A stretch of 64,000 nucleotides of DNA from Lepidodermella squamata (Eukaryota; Animalia; Gastrotricha): positions 4,588,001 through 4,652,000 of the forward strand of contig JBLDXI010000009.1 in NCBI GenBank assembly GCA_047495785.1, read 5' to 3'. Positions 1 to 64,000 of the stretch are shown here, piece by piece. Numbering within the stretch: position 1 is the stretch's first letter; each line of letters opens with the position of its first letter. Made by a program: the position numbers and the translations under genes. The notes below the pieces were generated by a model, which saw only the letters and a program-made list of their open reading frames with translations, was not told the DNA's origin and did not search any database.

Positions 1-1221
1 CCTTCTTCAGGGTCTGGATTAGAAGCGGCTTCTGCATAGCGTTCGTCTTCGCGGCGGACCATCTGTGAAGCACTCGGTTCATTTACGTTAAAACGTGAGT
101 TATCAGGATCAGAATCATTCGAGCGAGGTAAGCTACGTCTTAATGGACTTCTTGACCGATCGGTATTGTCCAGCTGTAAAACGGATGCTTCCGGGGATGG
201 TATACTCGGTAGATCATCCATTTCACTATTTCCATCGTGAGTTACCGGAGGCTCCTGGAGTAAAACGGCCTGAACGTCATTCACGCGGCCTCGACCTCGA
301 AATCCTCCACGACCGATTCCACGACTTCGTGATCCTCGCGGTCGACCCCTGCTACGCCCTCGAACTACAACATTAGCAGCTTCAGTAACAGCAACAGGGC
401 TTCGAGACGGTCTCGATAATGCAGGGGCTCGACCACGATTGCGACCTGTCCCCCTCGGCCTGCCGCGACGACGAACTGCCGGGGCAACAACTAGCGACTG
501 AGCAGGCAAAGGATCCTCTGGAGGAAAACCACCAGGCCTCATGAGACGTACCAGACGTACGTCTCATGCCAGGCCTTTGATCAGGTTGATCATCATCGTC
601 ATCGTCGAAATATAAGCGAATCAATCTCGGGTTCGCATCGGATAAATCGTCTCGGCAAGATGGACAATTTTCCTGGTCTTTTGAGGAGAAAATTGAAAGG
701 CTATTTCCTATTTCTCAATTTTAAATATAATAATCCTGGGCATCAGATTATGTGATATATTCTACATTGAGTTGGATAAGCCAATAAAGCCCACCCAATA
801 TAATCTAAACTAATCTAAACCCTAAGATTCGTGTATGAACTCAAATTAGAATTTGTGCCATAAATTAAAAATTCGGAATCATTATGACTGGTGAGCTCAA
901 TTTGTTCGCCAGACTGCTTAACTCTCAATTAAAAAAATTTCTAGATTTTTCAAGTTTTTCAAGAAGTTTTTGCGCGCTTTTCTAACTATTTTACAATAAT
1001 TCCTATTCCTTATTAGCTAGTACAAACCTTAAAACTACAGTTAAACCAAAATAGAAAGAATACGAACCTTCCAGCCATCTTTGAATACACGTTTCGCAAA
1101 ATACGTGGCCGCAGAGCGTTGCGGTCGGATTATTAACCCTTTCTTTACAGATAGGGCACCGGACTGCTGTGGCGACATTTAAGAACAAGAGACAAAGCAA
1201 AGCTACCACCAGTGGTCGCAT
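1..1221 (-). CDS. RING-HC (C3HC4) finger protein with hydrophobic N-terminus and AT-hook/RGG-rich tail; frameshifted by a 37-bp insertion; 3' end runs off the window
   Basis: Exon 1 is 1221-1068 (MRPLVVALLCLLFLNVATAVRCPIC..CGHVFCETC..WLE, GT donor at 1067). Exon 2 starts at about 677 (DQENCPSCR completes the RING). Removing 532-568 leaves an open frame to base 1 encoding RRRGRPRG, RGRSRGRPRGS and GRGGFRGRG. Confidence 0.75.
532..576. mobile_element. 29-bp hairpin micro-MITE with 8-bp TSD (hAT-like)
   Basis: TSD ccaggcct at 532-539 and 569-576. Perfect 12-bp TIRs catgagacgtac (540-551) and gtacgtctcatg (557-568). Confidence 0.8.
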
Positions 1222-1830
1222 TGCGATATCAATTAACAGTAATGAAAAGTTGAGTGGATAATTTGTTCACGAATTAATTTTCAAAAATTTCAAAAAGTGG
1301 GAGAGATGGAATTTTGCGTTCGGAGCGGCGCCCATTTTCTCGAACTTTCTCAAATTGTCACTTGGCGTCATGTGGCTATATACGTCATGTTTATGACGTC
1401 TCGCGCCAGCGAGGTTTCGAGAAGGCAATTCCAAAGCGATAATTTTACTGAGTCATTTGCTACTTGAACCTTTAGATTGGCATTCTAATTTCTCCTTTGC
1501 CAACGCAAAAGCAAATGTAACCAATTGGTAACCATTGAATATGTTGCTTAGCCAATCCGCTTTCTTTCGCGGTAGCACCAATACACCGATTGGCCAGTTT
1601 ATACGACGAACAATAAGTATTACAGAAATATTAATTGAATAGCAATATACCGACAAAATAATAACATAATTTAAATGTCATAATTTTGTTAAGACCTGGT
1701 AAGACTAATTATAAGAACTTCATAAAAATTATAATTATTATAACTAATTTAGCAAATAAAAAATTATTTCTAATTTTTTTTAATTTTATTAAATAATTTT
1801 TATTAAATTTTGCTCAGTTGTCGTTTGATC

Positions 1831-2366
1831 CGTGGGGCGTCAACTCATCCGCGGTCAACTCGTCCGCGACAACTCATCCGCGACAACTCGTCCAGCGACA
1901 ACTCATCCGAAATTAAATAAATATTTAAATAATTATTTTTAGTGACAACTCATCCGGTGACAACTGGCCCGGCCCGGCCGACGTGTCGCGGATGAGTTGT
2001 CACTAAAATTAAATAATTAATTAATTTTTAATTATTTTAATTCTTGGACAACTCGTCCACGGACAAGTCATCCGCGACAACTCATCCTCAATTTACTAAC
2101 TCGTGTTATATTTCGAATTTTGGATGAGTTGACCGTGGACGAGTTGTCCAAGAATTAAAAATTAATTAAAAATTAATTAATTATTTAATTTTAGTGACAA
2201 CTCATCCGCGACACGTCGGCCGGGCCGGGCCAGTTGACACCGGATGAGTTGTCACTAAAAATAATTATTTAAATATTTATTTAATTTCGGATGAGTTGTC
2301 GCTGGACGAGTTGTCGCGGATGAGTTGTCACCGGATGACTTGTCGCGGACGAGTTGACATTTCACC
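1831..2366. mobile_element. Foldback/MITE with subterminal GACAACTC(A/G)TCC repeats
   Basis: Long palindromic arms flanked by the direct repeat (c)gtttgatc at 1822-1830 and 2366-2374. It is inserted in another repeat (tttgctcagttgtcgtttgatc, recurring at about 2425 and 2476). Confidence 0.8.
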
Positions 2367-3159
2367 GTTTGATCAAATGACGCTTTTAAATTTAAAAATA
2401 AATAAATAATTATTTAATTTAAAATTTGCTCAGTTGTCGTTTGATCACTTGTCGCTTTTAAATTTAAAAATTTATTTTGCTCAGTTGTCGTTTGATCAAT
2501 TGTCGTTGCGCAAATGTCGTTGATCAGTTGTCGTTTGCGCAAATGTCGGCATACGAAATGGACGATTTTTCGTAATTAAAATAGATTTTACATTTTTATG
2601 GATTTTATCGAATTTTCAAATTTGAAGGTGATTAATCTTAATGTTCATAGGTTAACAGGTCTCAAAGACTAAAATTGAAATAAGAGACGATTTATTCCTT
2701 AAAATTTACGAGGTATAATTGATGGGAATTTCATGCGGAAAAATTCGGGAAATTTAGCCTAATTTTCTAATATTATTATTATTGACACACAATGAGGCAC
2801 GCAACTTCAGGTAAATTCGGCTTAAAAGAGACAGGGTGTTTACAGGTATTTTCAAAATGACGCGTTTGCGTGTTGCCAAAAACTTGTTGTTGGCCCGAGA
2901 ATTTACTACGTCTCAAAAATTAGGCGATTTTTATGCGATTTATATTGAACAGCAGCGGCGATATTGACAGCCGGCCAACACCATGGTTTAGGACCGCAAA
3001 ATTAGGCATAAAAATGGTCGAAGAGAAGTGAAGGTTAGCCCTAGCTGTGAAATTAGTACTATCGAAAAGTCCTTAACAAATCAAGGCATGTCCTTGAAAT
3101 GAGAAAAACCGCTATTCAAGCGTGAATTACAGCGAAAAAAATTGGTGCCGCACATAAAT

Positions 3160-3466
3160 ACGAAGAAGAAGAAGAAGAAGAAAAAGAAGAACCTAAATAG
3201 GATGACAAAAATGATGATAGCCGTGTTGTTATGGACAACTTTGATAATAAGACTATCATAATGCGAAACTGTCATCATGATAATAGCCGATGTGATCGTC
3301 ATCATTACGTGCCGTTGACAACAACAAAACAGGCCAAATTGAGATGAAGAAGACGAAGACGGCGACGAAAAATCCAATCGCTTTCCGAAAAATACTAATA
3401 ATAGTAATGCGTTATTATTATTACGTTTTTCAGGGAGGAAATATTTTCGGGTTTTGTTACTGTCTA

Positions 3467-3499
<33 letters not shown>

Positions 3500-3500
3500 G
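3160..3500. repeat. Microsatellites (GAA)n and (ATT)n in low-complexity DNA
   Basis: gaagaagaag run at 3162-3190 and attattatt run at about 3469-3498. Confidence 0.7.
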
Positions 3501-4628
3501 AAAATTCGCTGTCATGTTTTGTAGACGATTTTTTGTGCCATGTAGCGATGACAACAACAATGGGCGACTGTTATATTAGATAATAATAGCCGCGCGCGCG
3601 CGAGCGAGCGGCCGCAATGATTCGCGAAAAGTAAATTTAGTGCGAGATCAATTGAGCATGCGCAATGCGCGCGCGTTCGCCCGGCACGCGGCCACTCAAG
3701 TGAAAAGTGGCGACTACAATTTTTCGCCCATCACGTCGCTACAGACCCGGCGAAATCTACGCAACTCAACGCGCCGCATCGATTGATACATGTCTGTAAT
3801 AACGTGAAAAAATTCGACTTTTCACTTGACAATCGCGATGGCAATAATAATAATAGTAATAATAATAAAAATTGAGGCGGATTTCTTTTTCCTCCGCGCC
3901 ATCCTAATTTTTTCGTCTTCTCCAGACAAGATAGACGCGTCCCTGTGCGTGCGACACGCGCGTGCATATTAGCGAGCGCGCAACGCGTGTTTTTGGTTTA
4001 TAGCGATCATCACCAGTTTCTCATTTTTCGCGTGTAAGTATCAGCCGGCGTATACACATACATCCCTCTTGCTCTACCAGCGCGTGTCGGTAATAATAAT
4101 CCGGCACGCTCAACTCCTCTGTGGCTGTGTTTCCTATTCTTGCTTTTTATTCGCAAAAGACTCGGCCGGATGCGCGTGTCAACGCTGGTTTTTATTAAGT
4201 GCGCGTATAAAAATCTTGATCATTCGCGAGCTCAATTTTAACAAATACAACTATTATAAGGTGGTGTGCGCCAAAAATAGCCGATGCGCATCGGGGCCCA
4301 CGCACTGAAATTGATATATTATGCTCATCAACCGGCAACCGGCTGTGAAAACGCCATATGCTTAAATAATGCGTAAATTTCTATGCACTTGCTTGAGAAA
4401 AAACGCGACTTATTTTTAGAATTTCTCATTTTTCAAGCTGACCTAAGGGATTCTCCAATATAAAAAAATCACGAGTTTTGAAGAAAAATAATCGCACTAA
4501 AATAAAAGTCGCCCTTGACAATATAATGAAAAATAAAAATTTATTACGAAAGTCACTGAAGCGAAAAATGTCTGCCGACCTGGAATCACTGAGGCGGAAC
4601 AACAGAAAACTTTATTTTAATTGAAAAA

Positions 4629-6636
4629 TCACAGCGGCTCTAAATCATCATCACTTTCTTCTTCGCCATCATCATCCTCGGATGGACTTTGACTTTCGAA
4701 TGAGCTCGATACATTATCGTCCTCGCCCTCCTCGAAATTTTCATTCACCGAGCCGGATATTTCGAAAGTTGGAGCTGAGTGAGCAACAGTCTGTTCGACA
4801 GCTGCTGTTATTTCCATGCTATTAGTCGGCAGACTTTGAGTCGATGAATCATGGTTTTGTCCAGAAACTGGGTCAACTTTATACTCCAATCCACCGCGCG
4901 TAATTGTCGACCGCCTTTCGCCGTCATACAGACTGCTAAACGTCGATCGGCGGATGAATCGGTTTTGAAAACGGGTCTGAATTCTTTCAACACTGCTCTT
5001 CGTCATTCGGTCGATAATACTTTGAATTGTGCTGATAAAGGACGCGACGAAAGCCATGCCGAAGAAAATCCAGAAGCATAGGAAAATTCGGTAGACCTCG
5101 TAGTAGTATTTCGGAGTTTGACCTGCGACGTAGTCACCGAAGCCAATCGTCGATAGGGTGACAAAACTGTAATACAAACTCGTTACATAATCCCAGCCCT
5201 CGAGATTGGAGAATAGAATTGAGGGTAATAATAGGAAAAGAGCCATGCCGACGATTGAAATGATCAAGGCGGACATGAGGGCGGCAAATCTGCGCTGGCG
5301 CCGCTCGCGCTTTCGCCGTCTCATGATTTGCTCTTCGTCATCATGTGACGAAGTCGGGTCGGCTCGCTCGCGGCGGTGGCGTATAGCCATGGCGCAGCGG
5401 TTCGTGCACCTTGCAACGCGGTCTGCGAATCGATTCAGCAGCTTGCCCATATTATTGATGACAATTAGTGTGAGCGGGATGCCGATGGTAGCGAATATTA
5501 CACAAATTAGCCGGCCAGTGTCTGAAATACAAAAAATGTAAGAAGCGCATGAAAATCCTTCACTAAACTCTGAACTTGAAGGGCTCTTATTGTCCTCCTT
5601 GGGGTACGTTTTTAAAGATGAATGCTGAATGCTGATTTTCCTTAACATTTTCCCAAACTAAAGTGTTTTGTTGCGAAGATATACTTTGCAAGTTTTCGAG
5701 AGCATCTCCGATCATTTATAAGCGATTTGACAGAATAATTCAACTTTTAATGCTTAAAAACCGGAAAAATCGATGGGGACCGAACAAGTTACCATTAGGA
5801 CGAAATATGAAGGCGGCTTTGTACGCTAACTGCGAACATTTTTCAAAGGAATAACTCAAAGTTGTTCCTGGCATTCTCCTGGTTCCTAACATTGTCTCTC
5901 ATTTTAGACTTTCTGATCCATTTATGCCGCTACCCACTATTTCCAATGGTTGTGTTACTTATGGGACACACTTCGGGAATTTATCAATTAATGCGTTAAT
6001 AGGTTAATATGTTTGCTAGAAGAATCGCCTTTTACCTGTTTCTGGTGCGTAATTGCCATACCCAATGGTTGTAACCACGGTGATGCAGAAAAATACCGAA
6101 CCAGTTAAATCCCATTTCGGCAGAGTCTGCTTAGTTTTGCACCCCGAGCCACCCGTCGTTGGCACCAAGTCGCCGTTTGTTGTCAAATTTTTCACGGCCG
6201 AGTCTGGCAATAGCCGAACAACAATACCAGTTTCGGTAATGTTGACCAGCTCATAACTGGTTACAAATTTTTGAAAAACTGTCAAAATCGCTTCGGTGAG
6301 GTTGATGTTTTTGAGATCAATGTCCAGTGTGATCAAATCATTTTTCGGCGTTGTTGATGTTGTTGGCGCCTGAGTAGTGGTCGCCATACGTTCCTGCTCG
6401 GCCGGGTGTTCAACCAGATAGAAAACCCACATTCCACCAATCAACCATAATATCATAAGGGAAAAGGATAGGAAATAGCTGACGAAACCAGCTGTTGGCC
6501 TGCAGCGTTTCCTCCGCCGTGAACTGCAGCATCGAGCTTCTCGCTGGGGTTCCTCGGAGAACGTGACACCTCGCTGCCGAGTTTCGTTAATGACATTGTT
6601 CGAACTCTGTATTACATCTTTCGATGAATTCTCCAT
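4629..6636 (-). CDS. Two-pore-domain potassium channel (K2P/KCNK family)
   Basis: Exon 1 is 6636-6036 (TM1, cap, pore 1 TTIGYG). Intron 6035-5522 is GT-AG. Exon 2 is 5521-4629 (GIPL motif, pore 2 STIGFGD, TM4, acidic tail). The spliced junction reads YAPETDTGR. Confidence 0.93.
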
Positions 6637-7350
6637 TTTAAACAAAGTACAAGCAAGTAAAATAACAAGTGCGATAATTATCGCAGCTTTTTCAGAGCTT
6701 GCCAACTTTTTTAGTAGGCGGAGTGTAGTGAGTTGGTATATCTTGTGGGAAAAAATAACACTGTAGATAACACTGTTTGACTTGATAACAACTAAAAGAG
6801 TGACGCTGCATTGCTAGGGCCTGATTTGCTTTCTGGAATTAAGGAATGGCTTCAAGGATTCCAAATGATTCCTCACTTAATTCCTAAGTCAGGAAAATCC
6901 TCCGATAATTAGTAGGGCTAGTGAATTAACTTGGAATGACAATCCGTTAACCAAAACGAATAAGCCACATTTTGTCAGCCTTCATCATTCATATATAACC
7001 ATCGCGAATTCCCCGAACATTTACCGGGGAATGGGGTGCATTTGGCTTGCCAAAAATGTAAAATGATTTTTTGCAAGAAACAATTTATTAAAACTCCATC
7101 ACCATATCTATTCTCTACGTACATTCCAAAACAACAGCCAGAAGCGGTAAACCTTAAAACCGAAAAGCAAGCATACCGCAGTATCACATGAAGTAAATGG
7201 CTCCACATCAATCTGCTCATCAAATCACGACTTCATCCGCAGCCAAATCATTAATATTCAAGTTAAATATTCTGATTCTTGCTGAGGTTAGGAACCGTCG
7301 GATTTTTTGAGGTTGGCCGATTTGAGTTCCTAAATAACGAACTAATATGA

Positions 7351-8247
7351 CTAGCGGGAATTCTCCTCAGCTTCTTCCTCGCGGGAAAATGGTTTCTTCT
7401 TACTGTTTTGGTGCTTCAAAATGTCCAGGAAATCCATGCGGGCATTCTCCTCAGCTTCTTCCTCGCGGGAAAAGGGTTTCTTCTTACTGTTTTGGTGCTT
7501 CAAAATGTCCAGGAAATCCATGCGGGCATTCTCCTCAGCTTCTTCCTCGCGGGAAAAGGGTTTCTTCTTACTGTTTTGGTGCTTCAAAATGTCCAGGAAA
7601 TCCATGCGGGCATTCTCCTCAGCTTCTTCCTCGCGGGAAAATGGTTTCTTCTTACTGTTTTGGTGCTTCAAAATGTCCAGGAAATCCATGCGGGCATTCT
7701 CCTCAGCTTCTTCCTCGCGGGAAAAGGGTTTCTTCTTACTGTTTTGGTGCTTCAAAATGTCCAGGAAATCCATGCGGGCATTCTCCTCAGCTTCTTCCTC
7801 GCGGGAAAAGGGTTTCTTCTTACTATTTTGGTGCTTCAAAATGTCCAGGAAATCCATGCGGGCATTCTCCTCAGCTTCTTCCTCGCGGGAAAAGGGTTTC
7901 TTCTTACTGTTTTGGTGCTTCAAAATGTCCAGGAAATCCATGCGGGCATTCTCCTCAGCTTCTTCCTCGCGGGAAAAGGGTTTCTTCTTACTATTTTGGT
8001 GCTTCAAAATGTCCAGGAAATCCATGCGGGCATTCTCCTCAGCTTCTTCCTCGCGGGAAAATGGTTTCCTCCGGACATTGTATCCAGCGTGTTGCATAGC
8101 GTCGAGGAAAGCATCGCGGGAATTCTCCTGGAGAGCTTCAGTCTCCAACAAGGCGATGGAAGCCTAAAGTGAGAAATGATATGATTGAATGAATTCGGTG
8201 CTGCAATTTTTTACCAGAATGCTGATTATCGATAGGAGCTTGGTCAT
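7351..8247 (-). CDS. Secreted multi-copy peptide precursor A (one DAFLDAMQHAGYNVRRKPFS plus 8 x MDFLDILKHQNSKKKPFS)
   Basis: Exon 1 is 8247-8215 (MTKLLSIISIL), followed by a 51-nt GT-AG intron and exon 2 at 8163-7351. Signal peptide is followed by 28-aa/84-bp repeats with REEEAEENAR linkers. Differences among the eight full repeats are synonymous in this frame only. Confidence 0.9.
7354..8068. repeat. 84-bp coding tandem repeat, about 8.5 copies
   Basis: Directly visible repeat unit attctcctcagcttcttcctcgcgggaaa... Confidence 0.95.
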
Positions 8248-8322
8248 TGCTAAAATTTGAAAACTAGGTGCCGAATATTACAGAGGAAAATTGAAAAGTG
8301 AAATTCTTATCCGCGAGGGGGC

Positions 8323-8424
8323 AATTTATAGGCGCTTGTCAACGGTGCACTGGCACCTGAGTTGACACGGATGCGAAATAATTCCACCACGTGGTGAATA
8401 TCGCCGAATTTTCGCTCACGTGAA
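8323..8424 (-). promoter_or_regulatory. TATA box (GCGCCTATAAATT) and CACGTG E-boxes of precursor A
   Basis: A 13-mer identical to the one upstream of precursor B, 76 bp from the ATG. CACGTG occurs at about 8388 and 8417. Confidence 0.65.
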
Positions 8425-9782
8425 AAATTATTTTCCGATGTGTGCTTTGGCAGGTGAAGTTTCATCGGCAAAAACAAGCTTATATTTTTGATGCTAAAAC
8501 CTCCACTAAGGCAATATATGCACTCATTATGACAAAACCGAACTCGATTGATGCTCATGGCGGTGCAGCGGCATATTAATTGGCGCCGAGAGATATTCAC
8601 GTGAATAAGATCCGAGCAGCTGGTAGGTGGTAGCAGGTGGATCTTTTTCACGAAAACATGTTTACCGGTTGAACTAACGTAGGCGAGGACAATGTGCGCG
8701 ATCGGTTGCGTGATTAACCGAACTCATCTACCCAATATTCAGATCCAGCGTCGTGGGTGCTAAGTGCCGTGAGGCAATAGGCCGTAATAATAAAGTCTTG
8801 TTCGTGCCAAGACCATTCAAATCCCTGTTCTACAGCTCTCAGTTCAAAGATCTTCGTCATGCCTCTTGCCTCCATCTGGAATAAACAGATTAATAGTGAA
8901 AACAGATTGGAATAAACAGATTAATAGTGAAAACAGATCTTTCAGAAGTCAAGATCGTGTTAGCTGGTTAGAACATGGTGCTACCTGTTTTATTGGGCTT
9001 GTTTGGAGTCAGTTTATAATAACAATAACAGTGCACTAGCACTCGTTGCAATATTGATATCCTCGCCTTCAGAAGAATTGCATGGTACTTTTCTTTGAAG
9101 CTTCAGAAGTGTCACGGTTTAGTGGTGCTGCAGTTAAAGTTGAGGGCAATTTTTCTAAAGAACCATTTCCCCTTTATTCGATTGAGCAAAAAACGAGTCG
9201 GCGTGGTCGAGTTCACTCAAGTGTTTATTCAAGGCGTTTATCTTAGAGGAATCTTAATTTCCCCTGGCTGCGTCTTTCACCATTGATTGCTTCTCCGCTT
9301 GGCTTCTAAGCTTTCGCTTCCTTGATAGATGCAGATCCAGTATAAATGGATAAATAATTTTCCTTTCTTTTGATGTTTAACGTAAAATTAGCATAATCAT
9401 GATCGCCTATATTATCTTCGACATCGCCGGTTGACTTGAAGAAAATGAAATGTCAACAGGAAACAGGACTAATCAAAGCTGGGTGATCTGCGGCCAAGGT
9501 CAAAGGAGAAAGGGGAGTAATGGCTGAATTTGGGCAAAATTGATGATTCAACCAACTAGACGATCCGACCGCTCAACCATTCGCTTTCCAGCATCGTAAT
9601 GCCTGAATAAGTCTCAAATTAGCTGCTATTACAAAGTTCAGATTACATCAAGGATCAAAGGATCTCATTGTTTATTCAGAAATTACTAAAACTTGGTAAA
9701 AGCTTAGTAAGAAATAACAATAACTCAGCTGATTTGAGATCCCACATCCAAATAAGCCACAATACTACATCGAGAAAAACAG

Positions 9783-10107
9783 TTAGCTTCCAGGTAGCTT
9801 AACTTTGTTTCCTGGCGTATTCTTGACAGACCAGGTCCAGGATTTCACGCGGGCAGCTTCCTCAGCTTCTTCCTCGCGATGGCTTCCAGGTAGCTTAACT
9901 TTGTTTCCTGGCGTATTCTTGACAGACCAGGTCCAGGAATTCACGCGGGCAGCTTCCTCAGCTTCATCTTCTGCTGCATCAGCTTGCATCGTCCAGATGA
10001 CGGTTATTGCCTTAAAACAAAAACAATTGATATGGAATATTGATGAACATATTTCTTGCTCGATGTGAGCTAACCAAAAGACCGGTGATCAGAAGGAACT
10101 TGTTCAT
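9783..10107 (-). CDS. Secreted peptide precursor B (2 x V[N/K]SWTWSVKNTPGNKVKLPGS[H])
   Basis: Exon 1 is 10107-10075 (MNKFLLITGLL), followed by a 64-nt GT-AG intron and exon 2 at 10010-9783. Contains a signal peptide, a 96-bp repeat and the linker REEEAEEAAR. Confidence 0.88.
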
Positions 10108-10183
10108 TGCCTGAGACTTGAATTCGAAAAATTGGGTTGATATGATAAAGAAACAAATTGAATATTCTGCTATCTGAGAGTCG

Positions 10184-10270
10184 AATTTATAGGCGCACCA
10201 ATGCTTCGCGTCGACATCTGAATAGACATTAGGGAAGATCTGACGTCATTTGGCTAATTCTTCACGTGAA
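10184..10270 (-). promoter_or_regulatory. TATA box (GCGCCTATAAATT), CRE (TGACGTCA) and E-box of precursor B
   Basis: 13-mer at 10184-10196, 77 bp from the ATG. tgacgtca at 10241-10248 and tcacgtgaa at 10262-10270. Confidence 0.65.
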
Positions 10271-10837
10271 AACTATTCGTTAAATAACACTTAATATCAT
10301 GAATTATCTTCAAATTCACTGCTATAGCAAATACGCTTGATTATTGGTTTAGCAGGACGAATTTTTGGCAAAAACAACTACTGAAAGGAGGGAAATGAGT
10401 GCAAACCTATCCCTAGGACAATAAGTGAATTGCTGTCAGCTCGCAACCGTAGACCATAGATTCAATGGTCAGAAAACAGGTCAGGGAACTCGAGGTTTCA
10501 AATGTTCTCATTCTTCTGGGCACCATCACCTATAGACCCTTGCGAGGGGTGAATAACTTCGCGAGACATTCAAGGCTTTGTTAGAGTTTAAGATTTCAAG
10601 GATGAAAACTGAAGAAACAGAGGTGATTACGCAGCACAGCAGCATCATTTCAGTCGAACGATGTCATGAGTTCTTCACGTCAAACGTCAGAGGCCTTGAC
10701 CATTCTTGATCTTACCTCCTTACTTTCCCAGTTTTTTCAGTTTTTGAATTTAATTTCCTTATTTTCGGGATTTATTAAAAAGAAATGTCGACTTGACCAT
10801 TCACAAATACATGAACACCTGGAACTGAAGGTCAAAT

Positions 10838-13448
10838 TCAAGTCTGCCCTGCGGCCATGTTGCAGATATTGTCTCGCGCGTCCAGGTAAATCAGCGGCAG
10901 GAACAGAAAACCAGGAATAACTGCCGCCAACGTTGCACATACGGCAAAGGTTATAACGTCAATCTTATACGCCAATTCCTTCCAAAGACGAGAGTTCCTT
11001 GCTCTGAAACCGAGACTCAACTTCGATGGGACCCCTCGATTGCGTCTCGGCATCCATTTCGGTTGCGCGTTACTCTTCGAAAATTGTTGCGATAGGCCGG
11101 AATGTTCGAGCACTAGCAGTCGGTGTTCAGATATTCTCTCTGAGTCGCGAACACTTAGACCGACGGGCGCTGGACTGGAGCCGAAAAGAGTTCGCAAGGA
11201 TCTTTCACGACGCCGCCGAAAGTAGCTTGCGAACTTGAAACCAGCATTACGAGGCCTTTGGCCGCTATATCGAGCCGCTCGAACTTGATCAAGTGTATCG
11301 CCTGAAACCACGCCCGAGCCTAGGACAGCTCTTTCGTAGGCTGCAGTACCGAGACGTTGCCTAGCCACAGCGCAAGTGTAAGATAAGCGGCGAGGTAGCT
11401 CGGCCCCACTACTCGTTCGAGGAGACTGGACCTAAATAATGTTAATCGAAGTTAATATTTTTTAAAATTCATGAATTCATGGAAGAATTGAATAGTTTTC
11501 AGTATTCTCTGAATACGACTGAAATTCCCTGACATTTGTATATTTTTCGACCGATCAGAAGAAGGTATGACTTCGACTAAACCATATCGACTAACTTTCA
11601 TTATCATCACGTCAAGACTCACCTGGTTACCTCCCGAGCGACGCTGTGCTTGGTAAAACTGGTTCTCAGCATGAATAGCTTCAGCAAGGGGTGAGACTGG
11701 CGAATCGAGCAGAACACTTCGAGTCTTTTGATTGGCGTAGCATACAGCAGTCGGTCGTCGAAGTGCAATCGGTGGCGAATCAGGCGCCCGCCGACCAACC
11801 GGTTCCTCGGTATCACTCGAGTGGCGAGGCGGCCCATCGCCGCTGCTGTCTTCCCGATCGAGATTTAGCACGTCTTCGTTCGCATCTTGATCGGGCATCT
11901 CACGCCACACGATGGGGATGGGGCGCATCAAACGCACTAAAAAGCGAGGGGGCGGGAGGCGTTGCGTCGTTAGCAACCGCTCTACAGCAACAGATTCGAA
12001 TATTCCAACAGCAGACAGCACGATCAGCGCGATGATGTACTTAGACAATGCCGTAACCGCGTCAGATGTTTTCGGCTACGACAAAACGGATATTCGTTCT
12101 ACTGGAAATTTGTTTCATTTTCACACTCACCATTTCCTCTGTTACAATAGTTTGAAACACGACCAAGGTCAGCAAATTAGTTGTACCGAACCCAATACGA
12201 TCTGCAGTTGTGTCTTGGGACGAAATAATGAACACTGACATTTGAATCATCGATAGCGTGGCACATGGGAAGATCAAGTTAATGATGTAAAACGTCGACT
12301 TTCGCTTCACGGAAATGTCGAAGCGCAATCGCGTGAACGTCTCATTCGTGAAATACGTGTGGTCGTAAGTCTATTTGACAGAAAAATCACGTTTTTAAAA
12401 CCAATGCACCAGTAATAAGCCTGCTGATGACGCAGGTTGAAAGGTGCAAGCGGCGAGTTCACTTACCGTAGCCTTCCACTGGCAAATTGTCCACAATTGC
12501 GAGACGAAAGATGTATCAAGCTGAAAGAAGAAAGTAAAAACGAAGTCTTTCCCAAGGCTTCTTGAAGAAAACTCACCAGCAACTCACTGGTCCCATCAAA
12601 TGTCATTGACGAACTATCAAGCGACCATGATTCGAATTCCAGTGAACATTTTTGGTAGTCGAAAGGAAACGTCACCAGTTTCAAATCACACCATGTTCGA
12701 GCCGTGCCCGTCGGAACATACTTGAGGGAGCCATCACTCGAAACTCGAACATTGAACCGATTGTCCCTTGTAATTGAGTACAAATGATCCGCGGAATTCG
12801 TCATCTGAGAGAAAAATCAGATGTTAATAACTAACATGAGTTAAAGAGTCAAATTACCGCAATATCAGGCAGGCCAACTTGATCAGGGTCAAGGGATAGG
12901 TACGTTATGTTAGCGTACTGTTTCGGGTCCCATTGTAACCTTTTATCCTGCCATTCGATGAAAAGGGCAATGACCGACTCGAAAATGCCCTCCTTTTCCA
13001 CTGTCGATTTGACCTTGATCAATAACACATCCATATGAACAATCAACGGCTTGACAATCTGCGCAGCTTTGTGGTAGTTTGAGAACAGCCTCCTAATCAA
13101 AGCCGTTGAAATGCCACTATGAGCTATCGTTGCGTTGTAATCAGACGCATTTCTCAAAGCGGATGCTTTTGAACTGACCGAGGGGTCTGATGCAGCTAAT
13201 GGAGTCTCCTCGGTCATCATTAGATCGTCCTCATAAAACTGGTTAGGCACGGGACGCTCGCCCAAAATCAGCCCGTTGGAAAGAGACGACGACGCGGACG
13301 CGGAGTTGCCGAAGTTAGTCTGGCGGCTCGAGTCAGGGCCCTTGAATGAGTTTGAAGAAGCTGCTGAAGGGACCAGGCCTGCTCTTAACATGCATTCGAC
13401 GCTCACCATTGGCAGCAGAAAAATTATTATAGATAGGTTTATCGCCAT
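10838..13448 (-). CDS. Cys-loop ligand-gated ion channel subunit (nAChR/5-HT3-like, non-alpha)
   Basis: Six exons: 13448-12858, 12804-12577, 12520-12467, 12370-12131, 12075-11623, 11431-10838. Features are a signal peptide, WQDKRLQW, Cys-loop CDLKLVTFPFDYQKC, M1 FYIINLIFP, M2 DRIGFGTTNLLTLVVF, PKTSD and M4 WKELAYKID. Confidence 0.92.
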
Positions 13449-14386
13449 TTCAGCGGAATATACCTATCGTTAAAACTTTGAATTGCTATCGTTGAAAAAT
13501 ATGTCTTATTTCGTTTTACTTATCGACTTATACTTGCGGAGTTGAGTTTGTTGCGCGAATGCGTGCATGCGCGGTGGCTAATCAGTGATCGGCTTGGGCG
13601 TGCTAATTAGCCGCAAGTGGGGTTCGCATATTGCGCGTAGTTAAATTTGAATAAAAATAACAGCTATAATGATAATAATCAAATATCGCTAGTTTAGCGT
13701 CCAACTGAGTCTTAGTGTATTCCCACTGGTCTATTTTAGTAAGTAAGAACGGATACATCAGTGAGAAATGAATATGAGAACCAATCAGCAGTCCTGAATT
13801 TAGGCTTAATTGACTGATCGATACTCGAAGCGATAATGGTAGAGTTGTTTCTGGAATGCGCCGCAACGTTTTTGTTTACGCACTACCTGAATCGTATCGC
13901 AATCTGAGGCAATAACTCAATTGCCGATAACCAGCAGACACATGGAGCTGATCATATGTGCGTAATCCGTACTCACGAGCGTCCCACATTTTTTTAGAAG
14001 ACGCTAAAAATAAATCCGTTCATTTTTTGTAATCGAAAAATGCAATCCGCCCGGATTTTGTCTGCATTTAATGAATGACTTCCAGGCTCTTCAGTCAACG
14101 CGTAATTTATTGCTAGCGGCATGAAATCTATATTCATCTTGAACAGCACTTCGCTTTACATTCGCCAAGCGCCAGAATGAAAGTTATATATATATAGACT
14201 GGATAAAGAGATAAAATCCGAACGTCCGTTGAATGTGTCCAGGCCAGCCATTGCAATTTTATTATTAGCAGGAATGAAACTATGACTCTGACGAGGAATT
14301 TTTGTGTTTCATCAGATATCATCTGCTGTGGAATCGTAGAATATTCGCTCTTCGATTGTCTCATATACTTTTTCACAACGCCGTAA

Positions 14387-15299
14387 TAGAGGAGGGAGCC
14401 CTAATTTCGGCCACTTCCTAAATTCGGCCGCCGGCCGAAATTTGGACACGAAGTGCTGTGCAGCAGTTTTATTTGCACGCAATTCAAGAAATTTGCATTG
14501 TTGAGCCCATCTGTTTCATGATTTTTCAAGCACGTGATCGCAAAAAAATAATTCTAAATGCGAGCGCGAGCGGGCTTATGTCGCTTCTCGAGTGCTCTGT
14601 TACCGCTACTTTACAGGTATAATTGACCTGAAACTGGCTCCTTAAAATGTACTGCTTTCACCTCAATAATTACCAGCTAAACGCCAGCTTCATTTTGGTG
14701 TAAAATATTCCATCTAAAACCGCCCAGGTGAAGAGATTCAGAGGGCTAATTTTAGGGTTTTTGAGGGTTCGATTCCAAAGATTAGCAGTCACTAGGGGAA
14801 TTGAATTCGGGAAAACAAAATCGATACTCTCGTTCTACAGGAGACAAGGGATTTTTTAGATATTTTTCCAGAATTTTAGAAAGTCAACCGCAGTTAGGCT
14901 ATAGGTAGAAAACAAGTTATCAAACTTGTACCTGTCAAAACAAGTTTGAGTTTCAGGCATCACGTCGTCAAGGAAAAGCTCACAGGTGAAGCAACTAAGG
15001 CGGTTTTTATAGCCAGCTTTTTGAGACGAATCTAACGATACCAAACTTAAGGCATTAGTGTACCTGGATGAGGTGGCCGAAATTAGGGCACCCCGCTCCC
15101 TAATTCCGGCCGGGTGTCTGGGTGACTAAAAAATTAGCCATAAATCAAGGAAAAATCGTCCGGACTTGCGGAAAGCGGCATTCGATACCCTAAGAACTCG
15201 TCTTTTATTTTGCTTCTGCCGAATATTTTCTAAAAATTCACCTGGATGGCAAAGTAGGAAAAACCTGAAAAGCGGCCGAAATTAGGGCGGGGTGCTCTA
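14387..15299. mobile_element. Non-autonomous TIR DNA transposon (Tc1/pogo-like)
   Basis: TIRs tagag..gccctaatttcggcc and ggccgaaattagggc..ctcta, with internal copies of the same motif at about 15076-15110. Confidence 0.65.
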
Positions 15300-15805
15300 A
15301 TCAAACGGGAAAAATTAAAAATTAAAAACACACCATAGAGAAAAAAAATTTTCTCTATGAAACACACATTTGTTAATCCCAGATTACAAGCGATAACATA
15401 CTTCGATATCATTAACCACATCTTATGCTTCCCCCGCCTCTCAGCGGAAATCCCCGCATTTGGGCCGCAGAAAGCAGTAGCCTCAAAAAATCACGTGTGC
15501 TATATCATGTTGCCTCACGTATTCGCTTTTTATTGTCGCTGGTGTCATGTAACAGAGCAGTCGTCTCGTCCGTTTATGAGGCAATTTACCTAAGCTTATA
15601 TCCAATATCTCATAAGCTTATCCAATCGTTTTCCGGTGGCTGAGAAAAAAATGGGTTGGACGTCACTTACTGAAAATATCACAAACTTAGCTCACTCAAT
15701 CGCAAAATCAATTTCTCCCTAGGCCACCAAAAGAACATAGAATTTTCGCGCGCGCTAAATTCTTAACTGATCGATTTTTTCATTTTTCACGCACGAAATT
15801 CAAGT

Positions 15806-16005
15806 ACAGTGTGGTCTGATACTACTGCAGGGAGCGAAGTTCATTCGTCTTTTTAATGAGGAGTTTGGAAAAATTGAAGAATTTGAAGAGTTGTTTCCAT
15901 GGAAAAGATCGATGTCGCAATTCATGAAACTCTTCAATATTTCCAAGCTTCTTATTAAATAGATGAATGAACTTCGCTCTCTGCAGTAGTTTCAGACCAA
16001 ACTGT
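15806..16005. mobile_element. Hairpin MITE, Tc1/mariner-like
   Basis: About 40-bp TIRs cagtgtggtctgatactactgcagggagcgaagttcattc and gaatgaacttcgctctctgcagtagtttcagaccaaactg, flanked by TA. Confidence 0.75.
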
Positions 16006-17561
16006 ATACTCATACTACGACTTATATCACCTTGAATTCTCATATTTTGCCAGAGACCATTCAAGCCGAGTTGGTCTGTTGACTGCTCATTATTCTCAAT
16101 ATACAAGATTTAATTCATTTGAGTATACTCATGTTCTATAAACAAAGTAGCTGCCGGCCTTGGAAGGTTAAAAGTGTTTGCTTATGAACAAGACTGATTT
16201 TCGTCGGAAAAGATTGCAATTATTAGGGTAAAGTGACTTAATTTTGCAAAAAACTGGTCACAGATTTTTGAAGCCATCGATATCGAAGGCCCTCGGTCAT
16301 AGAGAGCTCTTCTTTTGCCAGTAGGTGCCTTGGGTATTGAACTAAATAGCCCCAAAAGGAAATTTTCAAAAAGCTCACATTGTGGCGCTACACCTGTCGC
16401 AAACAATCGCGCCACCGCTTTTGTAATTAAGGGCAATTGCCCCAATTATGCAACGCATTTCGACTTTTCGTCCTAAACTGTAAACGTGGTCAAATTTCAG
16501 CCAATTTTTCTGGAATCAAAAAGTTTATGGTCAAACAAAGGCCGCAGAATACGTTGGTCATGTTTAAAATCATTGCTTGTTAGTAACAAACTGGTTAGCA
16601 GAATATCCGATTTGTAAATCTGAGTGAAACTGGAAGCACGAATGCCCTCATAATTACAGAGAGCTTAAAATGTTTAGCGTCTGCGCGCTTTCCGAATGTT
16701 CCTACTTCCGACTAAACAGAATTCGAGGTCTGAATTTGCCATATCTCAGTCATATTTCAGGTCGAATATGAAAGGAAAGAAATAAGTCGCAAGAAGACAG
16801 CATTAACAAGCAGTAAGGTATCAGATCAATGTTACCCTCTGATCCAACCTCTAGCAAGCAGCGGAAATACGCAATAAAAACACGAATAACGAAATAACGA
16901 GACGCATTTTCCGGTTATGCACTGTGTGGCGGTGCGGTCATGTGGTCGCGAAAGTTTGAAAAAAATTAGCCATAAAACCACTTGATGATTCATCTGGGTC
17001 ACTATGCACAACCCGGACCACAAAGTGGCTTCCTGCGATTTTGGAATGGTTAGGTTGATATTAATCATGTTAATGATTAATGATTAATGTCATGCTAAGA
17101 AGTTTGCCGTGTCACACCGCGAACCGCGTGGGAAAATGATGAAATGAAAGTAGGGCAGCAACGGGCCAACGTCAGCGGAAATATTTCTCTCCAATCAAGG
17201 GCACACTTTCTCTAATATTTTGGAAATCTGCCCGAATTTCCAGTCACCTGAAAAATAGAGACATTTCAATGCTGTTAATTAGGCACGCTCGCAAGAGAAT
17301 TTCCCGACTCCCAGCGCTCGCTCAGCAACATTCATCCCCAACTGTGTGTCGTGAGACAATTCGAAAGAATGCCATTGCGCAATATCATTAGTCTGGAGAG
17401 TGCGAGACGCAAAAAATAATTGCTACAAACGTGGAAAATTAGCGAATGAACCGGCGATAAAAACACAGCCTAATTGAAGTCACGCGACATCATGATGGTC
17501 TGAATGGTGCAGAATTTTCGTATAAAAACCTGCAAATTATGTTATTCTCATTTTTCAAAAA

Positions 17562-20081
17562 ATGATTTTCTTCGTACTCATCCTTGCATTCGTTTCTCTA
17601 AGCCACGGTCAGGTCGTCGTTACGACATCTAATAACTTGCAAGATCAGCCTAGAATATCTATACCAGTGCTGATTCCTATCTCCAGCAGCCAACAACGAG
17701 ATGGCAAGCTATGTCGAGCCGCGATGGAGTACGTGATGACGAAGATAAACAACGAAATGGATGACATATTGCCGAACTACAACGTCGAAGCGAGAATCGT
17801 GGACGAAGGCAACGGCGCCCCGGCAATTCAAACTATATCGAACTATGGCAGGAACGTTCTCAGGATCCGAAATGCCACAATGAAAGAAGTATTCCCATCT
17901 CCTGTTTTCGTTGGACCGATATCTGGAGCTGGATGCCAACGGGTCGCTGCATTCGCCCATCATTACGACTTGACTGGTGTCACATTTGGATGTACTCAAC
18001 TGTCTATTACTGGAAACAGGCGAGTTTATCCGAATATGTATCGAATACGAATTCCACAGGAGTTGGTAAGCTTCCCGAGGCTCAAATTCATCACAGAAAT
18101 AGGCAACTGGTCTCAAATCGCCATTATCGTGAATGCGTCCAGCCCTTCAGATTTCGAGCTATCCGCCCAGTTTCAAAGGGACAGCCGGAAAGCTGGCGTG
18201 AAGGTTGCATGGTATAATGCTGCCCTTTTCTTAGACGAAACTCTACTCCAAAGCCTGAAAGACAGCGAATCTCGAATAATTGTCCTGGGAATGACTTCAA
18301 TTGACAACACTCTCATGTTCTTCTGCGAAGCTTTCCGATTTGGAATAACTGGGTCCAAGTATATTTTCATCGCTGTGATCAGCGCCTATTCGAATCCTTA
18401 CGTTCTACCAGAGACAATTTACGACGGATGCTCGCGAGATACTGTAATCGAGCAGCTGAAGTACACTTATTGGATCGGGTCTTTATTCTCCGGCTTGGCA
18501 AGTGAGAATAAGGCCATTTCGAAACTTGGGATCAACATGACACAGTTCGATGCAGAGTTCGCTCAAAATATGACGATAACCGCGGATTATGAAAGGCGTC
18601 ATTCTTGTGCAGACGCGATGCTCCAAGCCGTCCTAACTCTTGACGAGTCGGAAAAGAACCTGAACAAAATCGGTCTCACCCTCAGTCAATTCGTCGAGAA
18701 TTCGGCAGAAATCATGAGAATCGTGAACGAGACTGCCTCGAAAATGGAGTACTCTGGCTTCCGCATTGGTTTGCAGAAATACTCGGAGCGACTTGAGGTC
18801 GACTATGAGCCGCAATATGTAGCCTACTGGTCTCCCGAGAGATCGTTCCATGCGACTCATCGAATTGTAAGAACTCGTTACGCTCCACTAGATGATATTC
18901 GCAGCTACAAAATGGAGCAAATTGTGAAGCCAAAGTGGAAAACAACGAATAAACAGCCACCAAGGGACGAACCCCCAGCGCTGAGGTACATCGAAGATTT
19001 CATACCGATCGAGGGCTTCGGCGTGATTGTCGCGATGGTATGCTTTCTGAGCCCGATTCAGATCCAGCTTATCATCCAAATGTTTTGGTCGTGCAATAAT
19101 TTGAAATTCAAAGCTCTACTCCCTATCAGCAGAGTCATTTTTCTCATAAGCTGCCTCAGTCTTAATACTTCTGCTGTACTGTTCGCCTCAACTCATTTCC
19201 CTGTGGTGAGGCAGCTTGGAATCTGTTATTCCAAGTTCGTTCTAGCTGCGTTCGGCATAACAGGTTGCATGGCGTTCCTTCTCGGAAAACTCGGCATTGC
19301 CTACAAGCGATTTCACAAAGATGCCGTGAAAATGGCAAAGCAAAAGAAGCAAATAAACCCGCCGACTGTAGCCGTCAAAAAGGCAGCAACGGCACCGATG
19401 AGGGCGGCTATCAACCGAAAAATAATCCAAATCAACGCGCGGATCAGCCGTGGCAGTAGCCAGTGGAGTAAGACCAAAAAGCAAGAAATGATGGTTTCAT
19501 CGATCGTCCTAGCTTTTATACTAGCTGATGTCATCTTTCTAATTTCTTGGTTCAAGATTGACATTGTTCAAATTGTATTCCGCCTGGTATCTCAGGATAT
19601 GACCTACGATGAAACTGCGGATAATTACTTCAAACACGTTATAAGAATTTGCTTCTCAGAAAGTGACAGCGAATGGCTGGTCGGCCTCGGGGCCATTGAT
19701 CTATTTATCAGCGGGGCTGGAATGTTTTTGGCCTACACTTTGAAGGTAGTCGCCTCTCAATTTCGAAGCGAAAATTATGGCGATTTACAATTTGTTAGAA
19801 TTTCCATGCTTATCAGCTCTACAATCCTATTTGTCGGAGCTTTTCTTATTGGTGTGATGCCAATCGATGGATTGTCGAAAAGTATGATTGCATCTTTCTC
19901 CCTTCTAATTATGTCAGGTTCCGTTACATTAATATTATTCTACAATGTCATTGTGTGGAATGTTCAGTTTCTATTCATGGTAGTGACAAGGCCGTTTAGA
20001 CCCTCTGAGCATTCGATTAGCAGTTTTACGCAAAGTCCACTACCCGTGTCATACCATGCAACGGAGCCTCCTCGAAATTGA
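17562..20081 (+). CDS. GABA-B-like class C GPCR (Venus flytrap + 7TM), intronless
   Basis: Signal peptide, INN..DILPNY motif, YPNMYR, WSQIAII and SRIIVL. Seven hydrophobic segments and no cysteine-rich domain. TATA at 17521. Confidence 0.88.
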   Translation: MIFFVLILAFVSLSHGQVVVTTSNNLQDQPRISIPVLIPISSSQQRDGKLCRAAMEYVMTKINNEMDDILPNYNVEARIVDEGNGAPAIQTISNYGRNVLRIRNATMKEVFPSPVFVGPISGAGCQRVAAFAHHYDLTGVTFGCTQLSITGNRRVYPNMYRIRIPQELVSFPRLKFITEIGNWSQIAIIVNASSPSDFELSAQFQRDSRKAGVKVAWYNAALFLDETLLQSLKDSESRIIVLGMTSIDNTLMFFCEAFRFGITGSKYIFIAVISAYSNPYVLPETIYDGCSRDTVIEQLKYTYWIGSLFSGLASENKAISKLGINMTQFDAEFAQNMTITADYERRHSCADAMLQAVLTLDESEKNLNKIGLTLSQFVENSAEIMRIVNETASKMEYSGFRIGLQKYSERLEVDYEPQYVAYWSPERSFHATHRIVRTRYAPLDDIRSYKMEQIVKPKWKTTNKQPPRDEPPALRYIEDFIPIEGFGVIVAMVCFLSPIQIQLIIQMFWSCNNLKFKALLPISRVIFLISCLSLNTSAVLFASTHFPVVRQLGICYSKFVLAAFGITGCMAFLLGKLGIAYKRFHKDAVKMAKQKKQINPPTVAVKKAATAPMRAAINRKIIQINARISRGSSQWSKTKKQEMMVSSIVLAFILADVIFLISWFKIDIVQIVFRLVSQDMTYDETADNYFKHVIRICFSESDSEWLVGLGAIDLFISGAGMFLAYTLKVVASQFRSENYGDLQFVRISMLISSTILFVGAFLIGVMPIDGLSKSMIASFSLLIMSGSVTLILFYNVIVWNVQFLFMVVTRPFRPSEHSISSFTQSPLPVSYHATEPPRN

Positions 20082-20178
20082 ACATCAAAACATTAACTTG
20101 CTTTTATTGAATGAAAATGTAAATTATATCAAATTGTAAAAATAAATAGGAATCATGTGAAGTTATGCAAGTCTTTGT

Positions 20179-20730
20179 TCACTCAACTTTTACCACTGGC
20201 CTGATTTTAACTGCTGATTTTGTCTGCTTCTTTGCAGCTTGTGATTTCCATAGCGACAGGTCTGAATCAGCTGGCATGGCAGTGATTTTCTCTACGGCTT
20301 GTTTAGCCTGCTTAGCTTTCCTTCTCTGCCTCACGTTCGCAGCTTGATTAGCCTGCTGGTCGGTTTTGATTGGCAATTCGATTGGACGTTGGATGCTTTT
20401 CAACGCTGGAATGGCTGGCTTTGATTCACCAGACGTTTTCGCAGCTAATTTCTTTCCGCCTTGCTGACCAAACGTAACTTTCTTGCCATTAGGGGATTCC
20501 TCTTTAGATTCTGACATCGGTCGAGGTTTGTTGCTGTGAGACTTTGACAGCATCAGAGGGACGCATGATGTTGGCGATGGCGTCATAACCTTCCGGCTAA
20601 TCGTCTTAACATCATCGAGATAGTCATCCGCCGTCAAGTTCCAAATGAGGCCGCAGATGAAGGCGACGAGAAAAACGATAGCAAGAGCAACCGCAACTGT
20701 GTTGATGATGAAGTCTACGTCGAGTGTCAT
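20179..20730 (-). CDS. Small single-pass membrane protein with basic low-complexity tail, function unknown
   Basis: 183-aa ATG ORF with one N-terminal TM segment (IINTVAVALAIVFLVAFICGLIW) and a Lys/Ala/Gln-rich C-terminus. Confidence 0.65.
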   Translation of the reverse strand: MTLDVDFIINTVAVALAIVFLVAFICGLIWNLTADDYLDDVKTISRKVMTPSPTSCVPLMLSKSHSNKPRPMSESKEESPNGKKVTFGQQGGKKLAAKTSGESKPAIPALKSIQRPIELPIKTDQQANQAANVRQRRKAKQAKQAVEKITAMPADSDLSLWKSQAAKKQTKSAVKIRPVVKVE

Positions 20731-21037
20731 TTTTTACTTTGCTTCAAGAAAATAGTTTTGTAAGGTTTGCTTGAAGGCAAACGTGGGGCCTTTGTTTTAT
20801 GCAGGGTTCCATGGTGACGTAGCGCTGCGCCGCTCGACGCTTCGATCGCCTTGCCACTAGCACCAACAATTCGTCACGTTTTGAATCAGGCGATGCTAAA
20901 TTATTCATACAATTTTCTTGTTAGAAGTGTATAGTCGCTAATAGAATTTCGGAGAAAACATCGCACCGGCGAATTTTATCGAGCAGGCTTAGAAGAAATG
21001 TCTCGAAGCAACAGGTATTTTTAATGCGAATTAAGTA

Positions 21038-23509
21038 TTAATGTAGAGAAAATGCTGGATGACCGCTGAATTCATCTCTCAGTGCAACTTTTCGCTCATT
21101 TCCCGCCGTCGCAATCAGATGGCTGCAGTGGCACACCTTACTGCCAAACTCCTTCCTAGAATTACTCATAGCTGGGAGAAACTCAAGTCCAAGAGTGGTA
21201 TTTGCTAGGAAGAAAGCGTTGATGCATAACAGCGTCGATTTCAAGTACAAGCTTGGCAGCAAAATTTGGTCAACTACTGTTCCAATGCAGACAGACATAA
21301 CAAACTGAGATAGGGCGATTACGACACAGCTTTTAGCCGCCGTGGCTTCATGCCTTAAGCAGACATCCAAGTTAGAAAGATTGAGACTTTGTGATAAGAA
21401 AACACCCAAAACAAGGGGCAGAAAATTGATTCCTACCAGGCTGGCCATTAAGGCGAAATTTCTCTCTACCGCGCAAACTGACATGGAATAACTCAGATAG
21501 ATATTTGATTCGATATCAAGAATGGCTGGAGTCATTTTGTAGATCAGAGGATGTCGCCGATTACCTTTATCAAGCCCCAAGAACACTCCTGATACAACTA
21601 TGTTCAAAAGCAGGAAAACTGCTCCGCATACAACGGTTTTTCTATCCCTTTCGACATTGTTCAAAACAGGCAGATCTCTGGCTAATGAGCTTCTAGGAGC
21701 GTACAAGCTATTTCGCTTCCTAGTAATTGTGAGATATCTTGCCGTATAAAAACTGCCCAAGGGATTTTGAAACAAATGATGATTCGCTGCATATCTCGTG
21801 TGGGGTACGCCCTGAATAACTGTGATGCATCGGTAAATAGTCACGATTTTCCCGAATATTAAACCAGAAATTATTGCCAGAGCATAAAATGGGAAAATTC
21901 GTTGAACGGTGCAGATGAGGAGAGGATAAGTAGCTGCGTCTATCGTAAATGCAATTGGCATCAGGTTAATCAACAAGCAACCAGCCAATAAAGCAAAATT
22001 TGATATCTTCTGCGAAAAAATGCCATTAGAACTCATCACTACTTTGTAGGTGTATGCGGCATGGCTCAGGAAGAAAGCGAAAGCAATCGATGCAATTGCT
22101 ATGACGAATGCCGTGCCTACGGTAATTTCAACCACTTTCCGTTTCGACAAATCCGGGGGTGGCTGGTTCAGTTTTGTCAACCAAATAGGCTTAGCTATCT
22201 GGGTGAAGTTGTAGAAATTCAAATCGTAAAGCGACGAAGCATTCGACCCAGTAAATAGGCATTGATATAGTATTATAAGGGAGCCATTGACGTATTGACT
22301 GACATACTGAAGTTCGTTGTCGACCTCAAGCCGGTCCGAGTATGTTATCCGGCCTATCCGCAGTCCAATAAAGTCACTCCTTGCTGCTGTTTGATTCACC
22401 ACGCCACCAATCAAGTTGGGGAAATTTTCGAAATCTTGAAGGCTCAGATTGTGAGCTGCTTTCAGCTCAGTATCGGCTTTATGAAGAGTGAGAAGGGCTT
22501 GTTGCATTGTGTCGTGGCATCGATGCCTTCTTTCGTAGTCTGGCGTTCGCGATCCATTCGTTTTTCTGTCCAAAAGCCGCTCAAAACCATCTAGGTCATA
22601 TCCCAAGTCGGTCATTCCATTATTTTCAATTGCCCAATCAACTGGGCCAACCCAAAATGTTATTCTAAGTTGCTCCATTATCATTGATTGTTTACAACCT
22701 GTGGGCAGCTTCACGTCGCTCAATGGGTTGAAGAAAGTTGTTGCGGCGACCAGAAACACATATTGCCAGCCGGATATGTCATTCATGTATGTGAGGCATA
22801 GGAATTGAACAAATTTTGGGATGTCACTGAATTGGACCATAATAACCCGAGCGTCGCTGGATCTGAGATCTAGAGCTACGGCATTGTCCATGTCTACAAC
22901 GCTGCCGAACCATACGACATCGATCCCAGCTTCCACAGCCTTCGAGTACAGCAGCTTTGACCTGATGTAGTCGTTTGAGTTCGCGGCGTTCGAAATGATC
23001 CCGATTTGTTTCCAACGGCCGACTTTGACCGCGAAAAGAAGTTGAGGAATGAGAAAAGCGTCAGTAGGTATATGATTCTTGTACAAGTTGGGAAAATTCA
23101 CGCGATCTCCGGTTACAAGCGGCCCCAAGCAGCTTGTGGCGAACTGGACCATGCTGTGTTGCGACACTATTCTAGCGTTGTTCTGACAGTTTTTGTCATT
23201 GCCGATAATTACGGGGGCAAGAAATTGTTTGCCAGACTGGTTCCAGTTAAGCAGAAACTTTGCGACTTCTCTGGGGCCGAAATTCGAAGCCGGACCCTCA
23301 TCGCGGTAATCGACTGAGATTGAATAACTCGGCAATATATCATTTCTTTCGTTCACAGCGTCAACCGAAACTTGGGCTGCGGCAAGACATGTTTTTCCAT
23401 CTCTTGGCTCACTCCCAGATAGGGGAATCAAAGCGAGGAGCTTCAAGTTGAATGGCTTAGCAGCGAGTGACGAAATGAATATGATGAAGAAAATAAATTT
23501 GCCGAGCAT
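21038..23509 (-). CDS. GABA-B-like class C GPCR, intronless
   Basis: Signal peptide, VNERNDILPSY, FPNLYK, WKQIGII and ARVIMV, then 7TM. Shares RDGKxC, DYERRHxC and YS[E/D]RLEVD with the 17562 gene. Confidence 0.88.
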   Translation of the reverse strand: MLGKFIFFIIFISSLAAKPFNLKLLALIPLSGSEPRDGKTCLAAAQVSVDAVNERNDILPSYSISVDYRDEGPASNFGPREVAKFLLNWNQSGKQFLAPVIIGNDKNCQNNARIVSQHSMVQFATSCLGPLVTGDRVNFPNLYKNHIPTDAFLIPQLLFAVKVGRWKQIGIISNAANSNDYIRSKLLYSKAVEAGIDVVWFGSVVDMDNAVALDLRSSDARVIMVQFSDIPKFVQFLCLTYMNDISGWQYVFLVAATTFFNPLSDVKLPTGCKQSMIMEQLRITFWVGPVDWAIENNGMTDLGYDLDGFERLLDRKTNGSRTPDYERRHRCHDTMQQALLTLHKADTELKAAHNLSLQDFENFPNLIGGVVNQTAARSDFIGLRIGRITYSDRLEVDNELQYVSQYVNGSLIILYQCLFTGSNASSLYDLNFYNFTQIAKPIWLTKLNQPPPDLSKRKVVEITVGTAFVIAIASIAFAFFLSHAAYTYKVVMSSNGIFSQKISNFALLAGCLLINLMPIAFTIDAATYPLLICTVQRIFPFYALAIISGLIFGKIVTIYRCITVIQGVPHTRYAANHHLFQNPLGSFYTARYLTITRKRNSLYAPRSSLARDLPVLNNVERDRKTVVCGAVFLLLNIVVSGVFLGLDKGNRRHPLIYKMTPAILDIESNIYLSYSMSVCAVERNFALMASLVGINFLPLVLGVFLSQSLNLSNLDVCLRHEATAAKSCVVIALSQFVMSVCIGTVVDQILLPSLYLKSTLLCINAFFLANTTLGLEFLPAMSNSRKEFGSKVCHCSHLIATAGNERKVALRDEFSGHPAFSLH

Positions 23510-23654
23510 TTTACCTTACTTCCGTTCAATTTCGAAAATGAGATATTTCACGCCGCGACGCGGAAGTAGCTTCACATTCCTGTTTACAATCAGCTAGGCT
23601 GTTCTTTTGAAACATGTTTACTCGGACACAGATTTTACCTGTCTCTACGTCATA

Positions 23655-23851
23655 CATGGTGGCTAAAAAAAGCCGGCGGGTACGAAGTTCATCGCTTGGA
23701 GTGGGCATCAATTTAATGAGGAGCTTGAAGAAATTGAAGAGTTTGATCGAGGATGCTTGTAATTCTCCAATTTCTTGAAGCTCCTCATTAAAACTAATGC
23801 GCACTCAAATCGATGAACTTCGTCTGCTGCGGCTTTTTTTAGTCACCCTGC
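23655..23851. mobile_element. Hairpin MITE (Tc1-like ends) sharing an internal core with the 15806 MITE
   Basis: TIRs catggtggctaaaaaaagccg..cgaagttcatc and gatgaacttcg..cggctttttttagtcaccctg. Confidence 0.7.
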
Positions 23852-24099
23852 ATAGCCAAAATTAATCGAAATACTGCTTTACAATCTCATAACCGGCCAT
23901 TTTCAAACCGTATTTTCAAGTAAAATGCACAAGATGCGAGAGATTTGGTGTACTTCCGGCCTTTTTGGTGCACTGATATCTTAATTACTATTAGTTTAGT
24001 TCAAGTGAAAATAATCCTGAATAGAGGAAAAGCAAAACATTATGGCGCATAGTGTATTTCTTTGAAAACAGATTATCATTTATTGTTTATTGTGAAAAT

Positions 24100-24304
24100 C
24101 AGGGTGCGATCTTGAATTCTGGAGCTGCCAGAGATGGGGGAAATTGTATTTACTATATTTGCCAAAATAAATTGTTATTTTTCACCAAACGAGCGAAGCG
24201 AGGAATTTTGAAGAACTCGCTTCATAACCTGTCAAAATTGATGAAACAGTGGTCTGGCCGAGCTGGGGAGGATGACCCCCCCTGCCCCTGAGAGTCCGAC
24301 ACTG
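24100..24304. mobile_element. hAT-like MITE
   Basis: Ends cagggtgcga and ccgacactg. Imperfect 8-bp TSD gtgaaaat/atgaaaac. Same ends as 43746-44695 and 53420-53563. Confidence 0.7.
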
Positions 24305-24347
24305 ATGAAAACCAAATGCTTTGAGAATTTATATCGAAGAAAAACGA

Positions 24348-24673
24348 TAGATACGAATAAAGTGGCCCTCAAAATATTTACACAGAGGTGGGGCAATTAA
24401 TTGTGCACTTATCGTTCGAGTAGGCTGGTTTAGCCCTATCTACGTACGCGGTGGAAGCGCGGTTTTTAACTGTGCAGCGTTAGAAATGAGCCGACAAGAA
24501 CGGTTTTATGCAAACAAAGAACGATAATTTAGCGCACTGCAAGAACATATCAGATCATACATCGCGCCATGTCCGGCGGATAAACCAAGTAGAGCCCCAT
24601 AACGTGACTGCACCGAACTGCGAAAGGGCGAGAACTGTTTTTTTTGTGATATCAAGAAAACAGGACAAATTTG
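24348..24673. repeat. About 320-bp dispersed repeat, copy 1 (copy 2 at about 27974-28299)
   Basis: Near-identical agatacgaataaagtggccc...aggacaaatttg in both places. Confidence 0.85.
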
Positions 24674-24764
24674 TGACATCTACTCCGAAAATTGAACGGC
24701 AGAATTGCTGCAGCAGATTATTTGTTCCCAATATATTGCAAGTTTATTTTTCCACAAAAATTCG

Positions 24765-26189
24765 ATGGCACATGATATAGCTTTAGTCTTGAGCTTGCTC
24801 CAACATAAAATTTGGTACTTCATTTTCGTTCTGGTTCCGGTTTACAAACATCGACTGGCAGCATTGTTCGTGAAATACATGCCACAGAAGAAATCATGGG
24901 AAGTTTTAGATAGCAACAACATCGACCTGTCTAAGGGGCCTCTGAGTTCCGAGTTCGGCTTCATGCCAAACCCGTTACACTTGGCCGAAGCTGATAGAAT
25001 GCTTCCTGAAGTTATTCGGGAGGTTATCGCACTAATTCCCGAGTGGTATGCAAATGGAACTGTGCGGAAACGGTTATCAGAGATTCCTAGCTTCTCATGT
25101 GATGGCGTTAGTGGCCTGGCCCTTTTCAGAGCAAAACAGGCGTTGCAAATTATCTCGCAGACATATATCGACTGCGGTCGTCCGATGGAGCAGGTTCTCA
25201 CTGGAACAACAGGAGCTTACATTCCTCCGTTGCCCCCAGCTCTGCAGGAAGAACTGTGGAAGTTGTCGAACACCCTCGATACCTCTTCTCGTTTATCTCT
25301 CCTCGATATTCTGGCCGATGTTAGTTTCACAGACGACTTCCTTCAAAGATTTGCTGCTGGCCAAATAACACTAATCGACGCGCAGTGGAGCGATCTGAAG
25401 CTGTTTGTTGAATGTCTTTCTGGGCTAAGACCTGGCGAGGCTGAAAGTGACCGCGAGCTTCGAGCATTAATTGAAACAAGGTTCCACACACTGGTTGCTC
25501 TGATGTTGTGCAATTCCTCAGATTTTCCGAGAATCATTGCCGAGGTTCAAAAGACAATGCATTTTGCAATGCGAGATGGTACAGATCTTGCAAAGGCTGT
25601 CTCGTCAGTTGTCAAAAATATTGACGAATTGATCGAATCATGGCGGCGAATGACACGAGCGTTTGAGACATTTCAGATGAAAGAATGCCCACCAACGGTT
25701 TGGCACTCCCACATTGCAAAGCTGTCAGCTGGAGCTTTCATGTTCCCGGCTCCTTCCGGTGCTGAATCTATACCCGTTGCAATTTTGGATGTTATGTTAG
25801 GCCGAAGTTCCTACTCAACCGAAATAGGGCAGCTAGCAATTGCTGGTTGGGAAAAGGCTCCCTACAACCATCGTCAATTCCTGGGAGCTGTACAAGCTGG
25901 TCCCCGTTTCACAGATTTTTTGAACTACGTCAGAAGAAATGGCGATAAGCGATCATTTGATTTGTTGAATGATGCAGTTAGCAGGCTATTCAACGAGCAT
26001 GTCAATGAAGGCTTCTTAGCAGCTCATCGCCGTAAGGCCTACTCCTACCTGCATCATGGATTTAAGGCTGGCCAGCGATCTATCACCGGCGGCACATTCT
26101 ATCATCCAAATGATATGAACCCAGCACATAACATACGTGAGGAACTCCAGTTGGCAATCAACGAACGTAACAACCCGGCCTATGGTTAA
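24765..26189 (+). CDS. Indoleamine-2,3-dioxygenase/PrnB-like heme dioxygenase superfamily protein, intronless
   Basis: LSSEFGFMP (compare IDO N-terminal GF[L/M]P), SGAES, HRQFL, a candidate proximal His in HRRKAYSYL, and the ITGGT motif. The start codon is uncertain (24765 or 24879). Confidence 0.72.
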   Translation: MAHDIALVLSLLQHKIWYFIFVLVPVYKHRLAALFVKYMPQKKSWEVLDSNNIDLSKGPLSSEFGFMPNPLHLAEADRMLPEVIREVIALIPEWYANGTVRKRLSEIPSFSCDGVSGLALFRAKQALQIISQTYIDCGRPMEQVLTGTTGAYIPPLPPALQEELWKLSNTLDTSSRLSLLDILADVSFTDDFLQRFAAGQITLIDAQWSDLKLFVECLSGLRPGEAESDRELRALIETRFHTLVALMLCNSSDFPRIIAEVQKTMHFAMRDGTDLAKAVSSVVKNIDELIESWRRMTRAFETFQMKECPPTVWHSHIAKLSAGAFMFPAPSGAESIPVAILDVMLGRSSYSTEIGQLAIAGWEKAPYNHRQFLGAVQAGPRFTDFLNYVRRNGDKRSFDLLNDAVSRLFNEHVNEGFLAAHRRKAYSYLHHGFKAGQRSITGGTFYHPNDMNPAHNIREELQLAINERNNPAYG

Positions 26190-26923
26190 ATCCAGTTTGT
26201 GTGGAGTAAAGTTGCGCCGTTTTCAATGCCGCGGCTATATGGATAACTTGAATGATTTTAATCAGCTTGTATTGATTAACATATTTCTCTTTCATTAACG
26301 ATTTATCCTGTGAAATATACGTATACTACATAGTATTATGTAGTTATAGGCTCCTATTACCAGCCATAACTAGCTCTGATTTTTTTCTCATTTCGATTCC
26401 TGTGATTGAATGCTTCCGATGCATGACCAGTTTTGAAAGAGATTTAACAAATCAAGTGGCTTCTTTCCAACAAAAAACTTCAACTATGATTTTGATGTTG
26501 TTTGAATTATTGAAGTTTCATAAAAAGCATTAACAATGAAACCAGCAGGGATTTAAATAACCATACCAGCCTTCGATAACTCGTTTAAAGGTGATGGGTG
26601 ACTAAGCAGTGACTAAGCAGAAATCTCCAGCACTAATCTCCAGCAGGCTACAATCTTTCTTTGTGGCAATTGTCGAATTCTCATGATATCTGCAATCAAA
26701 TAAGAAGATCTGTGATCGGTACAAGTCTCACTTTAGCTCTCAACTTGTGGAAGCTTCTGTATTTGCAGCCCATTTAGCAATTCCGAACCTCCAATTCCGA
26801 AGGTAAAACAGTATAAAAATAGTAAAATGTATAAAAAGGACATGGGAAAACTTTGAAGCGTTCTTCGATATACCTAAAATTCAACCCCAATAGCATCGAT
26901 ATACCGATATCGGTATATATCGA

Positions 26924-27224
26924 TGTAACGGTGACGAGTTCTCGCAAAAACGGGATCATGACCGACGACCCGACTTGTTTGATGTTAGAATGATTGAGCA
27001 AAAACACACTTCGGAAGGTACGAAACTAAGGCATTTTATTAAGACTAGAGCTATAAGCTACTTTATGATCACCGAAACGGCAGATGATTTAAAAGTATCA
27101 AATTATGCCTTTTTATAGGCACAATGGCATCAAGTTTCTGGCGCGGCTATTGCTGGCACGCGCCAGACAGAAATAACAATTCGTGGCGTGACACGTGCTA
27201 TTTATTAAAGATGTCACCGCCACA
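26924..27224 (-). mobile_element. Solo LTR (301 bp)
   Basis: TG...CA ends (tgtaacggtgac / gtcaccgccaca) with perfect 5-bp TSD atcga at 26919-26923 and 27225-27229. TATAAAA and AATAAA occur on the minus strand. Confidence 0.85.
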
Positions 27225-27245
27225 ATCGAATCGGTACGCAATCGT

Positions 27246-27350
27246 GGGGAGCACTAGCCTAGAGGATAAGGAAGCTAGCCTATGTGCATGAGGTTGTGGG
27301 TTCAACGCCCGCTGACGTCGCCCGAGCAATCCACTGGTGAGTAAAAAAAT
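27246..27350 (+). mobile_element. tRNA-derived SINE head or tRNA pseudogene
   Basis: A-box tagcctagagg and B-box ggttcaacgcc. No complete cloverleaf is evident. Confidence 0.5.
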
Positions 27351-27552
27351 TGCTACTCGAATGCAATTTGAAACAATTGCACTCGAGGCTCTCTGGGGCT
27401 AGAGGTACGGGATGTATGCTCTAGAAGAGGGCGTAGAGATCGAGGTGTGTCGTGGCCCACGATAGCGTCAAGGGGACGCGGTCCTCCCTCAACACTGGCG
27501 TCGTAGTCGGGCCAATCAACGCCCGGCCTCGGCGTTCGGTACACTGAGGTAG

Positions 27553-27737
27553 ATGTCGTTAGCGGCGCGCCAAAACAACCACTTAGATGATTCATTCGAT
27601 CGTACTTAAAGGCGCCGAACGTAATGATAAAGTACGATAGGCCATTTGAGCACTGATTTTTTTCTACTCTCGATCGTACTATCCATATAAAATCTATAAA
27701 TAGTAAAGTGGTTGTTTTGGCGCGCCGCTAACGATGT
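27553..27737. mobile_element. MITE
   Basis: TIRs tcgttagcggcgcgccaaaacaaccactt and aagtggttgttttggcgcgccgctaacga. Confidence 0.75.
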
Positions 27738-27973
27738 ATGCCCACGTGAAATTCAGCCAATGAAGTTCAACCCAATACGCAAAACATTGTGGCACGTATT
27801 CCTTTGTATTCCTTTGAAAACAGATATTATGCGGCATTTATCGTGGAATTCAATGCTATCGTGTCAATGCGATCAAGTCTCGGTCTGGTTCCTGCTACCA
27901 CCTACTTCATATCGAAATCTTTTAGTAGAACATTAGCAGCGCCCTTCAAGATTGTTTTCCGAAGAGAATCGAG

Positions 27974-28299
27974 AGATACGAATAAAGTGGCCCGCAAAAT
28001 ATTTACACAGAGGTGGGGCAATTAATTGTGCACTTATCGTTCGAGTAGGCTGGTTTATAGATACGTGCGCGGTGGAAGCGCGGTTTTTAGTTGTGTAGCG
28101 TTAACTGCGTAGAAATGAGCCGACAAGAACGGTTTTATGCAAACAAAGAACGATAATTTAGCGCACTGCAAGAACTTATCAGACCTTACGTCGCGTCATG
28201 TCCGGCGGATAAACCAAGTAGAGCCCCATAACGTGACAGCACCAAACTGCGAAACAACGAGAACTTTTTTTGTGATATCAAGAAAACAGGACAAATTTG
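27974..28299. repeat. About 320-bp dispersed repeat, copy 2
   Basis: Matches 24348-24673. Confidence 0.85.
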
Positions 28300-29958
28300 A
28301 GTCACGCGGTCAAGCTAGCTAAAAGCTAACATGAAAGCTTAGTCTCATAGCTTCATAGTTCATAGGATTCGGCCGAACGATTGCAAGGAAAAATTTTGGT
28401 GTCATCAATCTGTTCATCATCCGAGCCACTACTGGGCGCTTCGTCCCAGGGAGGCTGTTGAAACTTCCGAACAAAACACCCCGCCTGGCACAAAGCACCA
28501 AGCTTCAGTAATAACTTCTTCTATTCTTTTAATTATTTTAGTATATTCCTACTTTTATTACAATTTTTGGCAAGTGAAGCCCTATTATTGTTTTGGTCAA
28601 TTTGGTTCAATTTATCACAGATTGAAATAATATAAAGAAATCAAATAACTGCCGAAACGACATTGTTTCAACTTCGATTCCTTTTTTGAATTGACCCGAA
28701 TCAAAATGTCCTGGTAGGAGTGTTCCTGCACTAGACGCTAAAAACTCCTCGGAGTTGATATTCACCAGCAAAAATATACTCCGGGAGTTTATTTTGTAGG
28801 GAGTCACTCCTCACTATTACACCGCCGAGAGCATAATACGGCATATGTCAATGACGGCTCACACCCAATGCCACAAATTTGGAGCCAGTTTGATTTATTG
28901 TCGAAAGCACGCATTTTCTCGGCTATTGATATAAATCAGGCTTATTTTCACATGAAAGTGTCCGGCGATTCAAAGCAATATTTAGGGTTCAGATCATCCC
29001 AGGGGTCCTGGACCATGAATAGAATGCCTTTCGGTGCTCAAACCGCCCCGGCCTATTGGAACCGTCTGCTCACGTTCTGCATGACTGGTTTACTGGGCCG
29101 CATCGTCGCCACTTATTTCGACGATATTCTAGTTTTCAGCCCGAATAAAGAACAACATTTTCATGATCTTCGCACCGTGCTTGAGCGCATGCGTAAAATG
29201 AACTTGAAAATTAAGGGTTCAAAATGTCAGCTTTTTCGTCGCTCCATCACCTATCTTGGCCACACTATTAGCCAGGATGGTTTATCTATTTTTCGGGAAC
29301 GCGTTTCGAAGATCCAGAATTTTCCCGTCCCTACGACGGTTAGCGAACTTCGAGCTTTTACCTCGTTAGCCGGATATTATCGGCGATTTATCAAGAATTT
29401 TGCGATGATCGCAGCTCCGTTATACGAGCTACAACGTAAGAACAACTTTCACTGGAATAAGGATGCCGAGAATGCTTTTAAAGAGCTCAAAAAGACGTTG
29501 ATCTCGCCACCTTGTTTGGCCTTTCCTCAGTTTGACAATAAATTTATTCGGGTGCGTGCGATTGACACTCTATAAACGGTAAAACTGCTACTAAAACAGG
29601 CACGCGAATTGCTATTATTTCGCGCGAAGTGTTACATAATAGGTCAAAGTGCGCACGAAACGTCAGGTGTGCTGATAAACAACAAAATGTGACGCTAAAT
29701 ATGGTGGAGGGCTTGTATTTTGATGAAACTGATGTTAATCCGCCAATTCGCTCCTATTTTATGTACTTTTACCATTAATTCCTGTTATCACTATTTTTCA
29801 CGCTCTCAGCTTTTCACCTAGACGTTTAAGATGGCAACAAATTTTTTGATGATGAAAATGAGCAACTCAGCTCATCTGAAGGCGAATCGTCGTCGAATGA
29901 GGACCAGGAGAATGACCAAGATTCGGCAGACCTCAGCGATCAAGGTGATGATGAAGAC

Positions 29959-32406
29959 ATGGGGGCTTCGCAGCGCGGCGGTGTGAGAGGCGGCGAACAA
30001 TGTTGGCGCCTTGCTGGTCGCTTTGCTTCACTGGAAGACGCATCAATTTACGCCACGAAGCTGAACCCAGACGCCAAATGGACCACTGGTCAAAGCTATC
30101 GCACCGCTGACGGCGAGAAGCGATACAAAAACTGCTCTAAATGCGGTCGAGGCGAAAATAAGCAGTGTTTTTCACAAATTCATTACCTGCTACATGCCGA
30201 TTGCATGGACGTGTCAGTTTACGTCAACGACCGCCAACACACTCACACAAAGTAATTTTTTATGAATTTATTTGATATTTTAGAATTATTTTAGATTTTA
30301 GAATTACCCCCACTTGCGTATTTCCCACTTGCGTATCTAAGCTAAAACCAAACTTTAAACAAATTCAAACCTAACCCTAACCCTAACCCTAACCCTAACC
30401 CTAACCTTAACCCTAACCCCAACCCTAACCCTAAACCTAAACCTAAACCTGACCCTAACCCTAACCCTAAACCTAACCCTAAAAAAAGATACGCAAGTGG
30501 GAAATACGCAAGTGGGGTACACCCAGATTTTAATAGATATTTTTAAATTTTTTAAAAACATTAAAAAAAATTTATAATACCTAGTTTACAAAATTCCAAA
30601 ATATTTTTTAATTTTTTTTTAATTTTATTTATCAAGAAACAAAACCCGAGGTTTGCCGGAAGAATTCATCCAAAGGATTAGGGAGGCTTACTTGGAAGGT
30701 GGTTTGACGAAACCTGGGCAGGTCAAAAATTTTCTGACACACAAATTCGGCGCAGAACGAATGAAGACGATTAAAGACGAGAAAATCAAGTATGAATTAC
30801 GCAAAGTGAAAAATGGGAACAAAACGAACACTGCGCCATTCCAGTTATCTGACTTTTACGATTTTGCCGAAAAATACAGCGAAATCGACAAGAATGATCT
30901 AGATAAGCCATTCGTGATGAAACTCGAAGTGAAACCGACCGAAGGCAAGCGGAAGCAGGAGTTCCGGCTCGTTCTTTCCACGCCGCGCCTCATCAGCCAT
31001 CACAAGTTTGCTGGGCCTCTTCATATCGATGCTACCCACAAGTTGAACTGGAAGAATTTGCCTGTAATGCTCGCAGGGACATCTGATAAAGATAATCACT
31101 TTCATCCTACGGCGATCGCCTTGACATCCGGTGAGACTGAGGACGACTTCAAAGCGATTTTCAAGGCCATGAAATCCGGTTATGACCGTGTAATGAGTGA
31201 GTTGTTTGTTTATGTGTTCGCACACTCTTGACTCTCTTGACTCTTGTTTACTTAGGTACTCAAATGCCGACCCCTTCAGTTATCGTGCGCGATGGGGCGA
31301 CTGCTATTGCTAATGCGGCAGACGAAGAGTTCCCTGGTGTGAAGCAGGTCATGTGCTGGGCCCACGTGCTGCGCAACTGCGACAAGCGGTTCTGTTTGGC
31401 ACCAGCTGATCTTCGTGAGGAATTACGCGCTGACATCGATATTATCCAGCTTAGCCGCAGCACGGCTATGTTCGCTGCATCTTCGCAACTGTTCCTTGAC
31501 AAATGGGCTGAGTTGGCGCCGGATTTTGCCGAGTATTTCCGCGAGGAATGGCTCGATAATTCCGTGCGAAATACCTGGTTCGAAGGGTTTGCTGATGGCG
31601 ATCCTTCCACCAACAACGGAAATGAATCCTACAATGATTTGCTGAAGCGACAATTTACGCTCCGCGAGCGGCTGCCCATTGCTCAACTGCTGGCTTTATT
31701 TGTCGAGCGCGTTTTGCCTGCGTGGTCTAGAAACCGAGACATCGAAGACGTTAATTGTAAGACATTTTTCGTTGCGCCCTCAGTCACTGATGCTCTTTGG
31801 CTGGATGCGGTCCACTGGAGCGACCAGAAGATCAAGCAAGTCGAGTTCGAGCATCAGTCTTATTATGTTTTCAGATGGTCAAATGCGTCTGCGATCACCA
31901 AAACTGAAGCTAACACCTACCGACGACAAATGAAATCGTTGAAGTGGGCGGATTTCGACGATTTCAAAGTTTTCGTGCGAGAGCGTTGCCTTCTCACCAA
32001 AATCATGGCGCCCGCGTGCCCATGCGAAGATTTCGTTGCAACTGGCGATTGCCTTCATTCGCATTTTAAATGCTCGTGTTCGGACTATCAAAAGCGCCAC
32101 ATTTGCCATCACTCGCTTGGGATGAGTATCCGCCAGAACTTGGTGACGGTTCCGCCTAAATTCGAGGCCAATGAGCCGGTCGAAGGTCGTCGGGCTGGTG
32201 GCCGGATGAAGAGGGCGGTCAAAGCCTTGTTAGAGCAGCCGGCAGATCGTGTGGCTCGATCGATTTCCACTGAGGCCGGCCGGCCTGCTAAGCCTGCTAA
32301 GCGATCGGCTGTTAAGCGATCGGTCTCCACTACTACTACTGCTTCTACTACTGCTGCTACTAATGACAATTCGTTCACTGCCTCTAAAAAACAGCGGAAA
32401 AATTAA
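29959..32406 (+). CDS. MULE DDE transposase with SWIM zinc finger (spliced; 5' end uncertain)
   Basis: HIDATHK, VRDGATA, CWAH, STNNGNESYN and SWIM CSCSDYQKRHICHH. Introns at about 30252-30636 and about 31190-31256. Confidence 0.85.
30307..30517. mobile_element. MITE with an internal (CCCTAA)n telomere-like array
   Basis: TIRs ccccacttgcgtatttcccacttgcgtatc and gatacgcaagtgggaaatacgcaagtgggg, flanked by TA. The telomeric array spans about 30368-30482. Confidence 0.85.
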
Positions 32407-35400
32407 CATTTCTTCGTTCTTTTTCTCCGTTCTAATAAAAGTTGACCGTTGTCCGCGTTTTAACAGCCAGTTGTTCTATTTAGAGGTACATTATTCAAAA
32501 TGCGCGCACTTTGCGTGATTTATAAGCAATTTACACGCTTTCAGCAGTTTCACTGATTTAGTAGCAGTTTACACTCGTTTTGGTAGCGCATTTATTTTCA
32601 CTCAATTTATTCTATCGACTGATGCGTCGGGGTCCGGTCTCGGCTACGTTCTCGAAGAAGACCAGGACGACGGTACCCGGCGCCCAGTCGCCTTCGGTTC
32701 TCGAAATCTGACTAAGGCCGAGCGCAATTATTCTAGTTGTGAACGAGAGGTTCTTGCCGTCCTGTACGGGCTAAAGCAGATTAAGCCTTACATCTCGCCG
32801 GGTTTGAATTCGATTACCACCGACGTCAATACTGACGCCGCTGCTCTTCGCACTTTGAATACCTGGAAGGACACCGGAGGTCGGTTGTCCAACTACCTGA
32901 TGATCCTACAACAATATCCGCTGAATATAATAACGCGCCGAGGTTCGACTCATGCGAATGCCGGTGCGATGTCGCGTACGCCTGATCGAGCTACGCCACT
33001 CCCGGCTTCCATCAACGCGATGACATCCGATCTTACTTTCGATGACGATATTGTTGTCGACGAGAACGCGTACCACGAGGGCGACCCGTTCCGCTCTCTC
33101 ACGCCCTGTGGCGAACTTGACTCGCGATGTTTTGATTTCGTCGATGTAGCTCCAAGAAACGCCGCCTTCGTCACAATTAAAAGCAGCGTAGCAAATATTT
33201 CTTAGCGCCTGATGGCTTGTTGTGTCGCTACTACCCTGCCTCTTAATCGGTTACCAGATCGTCGTACCTGAAAATCTCATCGTCACCGTGCTACACGCTA
33301 TGCATGACGAGAAATGTCATTTCGGCGTTAAACGCACCCTATCCACCTTAAAAGATCGATTCTATTTTCGCAATTACGAGGAAATTACTGCCGAATACGT
33401 CAAATCATGCGCGGTGAGCCAAATTCGTGATCACCCTGTGAAACATCCGCGTGCTCCGATGGAGCCCATCTTTTCGCATGACGTGAATTCTCACCTGGGA
33501 CGTAGCCGGTCCATACCCTACGTCTCGTCGTGGAATGCGCTATATTCTCATCATTTTCGATCATTTCAGTGGCTTCACGCTGTGGCAGCCCATTCCGGAT
33601 ATTAAGTCCGAAGCCATGATAGAGAAATTGCTCGACTGGATCTACATTTTCGGTAGCCCGCGTGCTTTGCTCAATGACAACGCCCGCTACTTCATCTCCA
33701 AGCTCATCGAGGACGTGACTGATGCGTTTGCGATTGGCCGTATTAAAAGCTCAGCTTATCACCAGCAGACTATCGGTCATTGCGAACACTTGAATTTTGT
33801 CATGAATAACTGCATCGCGAAATACGTCGTGCCCGGCCAGCACCTCGACTGGTGCCGCTTCGTCAAGGCCTGTTGCTCCGGCTACAACTCGTCTCACAAT
33901 TCGAAACATCGCCACCCACCAGCGTATCTTATGCTAGGTCACATGCCCAAGTTGGCTATGGACTGGCAGTGCTTCGCCGAGAAGAGGCCATGGCAACTAA
34001 AATTATCCGCCAGTTACAAATCTCACCCAGGCACAACGAAACGGTCAAATTACTAACCCAGGATGTCCCACTGTTTGTCTCGGCCTGGATGTCTATCACC
34101 GGCGCCGATCAACCCGATGTCATCGACGTTACAATTCGAGCGAAACTTCCGGTTATAAGGAACTCGGTCTGCAACATCATCGCGTTGTCTCCCATCAGCT
34201 TGCTTGGAAACCACAGCTGTCTAACTGCACCGCGATCTGTCTACATCCGCCATCCAATGCTCAAACCAGCCTGTCCGCCTATTTCCCACCAGCTGCCTCG
34301 ACGCTTGCACCACAATCTCACCCCACAAAATCGTCTGCCCGCTTGAATTCTGCGATATTTCCACGACACCTGACTGGCTGCAACAGACCGGCCTCGTCGC
34401 TGATTCCGGACACGTCTTAGCTCACGATCCCGTTATCAGCTCGTAAGCCTAGTTCAACTGGTGCGAACAAGCCAGCGATGTTGTGCGACTTAACCACAGC
34501 TCGTTCCTCCTTCAAAAACCGGCGACTGTCTCACTTTGGCGCGTTAATGGCACCGCCAGAATACTAATTTTTAGTCGAAAATATTCGCAAAGTGGCCACA
34601 TTTTCCACCTCTCTTGCAATCACATCATTAAAATTGGCGACTCCGAATTACACCCATCGGCCTTTGAATGCGACGAGGATCTGCGCCAAGAGATACTAAC
34701 GGTCACCGAGTCGGGTCGATTAAAGCTGCTTGACCCCAATACCAGCGATTACCCGACCCAACACAGCAATCGTCGCCAGCCTAAAGGATTCAACGATGCG
34801 TGACGAGTTCAACCGTAATGACGCTACAACACTGCGGCTCGTCGAAAATATCAGCGCCGGCTCGGCCCAATTAGGTCTCTTCACGCAGCTGATGAGTATC
34901 TACGTTGGACAAATCGGCTCCTCCAACGACACCCACCCAGCGCTGCTCTCTTTTCTGCCAACCGGAGCGGACTCGCTCATCCTTGCACTAAATACCGTCG
35001 CTATAATTTACCTCATCTGCAATAGAAATCGCCCTCCAAATCCGCTTCAAATCCAGACAATAATGCCGGCACTCCAAGTCCCAACCGCCCCACAACCGCC
35101 AGGATACGTAATACCGTCAACGGCCATCCCGCTCGACAAAGCCAACGAAGCGGAACCAAAACCACAGCCGCGCAAAAAGCGCTTCTACTATTGAAAGTCA
35201 AATAATCACGAAGTTTTGTATATTTACCAGTGATTCTGAAAATTGTAAATTCTCGCGCAATATTATTATCGAATTTTGTTCTCTCTCTTGCCATTTTACT
35301 CCTTTTTTCTCCTGCTTTCCAGGAGTAAAGCACTATTTCACCTGGGGAATGTGCTATGCCGACGCAAGTCGAGCGCGATTGGTCCGCATACCAACCAATA

Positions 35401-35858
35401 AGCGGCCTGCGTGCTGAAGTATAAATACCGAAACACAATAACAATAATTTTTTAATGCAAATTCTTCGCGCTGTTGTTCACATTAAAAATTACAAAAAAG
35501 AAACATCTTATCAATAACAATAAAATGAGGAGTTTTGGATCATTTCTGCCTGACTGTTATTTACTCTTTATATCGAACCCGTCTGGTATCCGTACCGTGC
35601 CGGATATTACAGTTCTATTAAAGAGATTAATTAAATAAAAAAACAAGGAAAAAAACCCTTGTATCATATAAGCCTTGAACTACTTTTAAGGGGCTATAGA
35701 TACCAGGATTTCTTGTATGCTTCGAGGTCTTATAGCTGGTAATATAATCAGAGAGATGTTTACTTTCCCATATTGAGGTTTACCGCTTGATTGGAGAACA
35801 ATGGGCTCGCCTCCACTCTCTCAATGGCTGGAGTTATCACATTATCTAATAAAGCAAT

Positions 35859-38800
35859 ATGGCCAAAGAAAAGCTACATATTTCTTTGAAAACGGATCAT
35901 TCCTCATTTATTGTGGAAATCAAATGTTATCGATTCCACGCGATCAAGCTGGTCTTTTTCCTGCTGTTAAGCATCGTCTCTCTCGGAGTTTTCCCACTAC
36001 TAGTCTATCTGCAAAATCGCCGTGGTTTCACATCACGATTCATTCTATGGACACATAACCTTTGTGAATTAGAAGATGCCTCAGCATATCTGGCAAGGAG
36101 GTTGGATGGAAAGGATGTTTATTCCTGCCAGCCTTTGCTCGTGAGTAATGATGGCTCACTGATTCGTCTCGGACCCGTGAATCGCACGTGGCTGAGTTTC
36201 AAGCAGAAACTTACTTTAAAAGATGAGTTCATCGACAAAAGCGAATCCGCCAACCCATTCATTGTGCACAATCAAAAGCAAAATGGCACACTGTGCCTAG
36301 CTTTCAGGGTAGGAGACCGTGGCATTTTCGTCTGGGATTGTCAAACTAAGCTTCTGCGTCGACTGGACCCCAAGCTGGCGAATAACGATAATCGTGATGC
36401 TCCCAAGATAGCTCAATTACTGGATGTCAAAGTTTACGAGCAAATCATCACAGCAAACGATACAACTCTCAAGATTGAGCTATTTAGGTGAGCTTAGCGT
36501 TACAGTTTCTAAAATCGTTAAAATCGTTAAAAATAGGAGAAACTTTTTAAAATCGGTTATTTTCTACATGTTGACAATTATTACTCTCGGATTGTTTGCC
36601 GCTGTGGTTTGTTATTGGAAACCCGCTTGGCAACTGCTTTTCACATCAGATCCGGTTGATTTCGCTAATTCTGACGCGGCAACCAGCGTGAAAATTACGG
36701 ATGAGAATTGTGATGTAGCCATTCGAGATCTATGGCTAGCGACGCGAGATGGAGTGCTACTGAATTGGAAATCATCTAGAATATCCCAAGGCTGCAAAAA
36801 TCTAACATGGTTTTTCTTCAGATATGAGCACGCGCCCATCGTTTTAGATTGGGAGACCAATAGATTCGTACCAGGGTCAGCTCTTTTACGAAACGTAAAT
36901 CCTGAGCATCCCTGGGCCCGAAGAATTTTATGCGGCTCAAATTTGACTCCAGTGCCGAAAACGCCCTTCCTGCTCATCGTTTGGCAAATCATTTTCACCC
37001 CGCTCTACATCTTCCAAATCGCCTGCGTCATACTTTGGTTTAACATAAACTATCAGATCTACACCGCATGTTTGGTCGTCATTTCATCACTCACTGTGCT
37101 ATGGTTGGCTTACATGACTTTTACTAACGAAAAAGCTGTAAGAATGGCTGTAACTGGAGGATCGAGCTCGCGAAATGACTCCGTTACCATCTTGAAATCA
37201 GGCTCGGGAGAGAAGTTGTCCATCAATGTTTCAGAGCTACTACCTGGAGACATTGTGAACGTCGAAGGAGTTTCTTCTATCCCAGCCGATTTGGCTTTGG
37301 TTACAGGGTCCTGTTTAGTTGATGAGTCGATGCTGTCCGGCGAGGTAACTCCGGTGACAAAACTCGCCTGCTCTCAAACTCTAACAATCAGGGATTTGGA
37401 TGTCCCTTCAGAAATAAATAAGTTGTATTCTGGAACCAAACTTCTACGCGTAAGTCCTTCGACCACGGCTATGGTTGTAGCAACCGGTTTTTCTACCACA
37501 AGAGGTCGTTTGGTTAGATCCGTCCTTCGCCCAACGAAATCTGATAAACGATTCTCTGTCGAAGCGGTGAAATTCATGGGCCTAATGGCTTTGATTTGTT
37601 TCATGGGCGTTATCTACAGCATGGTCATTCAAATCATTAGACATGAAGATACATTAGTCGCTGTTCTGATGGTGTTATCTCTGGCTTCGATCGTGATCCC
37701 ACCTCAAATTACAGTTGGTCTCACGATTTCTCAAGCAATTGCGCAAGTTCGCCTGAAGGCTAAAGGCATCTATTGCACTAGTCCGAAATCAATAACGCCA
37801 GCTGGGAGTATCGACGTTATTTGCTTCGACAAAACTGGGACTCTGACTGAGGAAACAGTGAAGCTACAGAGAATTTTGGCTGTTAGGTCGGACGAGTTAG
37901 AAACACCCAGCTTTTCAACGTCATTGAATGATGACGTCGAGCTTTGCGCAGCCTGTTGCAACACGATCACTGTTTTAGATTCAGGTGGGGACCCTGTTGG
38001 AGACCCTATCGATCTGGAACTTCTCAACAGCACATCATTCTCACTCTCGAAAACCGGGCTATTGATTTCTGGTTCCAAATCGGTAACACAGGTGAAGAAC
38101 TTTGGATTTTCTCCAGAGAGACGATCTTCCGCAGTGTTGATCCGAGTTAACAGCGAAAATCCTTTACGGCTACTGGTAAAAGGGGCTCCGGAACATGTTT
38201 TGCCAAGGTGCGATCAAGAAACTATACCGCGTGATATCGACGAGGTTATCAAGCGGGTTACCAGCCAAGGAATACGAGTCATCCTTTTGGCCTCACGACA
38301 TATCGAAGAATACAAAGAAACCACTGATTTGGATCATCTTGAAAAGGGAATAACCCTCCTTGGAGCCGCGATGTTCGAGAACAGTTTGAAGCCCCAAAGT
38401 GCACCTACGATAGCGAAACTAAATGCAGCCAAGTTAAAATGTGTGATTGTAACTGGGGATGATGTGAGAACAGCGACAGCAACTGCTAGAAAGTGTGGCC
38501 TGATATCTGGTGAGCCAATAACCACAATCAAAGCGGAAATTAAGTCTCCCGAAGAAGAAGAGGTGGCTGCCGAGGATCTTCTCGAATTTTGTAATGCAAA
38601 CCCAACTCATAAGTTTGCAATAACAGATGATGCATGGCGACAGATTCGAAAGTCATCAAATGCTAATATATTAATGAAAAGCCTCCTGGAACGCTGTGTA
38701 GTCTATGCTAGGTTCCGGCCTGAGCAGAAGGCTGAAGTTGTTACCGAGTTCAGAAATCGATTCGGATATTCCGTGGCAATGGTTGGAGATGGGACGAACG

Positions 38801-39663
38801 ATTGCTGCGCCTTGAAAGCTGCAGATGTTGGAATAGCCTTGACTGAGGCTGAAGCTTCAGTCGCAAGCTCATTCACCTGCAAGGACCGAAATATCTCCCC
38901 AGTCATCGACATTTTGAAAGAAGGTCGCTGTTCGTTGGTCTCAACGTTTGGCCTATTTGGTGTTTTGGTTTCTTATTCCTTCACTGAGTTCTGCTCCATG
39001 TGTATTGTTTACTGGGTCAAAGCGAATCTCTCTGAAGTTTCATTCATCTACATAGATCTGCTCTTACTCACCATTCTGTCATTCTTGTTCCCTTTCGTCC
39101 CAGCTTACCGGCACGGTCTTAGCGTTGAGAAACCTCCAAAGCGACTGATCTCAGCATACCAAATCCTGCCGATCATAGCTCATAACCTTATTAACGTTGC
39201 ATTTCAAGTTCTGGCATTCGTTTACGTTCAGAAACAGCCTTGGTTCCTACCCTACAACAGCCCTCAGGTTATATCGATGGAAATGTTTCAAATAATGTAA
39301 TGTTTTGGTTATTTTCAGACTTTGGATATGTTTCGGAAGTATCCCAGCTTCGAAGTCTATGCGCTTTATTCAGTCTCTGTTTTCCAATACATTTGGTCGG
39401 GTATTGTCTTCGCAGTTGGCCCGCCTTTCAGGAGCCCGTTTATCAAAAGCAAACTGCTTAGCTTGCACATGTTCATTATTCTATTCATCAACCATGCAAT
39501 CGTGATAATGTTGCCCGATGCGATAAAGAACCTATTTGGAACCTTCCCAGTGCCTTCGATTGAGTTTCGAATAATTCTGATTTTGCTTGCTTACATCAAC
39601 TTTGGGACTACTTTATTCGCTATTCGTTTCATAAGATTTATTGTAGACCGGATGTCGAAATAA
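35859..39663 (+). CDS. P5-type (ATP13A-like, P5B-related) P-type ATPase
   Basis: Exons 35859-36488, about 36537-39267 and 39319-39663. Motifs DESMLSGE, FDKTGTLT, KGAPE, TGDD, PEQK, GDGTND, EASVASSF and KEGRCSLV. Confidence 0.92.
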
Positions 39664-39694
39664 ATGTCCATGGGGCGATTGCTGAGTCAGTTTC

Positions 39695-42600
39695 TTAGTC
39701 TGTTTTAGCAGAGTTTTCCGGTGTATCGTCCAAGCTGGCGTTATCTCGCAGGAACTGGGCGATTTCCCTGTGGCCTAAAGCGTCGGCTACTGCATCTATT
39801 GTTTGACCATCTTTCGTTTTGATCTTCGCAGCACTTGGATCTTTGAAGAAAAGATACTGAGTGAGTTCCGTATGACCGCCACATGCTGCCATCATCAAAA
39901 CATTGAGTTCTTGATCAGTATTATTGATTTTGACCTTATCATCACATTTTCCCCAAAGCAGTTCAACAACCTCCATGTGACCGTTACCAGCCGCCAGCAT
40001 TATCGCCGTCCCTTGAAGCTTCTCATCTCGAACATTGACTGAATCAGGTTGATTTTTCAGCCACCACTTAACCATTTCAACCTGACCGTTAGAAGCAGCC
40101 ATTGTAAATGCCTTGGCTCGCACCTCTATGGTAAATTTGTAATTTTTCAGCATAAACTCGACACAATCAATATGGCCTGAAAATGCGGCGAAGCACATCG
40201 GATTTGCGTCCATTTGCTTCTCGCGCATGTCGATCATTTCCGGGCAATTTTTGAACAGAAATTTACATATTTCGAGTCGGCCATCAAGAGCTGCTATCAT
40301 TAAGGGTGAATGACCGTCCATGCCGACAGATTTAACGTGATCAGGGGCCACTTCGAATATGAACTCGCATACAGCCAGTTCTCCATGCTTAGCTGCGTAG
40401 AAAAACGCGCTTGCCCCGCTTTTGTCCAGGGTTTTAATAGATTCAGGATCGAGGCTGTGCAAATACTTCACGACATCGATGTGGCCATTTTTCGCAGCAT
40501 AGATAATTGCGATATTTCCTTCATCGTCTTTCTTATTAAGGCTTTCTGGGGATTTTTCAGCAATTTTCTTCACGATTTCGAGGTAGCCTTTCCTGGCAGC
40601 GTTACGGAGGGCTGCGTCGTATTTGTAATTGGCGCCCTCCACGGCAAGTAATTTCTCAACTTCAGAGCCATTTCCCTGGAATGCTGCTAGGGCCAGCTCA
40701 CAAATATTAGATGCAGCCAGTAACTCTTGTTCCCATTGTAGCTCAGCCGACAAATTGTGCCATTTCAACAACAATGCGCCAAGTGTGATATTGTCTAAGG
40801 TTTGTCCGAATCCACCAAATTTAGCCAGAGCATCAACCAGAAAACAGGATTGAACTTTCCCCGGCACAGCGATTTGCTTCTCACGGATAACCTTCTCAAC
40901 AACTTCTGGACCTAATGTCTTGATTTTCTGAATAATTCTTTTAAGAAGCCTCAGGGAATGATTTGCTTTGATCACACTTGGACCCATTGCGAATAAGAGT
41001 GAAGCAGGATGAGCCGGTTTGTCCCATTTAAAGTGGTACAAGTACTGTAGAAATGGCATCCCATTAGTTTCAGCTAATGATTTCTTCATGCAGATCTCCG
41101 CCAACGACGCTGCGTCCAATTTACTAACAATGCGCTTCAAGAGCTGACGTCGCCTGAACTTGAGGGCATTCAGCAAGACAGATAAGCCTGAATTTGAGTT
41201 CTGATGCCCGCCTCCAATTTCAGCAGATCCCATCTCACCGGCGACGATTTTAATGCGGACCTGAAGTAAGGCTTCATCGTCTGAAAGATTCGCGCTCAGT
41301 CTCAAGTCTTTTCTAGCCTTAGCCAGGGCGGATTCATAAAGCATTTGGTGGACTAAAAACCGATCCTCCAAATCATCTTTGTACTTCTCAGCTATTTCCT
41401 TCTCTGCCTGGCTGGTTTCTTCGTCATCGGCAGCCTCGTTGATGAGTTTCTCGCTCAAAACTCGTTTAACACGTCGAACTAAAGACCGTTTTTCAAAGGC
41501 GCGGCAAACGCCTCTAAGACCACACCGGAAACCTTCGTCGAGATCAAAGCCCCACAAAACGCCGAGATCGAAAATTGAGACAGGCTCAGCGGGGTTGTAG
41601 AGCAAAAAGGCGTAGAACAGCATTCTCATACTTGCATCCATTTGGTCAAGGCTGAATGAGAATAGGTTAGAAACCGTTTTGAATGACCTATTTTGTGGCC
41701 TCAGATCGCTGATTCTGTACTGAGGTGACGTTAGGGTTTTGTACTCGGCTTTTGCCTCGAATTTATCTTCGCAGTTGTTGATTCTGGCCGCGATGAGACT
41801 AGCGATCAACGGCAAGCCACAGCAGAGAGACGCGAGTTTCATTAGCTGATCCTCAGCTAGAAATTTATTGAGCTTATACGTTGATTTCAGCATGTCTTTG
41901 ATGCCTTCGTCGGTCATCTCCTCGACTCGCTCTGTTTTCTGGACGATGCTGAAATTGTTTTCGAGGATGGTCTGGGCGTCTCGAGTGACCACGAAGCAAA
42001 TCACGCTGTCGTTCAGCTTCTCGAGAAAGGCCTGCAGAACTCGGTAGTTGAACATGTCGTCGAGTACAAAGGCAACTCGCATGTTTTTCCGCTTGTAATA
42101 CGTCGAGATACTCTGAACACTGCCGAATGATGCAGATTTATCACTGTCTGCCTCCATTTCTGAGGCAAGAGTAAGAATTTTGTCGACAAAGGCCTTCTCG
42201 TCAAAAGCCTCTCGCCAATCGAAACAGTTGATCCAGATAGCTCGTTGGAAGTCGCAGTCTCGAGCGAAGAATGCGTGGTTCTTTTCATCGGACAGAAGTC
42301 TTGCAACTAAAGTTGTCTTCCCGACCCCGCCGTCACCTTGAAGGACCAAGCAGCCGTCATCTGGCGATTCGGCGATCAGTTGCATTTGACTCAAAATTCG
42401 CTGCTCGTCTTCCAAACGCGCGAAATACTTAGATTTTGAGAAGAATGGTACTCCGGCTGTTTTGAAGCTGGACAATAGAAAAAACCAATTCAAGAACTTG
42501 AAACAGGGAACGAAACCTACTTAATGGTAGGCTCTGGCGGGCGATTTTCACGTTGATTGCTTGACCATGCGTTCGTGCTAGTATCTGTATTTCCAGCCGC

Positions 42601-43328
42601 AGGAGGATTTACTGTGATGTGGATTTGTTCGCAAATCTTCTTTGAAATATCTCCGAAATCGTCTCCATCGCAATAATCGAATCTTAGCTGAGATTTGAAA
42701 ATGAATAGAAGCCATCCATCAGGTCTGTATGACTTTTCAACTCTGATAGGGATGATTTCCTTATTCTTATTGGCGGCGTATTCGATTTCTCGCCTGCAGT
42801 TCGCGCTTTCAGCATAAGCTTTGCTGAAAAATACCAGCACTACATCAGCATCATCGATTCCCTGTTAGAAAAGATTTATATTTCAATTTGAAAAGTAGAT
42901 CGAAATCTTACCTTAGCCATGGACTCGAAAGCACAGGATGTGTTTGCGATTGAGCCGAAATCGACCCAAACATTAAGATCAGGCTGCTGCATTAAATAAC
43001 GAGCCATTTCATGCACTTCCTCCTTTCGAGTCTTCCAGCAATAGCTGATGAACAGATTAATCTTCTTCGCCGAGCTGTCAGCATTTGAGGTTTTAATTTG
43101 CGTTGGTGTTTGGTGAATGTTTTCAACTTTGCTTGCGAAACGTTTCATAATGCTATCTGTTCGAGGGGTGGAGCCATAGCCACCACCAGTGCTCCTTGTG
43201 CCTTTCGCGGATTCCTGACGCCTTTGAGCGATTCGAGCTGAAAACTTTCGGTAGTTACTGGGCAGGCCAGCGTCAAGCTCTTCTTCGTCTGTAACATCGT
43301 CTTCTCGGAAATCATTACTCGGAGGCAT
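39695..43328 (-). CDS. TIR - NB-ARC (STAND) - ankyrin-repeat receptor, copy A
   Basis: Exons 43328-42912, 42861-42521 and 42467-39695. TIR_2-like FISYCW..SANCRREIEYA, P-loop GDGGVGKTT, Walker B VAFVLDD, GLPL, MHD-equivalent VHQ and about 8 ankyrin repeats. Confidence 0.9.
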
Positions 43329-43745
43329 AACTTTTTCGAGAAGTATTGAACAGCTGCTAACGAAAGCGGAAAGCGGAGCAAACCTTTTTTGAGCGTGAAT
43401 ACAAAGCTTTTATTAACACGGTTCTGTTGCGCCTCTAGATCGATAGCCCACCGCTTGATTATTAATTTATCAGTACGACCAATAAATCATCAATATATAT
43501 CGATTAACGCAATGTGAGGATTGACATATTTTTCTCATTTTGAGCTTGGGCAACTTCTTTGTTATGTGGAAAAATGGATAGTATAATTAGTGATATATGA
43601 TAAATAGTGGTAAAAATAGGCATAATGTGATCGGGCAGAGCGTAGGAATTCACAAAAGTTGTAAGCAAGATGATGCTCTTTCGCGCTATGAATGATCTCG
43701 TTACTTTTTAAGCTACTCTGAAAGCTGTTCAACAGAATGCTAACA

Positions 43746-44695
43746 CAGGGTGCGATCTTCGATCCTGCAGCTAGTAGAGATGGAAAAAATTGTCTTCTGT
43801 TTTTCCGAAAATGACTAGTTATTTCAACCAAAAACCAAAAAAGAAAATTTTGAAGATTTTCCAGGGTTGCACTATTCACAGATCGCGGTCAATTTATACA
43901 TGTTTATACGTATAAACTGTTTAAACATGTAAAAATATATGTTTAAACACTGCATATAAATAATAAGACTAAGGCTCAGATTTCGACGCCTAGCCAAGAA
44001 CCATATTTTTGTTTTCTTACCACAGGACTCACTGCTATCGTAAAACAGATGTCACCATTGAGTTCCTCGTCAAAAGTTACCATATTACGTGTCAAGAAAA
44101 CGATTCGCAGCATGTTGCTTAGCTGCCACAGTTAGGTACCTATGACGCAAACCCGCGAGGCAAACGGAATCTAAAGGCGAGATTGCGAAACAATTTTACG
44201 GTTCGTCGAGAATTAACGATGGACAGCTGAGCTCTTGCCAACAAAGAAAGTTAACAAAGAAAAGGAAAAGGGCCCCGCCGGATCGAATGGCTTTTGCAGA
44301 ATTTTCATACCCATCGCCGCTTCCGAGATAGGATCACTTCCGGTCCAGATTACTTTATTGCAGTAATAAAAAATTGCCCTAAAGTCTTTTTGCTAGTCGT
44401 TTTCTATGACTTTTCTAGGGTAACTTTTGACCAGGAATTCAATGGCGATATCTGTTCTACGATTGCAGTAACCTTAGTTTCAGAAAAAGATCAAGCACGT
44501 TGGGAACCCTTGTTCATCCTGCGTATATCCCACTACCCAACGTCATCTAATACAGATTGTAGAGGGTGTTCTAGAGGGTCCACTAGAACACCCTCTACAA
44601 TCTCTCAAAATTTACGAAAATACATTTTAATTTTCTTGCCCGGGCTGGCCGAGCTGGGGAGGTGATACCCCATCCCCCCTGAAAGTCGCACACTG
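43746..44695. mobile_element. hAT-like non-autonomous element in the NLR-GPCR intergenic region
   Basis: Ends cagggtgcga and tcgcacactg. 8-bp TSD tgctaaca/tgcgaaca. Confidence 0.75.
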
Positions 44696-44827
44696 TGCGA
44701 ACACATGACGTACTTAATCCATTGAAAATGCGACCCTAAATCACGTTTTGCCGCGCCATGACTAACTAGGTCACCCCCTGTGCGCATATAACGATCAGCT
44801 GGCGAGCTCTTTCGGCATTAACGAAAA

Positions 44828-47800
44828 ATGTGTCTCGTGAACATGATATCTTTTATGCTTTTAACGGCAATTGTCTTGGCTAGCTATGCTGCAAAGCCCA
44901 AACTTCTATGGCCGGTCCAGGTTTCTACGCTGGATAGGTCGAACGCCAGCGCTTATGCTTTGACTCAGTATATCAACAACGTATCAACAATTCTGGCCGA
45001 CTATGAAATCGTTGTGTATCCATTGATCAACTACTATGAAAATTCTAGTAACATAGAAGCAAGGAAGCTGTTTGACATCGAACTGCCGGAGGGAACTTAC
45101 CTGGCACCCATTTTTGTGGGACCTGATGGAGATTGCGACACATCTGCTGGCACCTACCGTGGCATCAATATGGTTATGGTAAATTATTCTTATTCTCATA
45201 CTATTACCATAGTTCATAAGTCATAAAAGCCCATAAGTCATAAGACTAATTAGGATCTCAAAATACGAGGGGCTGACAAAGGTCTCGCATTCGATTATCA
45301 AAAGGGGCGCCGGTAGAACGAACAGCTGAAAACAAGCGATAAACAACATTCATTATTAAAATCATGCATGGCAGCGAAAGTTGGACGTTAACTTCTGAGG
45401 ATGCGAGGCGACTCGTAGGCTATATGCGTTATTTGCGTAAAATATGCGGCGTAACACTCAGGGACAGGATTCGCAATGAGTTCATTAGAAATATGTGTGG
45501 TTCAGAACAATTTATGTTCAAAATTGCTAGGCGGCAACTTCGCTGGTACGGGCACGTCGCTCGCATGGACCCCGTAAGGCTGGCGAGCCAGATGCGGTAC
45601 TGGCAGCCGCCGGATGATACTTGGAGTCATAGACAACTCTATACAGATCGGAAACTAGCGATCTTCCTATAGTAAATAAATTCACACCAAAACGTGAAAA
45701 AGTGGGCACGCGACCTTCATTTTTATTCACTCATCGCCTTATCCGGCCATTGTAATTTTTCCGATTTTTAATTATTTTCTAAAATTCCCAGAGAAAATCT
45801 TTCATTTCCGACAAATTTCAAACAAATTTTCTTGAATACTAGAAGCGCTCTTCTATCGAATGAGTCCCGTCTCATGAGACGGTTTTTTTCTAACTTTTTT
45901 AAAATTATCTCCAAGTTGGTCACTTTTACGAAAAATCGCCATTTAAAGAGTCTTTCAGGACGGTAATATTTTTCATTTTAAGCCGAAAAATTCCAGGAAA
46001 AATACTATGATCTTATTCGATTTTTGCTCTATCCAAAGATATAAAACTTCTCTATCCAAGAGCGAATCAGAATTTTTTGCACATTTCCCCATCCGCCGGT
46101 GTTTCCTCCGCGCGCGCGCTCCTATTGGCTGGGCCTTGTTGCGCAACAACTGAGATAATTACAGCCTTCGTGCGCGCGCGCGCACGGATAAGAGCAAAGA
46201 CAGCTGCGCCCTGCGCTGAGTCAGCGAAATGCTTTCAAGAAAATAAAAAAGCTTAAATTAAGGCAGATTTTGTTGTCGAAAAACTTGACAAAATATGGAT
46301 TATCATGTATTTTGTTCGTATTTACCGATCTATTGAATAGAAAATAATGCGCGCGCAAATTAGAAAATTCAAATTTTAACTAACAAATTGCGAAAGCGCG
46401 CACCGATGGCACGAACTATTTTCGGTGATTTTCATCAAAATATAGCTTGAGACTCCAACCATTTGATTATTTTCGCGCTACATCGAATTGATTAAAAAAT
46501 GTTTCTTGCCCTTGAAAGTTTATGCCTTTGAAAAGTTACCGCTCATTAAAGCCGCTTATAATATAAAGTGGATGTAAAATTCCTTAGAATGATCAAAACT
46601 CAAGCGCTTCTAAAAATGTAGAAAAATTGCGAATTCACGAAAGTGACACAATATCATGATGAACCATAGTGGTGCGATTTTATTTTGCTTGGAAATATTT
46701 TTGAGCGCCCTGTCCATTTTAAGGCATCATTATTTCTCGCATATCTTCTTGATTTGCAATTTTTTCAAACTTGATACTAATTGAAAAATGTACTCTCGAT
46801 GCGCGCGCTTCACATGATATACTGGACTTGTTCAATTCGGGCTAGCTGACTTGTGGTTTTCTTGTGATTTTGCAGCGCGCGCGTAGAAAGCTGCAATTAT
46901 TTGTTGCGCAATAAATGCGCGCGCCGTGCAATTACGCGTAAATTTAACCAACCAATAGGAGCGCGCGCGTGGAGGAAACACCGGCGGATGGGGAAATGTG
47001 CGAATTTTTTTAATTTTGCGAAATTTGCATTCGCTTGATAATACTTTGAGCGAGCTAAAAATAGCTACAAAAAACCTAATAGCTATTTTTAGATTTAGCA
47101 GTATCACACAAAATCCCAATATTACAAGTCAGAAAATTTCGCGAAATTCGAAAAAATTCTGATTCGCTCAAGTTTTATATCTTTGGATAGAGCAAAAATC
47201 GAATAAGATCATAGTATTTTTCCTGGAATTTTTCGGCTTAAAATGAAAAATATTACCGTCCTGAAAGACTCTTTAAATGGCGAGCAAACGCACAGTGCGT
47301 TCGCGAGCTCAACTTTATGGAAGTAAAACCCAATCACCCCCCTCGGCAAAAATCATACTTTCTACGCTGCGCATCTGTTGAATTTACACAGCACAATGAA
47401 ATTTGCGTGGACGTAGGTGTTCAAAGTTGTACCGGATTACGGTTAGGATTTGTTTTTGTGCAAAACTCAATTTAAAATTGGAAATGCTAGCTAACATTAT
47501 TTAATCGAAAAAAATATCACATTCTCTACTTTTTCCATCTTTTGTTCCTGAAATTTGCAATTAGACCACGTCGAGCTGCTCAGGACCTTACATTGAATCG
47601 AGGCGAAGCGCATTCTTCAACAACCTGTACACTACTCTGGGAACCGTAAGCACCTACAAATACGCGTTCTTGGAGGCTATCAGAAGTCTGGGTGGCTGGA
47701 AGCAAGTTGGCATAATCTATTCGTGGTGGCTTCGTGACGTTCCCATGATAGCCGCTGAGACTTTCAAACTCTTGACTGCGAACAACATTGAAGTCAGCGC

Positions 47801-49610
47801 ATCTGTTGTGTCATACTGGTTTGCTGAATTGGAGGACGCCGATCTTCAACCTCTGCAAAAGGTCAGAATCGTTTTAATTTTCCCATATGGCGCCTACGAA
47901 TGTCAGATCTTCCTTTGCAAAGCCTATCACCATGGCATGCGCCCACCCTTGTACCATTTTATCGCCTCAATTCCGGCATGCTTAACTTGGAACCTGGACC
48001 GAGACGTGTACATTTCGGCTTTTTGTACAAGGGAAATCATCGACATCCAACTATCAGCGTTGTTTGTCATCGGTATCCCGACCAAAAATTTCGAAACTCC
48101 TGGAATTTCAAGTCTGGGAATAATTCCAGCTGATTACGACAACATGGTGCGCACGAAGATGCAAGAAGTTGGGAAGATAATTAGTATCGATAGCGTTCGC
48201 CAGGCTGACTTTGACTGTCAGATGTTGGCATTGCTCGCTTTAAACCAAACGGAAGCCATCCTCAGACAAAACTACAATCTCTCCTTAACTGATTTCAAGA
48301 ATCCAGAATACCAGGCTCTGATATACAGTGTTGCGAATCGAACCACGGCAGAAATTGATGTAGTTGGATTTCGAAATTCCAGGATAAAACGAGACGTGAA
48401 TGGAGAAATGTATCAAGACCTAGCGATAATGCAAGCTTACAAGTTGGAACCTCGTCGCGTGGGTCATCTAGCGTACAACCATGAGAAACGGTCTTATGCA
48501 TATCAACTAGATGTCAAACCAATCTGGGTTACTACAACGGGACTTCCTCCAAAAGATCTTTCTAACGTTGAACTGAGGATTGGCTACTGCGGCAGAATAA
48601 TGAGTGGCACTGTCGCTTGTTTGGCGGTATCTATGACTATGATTCAAGTCCTTCTTCTTACGACAACAGCCCGAACAAAATCAGAAACGTTTTACAAAAA
48701 CTGGAACAAGTACTTCGTTTTTATTGCCTGTATAAGCCTGAACGTATCGGCGATCTTTCTTATCATTGGTCATGATTACGCTCCTGCTACGGAATGCAGA
48801 TGGAGAATAGTAATGATACTGATAAGCTTGAGCATGTTTCATAGCCTGATCTTCAGTCAACTTTTCGTCTACAGCAAGTTTGTCCGTGTGATAACTTATC
48901 GAGTGAATAACAGAGGTATACGTTACATCAACCATCTTTCCAGATGGAAGCGATCTAGTCATGTTCGACCGACTGTTCAATCTTACGAATCAACAGGTAT
49001 TGTTATCCAACGTCGCGTTTCCATCCTTAAAAGTGATAGATATCAAAACCAACTGCAAATGTCTCAGTCTATGAGCGTGGCTTTGGCTATCAATGTCATC
49101 GGCCTATTTCTCTGGATCATCAAAGAGCCTATGCAGCTTGTTGTATTCAAAAACCTGGTAGCTTTCGACAAGGCGGCTGATACATATTTCGAACTCGATG
49201 TTATGTCTTGCAGTTCTGCGCATCTTAATTACTGGCTAGGCGCTGTTCTCGCCTTCAACTTCGGGCTAATCTCGCTGGCAAATTTGTTCTCAATTGATCT
49301 CAGGCGGCGCATCATGCCTAATGAATTTGCGCTGAGTTGCAACCTAATTAGAGCAGCGGCTGTAAACGCGCTAACGCTGCTAGCTGCTGGGGTGATTGTG
49401 CTCGCTTTGGTCGCTTCGTCAAACAAGCCATGCGTAGTGAACGCAGTACTAGCTTTCATCGAGCTCGTCTACTCTGGCCTGATGAGTTTCGTTTTGTTGC
49501 TACCTCTAACTGTGAAGGTTGAAAAACTTGACGCTGTTGCTTGCGTGGGCAATCCTAGCTCTAACAGCCAGCCATCACAAAAACCAGGTGTTTCCCCGAT
49601 CTTAAATTGA
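44828..49610 (+). CDS. GABA-B-like class C GPCR, copy A
   Basis: Exon 1 is 44828-45178 (signal peptide, INNVSTILADY). Intron is 45179-47564. Exon 2 is 47565-49610 in frame (WKQVGII, VRIVLI, 7TM). Confidence 0.87.
45364..45630 (+). mobile_element. RTE-type LINE 3' fragment in the GPCR intron
   Basis: HGSESWTL..MRYLRKICGVTLRDRIRNE..QLRWYGHVARM is typical of the RTE ORF C-terminus. Confidence 0.8.
45936..47283. mobile_element. Foldback/long-TIR element in the GPCR intron
   Basis: Long inverted arms tcgccatttaaagagtctttcaggacgg... and ...ccgtcctgaaagactctttaaatggcga, plus a second inverted pair at about 46080-46130 and 46950-47000. Confidence 0.8.
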
Positions 49611-52600
49611 ACTCATGCTTTCAACATAAGACCACAAATTAGCAAATTTGTCCATGTCACTTCAAATTTCACAAACCTTTTATCGTTTATTATATCAATA
49701 AAAGAACTAAACACTACAGAAGGAGACATTATTTAGCTTAGGATCTTGTTTACGTTGCCTATGCATGTGTGATTACGCTCATTCAACTTCGTCATACTTT
49801 CCCTGCGCTCTGTCTATTAAAAATTAGCTGGCAAACCAGAGGCTCATAAGAGAGTTGTTGCGTTCTTCAGCAGTTTCGTATCAAATTTTTCTGGATGTTG
49901 CGCGAAGAACGTTTCGTGGTGTCATATTGTGATATCGATATGTCTGAGGGCTAGACGCTTGCCTGTAAGCGAGCACCCCCTTGCACAGCCAATTAACAGC
50001 GAAGTGAAAGTAAGAGGATACTGATTGATCAGAACGAAACACAGCTCATATTTTGACCCTCCGTAGCAGTGCAAGGCGATTTTCCTAGTTTCATGAGGAA
50101 CATTCGAAGAAATGAAAGTAACGAGGGAATGGGGAAAGCATAAAAGGTGAACAGAAATTTATTTGTGAATTTCATGGAAATTTGGAGCAGCCTTAAACAA
50201 CGTATAAAACTTCACATCCCCCAAACTTAAGCAGTCAACCGCCCGGTAAACCGACTTATCGCATTTCGCTCATTATTTTAACGCGAAAGCCTTGTATTTT
50301 TCAACTCTCAAGTGCTCGATTATGGCATGGCTAATGGCACAAACTAGCGGTGGCCAGGGATCAACTATCCGCATAGAAAACGCGGATCAATTTTACCGCC
50401 TGTCGACGCATAGCTTGAAACCTACAAATATCGTTAGCGTCGTTGAATAACTCGGATTTAGGCTTGTTTACATCCGTTTCAAGGTCACGGGTGACAAGTA
50501 AAGTGCGGCTTTTTTATCTTGAAAGAGGACAAAACAAAAGGTGCCTTTTTTACTTGTCACCTATCAAATCGAAATGGATGTAAACAAGCCTAAATCCGAG
50601 TTATTCAACGACGCTAACGATATCATCTCGGAGTGTGGCTTGCCGTCAAATGCTGTTACTAGCCGTCTCCAACCGTCACAAAGCCCCCTGGAGACCCGGC
50701 AGCAAGATCATCTAAACAATTGGAATGTATACGGGTAGCCGATATTTTTATTGCGGCTTTTATCGCGGCGGTGGCCGTGCGAATCAAGTGTCTACAAGGC
50801 GTTCTTGTCCTACGCTGCTGTGGGCATCAGCATGTCTGAAGAACGCGGCCTGTTGTTCGCAATATCAACTGTACCGCCACATGTACCGCTCTTGGAGAGC
50901 CTGTATGTCAGTCCGTCTTTCGCCTCAGCCGATGCCAAGCCGGCCCTTCAATCCGTCGTCCCCAAGGTTCAAGGTTCAATCCGAACATAATCCGAACTTT
51001 ACAGCCATCAAATCAGCCAGGCAAAACAACCGAAAAGTGACAGGAAGAATATCGAACCTTACGAACGCATTCTCGTTATCGTCAGAAAATGAACACCACC
51101 CCAAAAGAATGCTTCCCTGCTGTTATATACATTAATTTCTTCACATCATCACTGAATGTCCTAGGGCTTGAGCTATAAAAAAACGTCCGTCTTTCGACTC
51201 GCGGGATTCGTCATTCGTTTCGCAAGTTCAGCCAGACCTTTATCCGATCGGGTTCGCCGATCGAGATGAGTTGTCCACGAGTCGAAAAATCTAGCCCGAC
51301 TCTTCCCGTCAGTAAATATCTCCACACCAGGTCCGACCCGTAAAAGAAAGATTCCGCGAAATTTGTATTCATCCTTCCTTCACGTTGAACATCAACTTGA
51401 CTTCAACAAAATAATCAATTTTTGAGAAAAATTAGCATAAATGAGGATACAATATACAATTTTGCTAATTGAACAGCAACTTATCTTATCATTTTACTTA
51501 CTGTAAAATTTACTTAAAACAATGGAAAATAGTGGTAAAGAAATCCATAAGGACGTACCCGACACGATGAATCCGGCCCGTGGACATCTCTGGACCAATC
51601 TATCAGCCATTCTACGGCTGACTGACCCCTCCCTAGCTGCCGTGGCCGCGGCCGCTGTCTAACCAGCAGCCGGTCCGGGGCGACACAAGCCGGGTCAGCC
51701 CAATCTTACCTTGCGACCTATTTTGAAGGACAGATTAGTTCTTAATTGTTTACGATAGGCTTCAAATTGATTCAACAATAATTCCTATCGATTCTGTATA
51801 CATATAACACTCTAATAGGATTGAGCCATGAAGAAATTAAATTGATACTTGGAATGTTCAATAAGGACCTTGAGGAACTCGGCTCGAAAATGAGTACCAA
51901 TAACAGTAAAACCCAATATTTATTTATTTATTTATTTAAAGAGCCATAACGCCCAGAAGAGGACAGCTCAGACAAGTGATCAATAGAAAAGTAAAGACAA
52001 CAACAAAATTGAAAATCGGAATAGCATAAATAGTAGACTGATCGGGATCACTATCGAAATCAATGCAATGATCAACATAACATGAAAAATATGAAAATAT
52101 ATGAATATTCAACAATCAGAGCAGAGCGGCATTAATGTTGTAGTAGTGTAGATAAGCCGCTTGGCGACACGCCTTCGCTGACTCCGCTTCGTGAACGCTC
52201 GAAGGCATTTGATTCCACAAGTGCGGGCCACGGTACGACATGCTTAGTTGGCCTCGCTCGGATGTGTAGGTCGGTTTTAACATGGGTTCGAAATTACGGC
52301 AGCTGTAGCCGTGGCTGCGATCGTTCAGCTTAAACATCAACGTGAATTCATCCGGCGCCATCTTGTTCAGGCTCTTCCACATGAATGTACATAGGTGCAT
52401 CGCATGCTTCTGGCCGACTGTTAGCCACCCAAGTCGATGCCGCAGCGGGGCCGGATCCGCCAATGGATGAGCGCCGTATATGATTTTGATAGCTCGATCC
52501 TGCGACGATTGCAGTTTGTCGCGAGTCGATTTTGAGGCCTGTCCGAGGGTGAGGTCGCCATAATTCAGATGGCTGACGACGAGGCCATTTGTCATCATAA

Positions 52601-53114
52601 CAGCAGTTTTGCGATCGATTCCAGCGTTGACAGCTTGTTTGAGAGCAAACAGGCCTTTTCGGGCTTTGCCTTTGGCCATCTCGACGTGCTCATCGAATTG
52701 TAGCTTGTTGTCAATTTTGAAACCAAGGGTATCCATGATTTCTGACGGCTTTATCGCAACTCCTCCGATTGTGACCTTGAAATCGGGCGCTGTCGAGAGG
52801 TGTGGTTTGAGAAGCATGAATTGCGATTTTTTCCCATTTACTGCGAGGCTGTTCTGTTTTAGCCATGCGCATACCCTGTCAAGTTCCAGTTGCAGAACTG
52901 AGTGGAGTTCGTTGATGTTCTTCGATCCGTAAAAAATTGTAATGTCGTCGGCGTATTGTGCTATACCGCATCTCCTTAAAATCAAAGGCAGGTCGTTTAC
53001 ATAAATTGTAAACATGAGTGGCCCAAGGACCGATCCTTGTGGCACACCGCAATCAATTGACTCGAACGGGGATGCTTCGCCGTTGATTTTCGTGGTTTGG
53101 CGGCGATTGCTCAA

Positions 53115-54651
53115 GGGTACGTTTCTTTATTCTCAACAGATTTTGTTGAAAACAAGCCAAAAAACAGAGACCATTTCTTTATCCATTTATGTTAAAAACA
53201 ACCAGCAGTGAGCATTTCTTTATTCTGATTTTGTTAGTAGCAAAAACAATAATCAGAGGCATTTCTTTATTCGATTTTTCGCATTAACAAAATCTCGTTT
53301 ATCAAATGAAACACTCTGATTTTGTTATTACGTTAAATCAATAAAGAAATGGTTAGCTGTGTAACTGCTCTGGCGACCTGAGAAGTCAATAGAATCGGTA
53401 ATATTTAGACAGGTTTAATCAGTGTGCGAAGTAGGATCCGGGAGCTGAGGTGCTTTCTACTTGTTTTCCAGGACCAAGCCGGAGAAACCAAAGGGTCCCC
53501 CCTGTGGTTTCTTCAGCCTTCCTCTGGTTGGAGTCCCCGAGCACCCCTGTACTTCGCACCCTGGGTTTAATAATTTGGCCTTTGGCCAACTGAAATTTCA
53601 GCCGGTATTGATGAGGGTTATATGGCTCCGAACGGTTAAATTAAAACTTCAAATAGGAAATCAGCGGGAAATATTGCAAATCAGCGTCGTTAGCGTATGA
53701 TGTTGAGTGCCGCCATTTCAGCCGGGTCAAATCAGCCCGATGTGAAGCGCTTAGTCAAATCAGAACAAAAGTGTCATTTTTCAGACTAGAATGTGTTGAA
53801 AAATTTCGCGCAATATGAAGCTTTTCTTTTTGGCGACATTTTTGCAGGTGACAAATAAGCAATGCAGCCCCACTTATTATAATGCTATCACTATGGTCCG
53901 AATCTTTACTGACGGCATCGCTTGCATTAATTCCAGCTAATTCGCCTTTATTTCAGCCCCGTCAAATCAGTCCACGACGTTAAGGAGGAAATAATTTTTG
54001 GACGCTAACATTTTAATTGATCTTCCGCATTTAATCTTCTGAATTTGACGAAATTTCAGCTGGCGACAATGAAGGAATTTAGCAGAAATTTTATCAGAAT
54101 TTGATCCGAACTTGTATTAAAACTGAGATTTCGACATTCAATTAAAGCTTATCTGTCCCTTGCTGGACTGTCGCCTGCGCAAATGTCGCCGAATACCGAT
54201 TTCGCACTATTTCGCACTAGTGATATTCTCAATTTGTTACATAATCGCATCATATCAAAAAAATGCCTGCGGTTTTGTTCCTGCTGAAATGTCGCACGCC
54301 CATGAATTAATAGGTTTGATGCTTGGTATAATGAATCATCAAGCATAACTTGGAGAAAATTAACAAAAAATTAGGTCATTTTCTTTTTTTGCCTTCGCTT
54401 GGCTGGGTCTTGATGCGTAGGACTTAAAAAAATCGCTCCAAAAACGACTCGACGAGCGGTTGGTAATTTCGGGCAAAAAACACGTTTAATGAATGAAACG
54501 CCACTTGATTTTGTTAGTAGCTTTAACAATAAACCGAGTAAAGAAATGCGTCCTTGTTGAACTAATAAATTCAACAAAAATAAAGAAATGGTCTGTTTAT
54601 GGCTTGTTTTGTTAATAATTTCATCTCTGTTGGAGATAAAGAAACGTACCC
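53115..54651. mobile_element. PIF/Harbinger-like non-autonomous element inserted in the LINE RT
   Basis: TIRs gggtacgtttctttat and ataaagaaacgtaccc. 3-bp TSD caa at 53112-53114 and 54652-54654. Removal restores INYLSNRRQ. Confidence 0.85.
53420..53563. mobile_element. hAT-like MITE nested in the Harbinger-like element
   Basis: Ends cagtgtgcgaag and cttcgcaccctg. Perfect 8-bp TSD ggtttaat. Confidence 0.85.
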
Positions 54652-56996
54652 CAAGTAGTTTATCAATAGGCGAATTGACTTTTCCGTTACACCAGCGGAT
54701 CGGAGAGATTCGATAATCCCATCGTGGTGGAGCGTGTCGAAGGCTTTGGATAAGTCGATCGACACGGCTCCAACCACGTTTCCTTTGTCAAGTAGATGTC
54801 GCCAGCGTTCGGTGAACGATGCCACGCAGGTGTCAGTCGAATGGTATTGACGAAATCCGTGTTGTGCCGGTGTTAAGAATTTGATCGCTCGCAAATGATC
54901 TTTCAGCTGTGTTGCCAGGCAACGCTCGAACGTACGAGCTAGCGGTGAAGTGATCGAAATCGGCCTAAAATTCCCAACCTCAGCCTTTGATCCGGACTTA
55001 TGCAGCGGTGTGACAATAGCCGTTTTCCAATCACTGATGAAGACACCATCTCGAATGGCCAAGTTGAAGAGCGCTGTGAGATGCCGAGCAATTGAAGGCT
55101 TTGCCATCTTCACGATGCACTCGGGAATGCCGTCGAACCCGGTCGTAGCCTTGTAACTCAGTTTGTCGATCGCTTTTTCGACATCGGTGACCGAGACAGG
55201 TCGAAACGTAAACGGCGTTGAGCTTCGTTTACGTCTTGCGAAGTTCAGACAGCCTCCGAGACTTTCGGCCACGATTTTTCCTGCTTGTGAGAAGAACAGA
55301 TTAAAATTGGTGGCCTTTTGCAATGACTCATCTCTTGATAGCTGCGTCCAGACGTTGCGGTTCTGTGGCTTGGGACGGAAATCTTTGACGATTCGCCACA
55401 ATTTTCGCGGGTCGTTGCCAGCCTCCTTAACTCGTCGACGATATCCAGCACGGCGCGCCTTGTGTCGTTGTCGTTGACGTTGTCGCCGCGTGAGCGTTGG
55501 ATCAAAATGCTTCTTCTTGGCTTGGCGATTTCGCTTTTTAGCTTGTTCTTTGTCGATCAACGGGGCCACTTCGTCCATCACTGCTAGAAGCCGGAGTTTG
55601 ATTTGAGACCAGAAAGTTTCGCAATCGTCCGACTCGTTGACCGTCGTAAGTTTCTCCTGTAGTAGTTGATTGAGTCGTTCAGTATCAACACTGTTGTAGT
55701 CGCGAAATTTTGAATTTGTCGGGGGTTTTGATTTTTCCTCGCCGTCGTTATCAAGAACCAACGATGTCGCGTAGTGGTCGCTGAGACCCATGATCGTGCC
55801 AGTTTGCGCTATTTCGGCCTGAGGAATGTTGGTCCAGAAGTGATCTAGGCATTTCTCAGACGCGGGTCGGGTTACTAGTTGGGTGTAGGCTGGTCGTAGA
55901 TCGAAGTCAGCAAACACTTTAGTCATCGCGCTAGCAACATACATTAGGGTAACAAAAATATCGGCATCACGTGCCGGAATACGACGGAAGATCACGTGAC
56001 CCGGACTAAATAAATTAATTATTTGACAAATTAATAATTATTTAATTGTTTGCTGTTTTGTCGCATTCGCTGGTCTGGGAAGTTGTTGTTTTGTTGCCGT
56101 ATTTTACACATGACAATTTTTTTATTTAAATAGCAAGAAACTGCACGCGAAACCCGTCGTTCTCTCTTTCACGATCAAAATCGAGATCTTTAGGTCGTCA
56201 AAAGCGAGTGCTGAGTTGGAAACGAATAAAGAAAACTTCGAATGTCGATGGGGGTGGCGATATCGGTGGTGATGACAACACTCCAGCCAGTTCTGCTGGC
56301 GCGGCGCCCGGTTCTTCAACGGTGTCGTATCCATCGGCTCAAGGTGGAACTTCTTGCCCTTAACATCAAGCTGGTAGTTCGGTTACTTTTGCTCCCTCCT
56401 CCCCACTCCCCGCTCTGCAATGATTCAACTTTCAAATCAGACAGTTCGATCAGGACAGACACTGTAATTTTTCTGGCAGGCCAGTGGCTCTTTGATTTGT
56501 GAAACCTCATGCTATTTTGAGGCTCTGATCACCTTTGCCGTCTTCAGAATCTCCTTCTTAAGCAATGCCTTAGGAGATGCAGGTAGATGAGTACATGAAT
56601 TTTTGGTATGGAAATTATTAACCCTGCGAATAGCGTCGGACATACTGAGGCCTCAGGCTGAAGCATTGATCTACCATGTAGTTGTAATAATGTTATCTGT
56701 TGGGAAAAATTCGCATCTCGCATGCCGTAAATACCGAATTATAGGGCACTGTCCTGTATTTTTTAGATTAATTTCATTGACTGCCCTCGGTATATGCAGA
56801 AATGGGTATAAATTCTTGACATATTTCTAGCCCTGCGCCTTATTTTGGTCCTTCCTTAAAATTCGGTATTTACGATGATTGTTAAATTGCCAGCTTATAT
56901 CAATATTGGAAATTTATTTCTTATTATCATATATGAATAAAGATGTATGGTTGACTTGATGTCAAATTGATTTATATGAGTTATATTATATACGTC

Positions 56997-57515
56997 GTAA
57001 ACACATATATGTCGTAGGGGAACGCGCGTTTTTTGCAATTTTTAGGGGAACGCGCTTTCACCTAGGGGAACAGCGTGTTCATCTGAAAATGCTCGTAGGT
57101 GATCACGCGTTTTAGAGGAACACGCGCGATTTTAGCCGAACGTTTTGAAACCTAAAACCGCAGAGGAGGAGAAAGATATTATTAGAAAAGAAGGGTTAAA
57201 GTGCGCCACTAAATGCCACCCGGGCATTGAATGCATCAACCGTTAGATCCGGAGTTCAACAATTTCACTAACTACTGATTGACAGTTTTCGGTTGATCAA
57301 TTTTGATTTGAATCGCGTAAAATGTAAATAAATGTTTAGGGTTGCGCATTCATCTAGCGGAAGGCATTTGTTATTTCAATTGCATTCTCAATTGCAATAT
57401 ACCGCGGAAAGCGCGCATTTCGGAATAAAAGCGATTTCCAGCGGAACGCGCGATCCTCTAGCGGAACGCGCTTTCATCTAATGCGCGTGTTCCCCTACGA
57501 CATATATGTGTTTAC
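56997..57515. mobile_element. MITE abutting the 3' end of NLR copy B
   Basis: TIRs gtaaacacatatatgtcgtaggggaac and gttcccctacgacatatatgtgtttac, with internal ggaacgcgc repeats. Confidence 0.85.
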
Positions 57516-60500
57516 ATTGCGTTATCTCGCAGAAATCGAGCGATTTCCTTGTGACCTAAAGATTCAGCAAGCGAATCTATCGTTCGACCATCGTTCGCCT
57601 TGGCCCTAGCACAAGTTGGATCTTTGAAGAAAATAAATTGAGTAAGTTCGGTGTGTCCACCTAATGCTGCCGTCATTAATGCGTTGCTTTCTTTGCCAGT
57701 GCTGGCGATTTCGACCTTATGGTCACACTTGCCCCACAGCAGGTCAACAACCTCCATTTGGCCGTTACCAGCTGCCTGAATTATCGCCGTAACTTCTAGT
57801 TCCTCATCCTTGACATTGACAATATCAGGCTGATGTTTTAGCCACCACTTCACCATTTCAACTTGGCCATTAGTCGCAGCCATTATGAATGCCCTAGCGC
57901 GTATCTCCCTGCTGAATTTGTAATTATCCAACATGAATTCGACAACATCGATATGGCCTGAAAATGCAGCGAAGCACATCGGATTTGCACCCGTTTGCAT
58001 CTCACGCTCATCTATCATTTCAGGGCAATTTCTGAACAGAAATTTACATATTTCAAGGCGGCCATCAAGGGCTGCTATCATTAAGGGCGATTCACCGTTC
58101 AAGTTGGCTTGTTTAACGAGATCGGGGGCAACTTGAAATATGAACTCGCAAACAGCTAGTTCGCCATGCTTAGCGGCGTAGAAAAGTGCGCTCGACCCAC
58201 GATAGTCCTTAGTTAGAATTATTCCCGGATCAATGATGTGCAAGTACTTTACGACTTCGATGTGGCCATTTTTCGCAGCGCAGATAATAGCGATTCTTCC
58301 TTCATCGTCCTTTTTCTTAATTCTTTCGGAGAATTTTTCGGCAATCATCTTCACGATTTCGAGATATCCTTTCCTAGCAGCGTAGCAAATTGCTGCGTCG
58401 TATTTGTAATTAGGATTACCATCGGCCAGTAATTTCTCAACTTCAGCCTCATTGCCATGGAAGGCCGATAAGGCGAGTTGGCAGGTGTTAGACTGCGCCA
58501 ATATTCCTTGCTCCCATTCCAATTCTATAGATAAATTTTGCCATTCTAGCAGCACATTGCCAAGTCTAAGCTCGTCTAAGGGTTGCACGATGTTACCAAA
58601 ATTAGCGAAGGCATCGACCAGAAAACAGGATTGAACTTTCCCTGGTACAGCGATTTGCTTATCACAGATAACCTTCTCAACAATTTCAGGACCTAACGCC
58701 TTGATTTTCTGAATAATTCTTTGAACAAGCCGCTGGGAATGATTTGCTTGGTTCACGACTTGCTGATAGTTCGACATCAATAAGGCAATTGGCTTGTCCC
58801 AAATAAAGTGGTACAAGTATTGTAGAAACGGCATCCCGTCAGTTTCAGCTAATGATTTCTTCGTGCAGATCTCTGCCAAGGTCGATGCGTCCAATTTATC
58901 TACAATGCGCCGCGAAAGCTGACGTCGCCTGTATTTGAGAGCGTTCAGCAAGACAGAGAGGCCTGAATTTGAGTTCTGATGCCCACCTTCGATTTCAGCA
59001 GACCCCATTTCACCGGCGACTATTTTAATGCGGACCTGAAGTAAGGCTTCATCGTCTGAAAGATTCGCGCTCAGTCTCAAGTCTTTTCTAGCCTTAGCCA
59101 GGGCGGATTCATAGAGCATTTGGTGGACTAAAAACCGATCTTCCAAATCATCTTTGTACTTCTCAGCTATTTCTTTCTCAACCTGGCTGGTTTCTTCGTC
59201 ATCGGCAGCTTCGTTGATGAGTTTCTCGCTCAAAACGCGCTTAACACGTCGAACTAAAGACCGCTTTTCAAAGGCACGGCAAACGCCTCGAAGACCACAC
59301 CGAAAACCTTCATCAAGATCAAAGCCCCACAAAACGCCGAGATCGAATATAGATACAGGCTCAGCCGGGTTGTAGAGCAAAAATGCGTAGAAAAGCATTC
59401 TCATACTTGCATCCATTTGGTCGAGGCTGAATGAGAATAGGTTAGAAACCGTTTTGAATGACCTATTTTGTGGCCTCAGATCGCTGATTCTGTACTGAGG
59501 TGACGTTAGGGTTTTATACTCGGCTTTTGCCTCGAATTTATCTTCGCAGTTGTTGATTCTAGCCGCGATCAGACTAGCGATCAACGGCAAGCCACAGCAG
59601 AGAGACGCGAGTTTCATTAGCTGATCTTCAGCTAGAAATTTGTTGAGCTTATACGTTGATTTCAGCATATCTTTGATGCCTTCATCAGTCATTTCCTCAA
59701 CTCGCTCTGTTTTCTGGACGATACTAAAATTGTTTTCGAGGATGGTCTGGGCGTCCCGAGTGACCACGAAGCAACTAACGCTGTCGTTCAGCTTCTCGAG
59801 AAAGGCCTGCAGAACTCGATAGTTGAACATATCATCGAGTACAAAGGCAACTCGCATATTTTTCCGCTTGTAATACGTCGCGATACTCTGAACACTGCCG
59901 AATGATGCAGATTTATCACTGTCTGCCTCCATTTCTGAGGCAAGAGAAAGAATTTTGTCAACAAAGGCCTTTTCATCGAAAGCCTCTCTCCAATCGAAAC
60001 AGTTGATCCAGATGGCTCGTTGGAAGTCGCAATCCCGAGCGAAGAATGGGTGGTTCTTTTCATCCGATAAAAGACGTGCGACTAAAGTTGTCTTCCCGAC
60101 CCCGCCGTCACCTTGAATGACCAAGCAGCCGTCATCTGGTGATTCGGAAATAAGTTGCATTTGACTCAAAATTCGCTGCTCGTCTTCCAATCGCGCGAAA
60201 TACTTAGATTTCGAGAAGAATGGTACTCCAGCTGTTTTAAAACTGAACACAAACTAATTCACGGCATTTAATGCATAGTCTTTGAACTTGCTTCACTACT
60301 GTGGGCTCAGGCGGGGGATTTTCACGTTGGCTGCCTGACCAGGAGCTCGTGCCGGAATCTTTTGTATTTCTAGGAGCCGGTGGATTCACTGTGATATGGA
60401 TTTGCTCGTATATCTTCTTCGACATATCTCCAAAATCATCTTTCTCGCAATAATCGAATCTTAGTTGAGATTTGAAAATGAAAAGAAGCCATCCATCTGG

Positions 60501-61103
60501 TCTGTATGACTTTTCAACTCTGATAGGGATGATTTCCTTATTTTTATTGGCGGCGTATTCGATTTCTCGCCTGCAGTTCGCGCTTTCAGCATAGGCTTTG
60601 CTGAAAAATACCAGCACAACATCGGCATCATCGATTCCCTGTAAGAGAAACGTTAAAATTGAGAAGTACCTATATAGAAATCCTACATTTGCCATGGACT
60701 CAAAAGCACAGGATGTGTTACCGATTGAGTCGAAATCTACCCAAACGTTGAGATCAGGCTGCTGCATTAAATAACGAGCCATTTCATGCACTTCCTCCTT
60801 TCGAGTCTTCCAGCAATAGCTGATGAACAGATTAATCTTCTTCGAAGAATTATCCACTGTTGAAGTTTTAGTATGAGCTGGTGTTTGCTGAATGTTCTCA
60901 ACTTTGCTAGCGAACCGTTTCATGATGCCATCTGTTCGAGGGGTGGAGCCATTGCCGCCGCCAGTGCTTCTTGTGCCTTTCGCGGATTCCTGGCGCCTTT
61001 GAGCTATTCGAGCTGAGAATTTACGGTAGTTACTGGTCAGACCAGCGTCAAGCTCTTCCTCGTCTGTAACATCGTTTTCTCGGAAATCATTACTCGGAGG
61101 CAT
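57512..61103 (-). CDS. TIR - NB-ARC - ankyrin-repeat receptor, copy B
   Basis: Exons 61103-60687, 60638-60292 and 60242-57512; the second intron is GC-AG. Same motifs as copy A. Confidence 0.9.
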
Positions 61104-61444
61104 AACTTTTACGAGCAGTATTAAATAGCTGCTCATGCAAGCGGAGCAAACCGTAATATTTTGCCTCTAAATCGATAGCTCACGGCTAGTTAATAATTCA
61201 TTAGTAGCATCAATAAAATATTCAATAAATCGATTCATGCACTATAATAATAATAATAATAATTTCTTTTTCAAAGCGAATTTTGAGGACTAGAAGGGCT
61301 TGTCACTTACTTTAACCCTAGGTATTAGCGTACGTGAGTGAGATGAACATTTCCGCTAGACTGGTTTCGTCTGGTTCAGTCTAGCTGGCATACTCCCAAC
61401 CTCCTAATTTTCAATTTTTAACGCTATGGAATAATAGTAAAACC

Positions 61445-61560
61445 ATCTCGGGGCCGAGTGGGGACTCGATCCTGGTTCCGTCAAAAGGGCTAGTACCCAG
61501 TCCTGAGCGATATCCCCTCAGAAACAAATCAGTAGTTCAACGACCCAACTGAGCCACTGT
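61445..61560 (-). mobile_element. tRNA-derived SINE-like element
   Basis: Minus strand has A-box tggctcagttgg and B-box-like ggatcgagtccc. Confidence 0.5.
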
Positions 61561-61961
61561 GTCTCTCTATACATTTGCTGATTTGCTAAATTTTCTAGTC
61601 TGTTGGAACTTCTGCATCTTTCTTCATGGATTAAATCAGAATTTCAATGAGAGTACTTTCAAAACCGTCCTCATCGATAAATGCAACCCATAATGTCAAA
61701 TGTCAAATTATTCGCATGGAAATAATTAAATGAGTGTGCTGATTTCACTGAGGTCAAAGCCATATGAAACTCACTTATTATCTCATAACTTTTCAATCTA
61801 CTCCAAAGCTGTTGACATGTGCAGTTTCCTGCACGTGCCTTTCTTATTTCATCGAAAATTCGACTAGAAATCACGTTTTGCGAACTGCTGGGTCATCCGT
61901 GATGTGTATACTTTACGATCAGCTGGCGAGTTCTTTCACCATTTCACAGCGCCTCCGAAAC

Positions 61962-64000
61962 ATGATAGCTTATATGTTTTTAGCGATAATATCTGTCAGC
62001 TATGCCGTAAAGCCAAAATTGCTGTGGCCGGTCCAGATTGCTGAACGTGACAGGGCAAACGCCAGCGCATATGCTCTAACTGAGTTTTTAAACAATGCAT
62101 CACGAGTTTTGGCCGACTTTGAAATCGTTCCATATCCGATGCTCGCGGAATTCGAAAATTCTAGTAACGTTCATGCACGGGAACTATCTGAGATCGAACT
62201 GCCGAAGGGAACCTACTTGGCGCCCATTATAGTGGGACCTGATGGAGAATGTGACACATCTGCAGGCACATATCGTGGTATCCATATGGTTATGGTAATA
62301 ATACTTACACTTACCGTCTTACTATTGGCGAGCCCACAAGTCATTAGACCTATCAAGATCTTATCAAAATTTTGAATCGTCTGTAGAGTCAATAACAGAA
62401 TAAGTTCATTGAAAACTAATTATCGAATCCTTCACTCCAAAATTGAAATTGTACAATCTTTTAAATTACTGATGAAGTATGAGAACTTCTGTTCAAACTT
62501 CAACTTTTGAAAAATGCCCACATTATTTATGTATAAAAAATTGTAAATGTATGCAGATCTGTCATTTCATTCGCCGCCATTTTGATTCTCTAGCAGAAAA
62601 AAGAAGCAAATTCGAATCAAAAGAAAAAGTTACCAAATTGGACCTCAAAATTTATTATGCTTGAAATACACTGCTACAACCTGCTGTGAAAAATAAAATG
62701 ATATCTAACAACGCATTCCTATGATTATTTTATCTCTTTCGGAATTCGCAATTAGACCACGTCAAGCTGCGCTGGACCTTACATCGAATCGAGGCGAAGT
62801 GTATTCTTCAACAATCTTTACACTACTCTGGGATCCGTAAGCACCTACAAATACGCGTTCTTGGAGGCTATCAGAAGTCTGGGTGGCTGGAAGCGGGTTG
62901 GCATGATCTACTCTTGGTGGCTTCGAGACGTTCCCATGTTAGCCACTGAGACTTTTAAACTTTTGACGGCGAACAAGATCGAAGTCAGCGAATCTGTCGG
63001 GTCTTACTGGTTCGGTGAAATGGAGGACGCTGAACTAAAACCCCTGCAAAATGTCAGAGTCGTTCTAATTTTCCCATATGGCGCCTACGAATGTCAGATC
63101 TTCCTATGCAAGGCATTTCAAAATGGCATGCGCCCACCTTTGTACCATTTTATCGCCTCAATTCCGGCATGCTTGACTTGGAACCTGGATCGAGAAGTGT
63201 ACATATCTGATGGTTGTACGCGTGAAATTATCGACATTCAACTGTCAGCGTTGTTTGCCATCGGTATTCCGACCAGACCTTTCGAAACTCCTGGAATTTC
63301 AAGTCTAGGAATAAGCGCCACCGACTATGACGAAATGATCGTCGTGAAGATGCTAGAAGTAGGGAAGATAATTAGTATCGATAGCATTCGCCAGGCTGAA
63401 TTTGACGTTCAGATGTTGGCGTTACTGGCTTTAAACCAAACTGAAGCTATTCTTAGACAAAACTACAATCTCTCCTTAACTGATTTCAAGAATCCAGAAT
63501 ACCAGGCTCTGATATACAGTGTTGCGAATCGAACCACGGCAGAAATTGATGCAGTTGGATTTCGAAATTCTAGGATCAAACGAGACGTGAATGGTGAAAT
63601 GTATCAAGACCTAGCGATAATGCAAGCTTACAAGTTGCAACCTCGCCGAGTGGCTCATCTAGCGTACAACCATGAGAAACGATCATTTTCATACAAGCTA
63701 GATGTTGAACCAATCTGGGCTACTGCAACAGGACATTCTCCAAAAGATCTTTCCAACGTTGAACTGAGGATTGGCTACAGCGGCAGAATAATGAGTGGTA
63801 TTGTCGCTTCCTTGGCGGTATCTCTGACTATGATGCAAGTCCTTCTACTCACAACAACAGCCCGAACAAAACCGGAGATGTTTTACAGAAACTGGAACAA
63901 GTACTTCGTTTTCATTGCCTGCATAGGCCTGAACGCATCAGCTATCTTTCTTATCATTGGCCATGATTACGCTCCTGCTACGGAATGCAGATGGAGAATA
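61962..64000 (+). CDS. GABA-B-like class C GPCR, copy B (partial, runs off the window)
   Basis: Exon 1 is 61962-62294 and exon 2 starts at 62756. Close paralogue of 44828-49610. Confidence 0.87.

Follow-up and report, generated by a model that had tools for sequence, protein, structure and literature searches.

The closest described systems are the complex precursors of spiders (latarcins, cupiennins and oxyopinins), which carry PQM/iPQM linkers (PMC7889660, PMC8290080, PMC6832493). [quoted passage not shown] Among spider linear peptides, new peptides arising through indel and frameshift variants have been reported (PMC7889660, PMC8290080, PMC6832493). The multipeptide precursors of Hymenoptera (ant hymenoptaecin and bee apidaecin) use dibasic RR/KR sites and an EAEP spacer removed by dipeptidyl aminopeptidase (PMC3415428). 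The Arg-flanked, acidic-linker layout has so far been described mainly in spider venom. No PQM-type protease is known to us outside spiders. Here we describe two tandem minus-strand paralogues, gene 1 (7351-8247) and gene 2 (9783-10107), in a 64-kb window (the whole stretch of DNA analysed). We lean towards the view that they encode secretory polyprotein precursors cut at Arg and that a frame shift gave rise to the core of gene 2.

Two tandem paralogues with a common layout

We re-found all features and coordinates that a sequence-only reading had listed for both genes (Table 1), and the modular precursor architecture it had proposed is real by their sequence anatomy. Exon 1 of gene 1 begins with Met, has Lys as residue 3 and continues with eight uncharged, mostly hydrophobic residues; its exon 2 opens with six hydrophobic or small residues followed by a 10-residue acidic pro-piece with a C-terminal Arg, and exon 2 of gene 2 opens with 10 residues of hydrophobic/c-region. 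Both genes have the short phase-0 intron claimed for them, common in position as well as in phase, and either intron, if retained, would put an in-frame stop into the predicted product. Because neither exon 2 frame can be continued further upstream, a hydrophobic N-terminus is obtainable only through the shared splice. The proposed sharing of a signal exon stands for its architecture but not for close sequence identity, which is just 22/33 nt and 5/11 residues.

The promoters are similarly alike. The identical TATA element noted 76/77 nt before each ATG was found only twice in 64 kb, even with two mismatches allowed, and is accompanied by TCA initiator-like sites whose A lies at 8299 in gene 1 (31 nt past the first T of TATAAA) and at 10159 in gene 2. 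CACGTG boxes are indeed nearby: the 400-nt stretches that precede the two ATGs contain 4 of the 13 window sites, and also three of the four TCACGTGA sites; the Poisson P for E-box enrichment upstream of the ATGs, computed post hoc, is ~2e-5. An 11-nt stretch around the proximal TCACGTGA site of gene 1 is also present at gene 2. The promoter, exon and intron layout common to the two genes is far beyond chance. Within the window, blastn, tblastn and motif searches found no further paralogues.

Table 1. Features of the two genes in window coordinates, each gene from promoter to downstream AATAAA
Feature	Position	Strand	Remarks
Gene 1 promoter, distal TCACGTGA palindrome (E-box)	8597..8604		one of four in the window
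Gene 1 promoter, E-box pair	8388..8423		CACGTG 8388-8393; TCACGTGA 8416-8423
Gene 1 TATA element	8323..8335	minus	13 nt
Gene 1 exon 1	8215..8247	minus	33 nt: ATG + 10 codons
Gene 1 intron	8164..8214	minus	51 nt, GT..AG, phase 0, in-frame TAG at end
Gene 1 exon 2	7351..8163	minus	270 codons + stop
Gene 1 divergent first cargo	8056-8115	minus	20 residues
Gene 1 linker+cargo units	7384-8055	minus	8 x 84 nt
Gene 1 terminal linker	7354-7383	minus	stop directly after
First AATAAA 3' of gene 1	7084..7089	minus	262 nt past stop
Gene 2 promoter palindromes	10241..10269		TCACGTGA 10262-10269; TGACGTCA 10241-10248, sole copy in window
Gene 2 TATA element	10184..10196	minus	identical to that of gene 1
Gene 2 exon 1	10075..10107	minus	33 nt, 11 codons
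Gene 2 intron	10011..10074	minus	64 nt, GT..AG, phase 0
Gene 2 exon 2	9783..10010	minus	75 codons + stop
Gene 2 acidic pro-piece	9945-9980	minus	12 residues
Gene 2 cargo A	9879-9944	minus
Gene 2 linker	9849-9878	minus
Gene 2 cargo B	9786-9848	minus	followed by stop
AATAAA 3' of gene 2	9671..9676	minus	107 nt past stop

Arg-bounded linkers and predicted processing

The acidic linkers are as previously described in both genes, Glu-rich with Arg at either end: all 10 (nine in gene 1, one in gene 2) start Arg-Glu-Glu-Glu, span 10 residues and have a net charge of -3. Their 20-nt core occurs 10 times, always inside the two genes, against a chance expectation of none, and linker DNA is identical between the paralogues at 27/30 nt, compared with 22/33 for exon 1. 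Gene conversion, not selection, could account for this high linker identity. The PQM rule is satisfied at 12/12 pro-piece and linker ends, with Glu at -4 (in gene 1 the pro-piece, eight linkers and the terminal linker; in gene 2 the pro-piece and the linker), and the iPQM rule at 10/10 linker starts, so that what had been called a PQM-like layout fits the published definitions throughout (PMC6832493, PMC8290080). Lys is the sole basic residue of the cargos apart from a single RRK in the divergent first copy of gene 1, and the repeated cargos hold 7-8 Lys and zero Arg. Conventional convertases could instead cut the gene 1 cargo at KKK/RRK.

Under the model that we favour, a TATA-plus-initiator promoter with TCACGTGA E-boxes would drive each gene, and a signal sequence split by the short phase-0 intron would be removed from the product. 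An Arg-specific endoprotease would then cut after the Arg that bounds each linker on either side and after the one that closes the acidic pro-piece, and a carboxypeptidase would trim the exposed Arg. Gene 1 would thereby yield one 20-residue and eight 18-residue ‘FLD’ peptides and gene 2 two 21/22-residue ‘SWTW’ peptides, with acidic linker peptides also freed from both precursors. The processing module would be a conserved cassette that starts with K-x-P-x-S at the tail of one cargo, spans the linker and reaches the opening codons of the following cargo, and the variable core between cassettes would be the product.

Near-identical repeats and the proposed reading frame

Gene 1 contains a tandem repeat with an 84-nt unit (8.5 copies, 98% identity) and gene 2 one with a 96-nt unit (1.9 copies, 98% identity). 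Where the sequence-only reading had counted eight cargos in gene 1, there are indeed eight near-identical 18-residue copies, but the total is nine, with a divergent first copy of 20 residues. The assembly may have the copy number of the 84-nt array wrong. Among the eight units, variation is confined to two columns. Both fall at third codon positions and are synonymous when read in the proposed frame, and any of the five alternative frames would have at least one of them alter a residue; the argument from synonymous sites thus comprises two sites. The array can also be read through in three frames of the plus strand, for ~250 codons each, and one of them resembles a peptide array flanked by Gly-Lys-Arg. 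We rejected antisense coding because both variable columns change residues in that frame, hitting the basic pair and a Cys, because the hydrophobic N-terminus is absent and because the antisense frame of gene 2 is unrelated.

Probable cargo divergence by frame shift

The cargos of gene 1 (‘FLD’ type, 18 residues) and gene 2 (‘SWTW’ type, 21/22 residues) had been regarded as unrelated. This holds for the proteins but not for the DNA, whose first 15 nt are homologous and read in different frames. Across this cargo start, 12/15 nt are identical with one 1-nt gap, a score above the maximum of 11 reached in 5000 shuffles (P=0.0002); an unanchored local alignment of cargo DNA is weaker (P=0.0135), and the frameshift argument extends over about 15 nt of cargo sequence. 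The same start is read as FLD in gene 1 and as SWT in gene 2, and the +2 frame of gene 2 gives an FLD-type start. Both cargo types end in K-x-P-x-S, with Ser codons from different codon families. These alignments suggest that the ‘swapped’ cargos are better described as frameshift divergence within one conserved unit: a one-nucleotide shift would have turned an FLD-type unit into the gene 2 core, with the frame restored before the next linker.

The case for the antimicrobial role once offered for these peptides is weakened. They carry a net charge of +2 to +4, and their hydrophobic moment is 0.19-0.21 when taken over the full length and 0.34-0.38 in the best 11-mer; the cargos are thus weakly cationic and weakly amphipathic, leaving a cytolytic role poorly supported. 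In AF2 single-sequence models, the linker and the N-terminal half of the gene 1 cargo form one helix broken at Pro (mean pLDDT 74), and the gene 2 cargo is strand or coil at a pLDDT of 47, a confidence too low for use.

Comparison with described precursors

Both genes resemble spider complex precursors in their predicted signal followed by a short anionic pro-piece with a Glu..Arg end, in their several cationic Cys-free peptides alternating with short anionic linkers that bear Arg at both ends, and in the recurrence of one linker within a family. The 10-residue linkers fall inside the spider range of 5 to 13, and the terminal linker of gene 1 has a counterpart in cupiennin transcripts (PMC7889660, PMC8290080, PMC6832493). 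Unlike spider complex precursors, to which neither gene has detected sequence similarity, the locus carries identical rather than diverse cargo copies, and its peptides are shorter, weakly charged, weakly amphipathic and devoid of a C-terminal Gly.

With hymenoptaecin and apidaecin the genes share one 5' intron, a signal plus pro-piece, a divergent first copy with direct repeats in a single exon, and an acidic spacer beside a basic cleavage site; the hymenopteran repeats amplify dose, a further likeness to the gene layout here (PMC3415428). The present linkers differ in having a single Arg at both ends and no X-Ala/X-Pro dipeptide series, and there is no homology. Amphibian skin peptide precursors likewise combine a conserved signal and an acidic pro-piece with fast-changing cargo and place the signal on a separate first exon. 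These vertebrate precursors differ from the genes here in usually carrying one cargo each, released at Lys-Arg, and our searches found no similarity between them and either gene.

Searches for relatives

The family had been called undescribed, and the databases and literature searched yielded no homologue. A 5.8-billion-protein set held no relatives at E<=0.01 or E<=0.1, matches in a 1.84-billion representative protein set were repeat-period artefacts only, Pfam and PDB gave no family match and no structural repeat family, and a literature search with the peptide and linker strings found no mention. A metagenome scan with a two-linker DNA pattern, which was too permissive, returned >120 stretches among the matches listed, and the matches inspected all proved to be low-complexity sequence of a generic Glu-rich or TPR-like kind, none family-like. 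A stricter two-linker pattern had zero matches in prokaryotic genomes, as expected.

Discussion

The most likely reading, judged from sequence, is a lineage-restricted family of predicted secreted polyproteins cut at Arg, whose most likely role would be as fast-evolving extracellular peptides, exocrine or serving defence or communication, rather than as a conserved neuropeptide. The alternative that subtilisin-like convertases cut these proteins as conventional precursors of neuropeptides or hormones appears unlikely to us; gene 1 would then be cut at KKK/RRK to give a product spanning the linker, with neuronal or endocrine, activity-regulated expression. The tribasic sites of gene 1 are equally placed in the divergent and the repeated copies, as such cleavage would have it, yet KKK/RRK occurs inside the gene 1 cargo only and gene 2 is without any di- or tribasic site. 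Although the precursor holds many identical copies, none has the C-terminal Gly needed for amidation, and no match to any neuropeptide family was found, in Pfam or otherwise. The cargo is wholly changed between paralogues and the linker kept, which is unusual for ligands that depend on a receptor. In gene 2 the E-box and the TATA element flank a perfect TGACGTCA palindrome, in keeping with regulated expression, but TGACGTCA occurs in the window about as often as expected by chance. Among the neighbours are a Cys-loop channel, K2P channels and GABA-B-like receptors, although such linkage proves nothing.

In another alternative, the products would be secreted repeat proteins that stay uncut, gene 1 encoding a row of charged helices with Pro at the breaks that would serve in structure, lipid binding or protection. 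We regard this as decidedly unlikely: AF2 does give helix-break-helix repeats of about 23 residues at moderate confidence, and the protein switches regularly between acidic and basic blocks, but no structural repeat family matched, the strict Arg-only boundaries and Lys-only cargos would have no obvious reason, and gene 2 has the cassette with only two units and a cargo modelled as strand or coil at low confidence. Slightly less probable again is that these are young or decaying ORFs, a coding minisatellite with a frameshifted paralogue, open by chance and with no functional product. The absence of homologues from the databases searched, the several antisense frames likewise open across the gene 1 array, and a recent expansion, as its nearly identical repeats imply, all fit such an origin. 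Against it, both genes retain TATA, initiator-like site, ATG context, splice sites and in-frame linkers, gene 2 came back into the frame of the linker following its shift and went on to duplicate the new unit, and the divergent first copy of gene 1 keeps FLD via a synonymous Leu change. An origin of gene 1 as a degenerate C2H2 zinc-finger array with an acquired signal exon is almost certainly wrong. Zinc-finger arrays were the top matches in an exhaustive HMMER search (E=3e-35; 37/60 carry at least three fingers), with an equal period of 28 residues and with KPFS and KHQ in register. However, a lone gene 1 unit scored 21.6 bits (E=13) against zinc-finger proteins, and 15/100 shuffled-unit arrays scored 40 bits or more against these proteins (best 300), so the matches are explained as an artefact of the 28-residue period. 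In Pfam only a DHX34-type zinc-finger model responded, at 23.2 bits against a 27-bit cut-off and with no stretch passing alone, and other zinc-finger models did not match gene 1 even at E<=10. We rejected the zinc-finger origin on the shuffle control and the Pfam test; in addition, the gene 1 product has no Cys and hence no Cys ligands, and the part common to genes 1 and 2 is the linker, where a zinc finger would have its Cys knuckle.

The broader proposition, that PQM/iPQM-like processing operates in a non-spider animal lineage and that a lineage-specific family gains products by frame shift inside the cassette, is more tentative, and we hold it as a possibility rather than an expectation. 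If expression and cleavage of the precursors follow the prediction, a processing rule regarded as nearly specific to spider venom would exist elsewhere, independently or by deeper ancestry. The locus would then offer a clean, datable case of a new secreted peptide arising by frame shift with its cleavage cassette preserved, a concrete mechanism behind the conserved prepro-region and hypervariable cargo of many toxin and defence families, and the cassette would serve as a search handle for more orphan peptide genes in the same genome. Should the genes be silent, the locus would be a lineage-specific tandem duplicate of an ordinary kind that includes a coding minisatellite.

Genomic setting

Neighbouring genes are of animal type by PDB comparisons (K2P, Cys-loop and GABA-B-like), and the window contains no tRNA, no Rfam family and, by Pfam, no lineage-specific family. 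The setting is compact, with introns of 51-64 nt at these genes, many intronless large genes, a GC content of 43% and a CpG o/e of 1.15. Spider genomes are large, and this compact setting looks unlike them. For a P5B ATPase encoded nearby, identity to the best relative reaches only 33%.

Two tandem paralogues follow one gene plan

Two genes stand in tandem at 7351-10270 (-) and share one common plan. The layout proposed by the sequence-only reading (a TATA element, a short first exon, a phase-0 intron and acidic linkers) was recovered in both at the coordinates tabulated below. Intron retention would bring in an in-frame stop in either gene, and the exon 2 frame cannot be extended upstream in gene 1 or in gene 2; because these frames are closed upstream, a hydrophobic N-terminus needs the splice common to both paralogues. 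Each gene has a TCA whose A lies 31/32 nt past the first T of TATAAA, the expected initiator position, and an AATAAA 3' of the stop (262 nt in gene 1, 107 nt in gene 2). The spacer between the genes carries a perfect 31-nt direct duplication (8877-8938).

Features of the two precursor genes and their neighbours
Feature	Position	Strand	Remarks
Gene 1 TATA element	8323-8335	-	
Gene 1 exon 1	8215-8247	-	33 nt
Gene 1 intron		-	between exons 1 and 2; 51 nt, GT..AG, phase 0
Gene 1 exon 2	7351-8163	-	
Gene 2 TATA element	10184-10196	-	identical to gene 1 TATA element
Gene 2 exon 1	10075-10107	-	
Gene 2 intron		-	between exons 1 and 2; 64 nt, phase 0
Gene 2 exon 2	9783-10010	-	
K2P channels	4629-6705		
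Cys-loop channel, 5-HT3/nicotinic kind	10838-13448		
GABA-B-like class C receptor 1	17562-20081	+	intronless; ANF_receptor + 7tm_3; closest in PDB, GABA-B subunit 1
GABA-B-like class C receptor 2	21038-23509	-	intronless; ANF_receptor alone
TIR/NB-ARC/ankyrin gene 1	39695-43328	-	NB-ARC + ankyrin repeats, one long ORF
TIR/NB-ARC/ankyrin gene 2	57512-61136	-	NB-ARC + ankyrin repeats, one long ORF

The promoter likeness claimed earlier was confirmed too: the 13-nt TATA element has only these two sites in the window, even with up to two mismatches, and the 17-nt ATG context is likewise restricted to the two genes. The 360-400 nt upstream of the two start codons take in three of four TCACGTGA palindromes and 4 of 13 CACGTG sites in the window (Poisson P ~2e-5 for this clustering, a post hoc test). 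Away from the conserved motifs the promoters align poorly, and the genes are therefore old paralogues with conserved elements.

Predicted products and processing

The gene 1 exon 2 product opens with six residues that are hydrophobic or small. An acidic pro-piece of 10 residues, with Arg at its end, comes next, then a divergent cargo (the predicted peptide between linkers) of 20 residues; eight units follow, each a linker of 10 residues (REEEAEENAR) and a cargo of 18, and a terminal linker closes the product. That of gene 2 begins with ten residues completing the hydrophobic and c-regions, followed by a 12-residue acidic pro-piece and cargos of 22 and 21 residues on either side of a single linker, REEEAEEAAR. 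Neither contains Cys. All ten copies of the 20-nt linker core lie within the two genes, where chance predicts none.

The eight gene 1 units vary at two columns only, both synonymous third positions in the proposed frame, whereas in every other frame at least one changes a residue; these two sites lend weak support to the proposed coding frame. Since the units are near-identical, the array expanded recently or has been homogenised, and its copy number could be mis-assembled. The antisense frame (7347-8099, +) is open for 250 codons and resembles a peptide array with Gly-Lys-Arg flanks; we rejected it as a candidate, as its variable sites fall in the basic pair and in a Cys, and the start is not signal-like.

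In spider venom peptide precursors, the processing quadruplet motif (PQM) consists of Arg at -1 and one or more Glu at -2 to -4, and its inverted form (iPQM) of Arg at 1 and one or more Glu at 2 to 4 (PMC6832493, PMC8290080); spider linkers begin and end with Arg, have reported lengths mostly of 5-13 residues, and may stand terminally at the end of cupiennin transcripts. In both genes all pro-piece ends and linker ends conform to the PQM rule, and all linker starts to the iPQM rule, bearing out the earlier description of PQM-like linkers. The repeated cargos carry 7-8 Lys and not a single Arg; the sole exception to Lys as the basic residue is RRK in the divergent first cargo of gene 1. Arg-specific cleavage would select for such a pattern. 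The genes would work like spider complex precursors, to which no sequence similarity was found.

The cargos have a net charge of +2 to +4 and a hydrophobic moment of 0.19-0.21 over the whole peptide (0.34-0.38 for the best 11 residues), values that match membrane-lytic peptides poorly. Among the antimicrobial, toxin, pheromone and neuropeptide roles suggested earlier, the antimicrobial one, in the sense of a cytolytic peptide, is weakened. In single-sequence AF2, one helix broken at Pro spans the linker and the N-terminal half of the cargo in gene 1 (mean pLDDT 74); for gene 2 the model cannot be relied on (pLDDT 47).

Cargo divergence between the paralogues

The cargos had been read as swapped and unrelated. 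Their residues do differ, but conservation in the unit DNA alignment continues beyond the linker: over the first 15 nucleotides of the cargo, 12/15 match, with one 1-nt gap (shuffle maximum 11, n=5000, P=0.0002), in a shifted frame, and unanchored local alignment of cargo DNA gives P=0.0135. The same nucleotides encode Phe-Leu-Asp in gene 1 (FLD type) and Ser-Trp-Thr in gene 2 (SWT type). The +2 frame of the gene 2 cargo has an FLD-type start, as do both gene 1 cargo versions, which keep FLD, their Leu codons differing synonymously. K-x-P-x-S stands ahead of the linker Arg in both cargo types, its Ser encoded by different codon families. From this short stretch we infer that the conserved cassette (cargo tail, linker and first codons of the next cargo) extends beyond the linker and that the FLD type may be ancestral; the gene 2 core would have arisen by a frame shift, compensated ahead of the next linker, and then been duplicated.

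Relatives and competing readings

Each exon of the spliced models was taken separately for searching; at 11 residues, the exon 1 pieces are below the search tools' length. Against 5.8 billion proteins, exon 2 of gene 1 had no match at E<=0.01 and that of gene 2 none at E<=0.1. PDB gave no relative, DNA-pattern scans of metagenomes and prokaryotic genomes none among the matches listed, and literature searches for the peptide and linker strings no match. A search for further paralogues, which the sequence-only reading had suggested for the genome, covered the 64-kb window and returned no third gene.

With gene 1 exon 2 as query, an exhaustive HMMER comparison with 1.84 billion representatives yielded 60 matches, topped by C2H2 zinc-finger arrays (E=3e-35), which would make the gene a zinc-finger relic; 7354-8055 aligns with arrays P0121, P0123 and P0125 at a 28-residue period, with KPFS and KHQ in register. 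However, a single unit reaches only 21.6 bits (E=13), and 15/100 arrays built by shuffling the 28-residue unit from the window's own translation score at least 40 bits against the same proteins (maximum 300). The only zinc-finger model that Pfam offers, of DHX34 type, stays below threshold (23.2 bits where 27 are required, and no single stretch passes), and the product lacks Cys. We therefore dismiss the kinship as a resonance of two 28-residue periods, rate a relic as very improbable, and caution that tandem-repeat queries inflate E-values.

The genes are assigned to no known family, in line with the earlier view of an undescribed family; by these searches the family is an orphan in all collections covered, from which the source organism seems absent. 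On balance we lean towards secreted polyprotein precursors of an exocrine or defence/communication type, in which Arg-flanked acidic linkers would be cut, with splicing, secretion and cleavage all predicted. Conventional neuropeptide precursors are an unlikely alternative reading of the same architecture, secreted repeat proteins left uncut a less likely one, and young frames without function slightly less probable again. The original observation thus stands, and its interpretation is supported in part.

Genomic surroundings

The window is gene-dense (GC 0.434, CpG o/e 1.15) and the neighbouring genes are animal-type. Several large genes are intronless; gaps between ORF blocks of the Cys-loop channel gene are below ~140 nt, and two K2P blocks lie 367 nt apart. 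Spider genomes are large, their introns long and their GC lower; the window seems unlike them. The two NLR-like (TIR/NB-ARC/ankyrin) genes are paralogues; the ORF directly upstream of the 57512-61136 gene has a TIR match plus a faint DUF1684 match, and that upstream of the 39695-43328 gene the faint DUF1684 match only. An intronless P5B-type cation ATPase (36424-39300, +) has as best relative among the 5.8 billion proteins a crab entry only 33% identical, which suggests a source lineage missing from the collections or very divergent within them. A 494-codon ORF (24705-26189, +) matches indoleamine 2,3-dioxygenase below threshold (25.3 bits, cut-off 26).

Two ORFs matching MULE/Mutator transposase (30653-32406) are directly preceded, on the upstream side, by an interstitial CCCTAA array of ~19 units (30370-30482). 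Separate ORFs at 28868-29575, 33222-33605, 52116-53114 and 54571-55995 have reverse transcriptase, RNase H and integrase zinc-binding matches and, judging from these, are retroelement remains. Arrays of 14-15/29-nt repeats occupy 1837-1909, 2288-2356 and 2476-2548; the first two are mutual reverse complements, resembling DNA-transposon subterminal repeats.

Follow-up and report, generated by a model that had tools for sequence, protein, structure and literature searches.

In plants and bacteria, immunity relies centrally on enzymatic TIR domains mounted on STAND switches. SARM1, to our knowledge the only well-studied TIR NADase of animals, does not belong to the NLR-type receptors. In Apaf-1, which is a STAND ATPase, the WD40 propellers bind cytochrome c. 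Hybrid genes of the TIR-NB-ARC-WD40 type are present in amphioxus (Zhang et al., 2008, PMC2575513), and ankyrin repeats have been reported on coral NACHT/NB-ARC proteins (Hamada et al., 2013, as cited in PMC4083563). The gene pair described here lies in a 64,000-nucleotide stretch of the gastrotrich Lepidodermella squamata (the window) and joins a TIR domain, an NB-ARC module and ankyrin repeats in one protein.

Gene structure and genomic setting

An earlier note on this DNA had described positions 39695-43328 as a receptor with TIR-NB-ARC-ANK architecture. Splice reading identifies this span as the stop-to-start extent of one minus-strand gene (gene A, Table 1), and Pfam supports the architecture, with matches to TIR_2, NB-ARC and Ank_2. 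Every motif named in the note (SANCRREIEYA at aa 158-168, P-loop, GLPL, VHQ and an acidic stretch) is present in the translation. Gene A is not a single ORF but consists of three exons, which splice to 3531 nt (1176 codons plus stop, with no internal stops) and encode, in order, a disordered N-terminus, TIR_2, NB-ARC, a helical region and 10 ankyrin repeats. Reading through intron 1 meets an in-frame stop, and the position and phase of this intron are the same in a metagenome homologue (L003) of ~30% identity. The window also holds an intact paralogue, gene B. Exon 1 of gene A is 90% identical to its counterpart and the following intron 62%; for the two genes as a whole, exons show 89-94% identity and introns 57-62%.

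The neighboring genes, which encode class C GPCRs, a P5B ATPase and a K2P channel, and the spliceosomal introns support the animal host named in the note. The P5B ATPase itself has no relative above 33% identity. Relatives of the gene pair are rare and all lie on eukaryotic metagenome contigs. The three-part architecture recurs on contigs L001-L003, where the intron 1 position is kept, and homologue-bearing contigs also encode tetraspanin, Fringe, anoctamin and septin. Rfam returned no RNA family within the window, and searches of sequencing runs found none recorded as RNA that contains gene A. One run (X2, from 2015, its RNA nature being a guess) is identical to the window, with all genic bins covered and zero depth in two bins upstream of the ATG; coverage was taken from assembled contigs, which cannot show splicing and in which no splice joints appeared, and the coverage pattern is suggestive only as a sign of expression.

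Table 1. Positions in the window of the features of genes A and B
Feature	Position	Strand	Description and basis
Gene A exon 1	42912..43328	-	aa 1-139, from the start codon through 88 disordered residues to the first half of TIR; sequence and splice reading
Gene A intron 1	42862..42911	-	50 nt, GT-AG, phase 0; interrupts TIR domain
Gene A exon 2	42521..42861	-	Second half of TIR and linker (aa 140-253); by itself reaches 33 bits with Pfam TIR_2
Gene A intron 2	42468..42520	-	53 nt, GT-AG, phase 2; 57% identity to paralogue intron
Gene A exon 3	39695..42467	-	NB-ARC, helical region, ankyrin repeats, stop codon
Glu164 codon GAA (NCRREIEYA)	42787..42789	-	Catalytic-position Glu of enzymatic TIRs; profile alignment to Cat1 and RPS4
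NBD-HD1-WHD (NB-ARC) module	41345..42451	-	Pfam NB-ARC; profile alignment to Apaf-1 118-439
P-loop	42311-42337	-	GDGGVGKTT, aa 297-305
Walker B	42056-42076	-	VAFVLDD, aa 384-390
GLPL	41807-41818	-	aa 470-473
Acidic wing insert	41360-41443	-	28 aa, ~aa 595-622, just before VHQ
VHQ at MHD position	41345-41353	-	aa 625-627
Helical region, WHD to repeats (HD2-like)	40721..41281	-	AF2 helices, Foldseek against Apaf-1; HD2 assignment inferred
Ten ankyrin repeats, putative sensor	39728..40720	-	Pfam Ank families; structural alignment
Gene B, intact paralogue	57512..61103	-	1164 aa; tblastn, gene model, Pfam
Gene B exons	61103..60687, 60638..60292, 60242..57512	-	Gene model
Gene B introns		-	48 nt (GT-AG), 49 nt (GC-AG); gene model

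The NB-ARC switch and the TIR domain

Both proteins score well above the Pfam NB-ARC cut-off of 23.5 bits (gene A 48.7, gene B 51.0). The translation of gene A carries GDGGVGKTT, VAFVLDD, a sensor-1-like VVTRD and CGLPL, and the G, K and D of these motifs are nearly invariant in the family alignment. Searched against solved structures, the family profile matches human Apaf-1 best (E 1.3e-21, residues 118-439, NBD-HD1-WHD, the match ending on LHD), followed by plant NRC2 (8e-12), CED-4 (1.7e-9), ROQ1 (5e-4) and RPP1 (3e-3). Given the clear lead of Apaf-1 over CED-4 and the plant NLRs, the switch appears to be of Apaf-1 type, with a TIR in the place of the CARD and ankyrin repeats in the place of WD40. 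No Pfam match to a CARD, death-fold or WD40 domain was found in the proteins, and TIR_2 and Ank occupy those places. The receptor had been called unlike Apaf-1, which does not hold for the NB-ARC, since this module is closest to Apaf-1 among solved structures. In an exhaustive search, the only matches outside the family were Apaf-1-like proteins (cnidarian). Ankyrin matches apart, Apaf-1 and CED-4 came first when the AF2 model was searched with Foldseek, with ~490 columns aligned to Apaf-1, and residues 396-585 of the model are helical (HD2-like region). Judged from its sequences, the family is derived and paralogous rather than orthologous to Apaf-1. Only family profiles worked against solved structures, where single-sequence searches gave nothing useful for the TIR exon or the NB-ARC. 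A word-indexed protein search returned only weak plant NLRs with the NB-ARC profile and one ankyrin protein with exon 3 alone. Matches in the language-model atlas were generic NB-ARC clusters (bacterial, fungal and nematode) without alignment, and they were given no weight.

The earlier note had placed VHQ at the apparent MHD position and mentioned that MHD Asp substitutions auto-activate plant NLRs. The position stands, as the His aligns with the His of Apaf-1 LHD and sits between strand 369-371 and helix 374-387 of the AF2 model. A hint of auto-activation cannot be drawn from it, because Q, E, P, K, R, T and A all occur as the third MHD residue within the family (the His itself is not universal), so that VHQ represents a normal state and no activating lesion.

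The Pfam TIR_2 model (cut-off 28) scores 33 bits on exon 2 of gene A alone and 60.7 bits (E 2.5e-16) on the whole TIR of gene B. ThsB_TIR is also above its own Pfam cut-off, and the TLR-type PF01582 is below its own. The fold was modeled from gene B read through its in-frame intron, 16 spurious residues included. In this read-through model the AF2 core has a pLDDT of 76-90, and the top Foldseek matches are the RPS4 TIR, SPARTA TIR-APAZ and ThsB (EcThsB), at a modest E of ~1e-5; further matches include SARM1 (hSARM1) and MyD88 TIR assemblies. The family profile sets the Glu of NCRREIEYA against that of 'WCVRELE' in RPS4 and 'WCWDELE' in Cat1, at the catalytic position that the note had proposed. 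This Glu is kept in six of the seven family TIRs, which share 20-30% identity; the remaining one, P0010, has Gln. Where RPS4 and Cat1 have the Trp that precedes the Cys of WCxxE, A and B both have Asn, and the homologues have L, R, H, N or E. This Trp may be indispensable for NADase activity. The Glu is not diagnostic of an enzymatic TIR, since it is also found at this position in non-enzymatic TLR TIRs: it is necessary, not sufficient, for NADase activity. With the key Glu kept but the neighboring Trp absent, such activity is plausible though unproven, and on the putative NADase chemistry via Glu164 our judgment is evenly divided.

Divergence between the two copies

Strong purifying selection acts on the TIR and the NB-ARC. 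Between A and B, dN/dS is 0.03 in the NB-ARC-WHD, 0.09 in the TIR and 0.20 in the ankyrin part, where amino-acid change is ~20 times faster; in a sliding window the highest values within the gene fall in the helical region (0.28-0.49). The dS is lower across the 5′ two-thirds (0.28 vs 0.79). Recent whole-gene conversion was considered as the full cause of the near-identical NB-ARC and was rejected; it cannot account for everything, because dS in the NB-ARC still amounts to 0.28 and intron identity is no more than ~60%.

The acidic insert ahead of VHQ, also pointed out in the note, is genuine coding sequence. A retained, unspliced in-frame intron was rejected as its origin, because a single residue differs between the paralogues (A/V, aa 607) and dN in this window is near zero (0.007 vs a dS of 0.33), whereas the real introns are 57-62% identical.

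The ankyrin array of gene A scores 163.8 bits with Pfam Ank_2 and comprises ten repeats with an AAxxG anchor. VIA-align places model residues 583-913 on the Espin1 and ankyrin-1 arrays with Z of 28-30 and ~318 residues aligned. Within the array, A/B differences are enriched at positions 2, 3, 5, 13 and 14 (22/50 vs 42/216, p 7e-4), and omega is 0.50 at canonical binding-surface positions vs 0.09 elsewhere. Positive selection is not demonstrated at these surface positions by the A/B comparison, omega of 0.5 being below 1; as omega is raised yet <1, a relaxed constraint on loops explains the pattern equally well.

Proposed gating, rival readings and known receptors

The reading we favor, with slightly more confidence than doubt, is that A and its tandem paralogue B are cytosolic STAND receptors of a lineage-specific animal family, with an Apaf-1-type NB-ARC origin and the following gating. 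The ankyrin array and the helical linker would keep the ADP-bound NB-ARC closed. A ligand, probably a protein, would bind the concave ankyrin surface and bring about release, and nucleotide exchange would lead to oligomerization. The clustered N-terminal TIRs would then signal, likelier by NAD+ cleavage or nucleotide signals via Glu164, or alternatively by nucleating TIR-TIR adaptor assemblies. We infer ligand gating, oligomerization, NADase chemistry and a role in immunity or cell death by analogy with Apaf-1 and with plant and bacterial NLR-type STANDs.

The same STAND switch may instead carry a TIR that is a non-enzymatic scaffold, recruiting MyD88-like or SARM-like TIR adaptors homotypically, as in TLR signaling. 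This is unlikely, but deserves real weight. The absence of the WC-motif Trp, the family member P0010 with Gln for Glu and the MyD88 TIR assemblies among the structural matches would all fit a scaffold, and amphioxus TIR-NB-ARC-WD40 proteins have been proposed to act so (PMC2575513). However, the Glu is conserved in 6/7 highly diverged family TIRs, enzymatic TIRs (RPS4, Cat1, SPARTA, ThsB) match best in both sequence and fold, and it is ThsB_TIR that passes its Pfam cut-off while the TLR-type PF01582 falls short. A further alternative retains the switch and changes the biology: a diversified apoptosome paralogue would serve developmental or stress cell death rather than pathogen sensing, with the ankyrin array binding an endogenous danger signal. 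We consider this improbable. Tandem copies with a fast-diverging sensor surface and a near-frozen switch are the pattern expected for receptors of variable ligands, and Pfam found no CARD or death-fold domain for caspase recruitment, although the NB-ARC is closest to Apaf-1 and many Apaf-1 paralogues occur in placozoans (PMC6321704).

That the locus is no functional host gene, being a decaying duplicate, a cross-frame annotation illusion or bacterial, fungal or contaminant DNA, is largely refuted and very hard to credit. Such a reading could draw on the lack of a run on record as RNA with the gene and on the closest relatives coming from metagenomes only. It is contradicted by two intact ORFs of >1160 aa with dN/dS of 0.03-0.2, by canonical short spliceosomal introns, one of them at a position shared with a ~30%-identical homologue, by animal genes flanking on the same contig, by homologues on eukaryotic contigs with tetraspanin, Fringe, anoctamin and septin, and by an NB-ARC that is nearest to metazoan Apaf-1.

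Beyond the receptor reading that we prefer lies a broader proposal, on which we are tentative and lean towards doubt: a spiralian micro-invertebrate may have built TNL-like immunity from an Apaf-1-type switch, with multigene ligand-gated receptors whose ankyrin 'fingers' would diversify against pathogen proteins and whose TIRs would consume NAD+. If true, this would be the first animal NLR-type receptor family using enzymatic TIR signaling. The combination of Apaf-1 derivation, a TIR with the key Glu and a fast-changing sensor surface makes it testable whether animals evolved TIR-enzyme receptors by domain shuffling. The gene pair also shows that standard annotation misses immune-receptor-like repertoires of poorly sampled phyla: tiny introns interrupt the genes, and databases contain hardly any relatives.

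With Apaf-1, gene A shares a 'GVP' linker motif before the NBD, the His of LHD and a helical region after the WHD, as HD2. It differs from the apoptosome ATPases Apaf-1, Dark and CED-4 by a TIR instead of the CARD and by 10 ankyrin repeats instead of WD40 propellers. In contrast to Apaf-1, another residue stands in place of the LHD/MHD Asp, the WHD wing contains an acidic insert of 28 aa, and the gene occurs in several copies whose sensor diverges. The amphioxus TIR-NB-ARC-WD40 proteins likewise place a TIR ahead of an Apaf-1-like NB-ARC in an animal (PMC2575513); compared by description, these chordate proteins have kept WD40, whereas the present gastrotrich family has ankyrin repeats.

As in SARM1, ThsB, SPARTA TIR-APAZ and Cat1, the TIR has a fold of TIR_2 type, and its alpha-C helix carries a Glu. 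The regulatory modules of that group are different (ARM-SAM, Argonaute, CRISPR CARF), and gene A is without Trp at -4, its activity being putative. Coral and fungal STANDs also have a STAND NTPase followed by ankyrin repeats as a superstructure-forming sensor (PMC4083563; Dyrka et al., 2014, PMC4986451), but the N-terminal domains listed for corals are CARD, DED, Death and glycosyl transferase (PMC4083563), and those listed for fungi are HET, HeLo, PNP_UDP and others (PMC4986451). The earlier statement that ANK sensors are best known outside animals therefore needs qualification, as they are already reported on coral NACHT/NB-ARC proteins. No description of TIR_2 on an NB-ARC-ANK protein was found in the two texts on coral and fungal proteins (PMC4083563 and PMC4986451), and the three-way combination of TIR, NB-ARC and ANK appears to be the sole undescribed aspect.

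The plant TNLs RPP1, ROQ1 and RPS4 have the same order of an N-terminal TIR, an NB-ARC and a C-terminal repeat sensor, and the RPS4 TIR is among the best sequence and fold matches, with the Glu aligned. Their sensor is an LRR plus C-JID, whereas gene A has ankyrin repeats, no LRR found by Pfam and no Trp of WCxxE. The NB-ARC matches ROQ1 and RPP1 (5e-4 and 3e-3) far less well than Apaf-1 (1e-21), which suggests that the TNL-like architecture arose independently. By sequence, the gene pair thus looks like plant-style immune receptors, convergent with plant TNLs and built independently in an animal.

Gene structure and the tandem paralogue

The earlier note had described an animal STAND receptor of TIR-NB-ARC-ankyrin layout at 39695-43328; these positions are the stop and start of one minus-strand gene (gene A), not of one ORF. 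In a six-frame translation the minus strand shows three successive ORFs (43328..42876, 42840..42517 and 42493..39695), and the spliced gene comprises 3531 nt, that is, 1176 codons plus stop, with zero internal stops. All the elements described were found in the spliced translation and by Pfam: NB-ARC (48.7 bits, cut-off 23.5), Ank_2 (163.8 bits) and, on exon 2 alone, TIR_2 (33 bits, cut-off 28). The observation was hence confirmed, and the interpretation is supported in part.

When the spliced protein was compared with the window by tblastn, an intact paralogue (gene B) emerged on gene A's strand at a distance of 14 kb, with a retroelement between the two genes. Its second intron has an apparent GC-AG site (AA|GCAAGT...TTCAG) where gene A has GT-AG, and there no GT alternative leaves the frame open. 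Identity between the copies is 89-94% in exons, 57-62% in introns and 44-72% in flanks. By Nei-Gojobori estimates, dS, dN and dN/dS are 0.28, 0.009 and 0.03 for NB-ARC-WHD (aa 263-640), 0.27, 0.023 and 0.09 for the TIR, and 0.79, 0.16 and 0.20 for the ankyrin part; the helical region has a dN of 0.21 and a dN/dS of 0.28 (up to 0.49 in windows). Selection therefore maintains both genes. The switch is nearly frozen, and the C-terminal third changes its protein sequence about 20 times as fast. In the acidic insert a single residue differs (A/V at aa 607) and dN is near zero; it is therefore coding sequence, and an overlooked intron is ruled out. The uneven dS (about 0.27 in TIR and NB-ARC, about 0.79 in the ankyrin part, with introns about 60% identical) could in part reflect exon-limited partial gene conversion, a swapped sensor module or synonymous-site constraint.

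Features of genes A and B and of their surroundings (window nucleotides unless marked aa)
Feature	Position	Strand	Remarks
Gene A exon 1	43328..42912	-	DNA reading
Gene A intron 1	42911..42862	-	50 nt, GT-AG, phase 0
Gene A exon 2	42861..42521	-	DNA reading
Gene A intron 2	42520..42468	-	53 nt, GT-AG, phase 2
Gene A exon 3	42467..39695	-	DNA reading
Low-complexity N-terminus, A			88 aa
TIR domain, A	about aa 89-215		coding sequence interrupted by intron 1
Glu164, A	42787-42789	-	aligned with Glu of WCxxEL
Linker, A			between TIR and NB-ARC
P-loop GDGGVGKTT, A	aa 297-305
Walker B VAFVLDD, A	aa 384-390
VVTRD, A			between Walker B and GLPL in motif list
GLPL, A	aa 470-473
VHQ, A	aa 625-627		acidic stretch just ahead, about aa 595-622
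Helical region, A	about aa 650-835
Ten ankyrin repeats, A	about aa 836-1166
Gene B exons	61103..60687, 60638..60292, 60242..57512	-	protein 1164 aa
Gene B introns	intron 2, 60243-60291	-	48 nt (GT-AG) and 49 nt (GC-AG); positions match gene A's
Conserved upstream block	43400-43450 (A), 61170-61215 (B)	-	about 100 nt (A) and about 60 nt (B) before start codon
NB-ARC core of raised depth	41144-41691
Class C GPCR-like gene	17562-20081	+	large, single exon; ANF_receptor, 7tm_3
Class C GPCR-like gene	21038-23509	-	large, single exon, facing the former; ANF_receptor
Reverse-transcriptase fragments (retrotransposon) and MULE/Mutator transposase ORF	52116-55995; 28868-29575; 31228-32406	-; +; +
Compositionally distinct region	32000-36000		G+C raised (0.46-0.50), strongly negative GC skew (to -0.20), unlike rest of window
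P5B-type cation ATPase gene	36424-39663	+	958-aa first exon, further short exons to about 39663
646-aa ORF	47670-49610	+	between genes A and B; no Pfam match

Descent of the NB-ARC switch

An exhaustive phmmer search of 1.84 billion cluster representatives, with exon 3 residues 1-600 as the query, returned just 21 matches at E <= 1e-3, the top one 33% identical and nearly all of them unnamed proteins from ENA metagenome assemblies. Gene A's architecture, TIR_2-NB-ARC-ANK, recurs in P0010; P0007 is TIR_2-NB-ARC, and P0004, P0006, P0012 and P0015 are NB-ARC-ANK. The contigs bearing these homologues are eukaryotic, and one (L001) has tetraspanin, Fringe, anoctamin, septin and Arp2/3 genes. On two others (L002 and L003) a separate upstream exon encodes the first TIR half, and on L003 the intron position and phase are exactly those of gene A intron 1. 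This marks the gene structure as old and eukaryotic and argues against recent horizontal transfer. In the L003 homologue (4459-7713) a 76-nt intron separates the TIR first exon from a TIR-NB-ARC exon (P0008), which is followed by an ankyrin exon (P0009); a prokaryotic gene caller had reported three separate proteins.

Outside the family, the phmmer matches are solely Apaf-1-like: a jellyfish protein (P0021, Sanderia malayensis) combines NB-ARC, an APAF-1 helical domain and WD40, and P0019 has NB-ARC and an Apaf-1-like WHD. When the family profile of NBD-HD1-WHD was searched against all PDB sequences, the closest was human Apaf-1 (E 1.3e-21, profile 6-337 on residues 118-439), ahead of plant NRC2 and NRC1 (8e-12 to 3e-11), CED-4 (1.7e-9) and the plant TNLs ROQ1 (5e-4) and RPP1 (3e-3). 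In the AlphaFold model of the exon-3 protein (mean pLDDT 77), the first non-ankyrin matches are Apaf-1 and CED-4, over about 490 aligned columns. Profile and model matches thus point to an Apaf-1-type switch in which a TIR replaces the CARD and ankyrin repeats the WD40; the proposal of a receptor unlike Apaf-1 is not supported for its NB-ARC.

At the end of the profile alignment, 'lvH' of the family falls on 'yLHD' of Apaf-1, and the modeled His is flanked by strand 369-371 and helix 374-387, as expected for a WHD. VHQ therefore occupies the MHD position, as had been suggested. The family triplets there are VHQ, LHE, VHP, VQK, VHE, INR, IHQ, VEK, IHQ, VNT, VNA and MHG: the Asp is never conserved and the His is occasionally absent too. 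With such family-wide variation, the substitution is a family trait, and the parallel drawn with auto-activating plant NLR mutants is lost.

TIR head and putative ankyrin sensor

The complete TIR was analyzed in gene B by reading through the in-frame 48-nt intron, which adds 16 spurious residues. This sequence matches TIR_2 (60.7 bits, E 2.5e-16) and ThsB_TIR (24.2 bits, cut-off 21.2); TLR-type PF01582 reaches only 17.6 bits, under its cut-off. Its AlphaFold model (core pLDDT 76-90, low confidence confined to the spurious insert and linker) shows the TIR beta-alpha pattern and matches the RPS4 TIR, SPARTA TIR-APAZ, EcThsB, nucleoside 2-deoxyribosyltransferases, MyD88 and SARM1 (E 1e-5 to 2e-4). 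With Cat1 (E 0.0045) and RPS4 (E 0.017) a small profile of the family TIRs gives weak alignments, each placing the family Glu on that of WCxxEL; the putative NADase Glu is thus intact in gene A (Glu164). It is kept in 6/7 family TIRs (20-30% identity) and is Gln in P0010. In contrast to Cat1 and RPS4, which have Trp just before the Cys, gene A has Asn at this position, which is not conserved in the family. Glu is also found here in non-enzymatic TLR TIRs. With this shared Glu and the missing Trp speaking against a firm call, NAD+ consumption by the gene A TIR is plausible, with the chances for and against about equal.

At the other end of the protein, the modeled repeat region matches ten-repeat ankyrin arrays (Z 28-30). 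Differences between A and B cluster at ankyrin consensus positions 2, 3, 5, 13 and 14 (22/50 vs 42/216 elsewhere; ten repeats, positions 1-27, Fisher p 7e-4), which are those randomized in designed ankyrin binders. Omega is 0.50 at these positions vs 0.09 in helix cores. The pattern fits a diversifying recognition surface; positive selection is unproven, because omega remains below 1.

Genomic setting, expression and comparison with known receptors

The window also contains genes for two class C GPCRs, a K2P channel, an IDO-like protein and a P5B ATPase, along with fragments of retroelements and a MULE; the genome is that of an animal, and its introns are very short. The ATPase ends about 31 nt from the gene A stop, tail to tail, which requires the two 3' UTRs either to overlap or to be extremely short. 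No named protein exceeds 33% identity to this ATPase, a sign of a poorly sampled lineage. Upstream of both starts lies a conserved block, GCTATCGAT(C/T)TAGAGGC, in sequence that otherwise aligns poorly between A and B; it may be a common promoter element. AGCAG|CT, kept 25 nt before both ATGs, could be a trans-splice acceptor. Summed contig depth over the NB-ARC core is 4-6 times that of the flanks in both DNA-holding runs (similarity at least 90%), a hint that the genome has several further, nearly identical NB-ARC copies in other places.

Gene A was not found in runs recorded as RNA. Contigs of a 2015 run guessed to be RNA (X2) are identical to the window and cover all genic bins, and leave the 265 nt before the gene A start codon without any coverage; those of a DNA run (X1) give full coverage and diverge by 1-2%. 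Splice joints were reported for the assembled contigs of neither run. As a sign of expression, the X2 pattern is suggestive at most.

Most likely, gene A encodes a ligand-gated, oligomerizing, Apaf-1-derived receptor whose TIR head would signal, possibly as an NADase. With a conserved switch and a variable sensor, the two tandem copies present a pattern typical of immune receptors. The paper on the published assembly of this species (122 Mb, 157 contigs, 43% GC) does not mention NB-ARC, ankyrin or immunity (PMC11660948), and our literature search found no published description of TIR-NB-ARC-ANK in an animal. Amphioxus has TIR-NB-ARC-WD40 genes (PMC2575513), corals have NACHT/NB-ARC proteins bearing ankyrin repeats (PMC4083563), the 39 NB-ARC genes of placozoans carry WD40 or TPR (PMC6321704), and ankyrin is the commonest repeat of fungal NLRs (PMC4986451). 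The gene A receptor resembles plant TNLs in layout but differs from them in descent.
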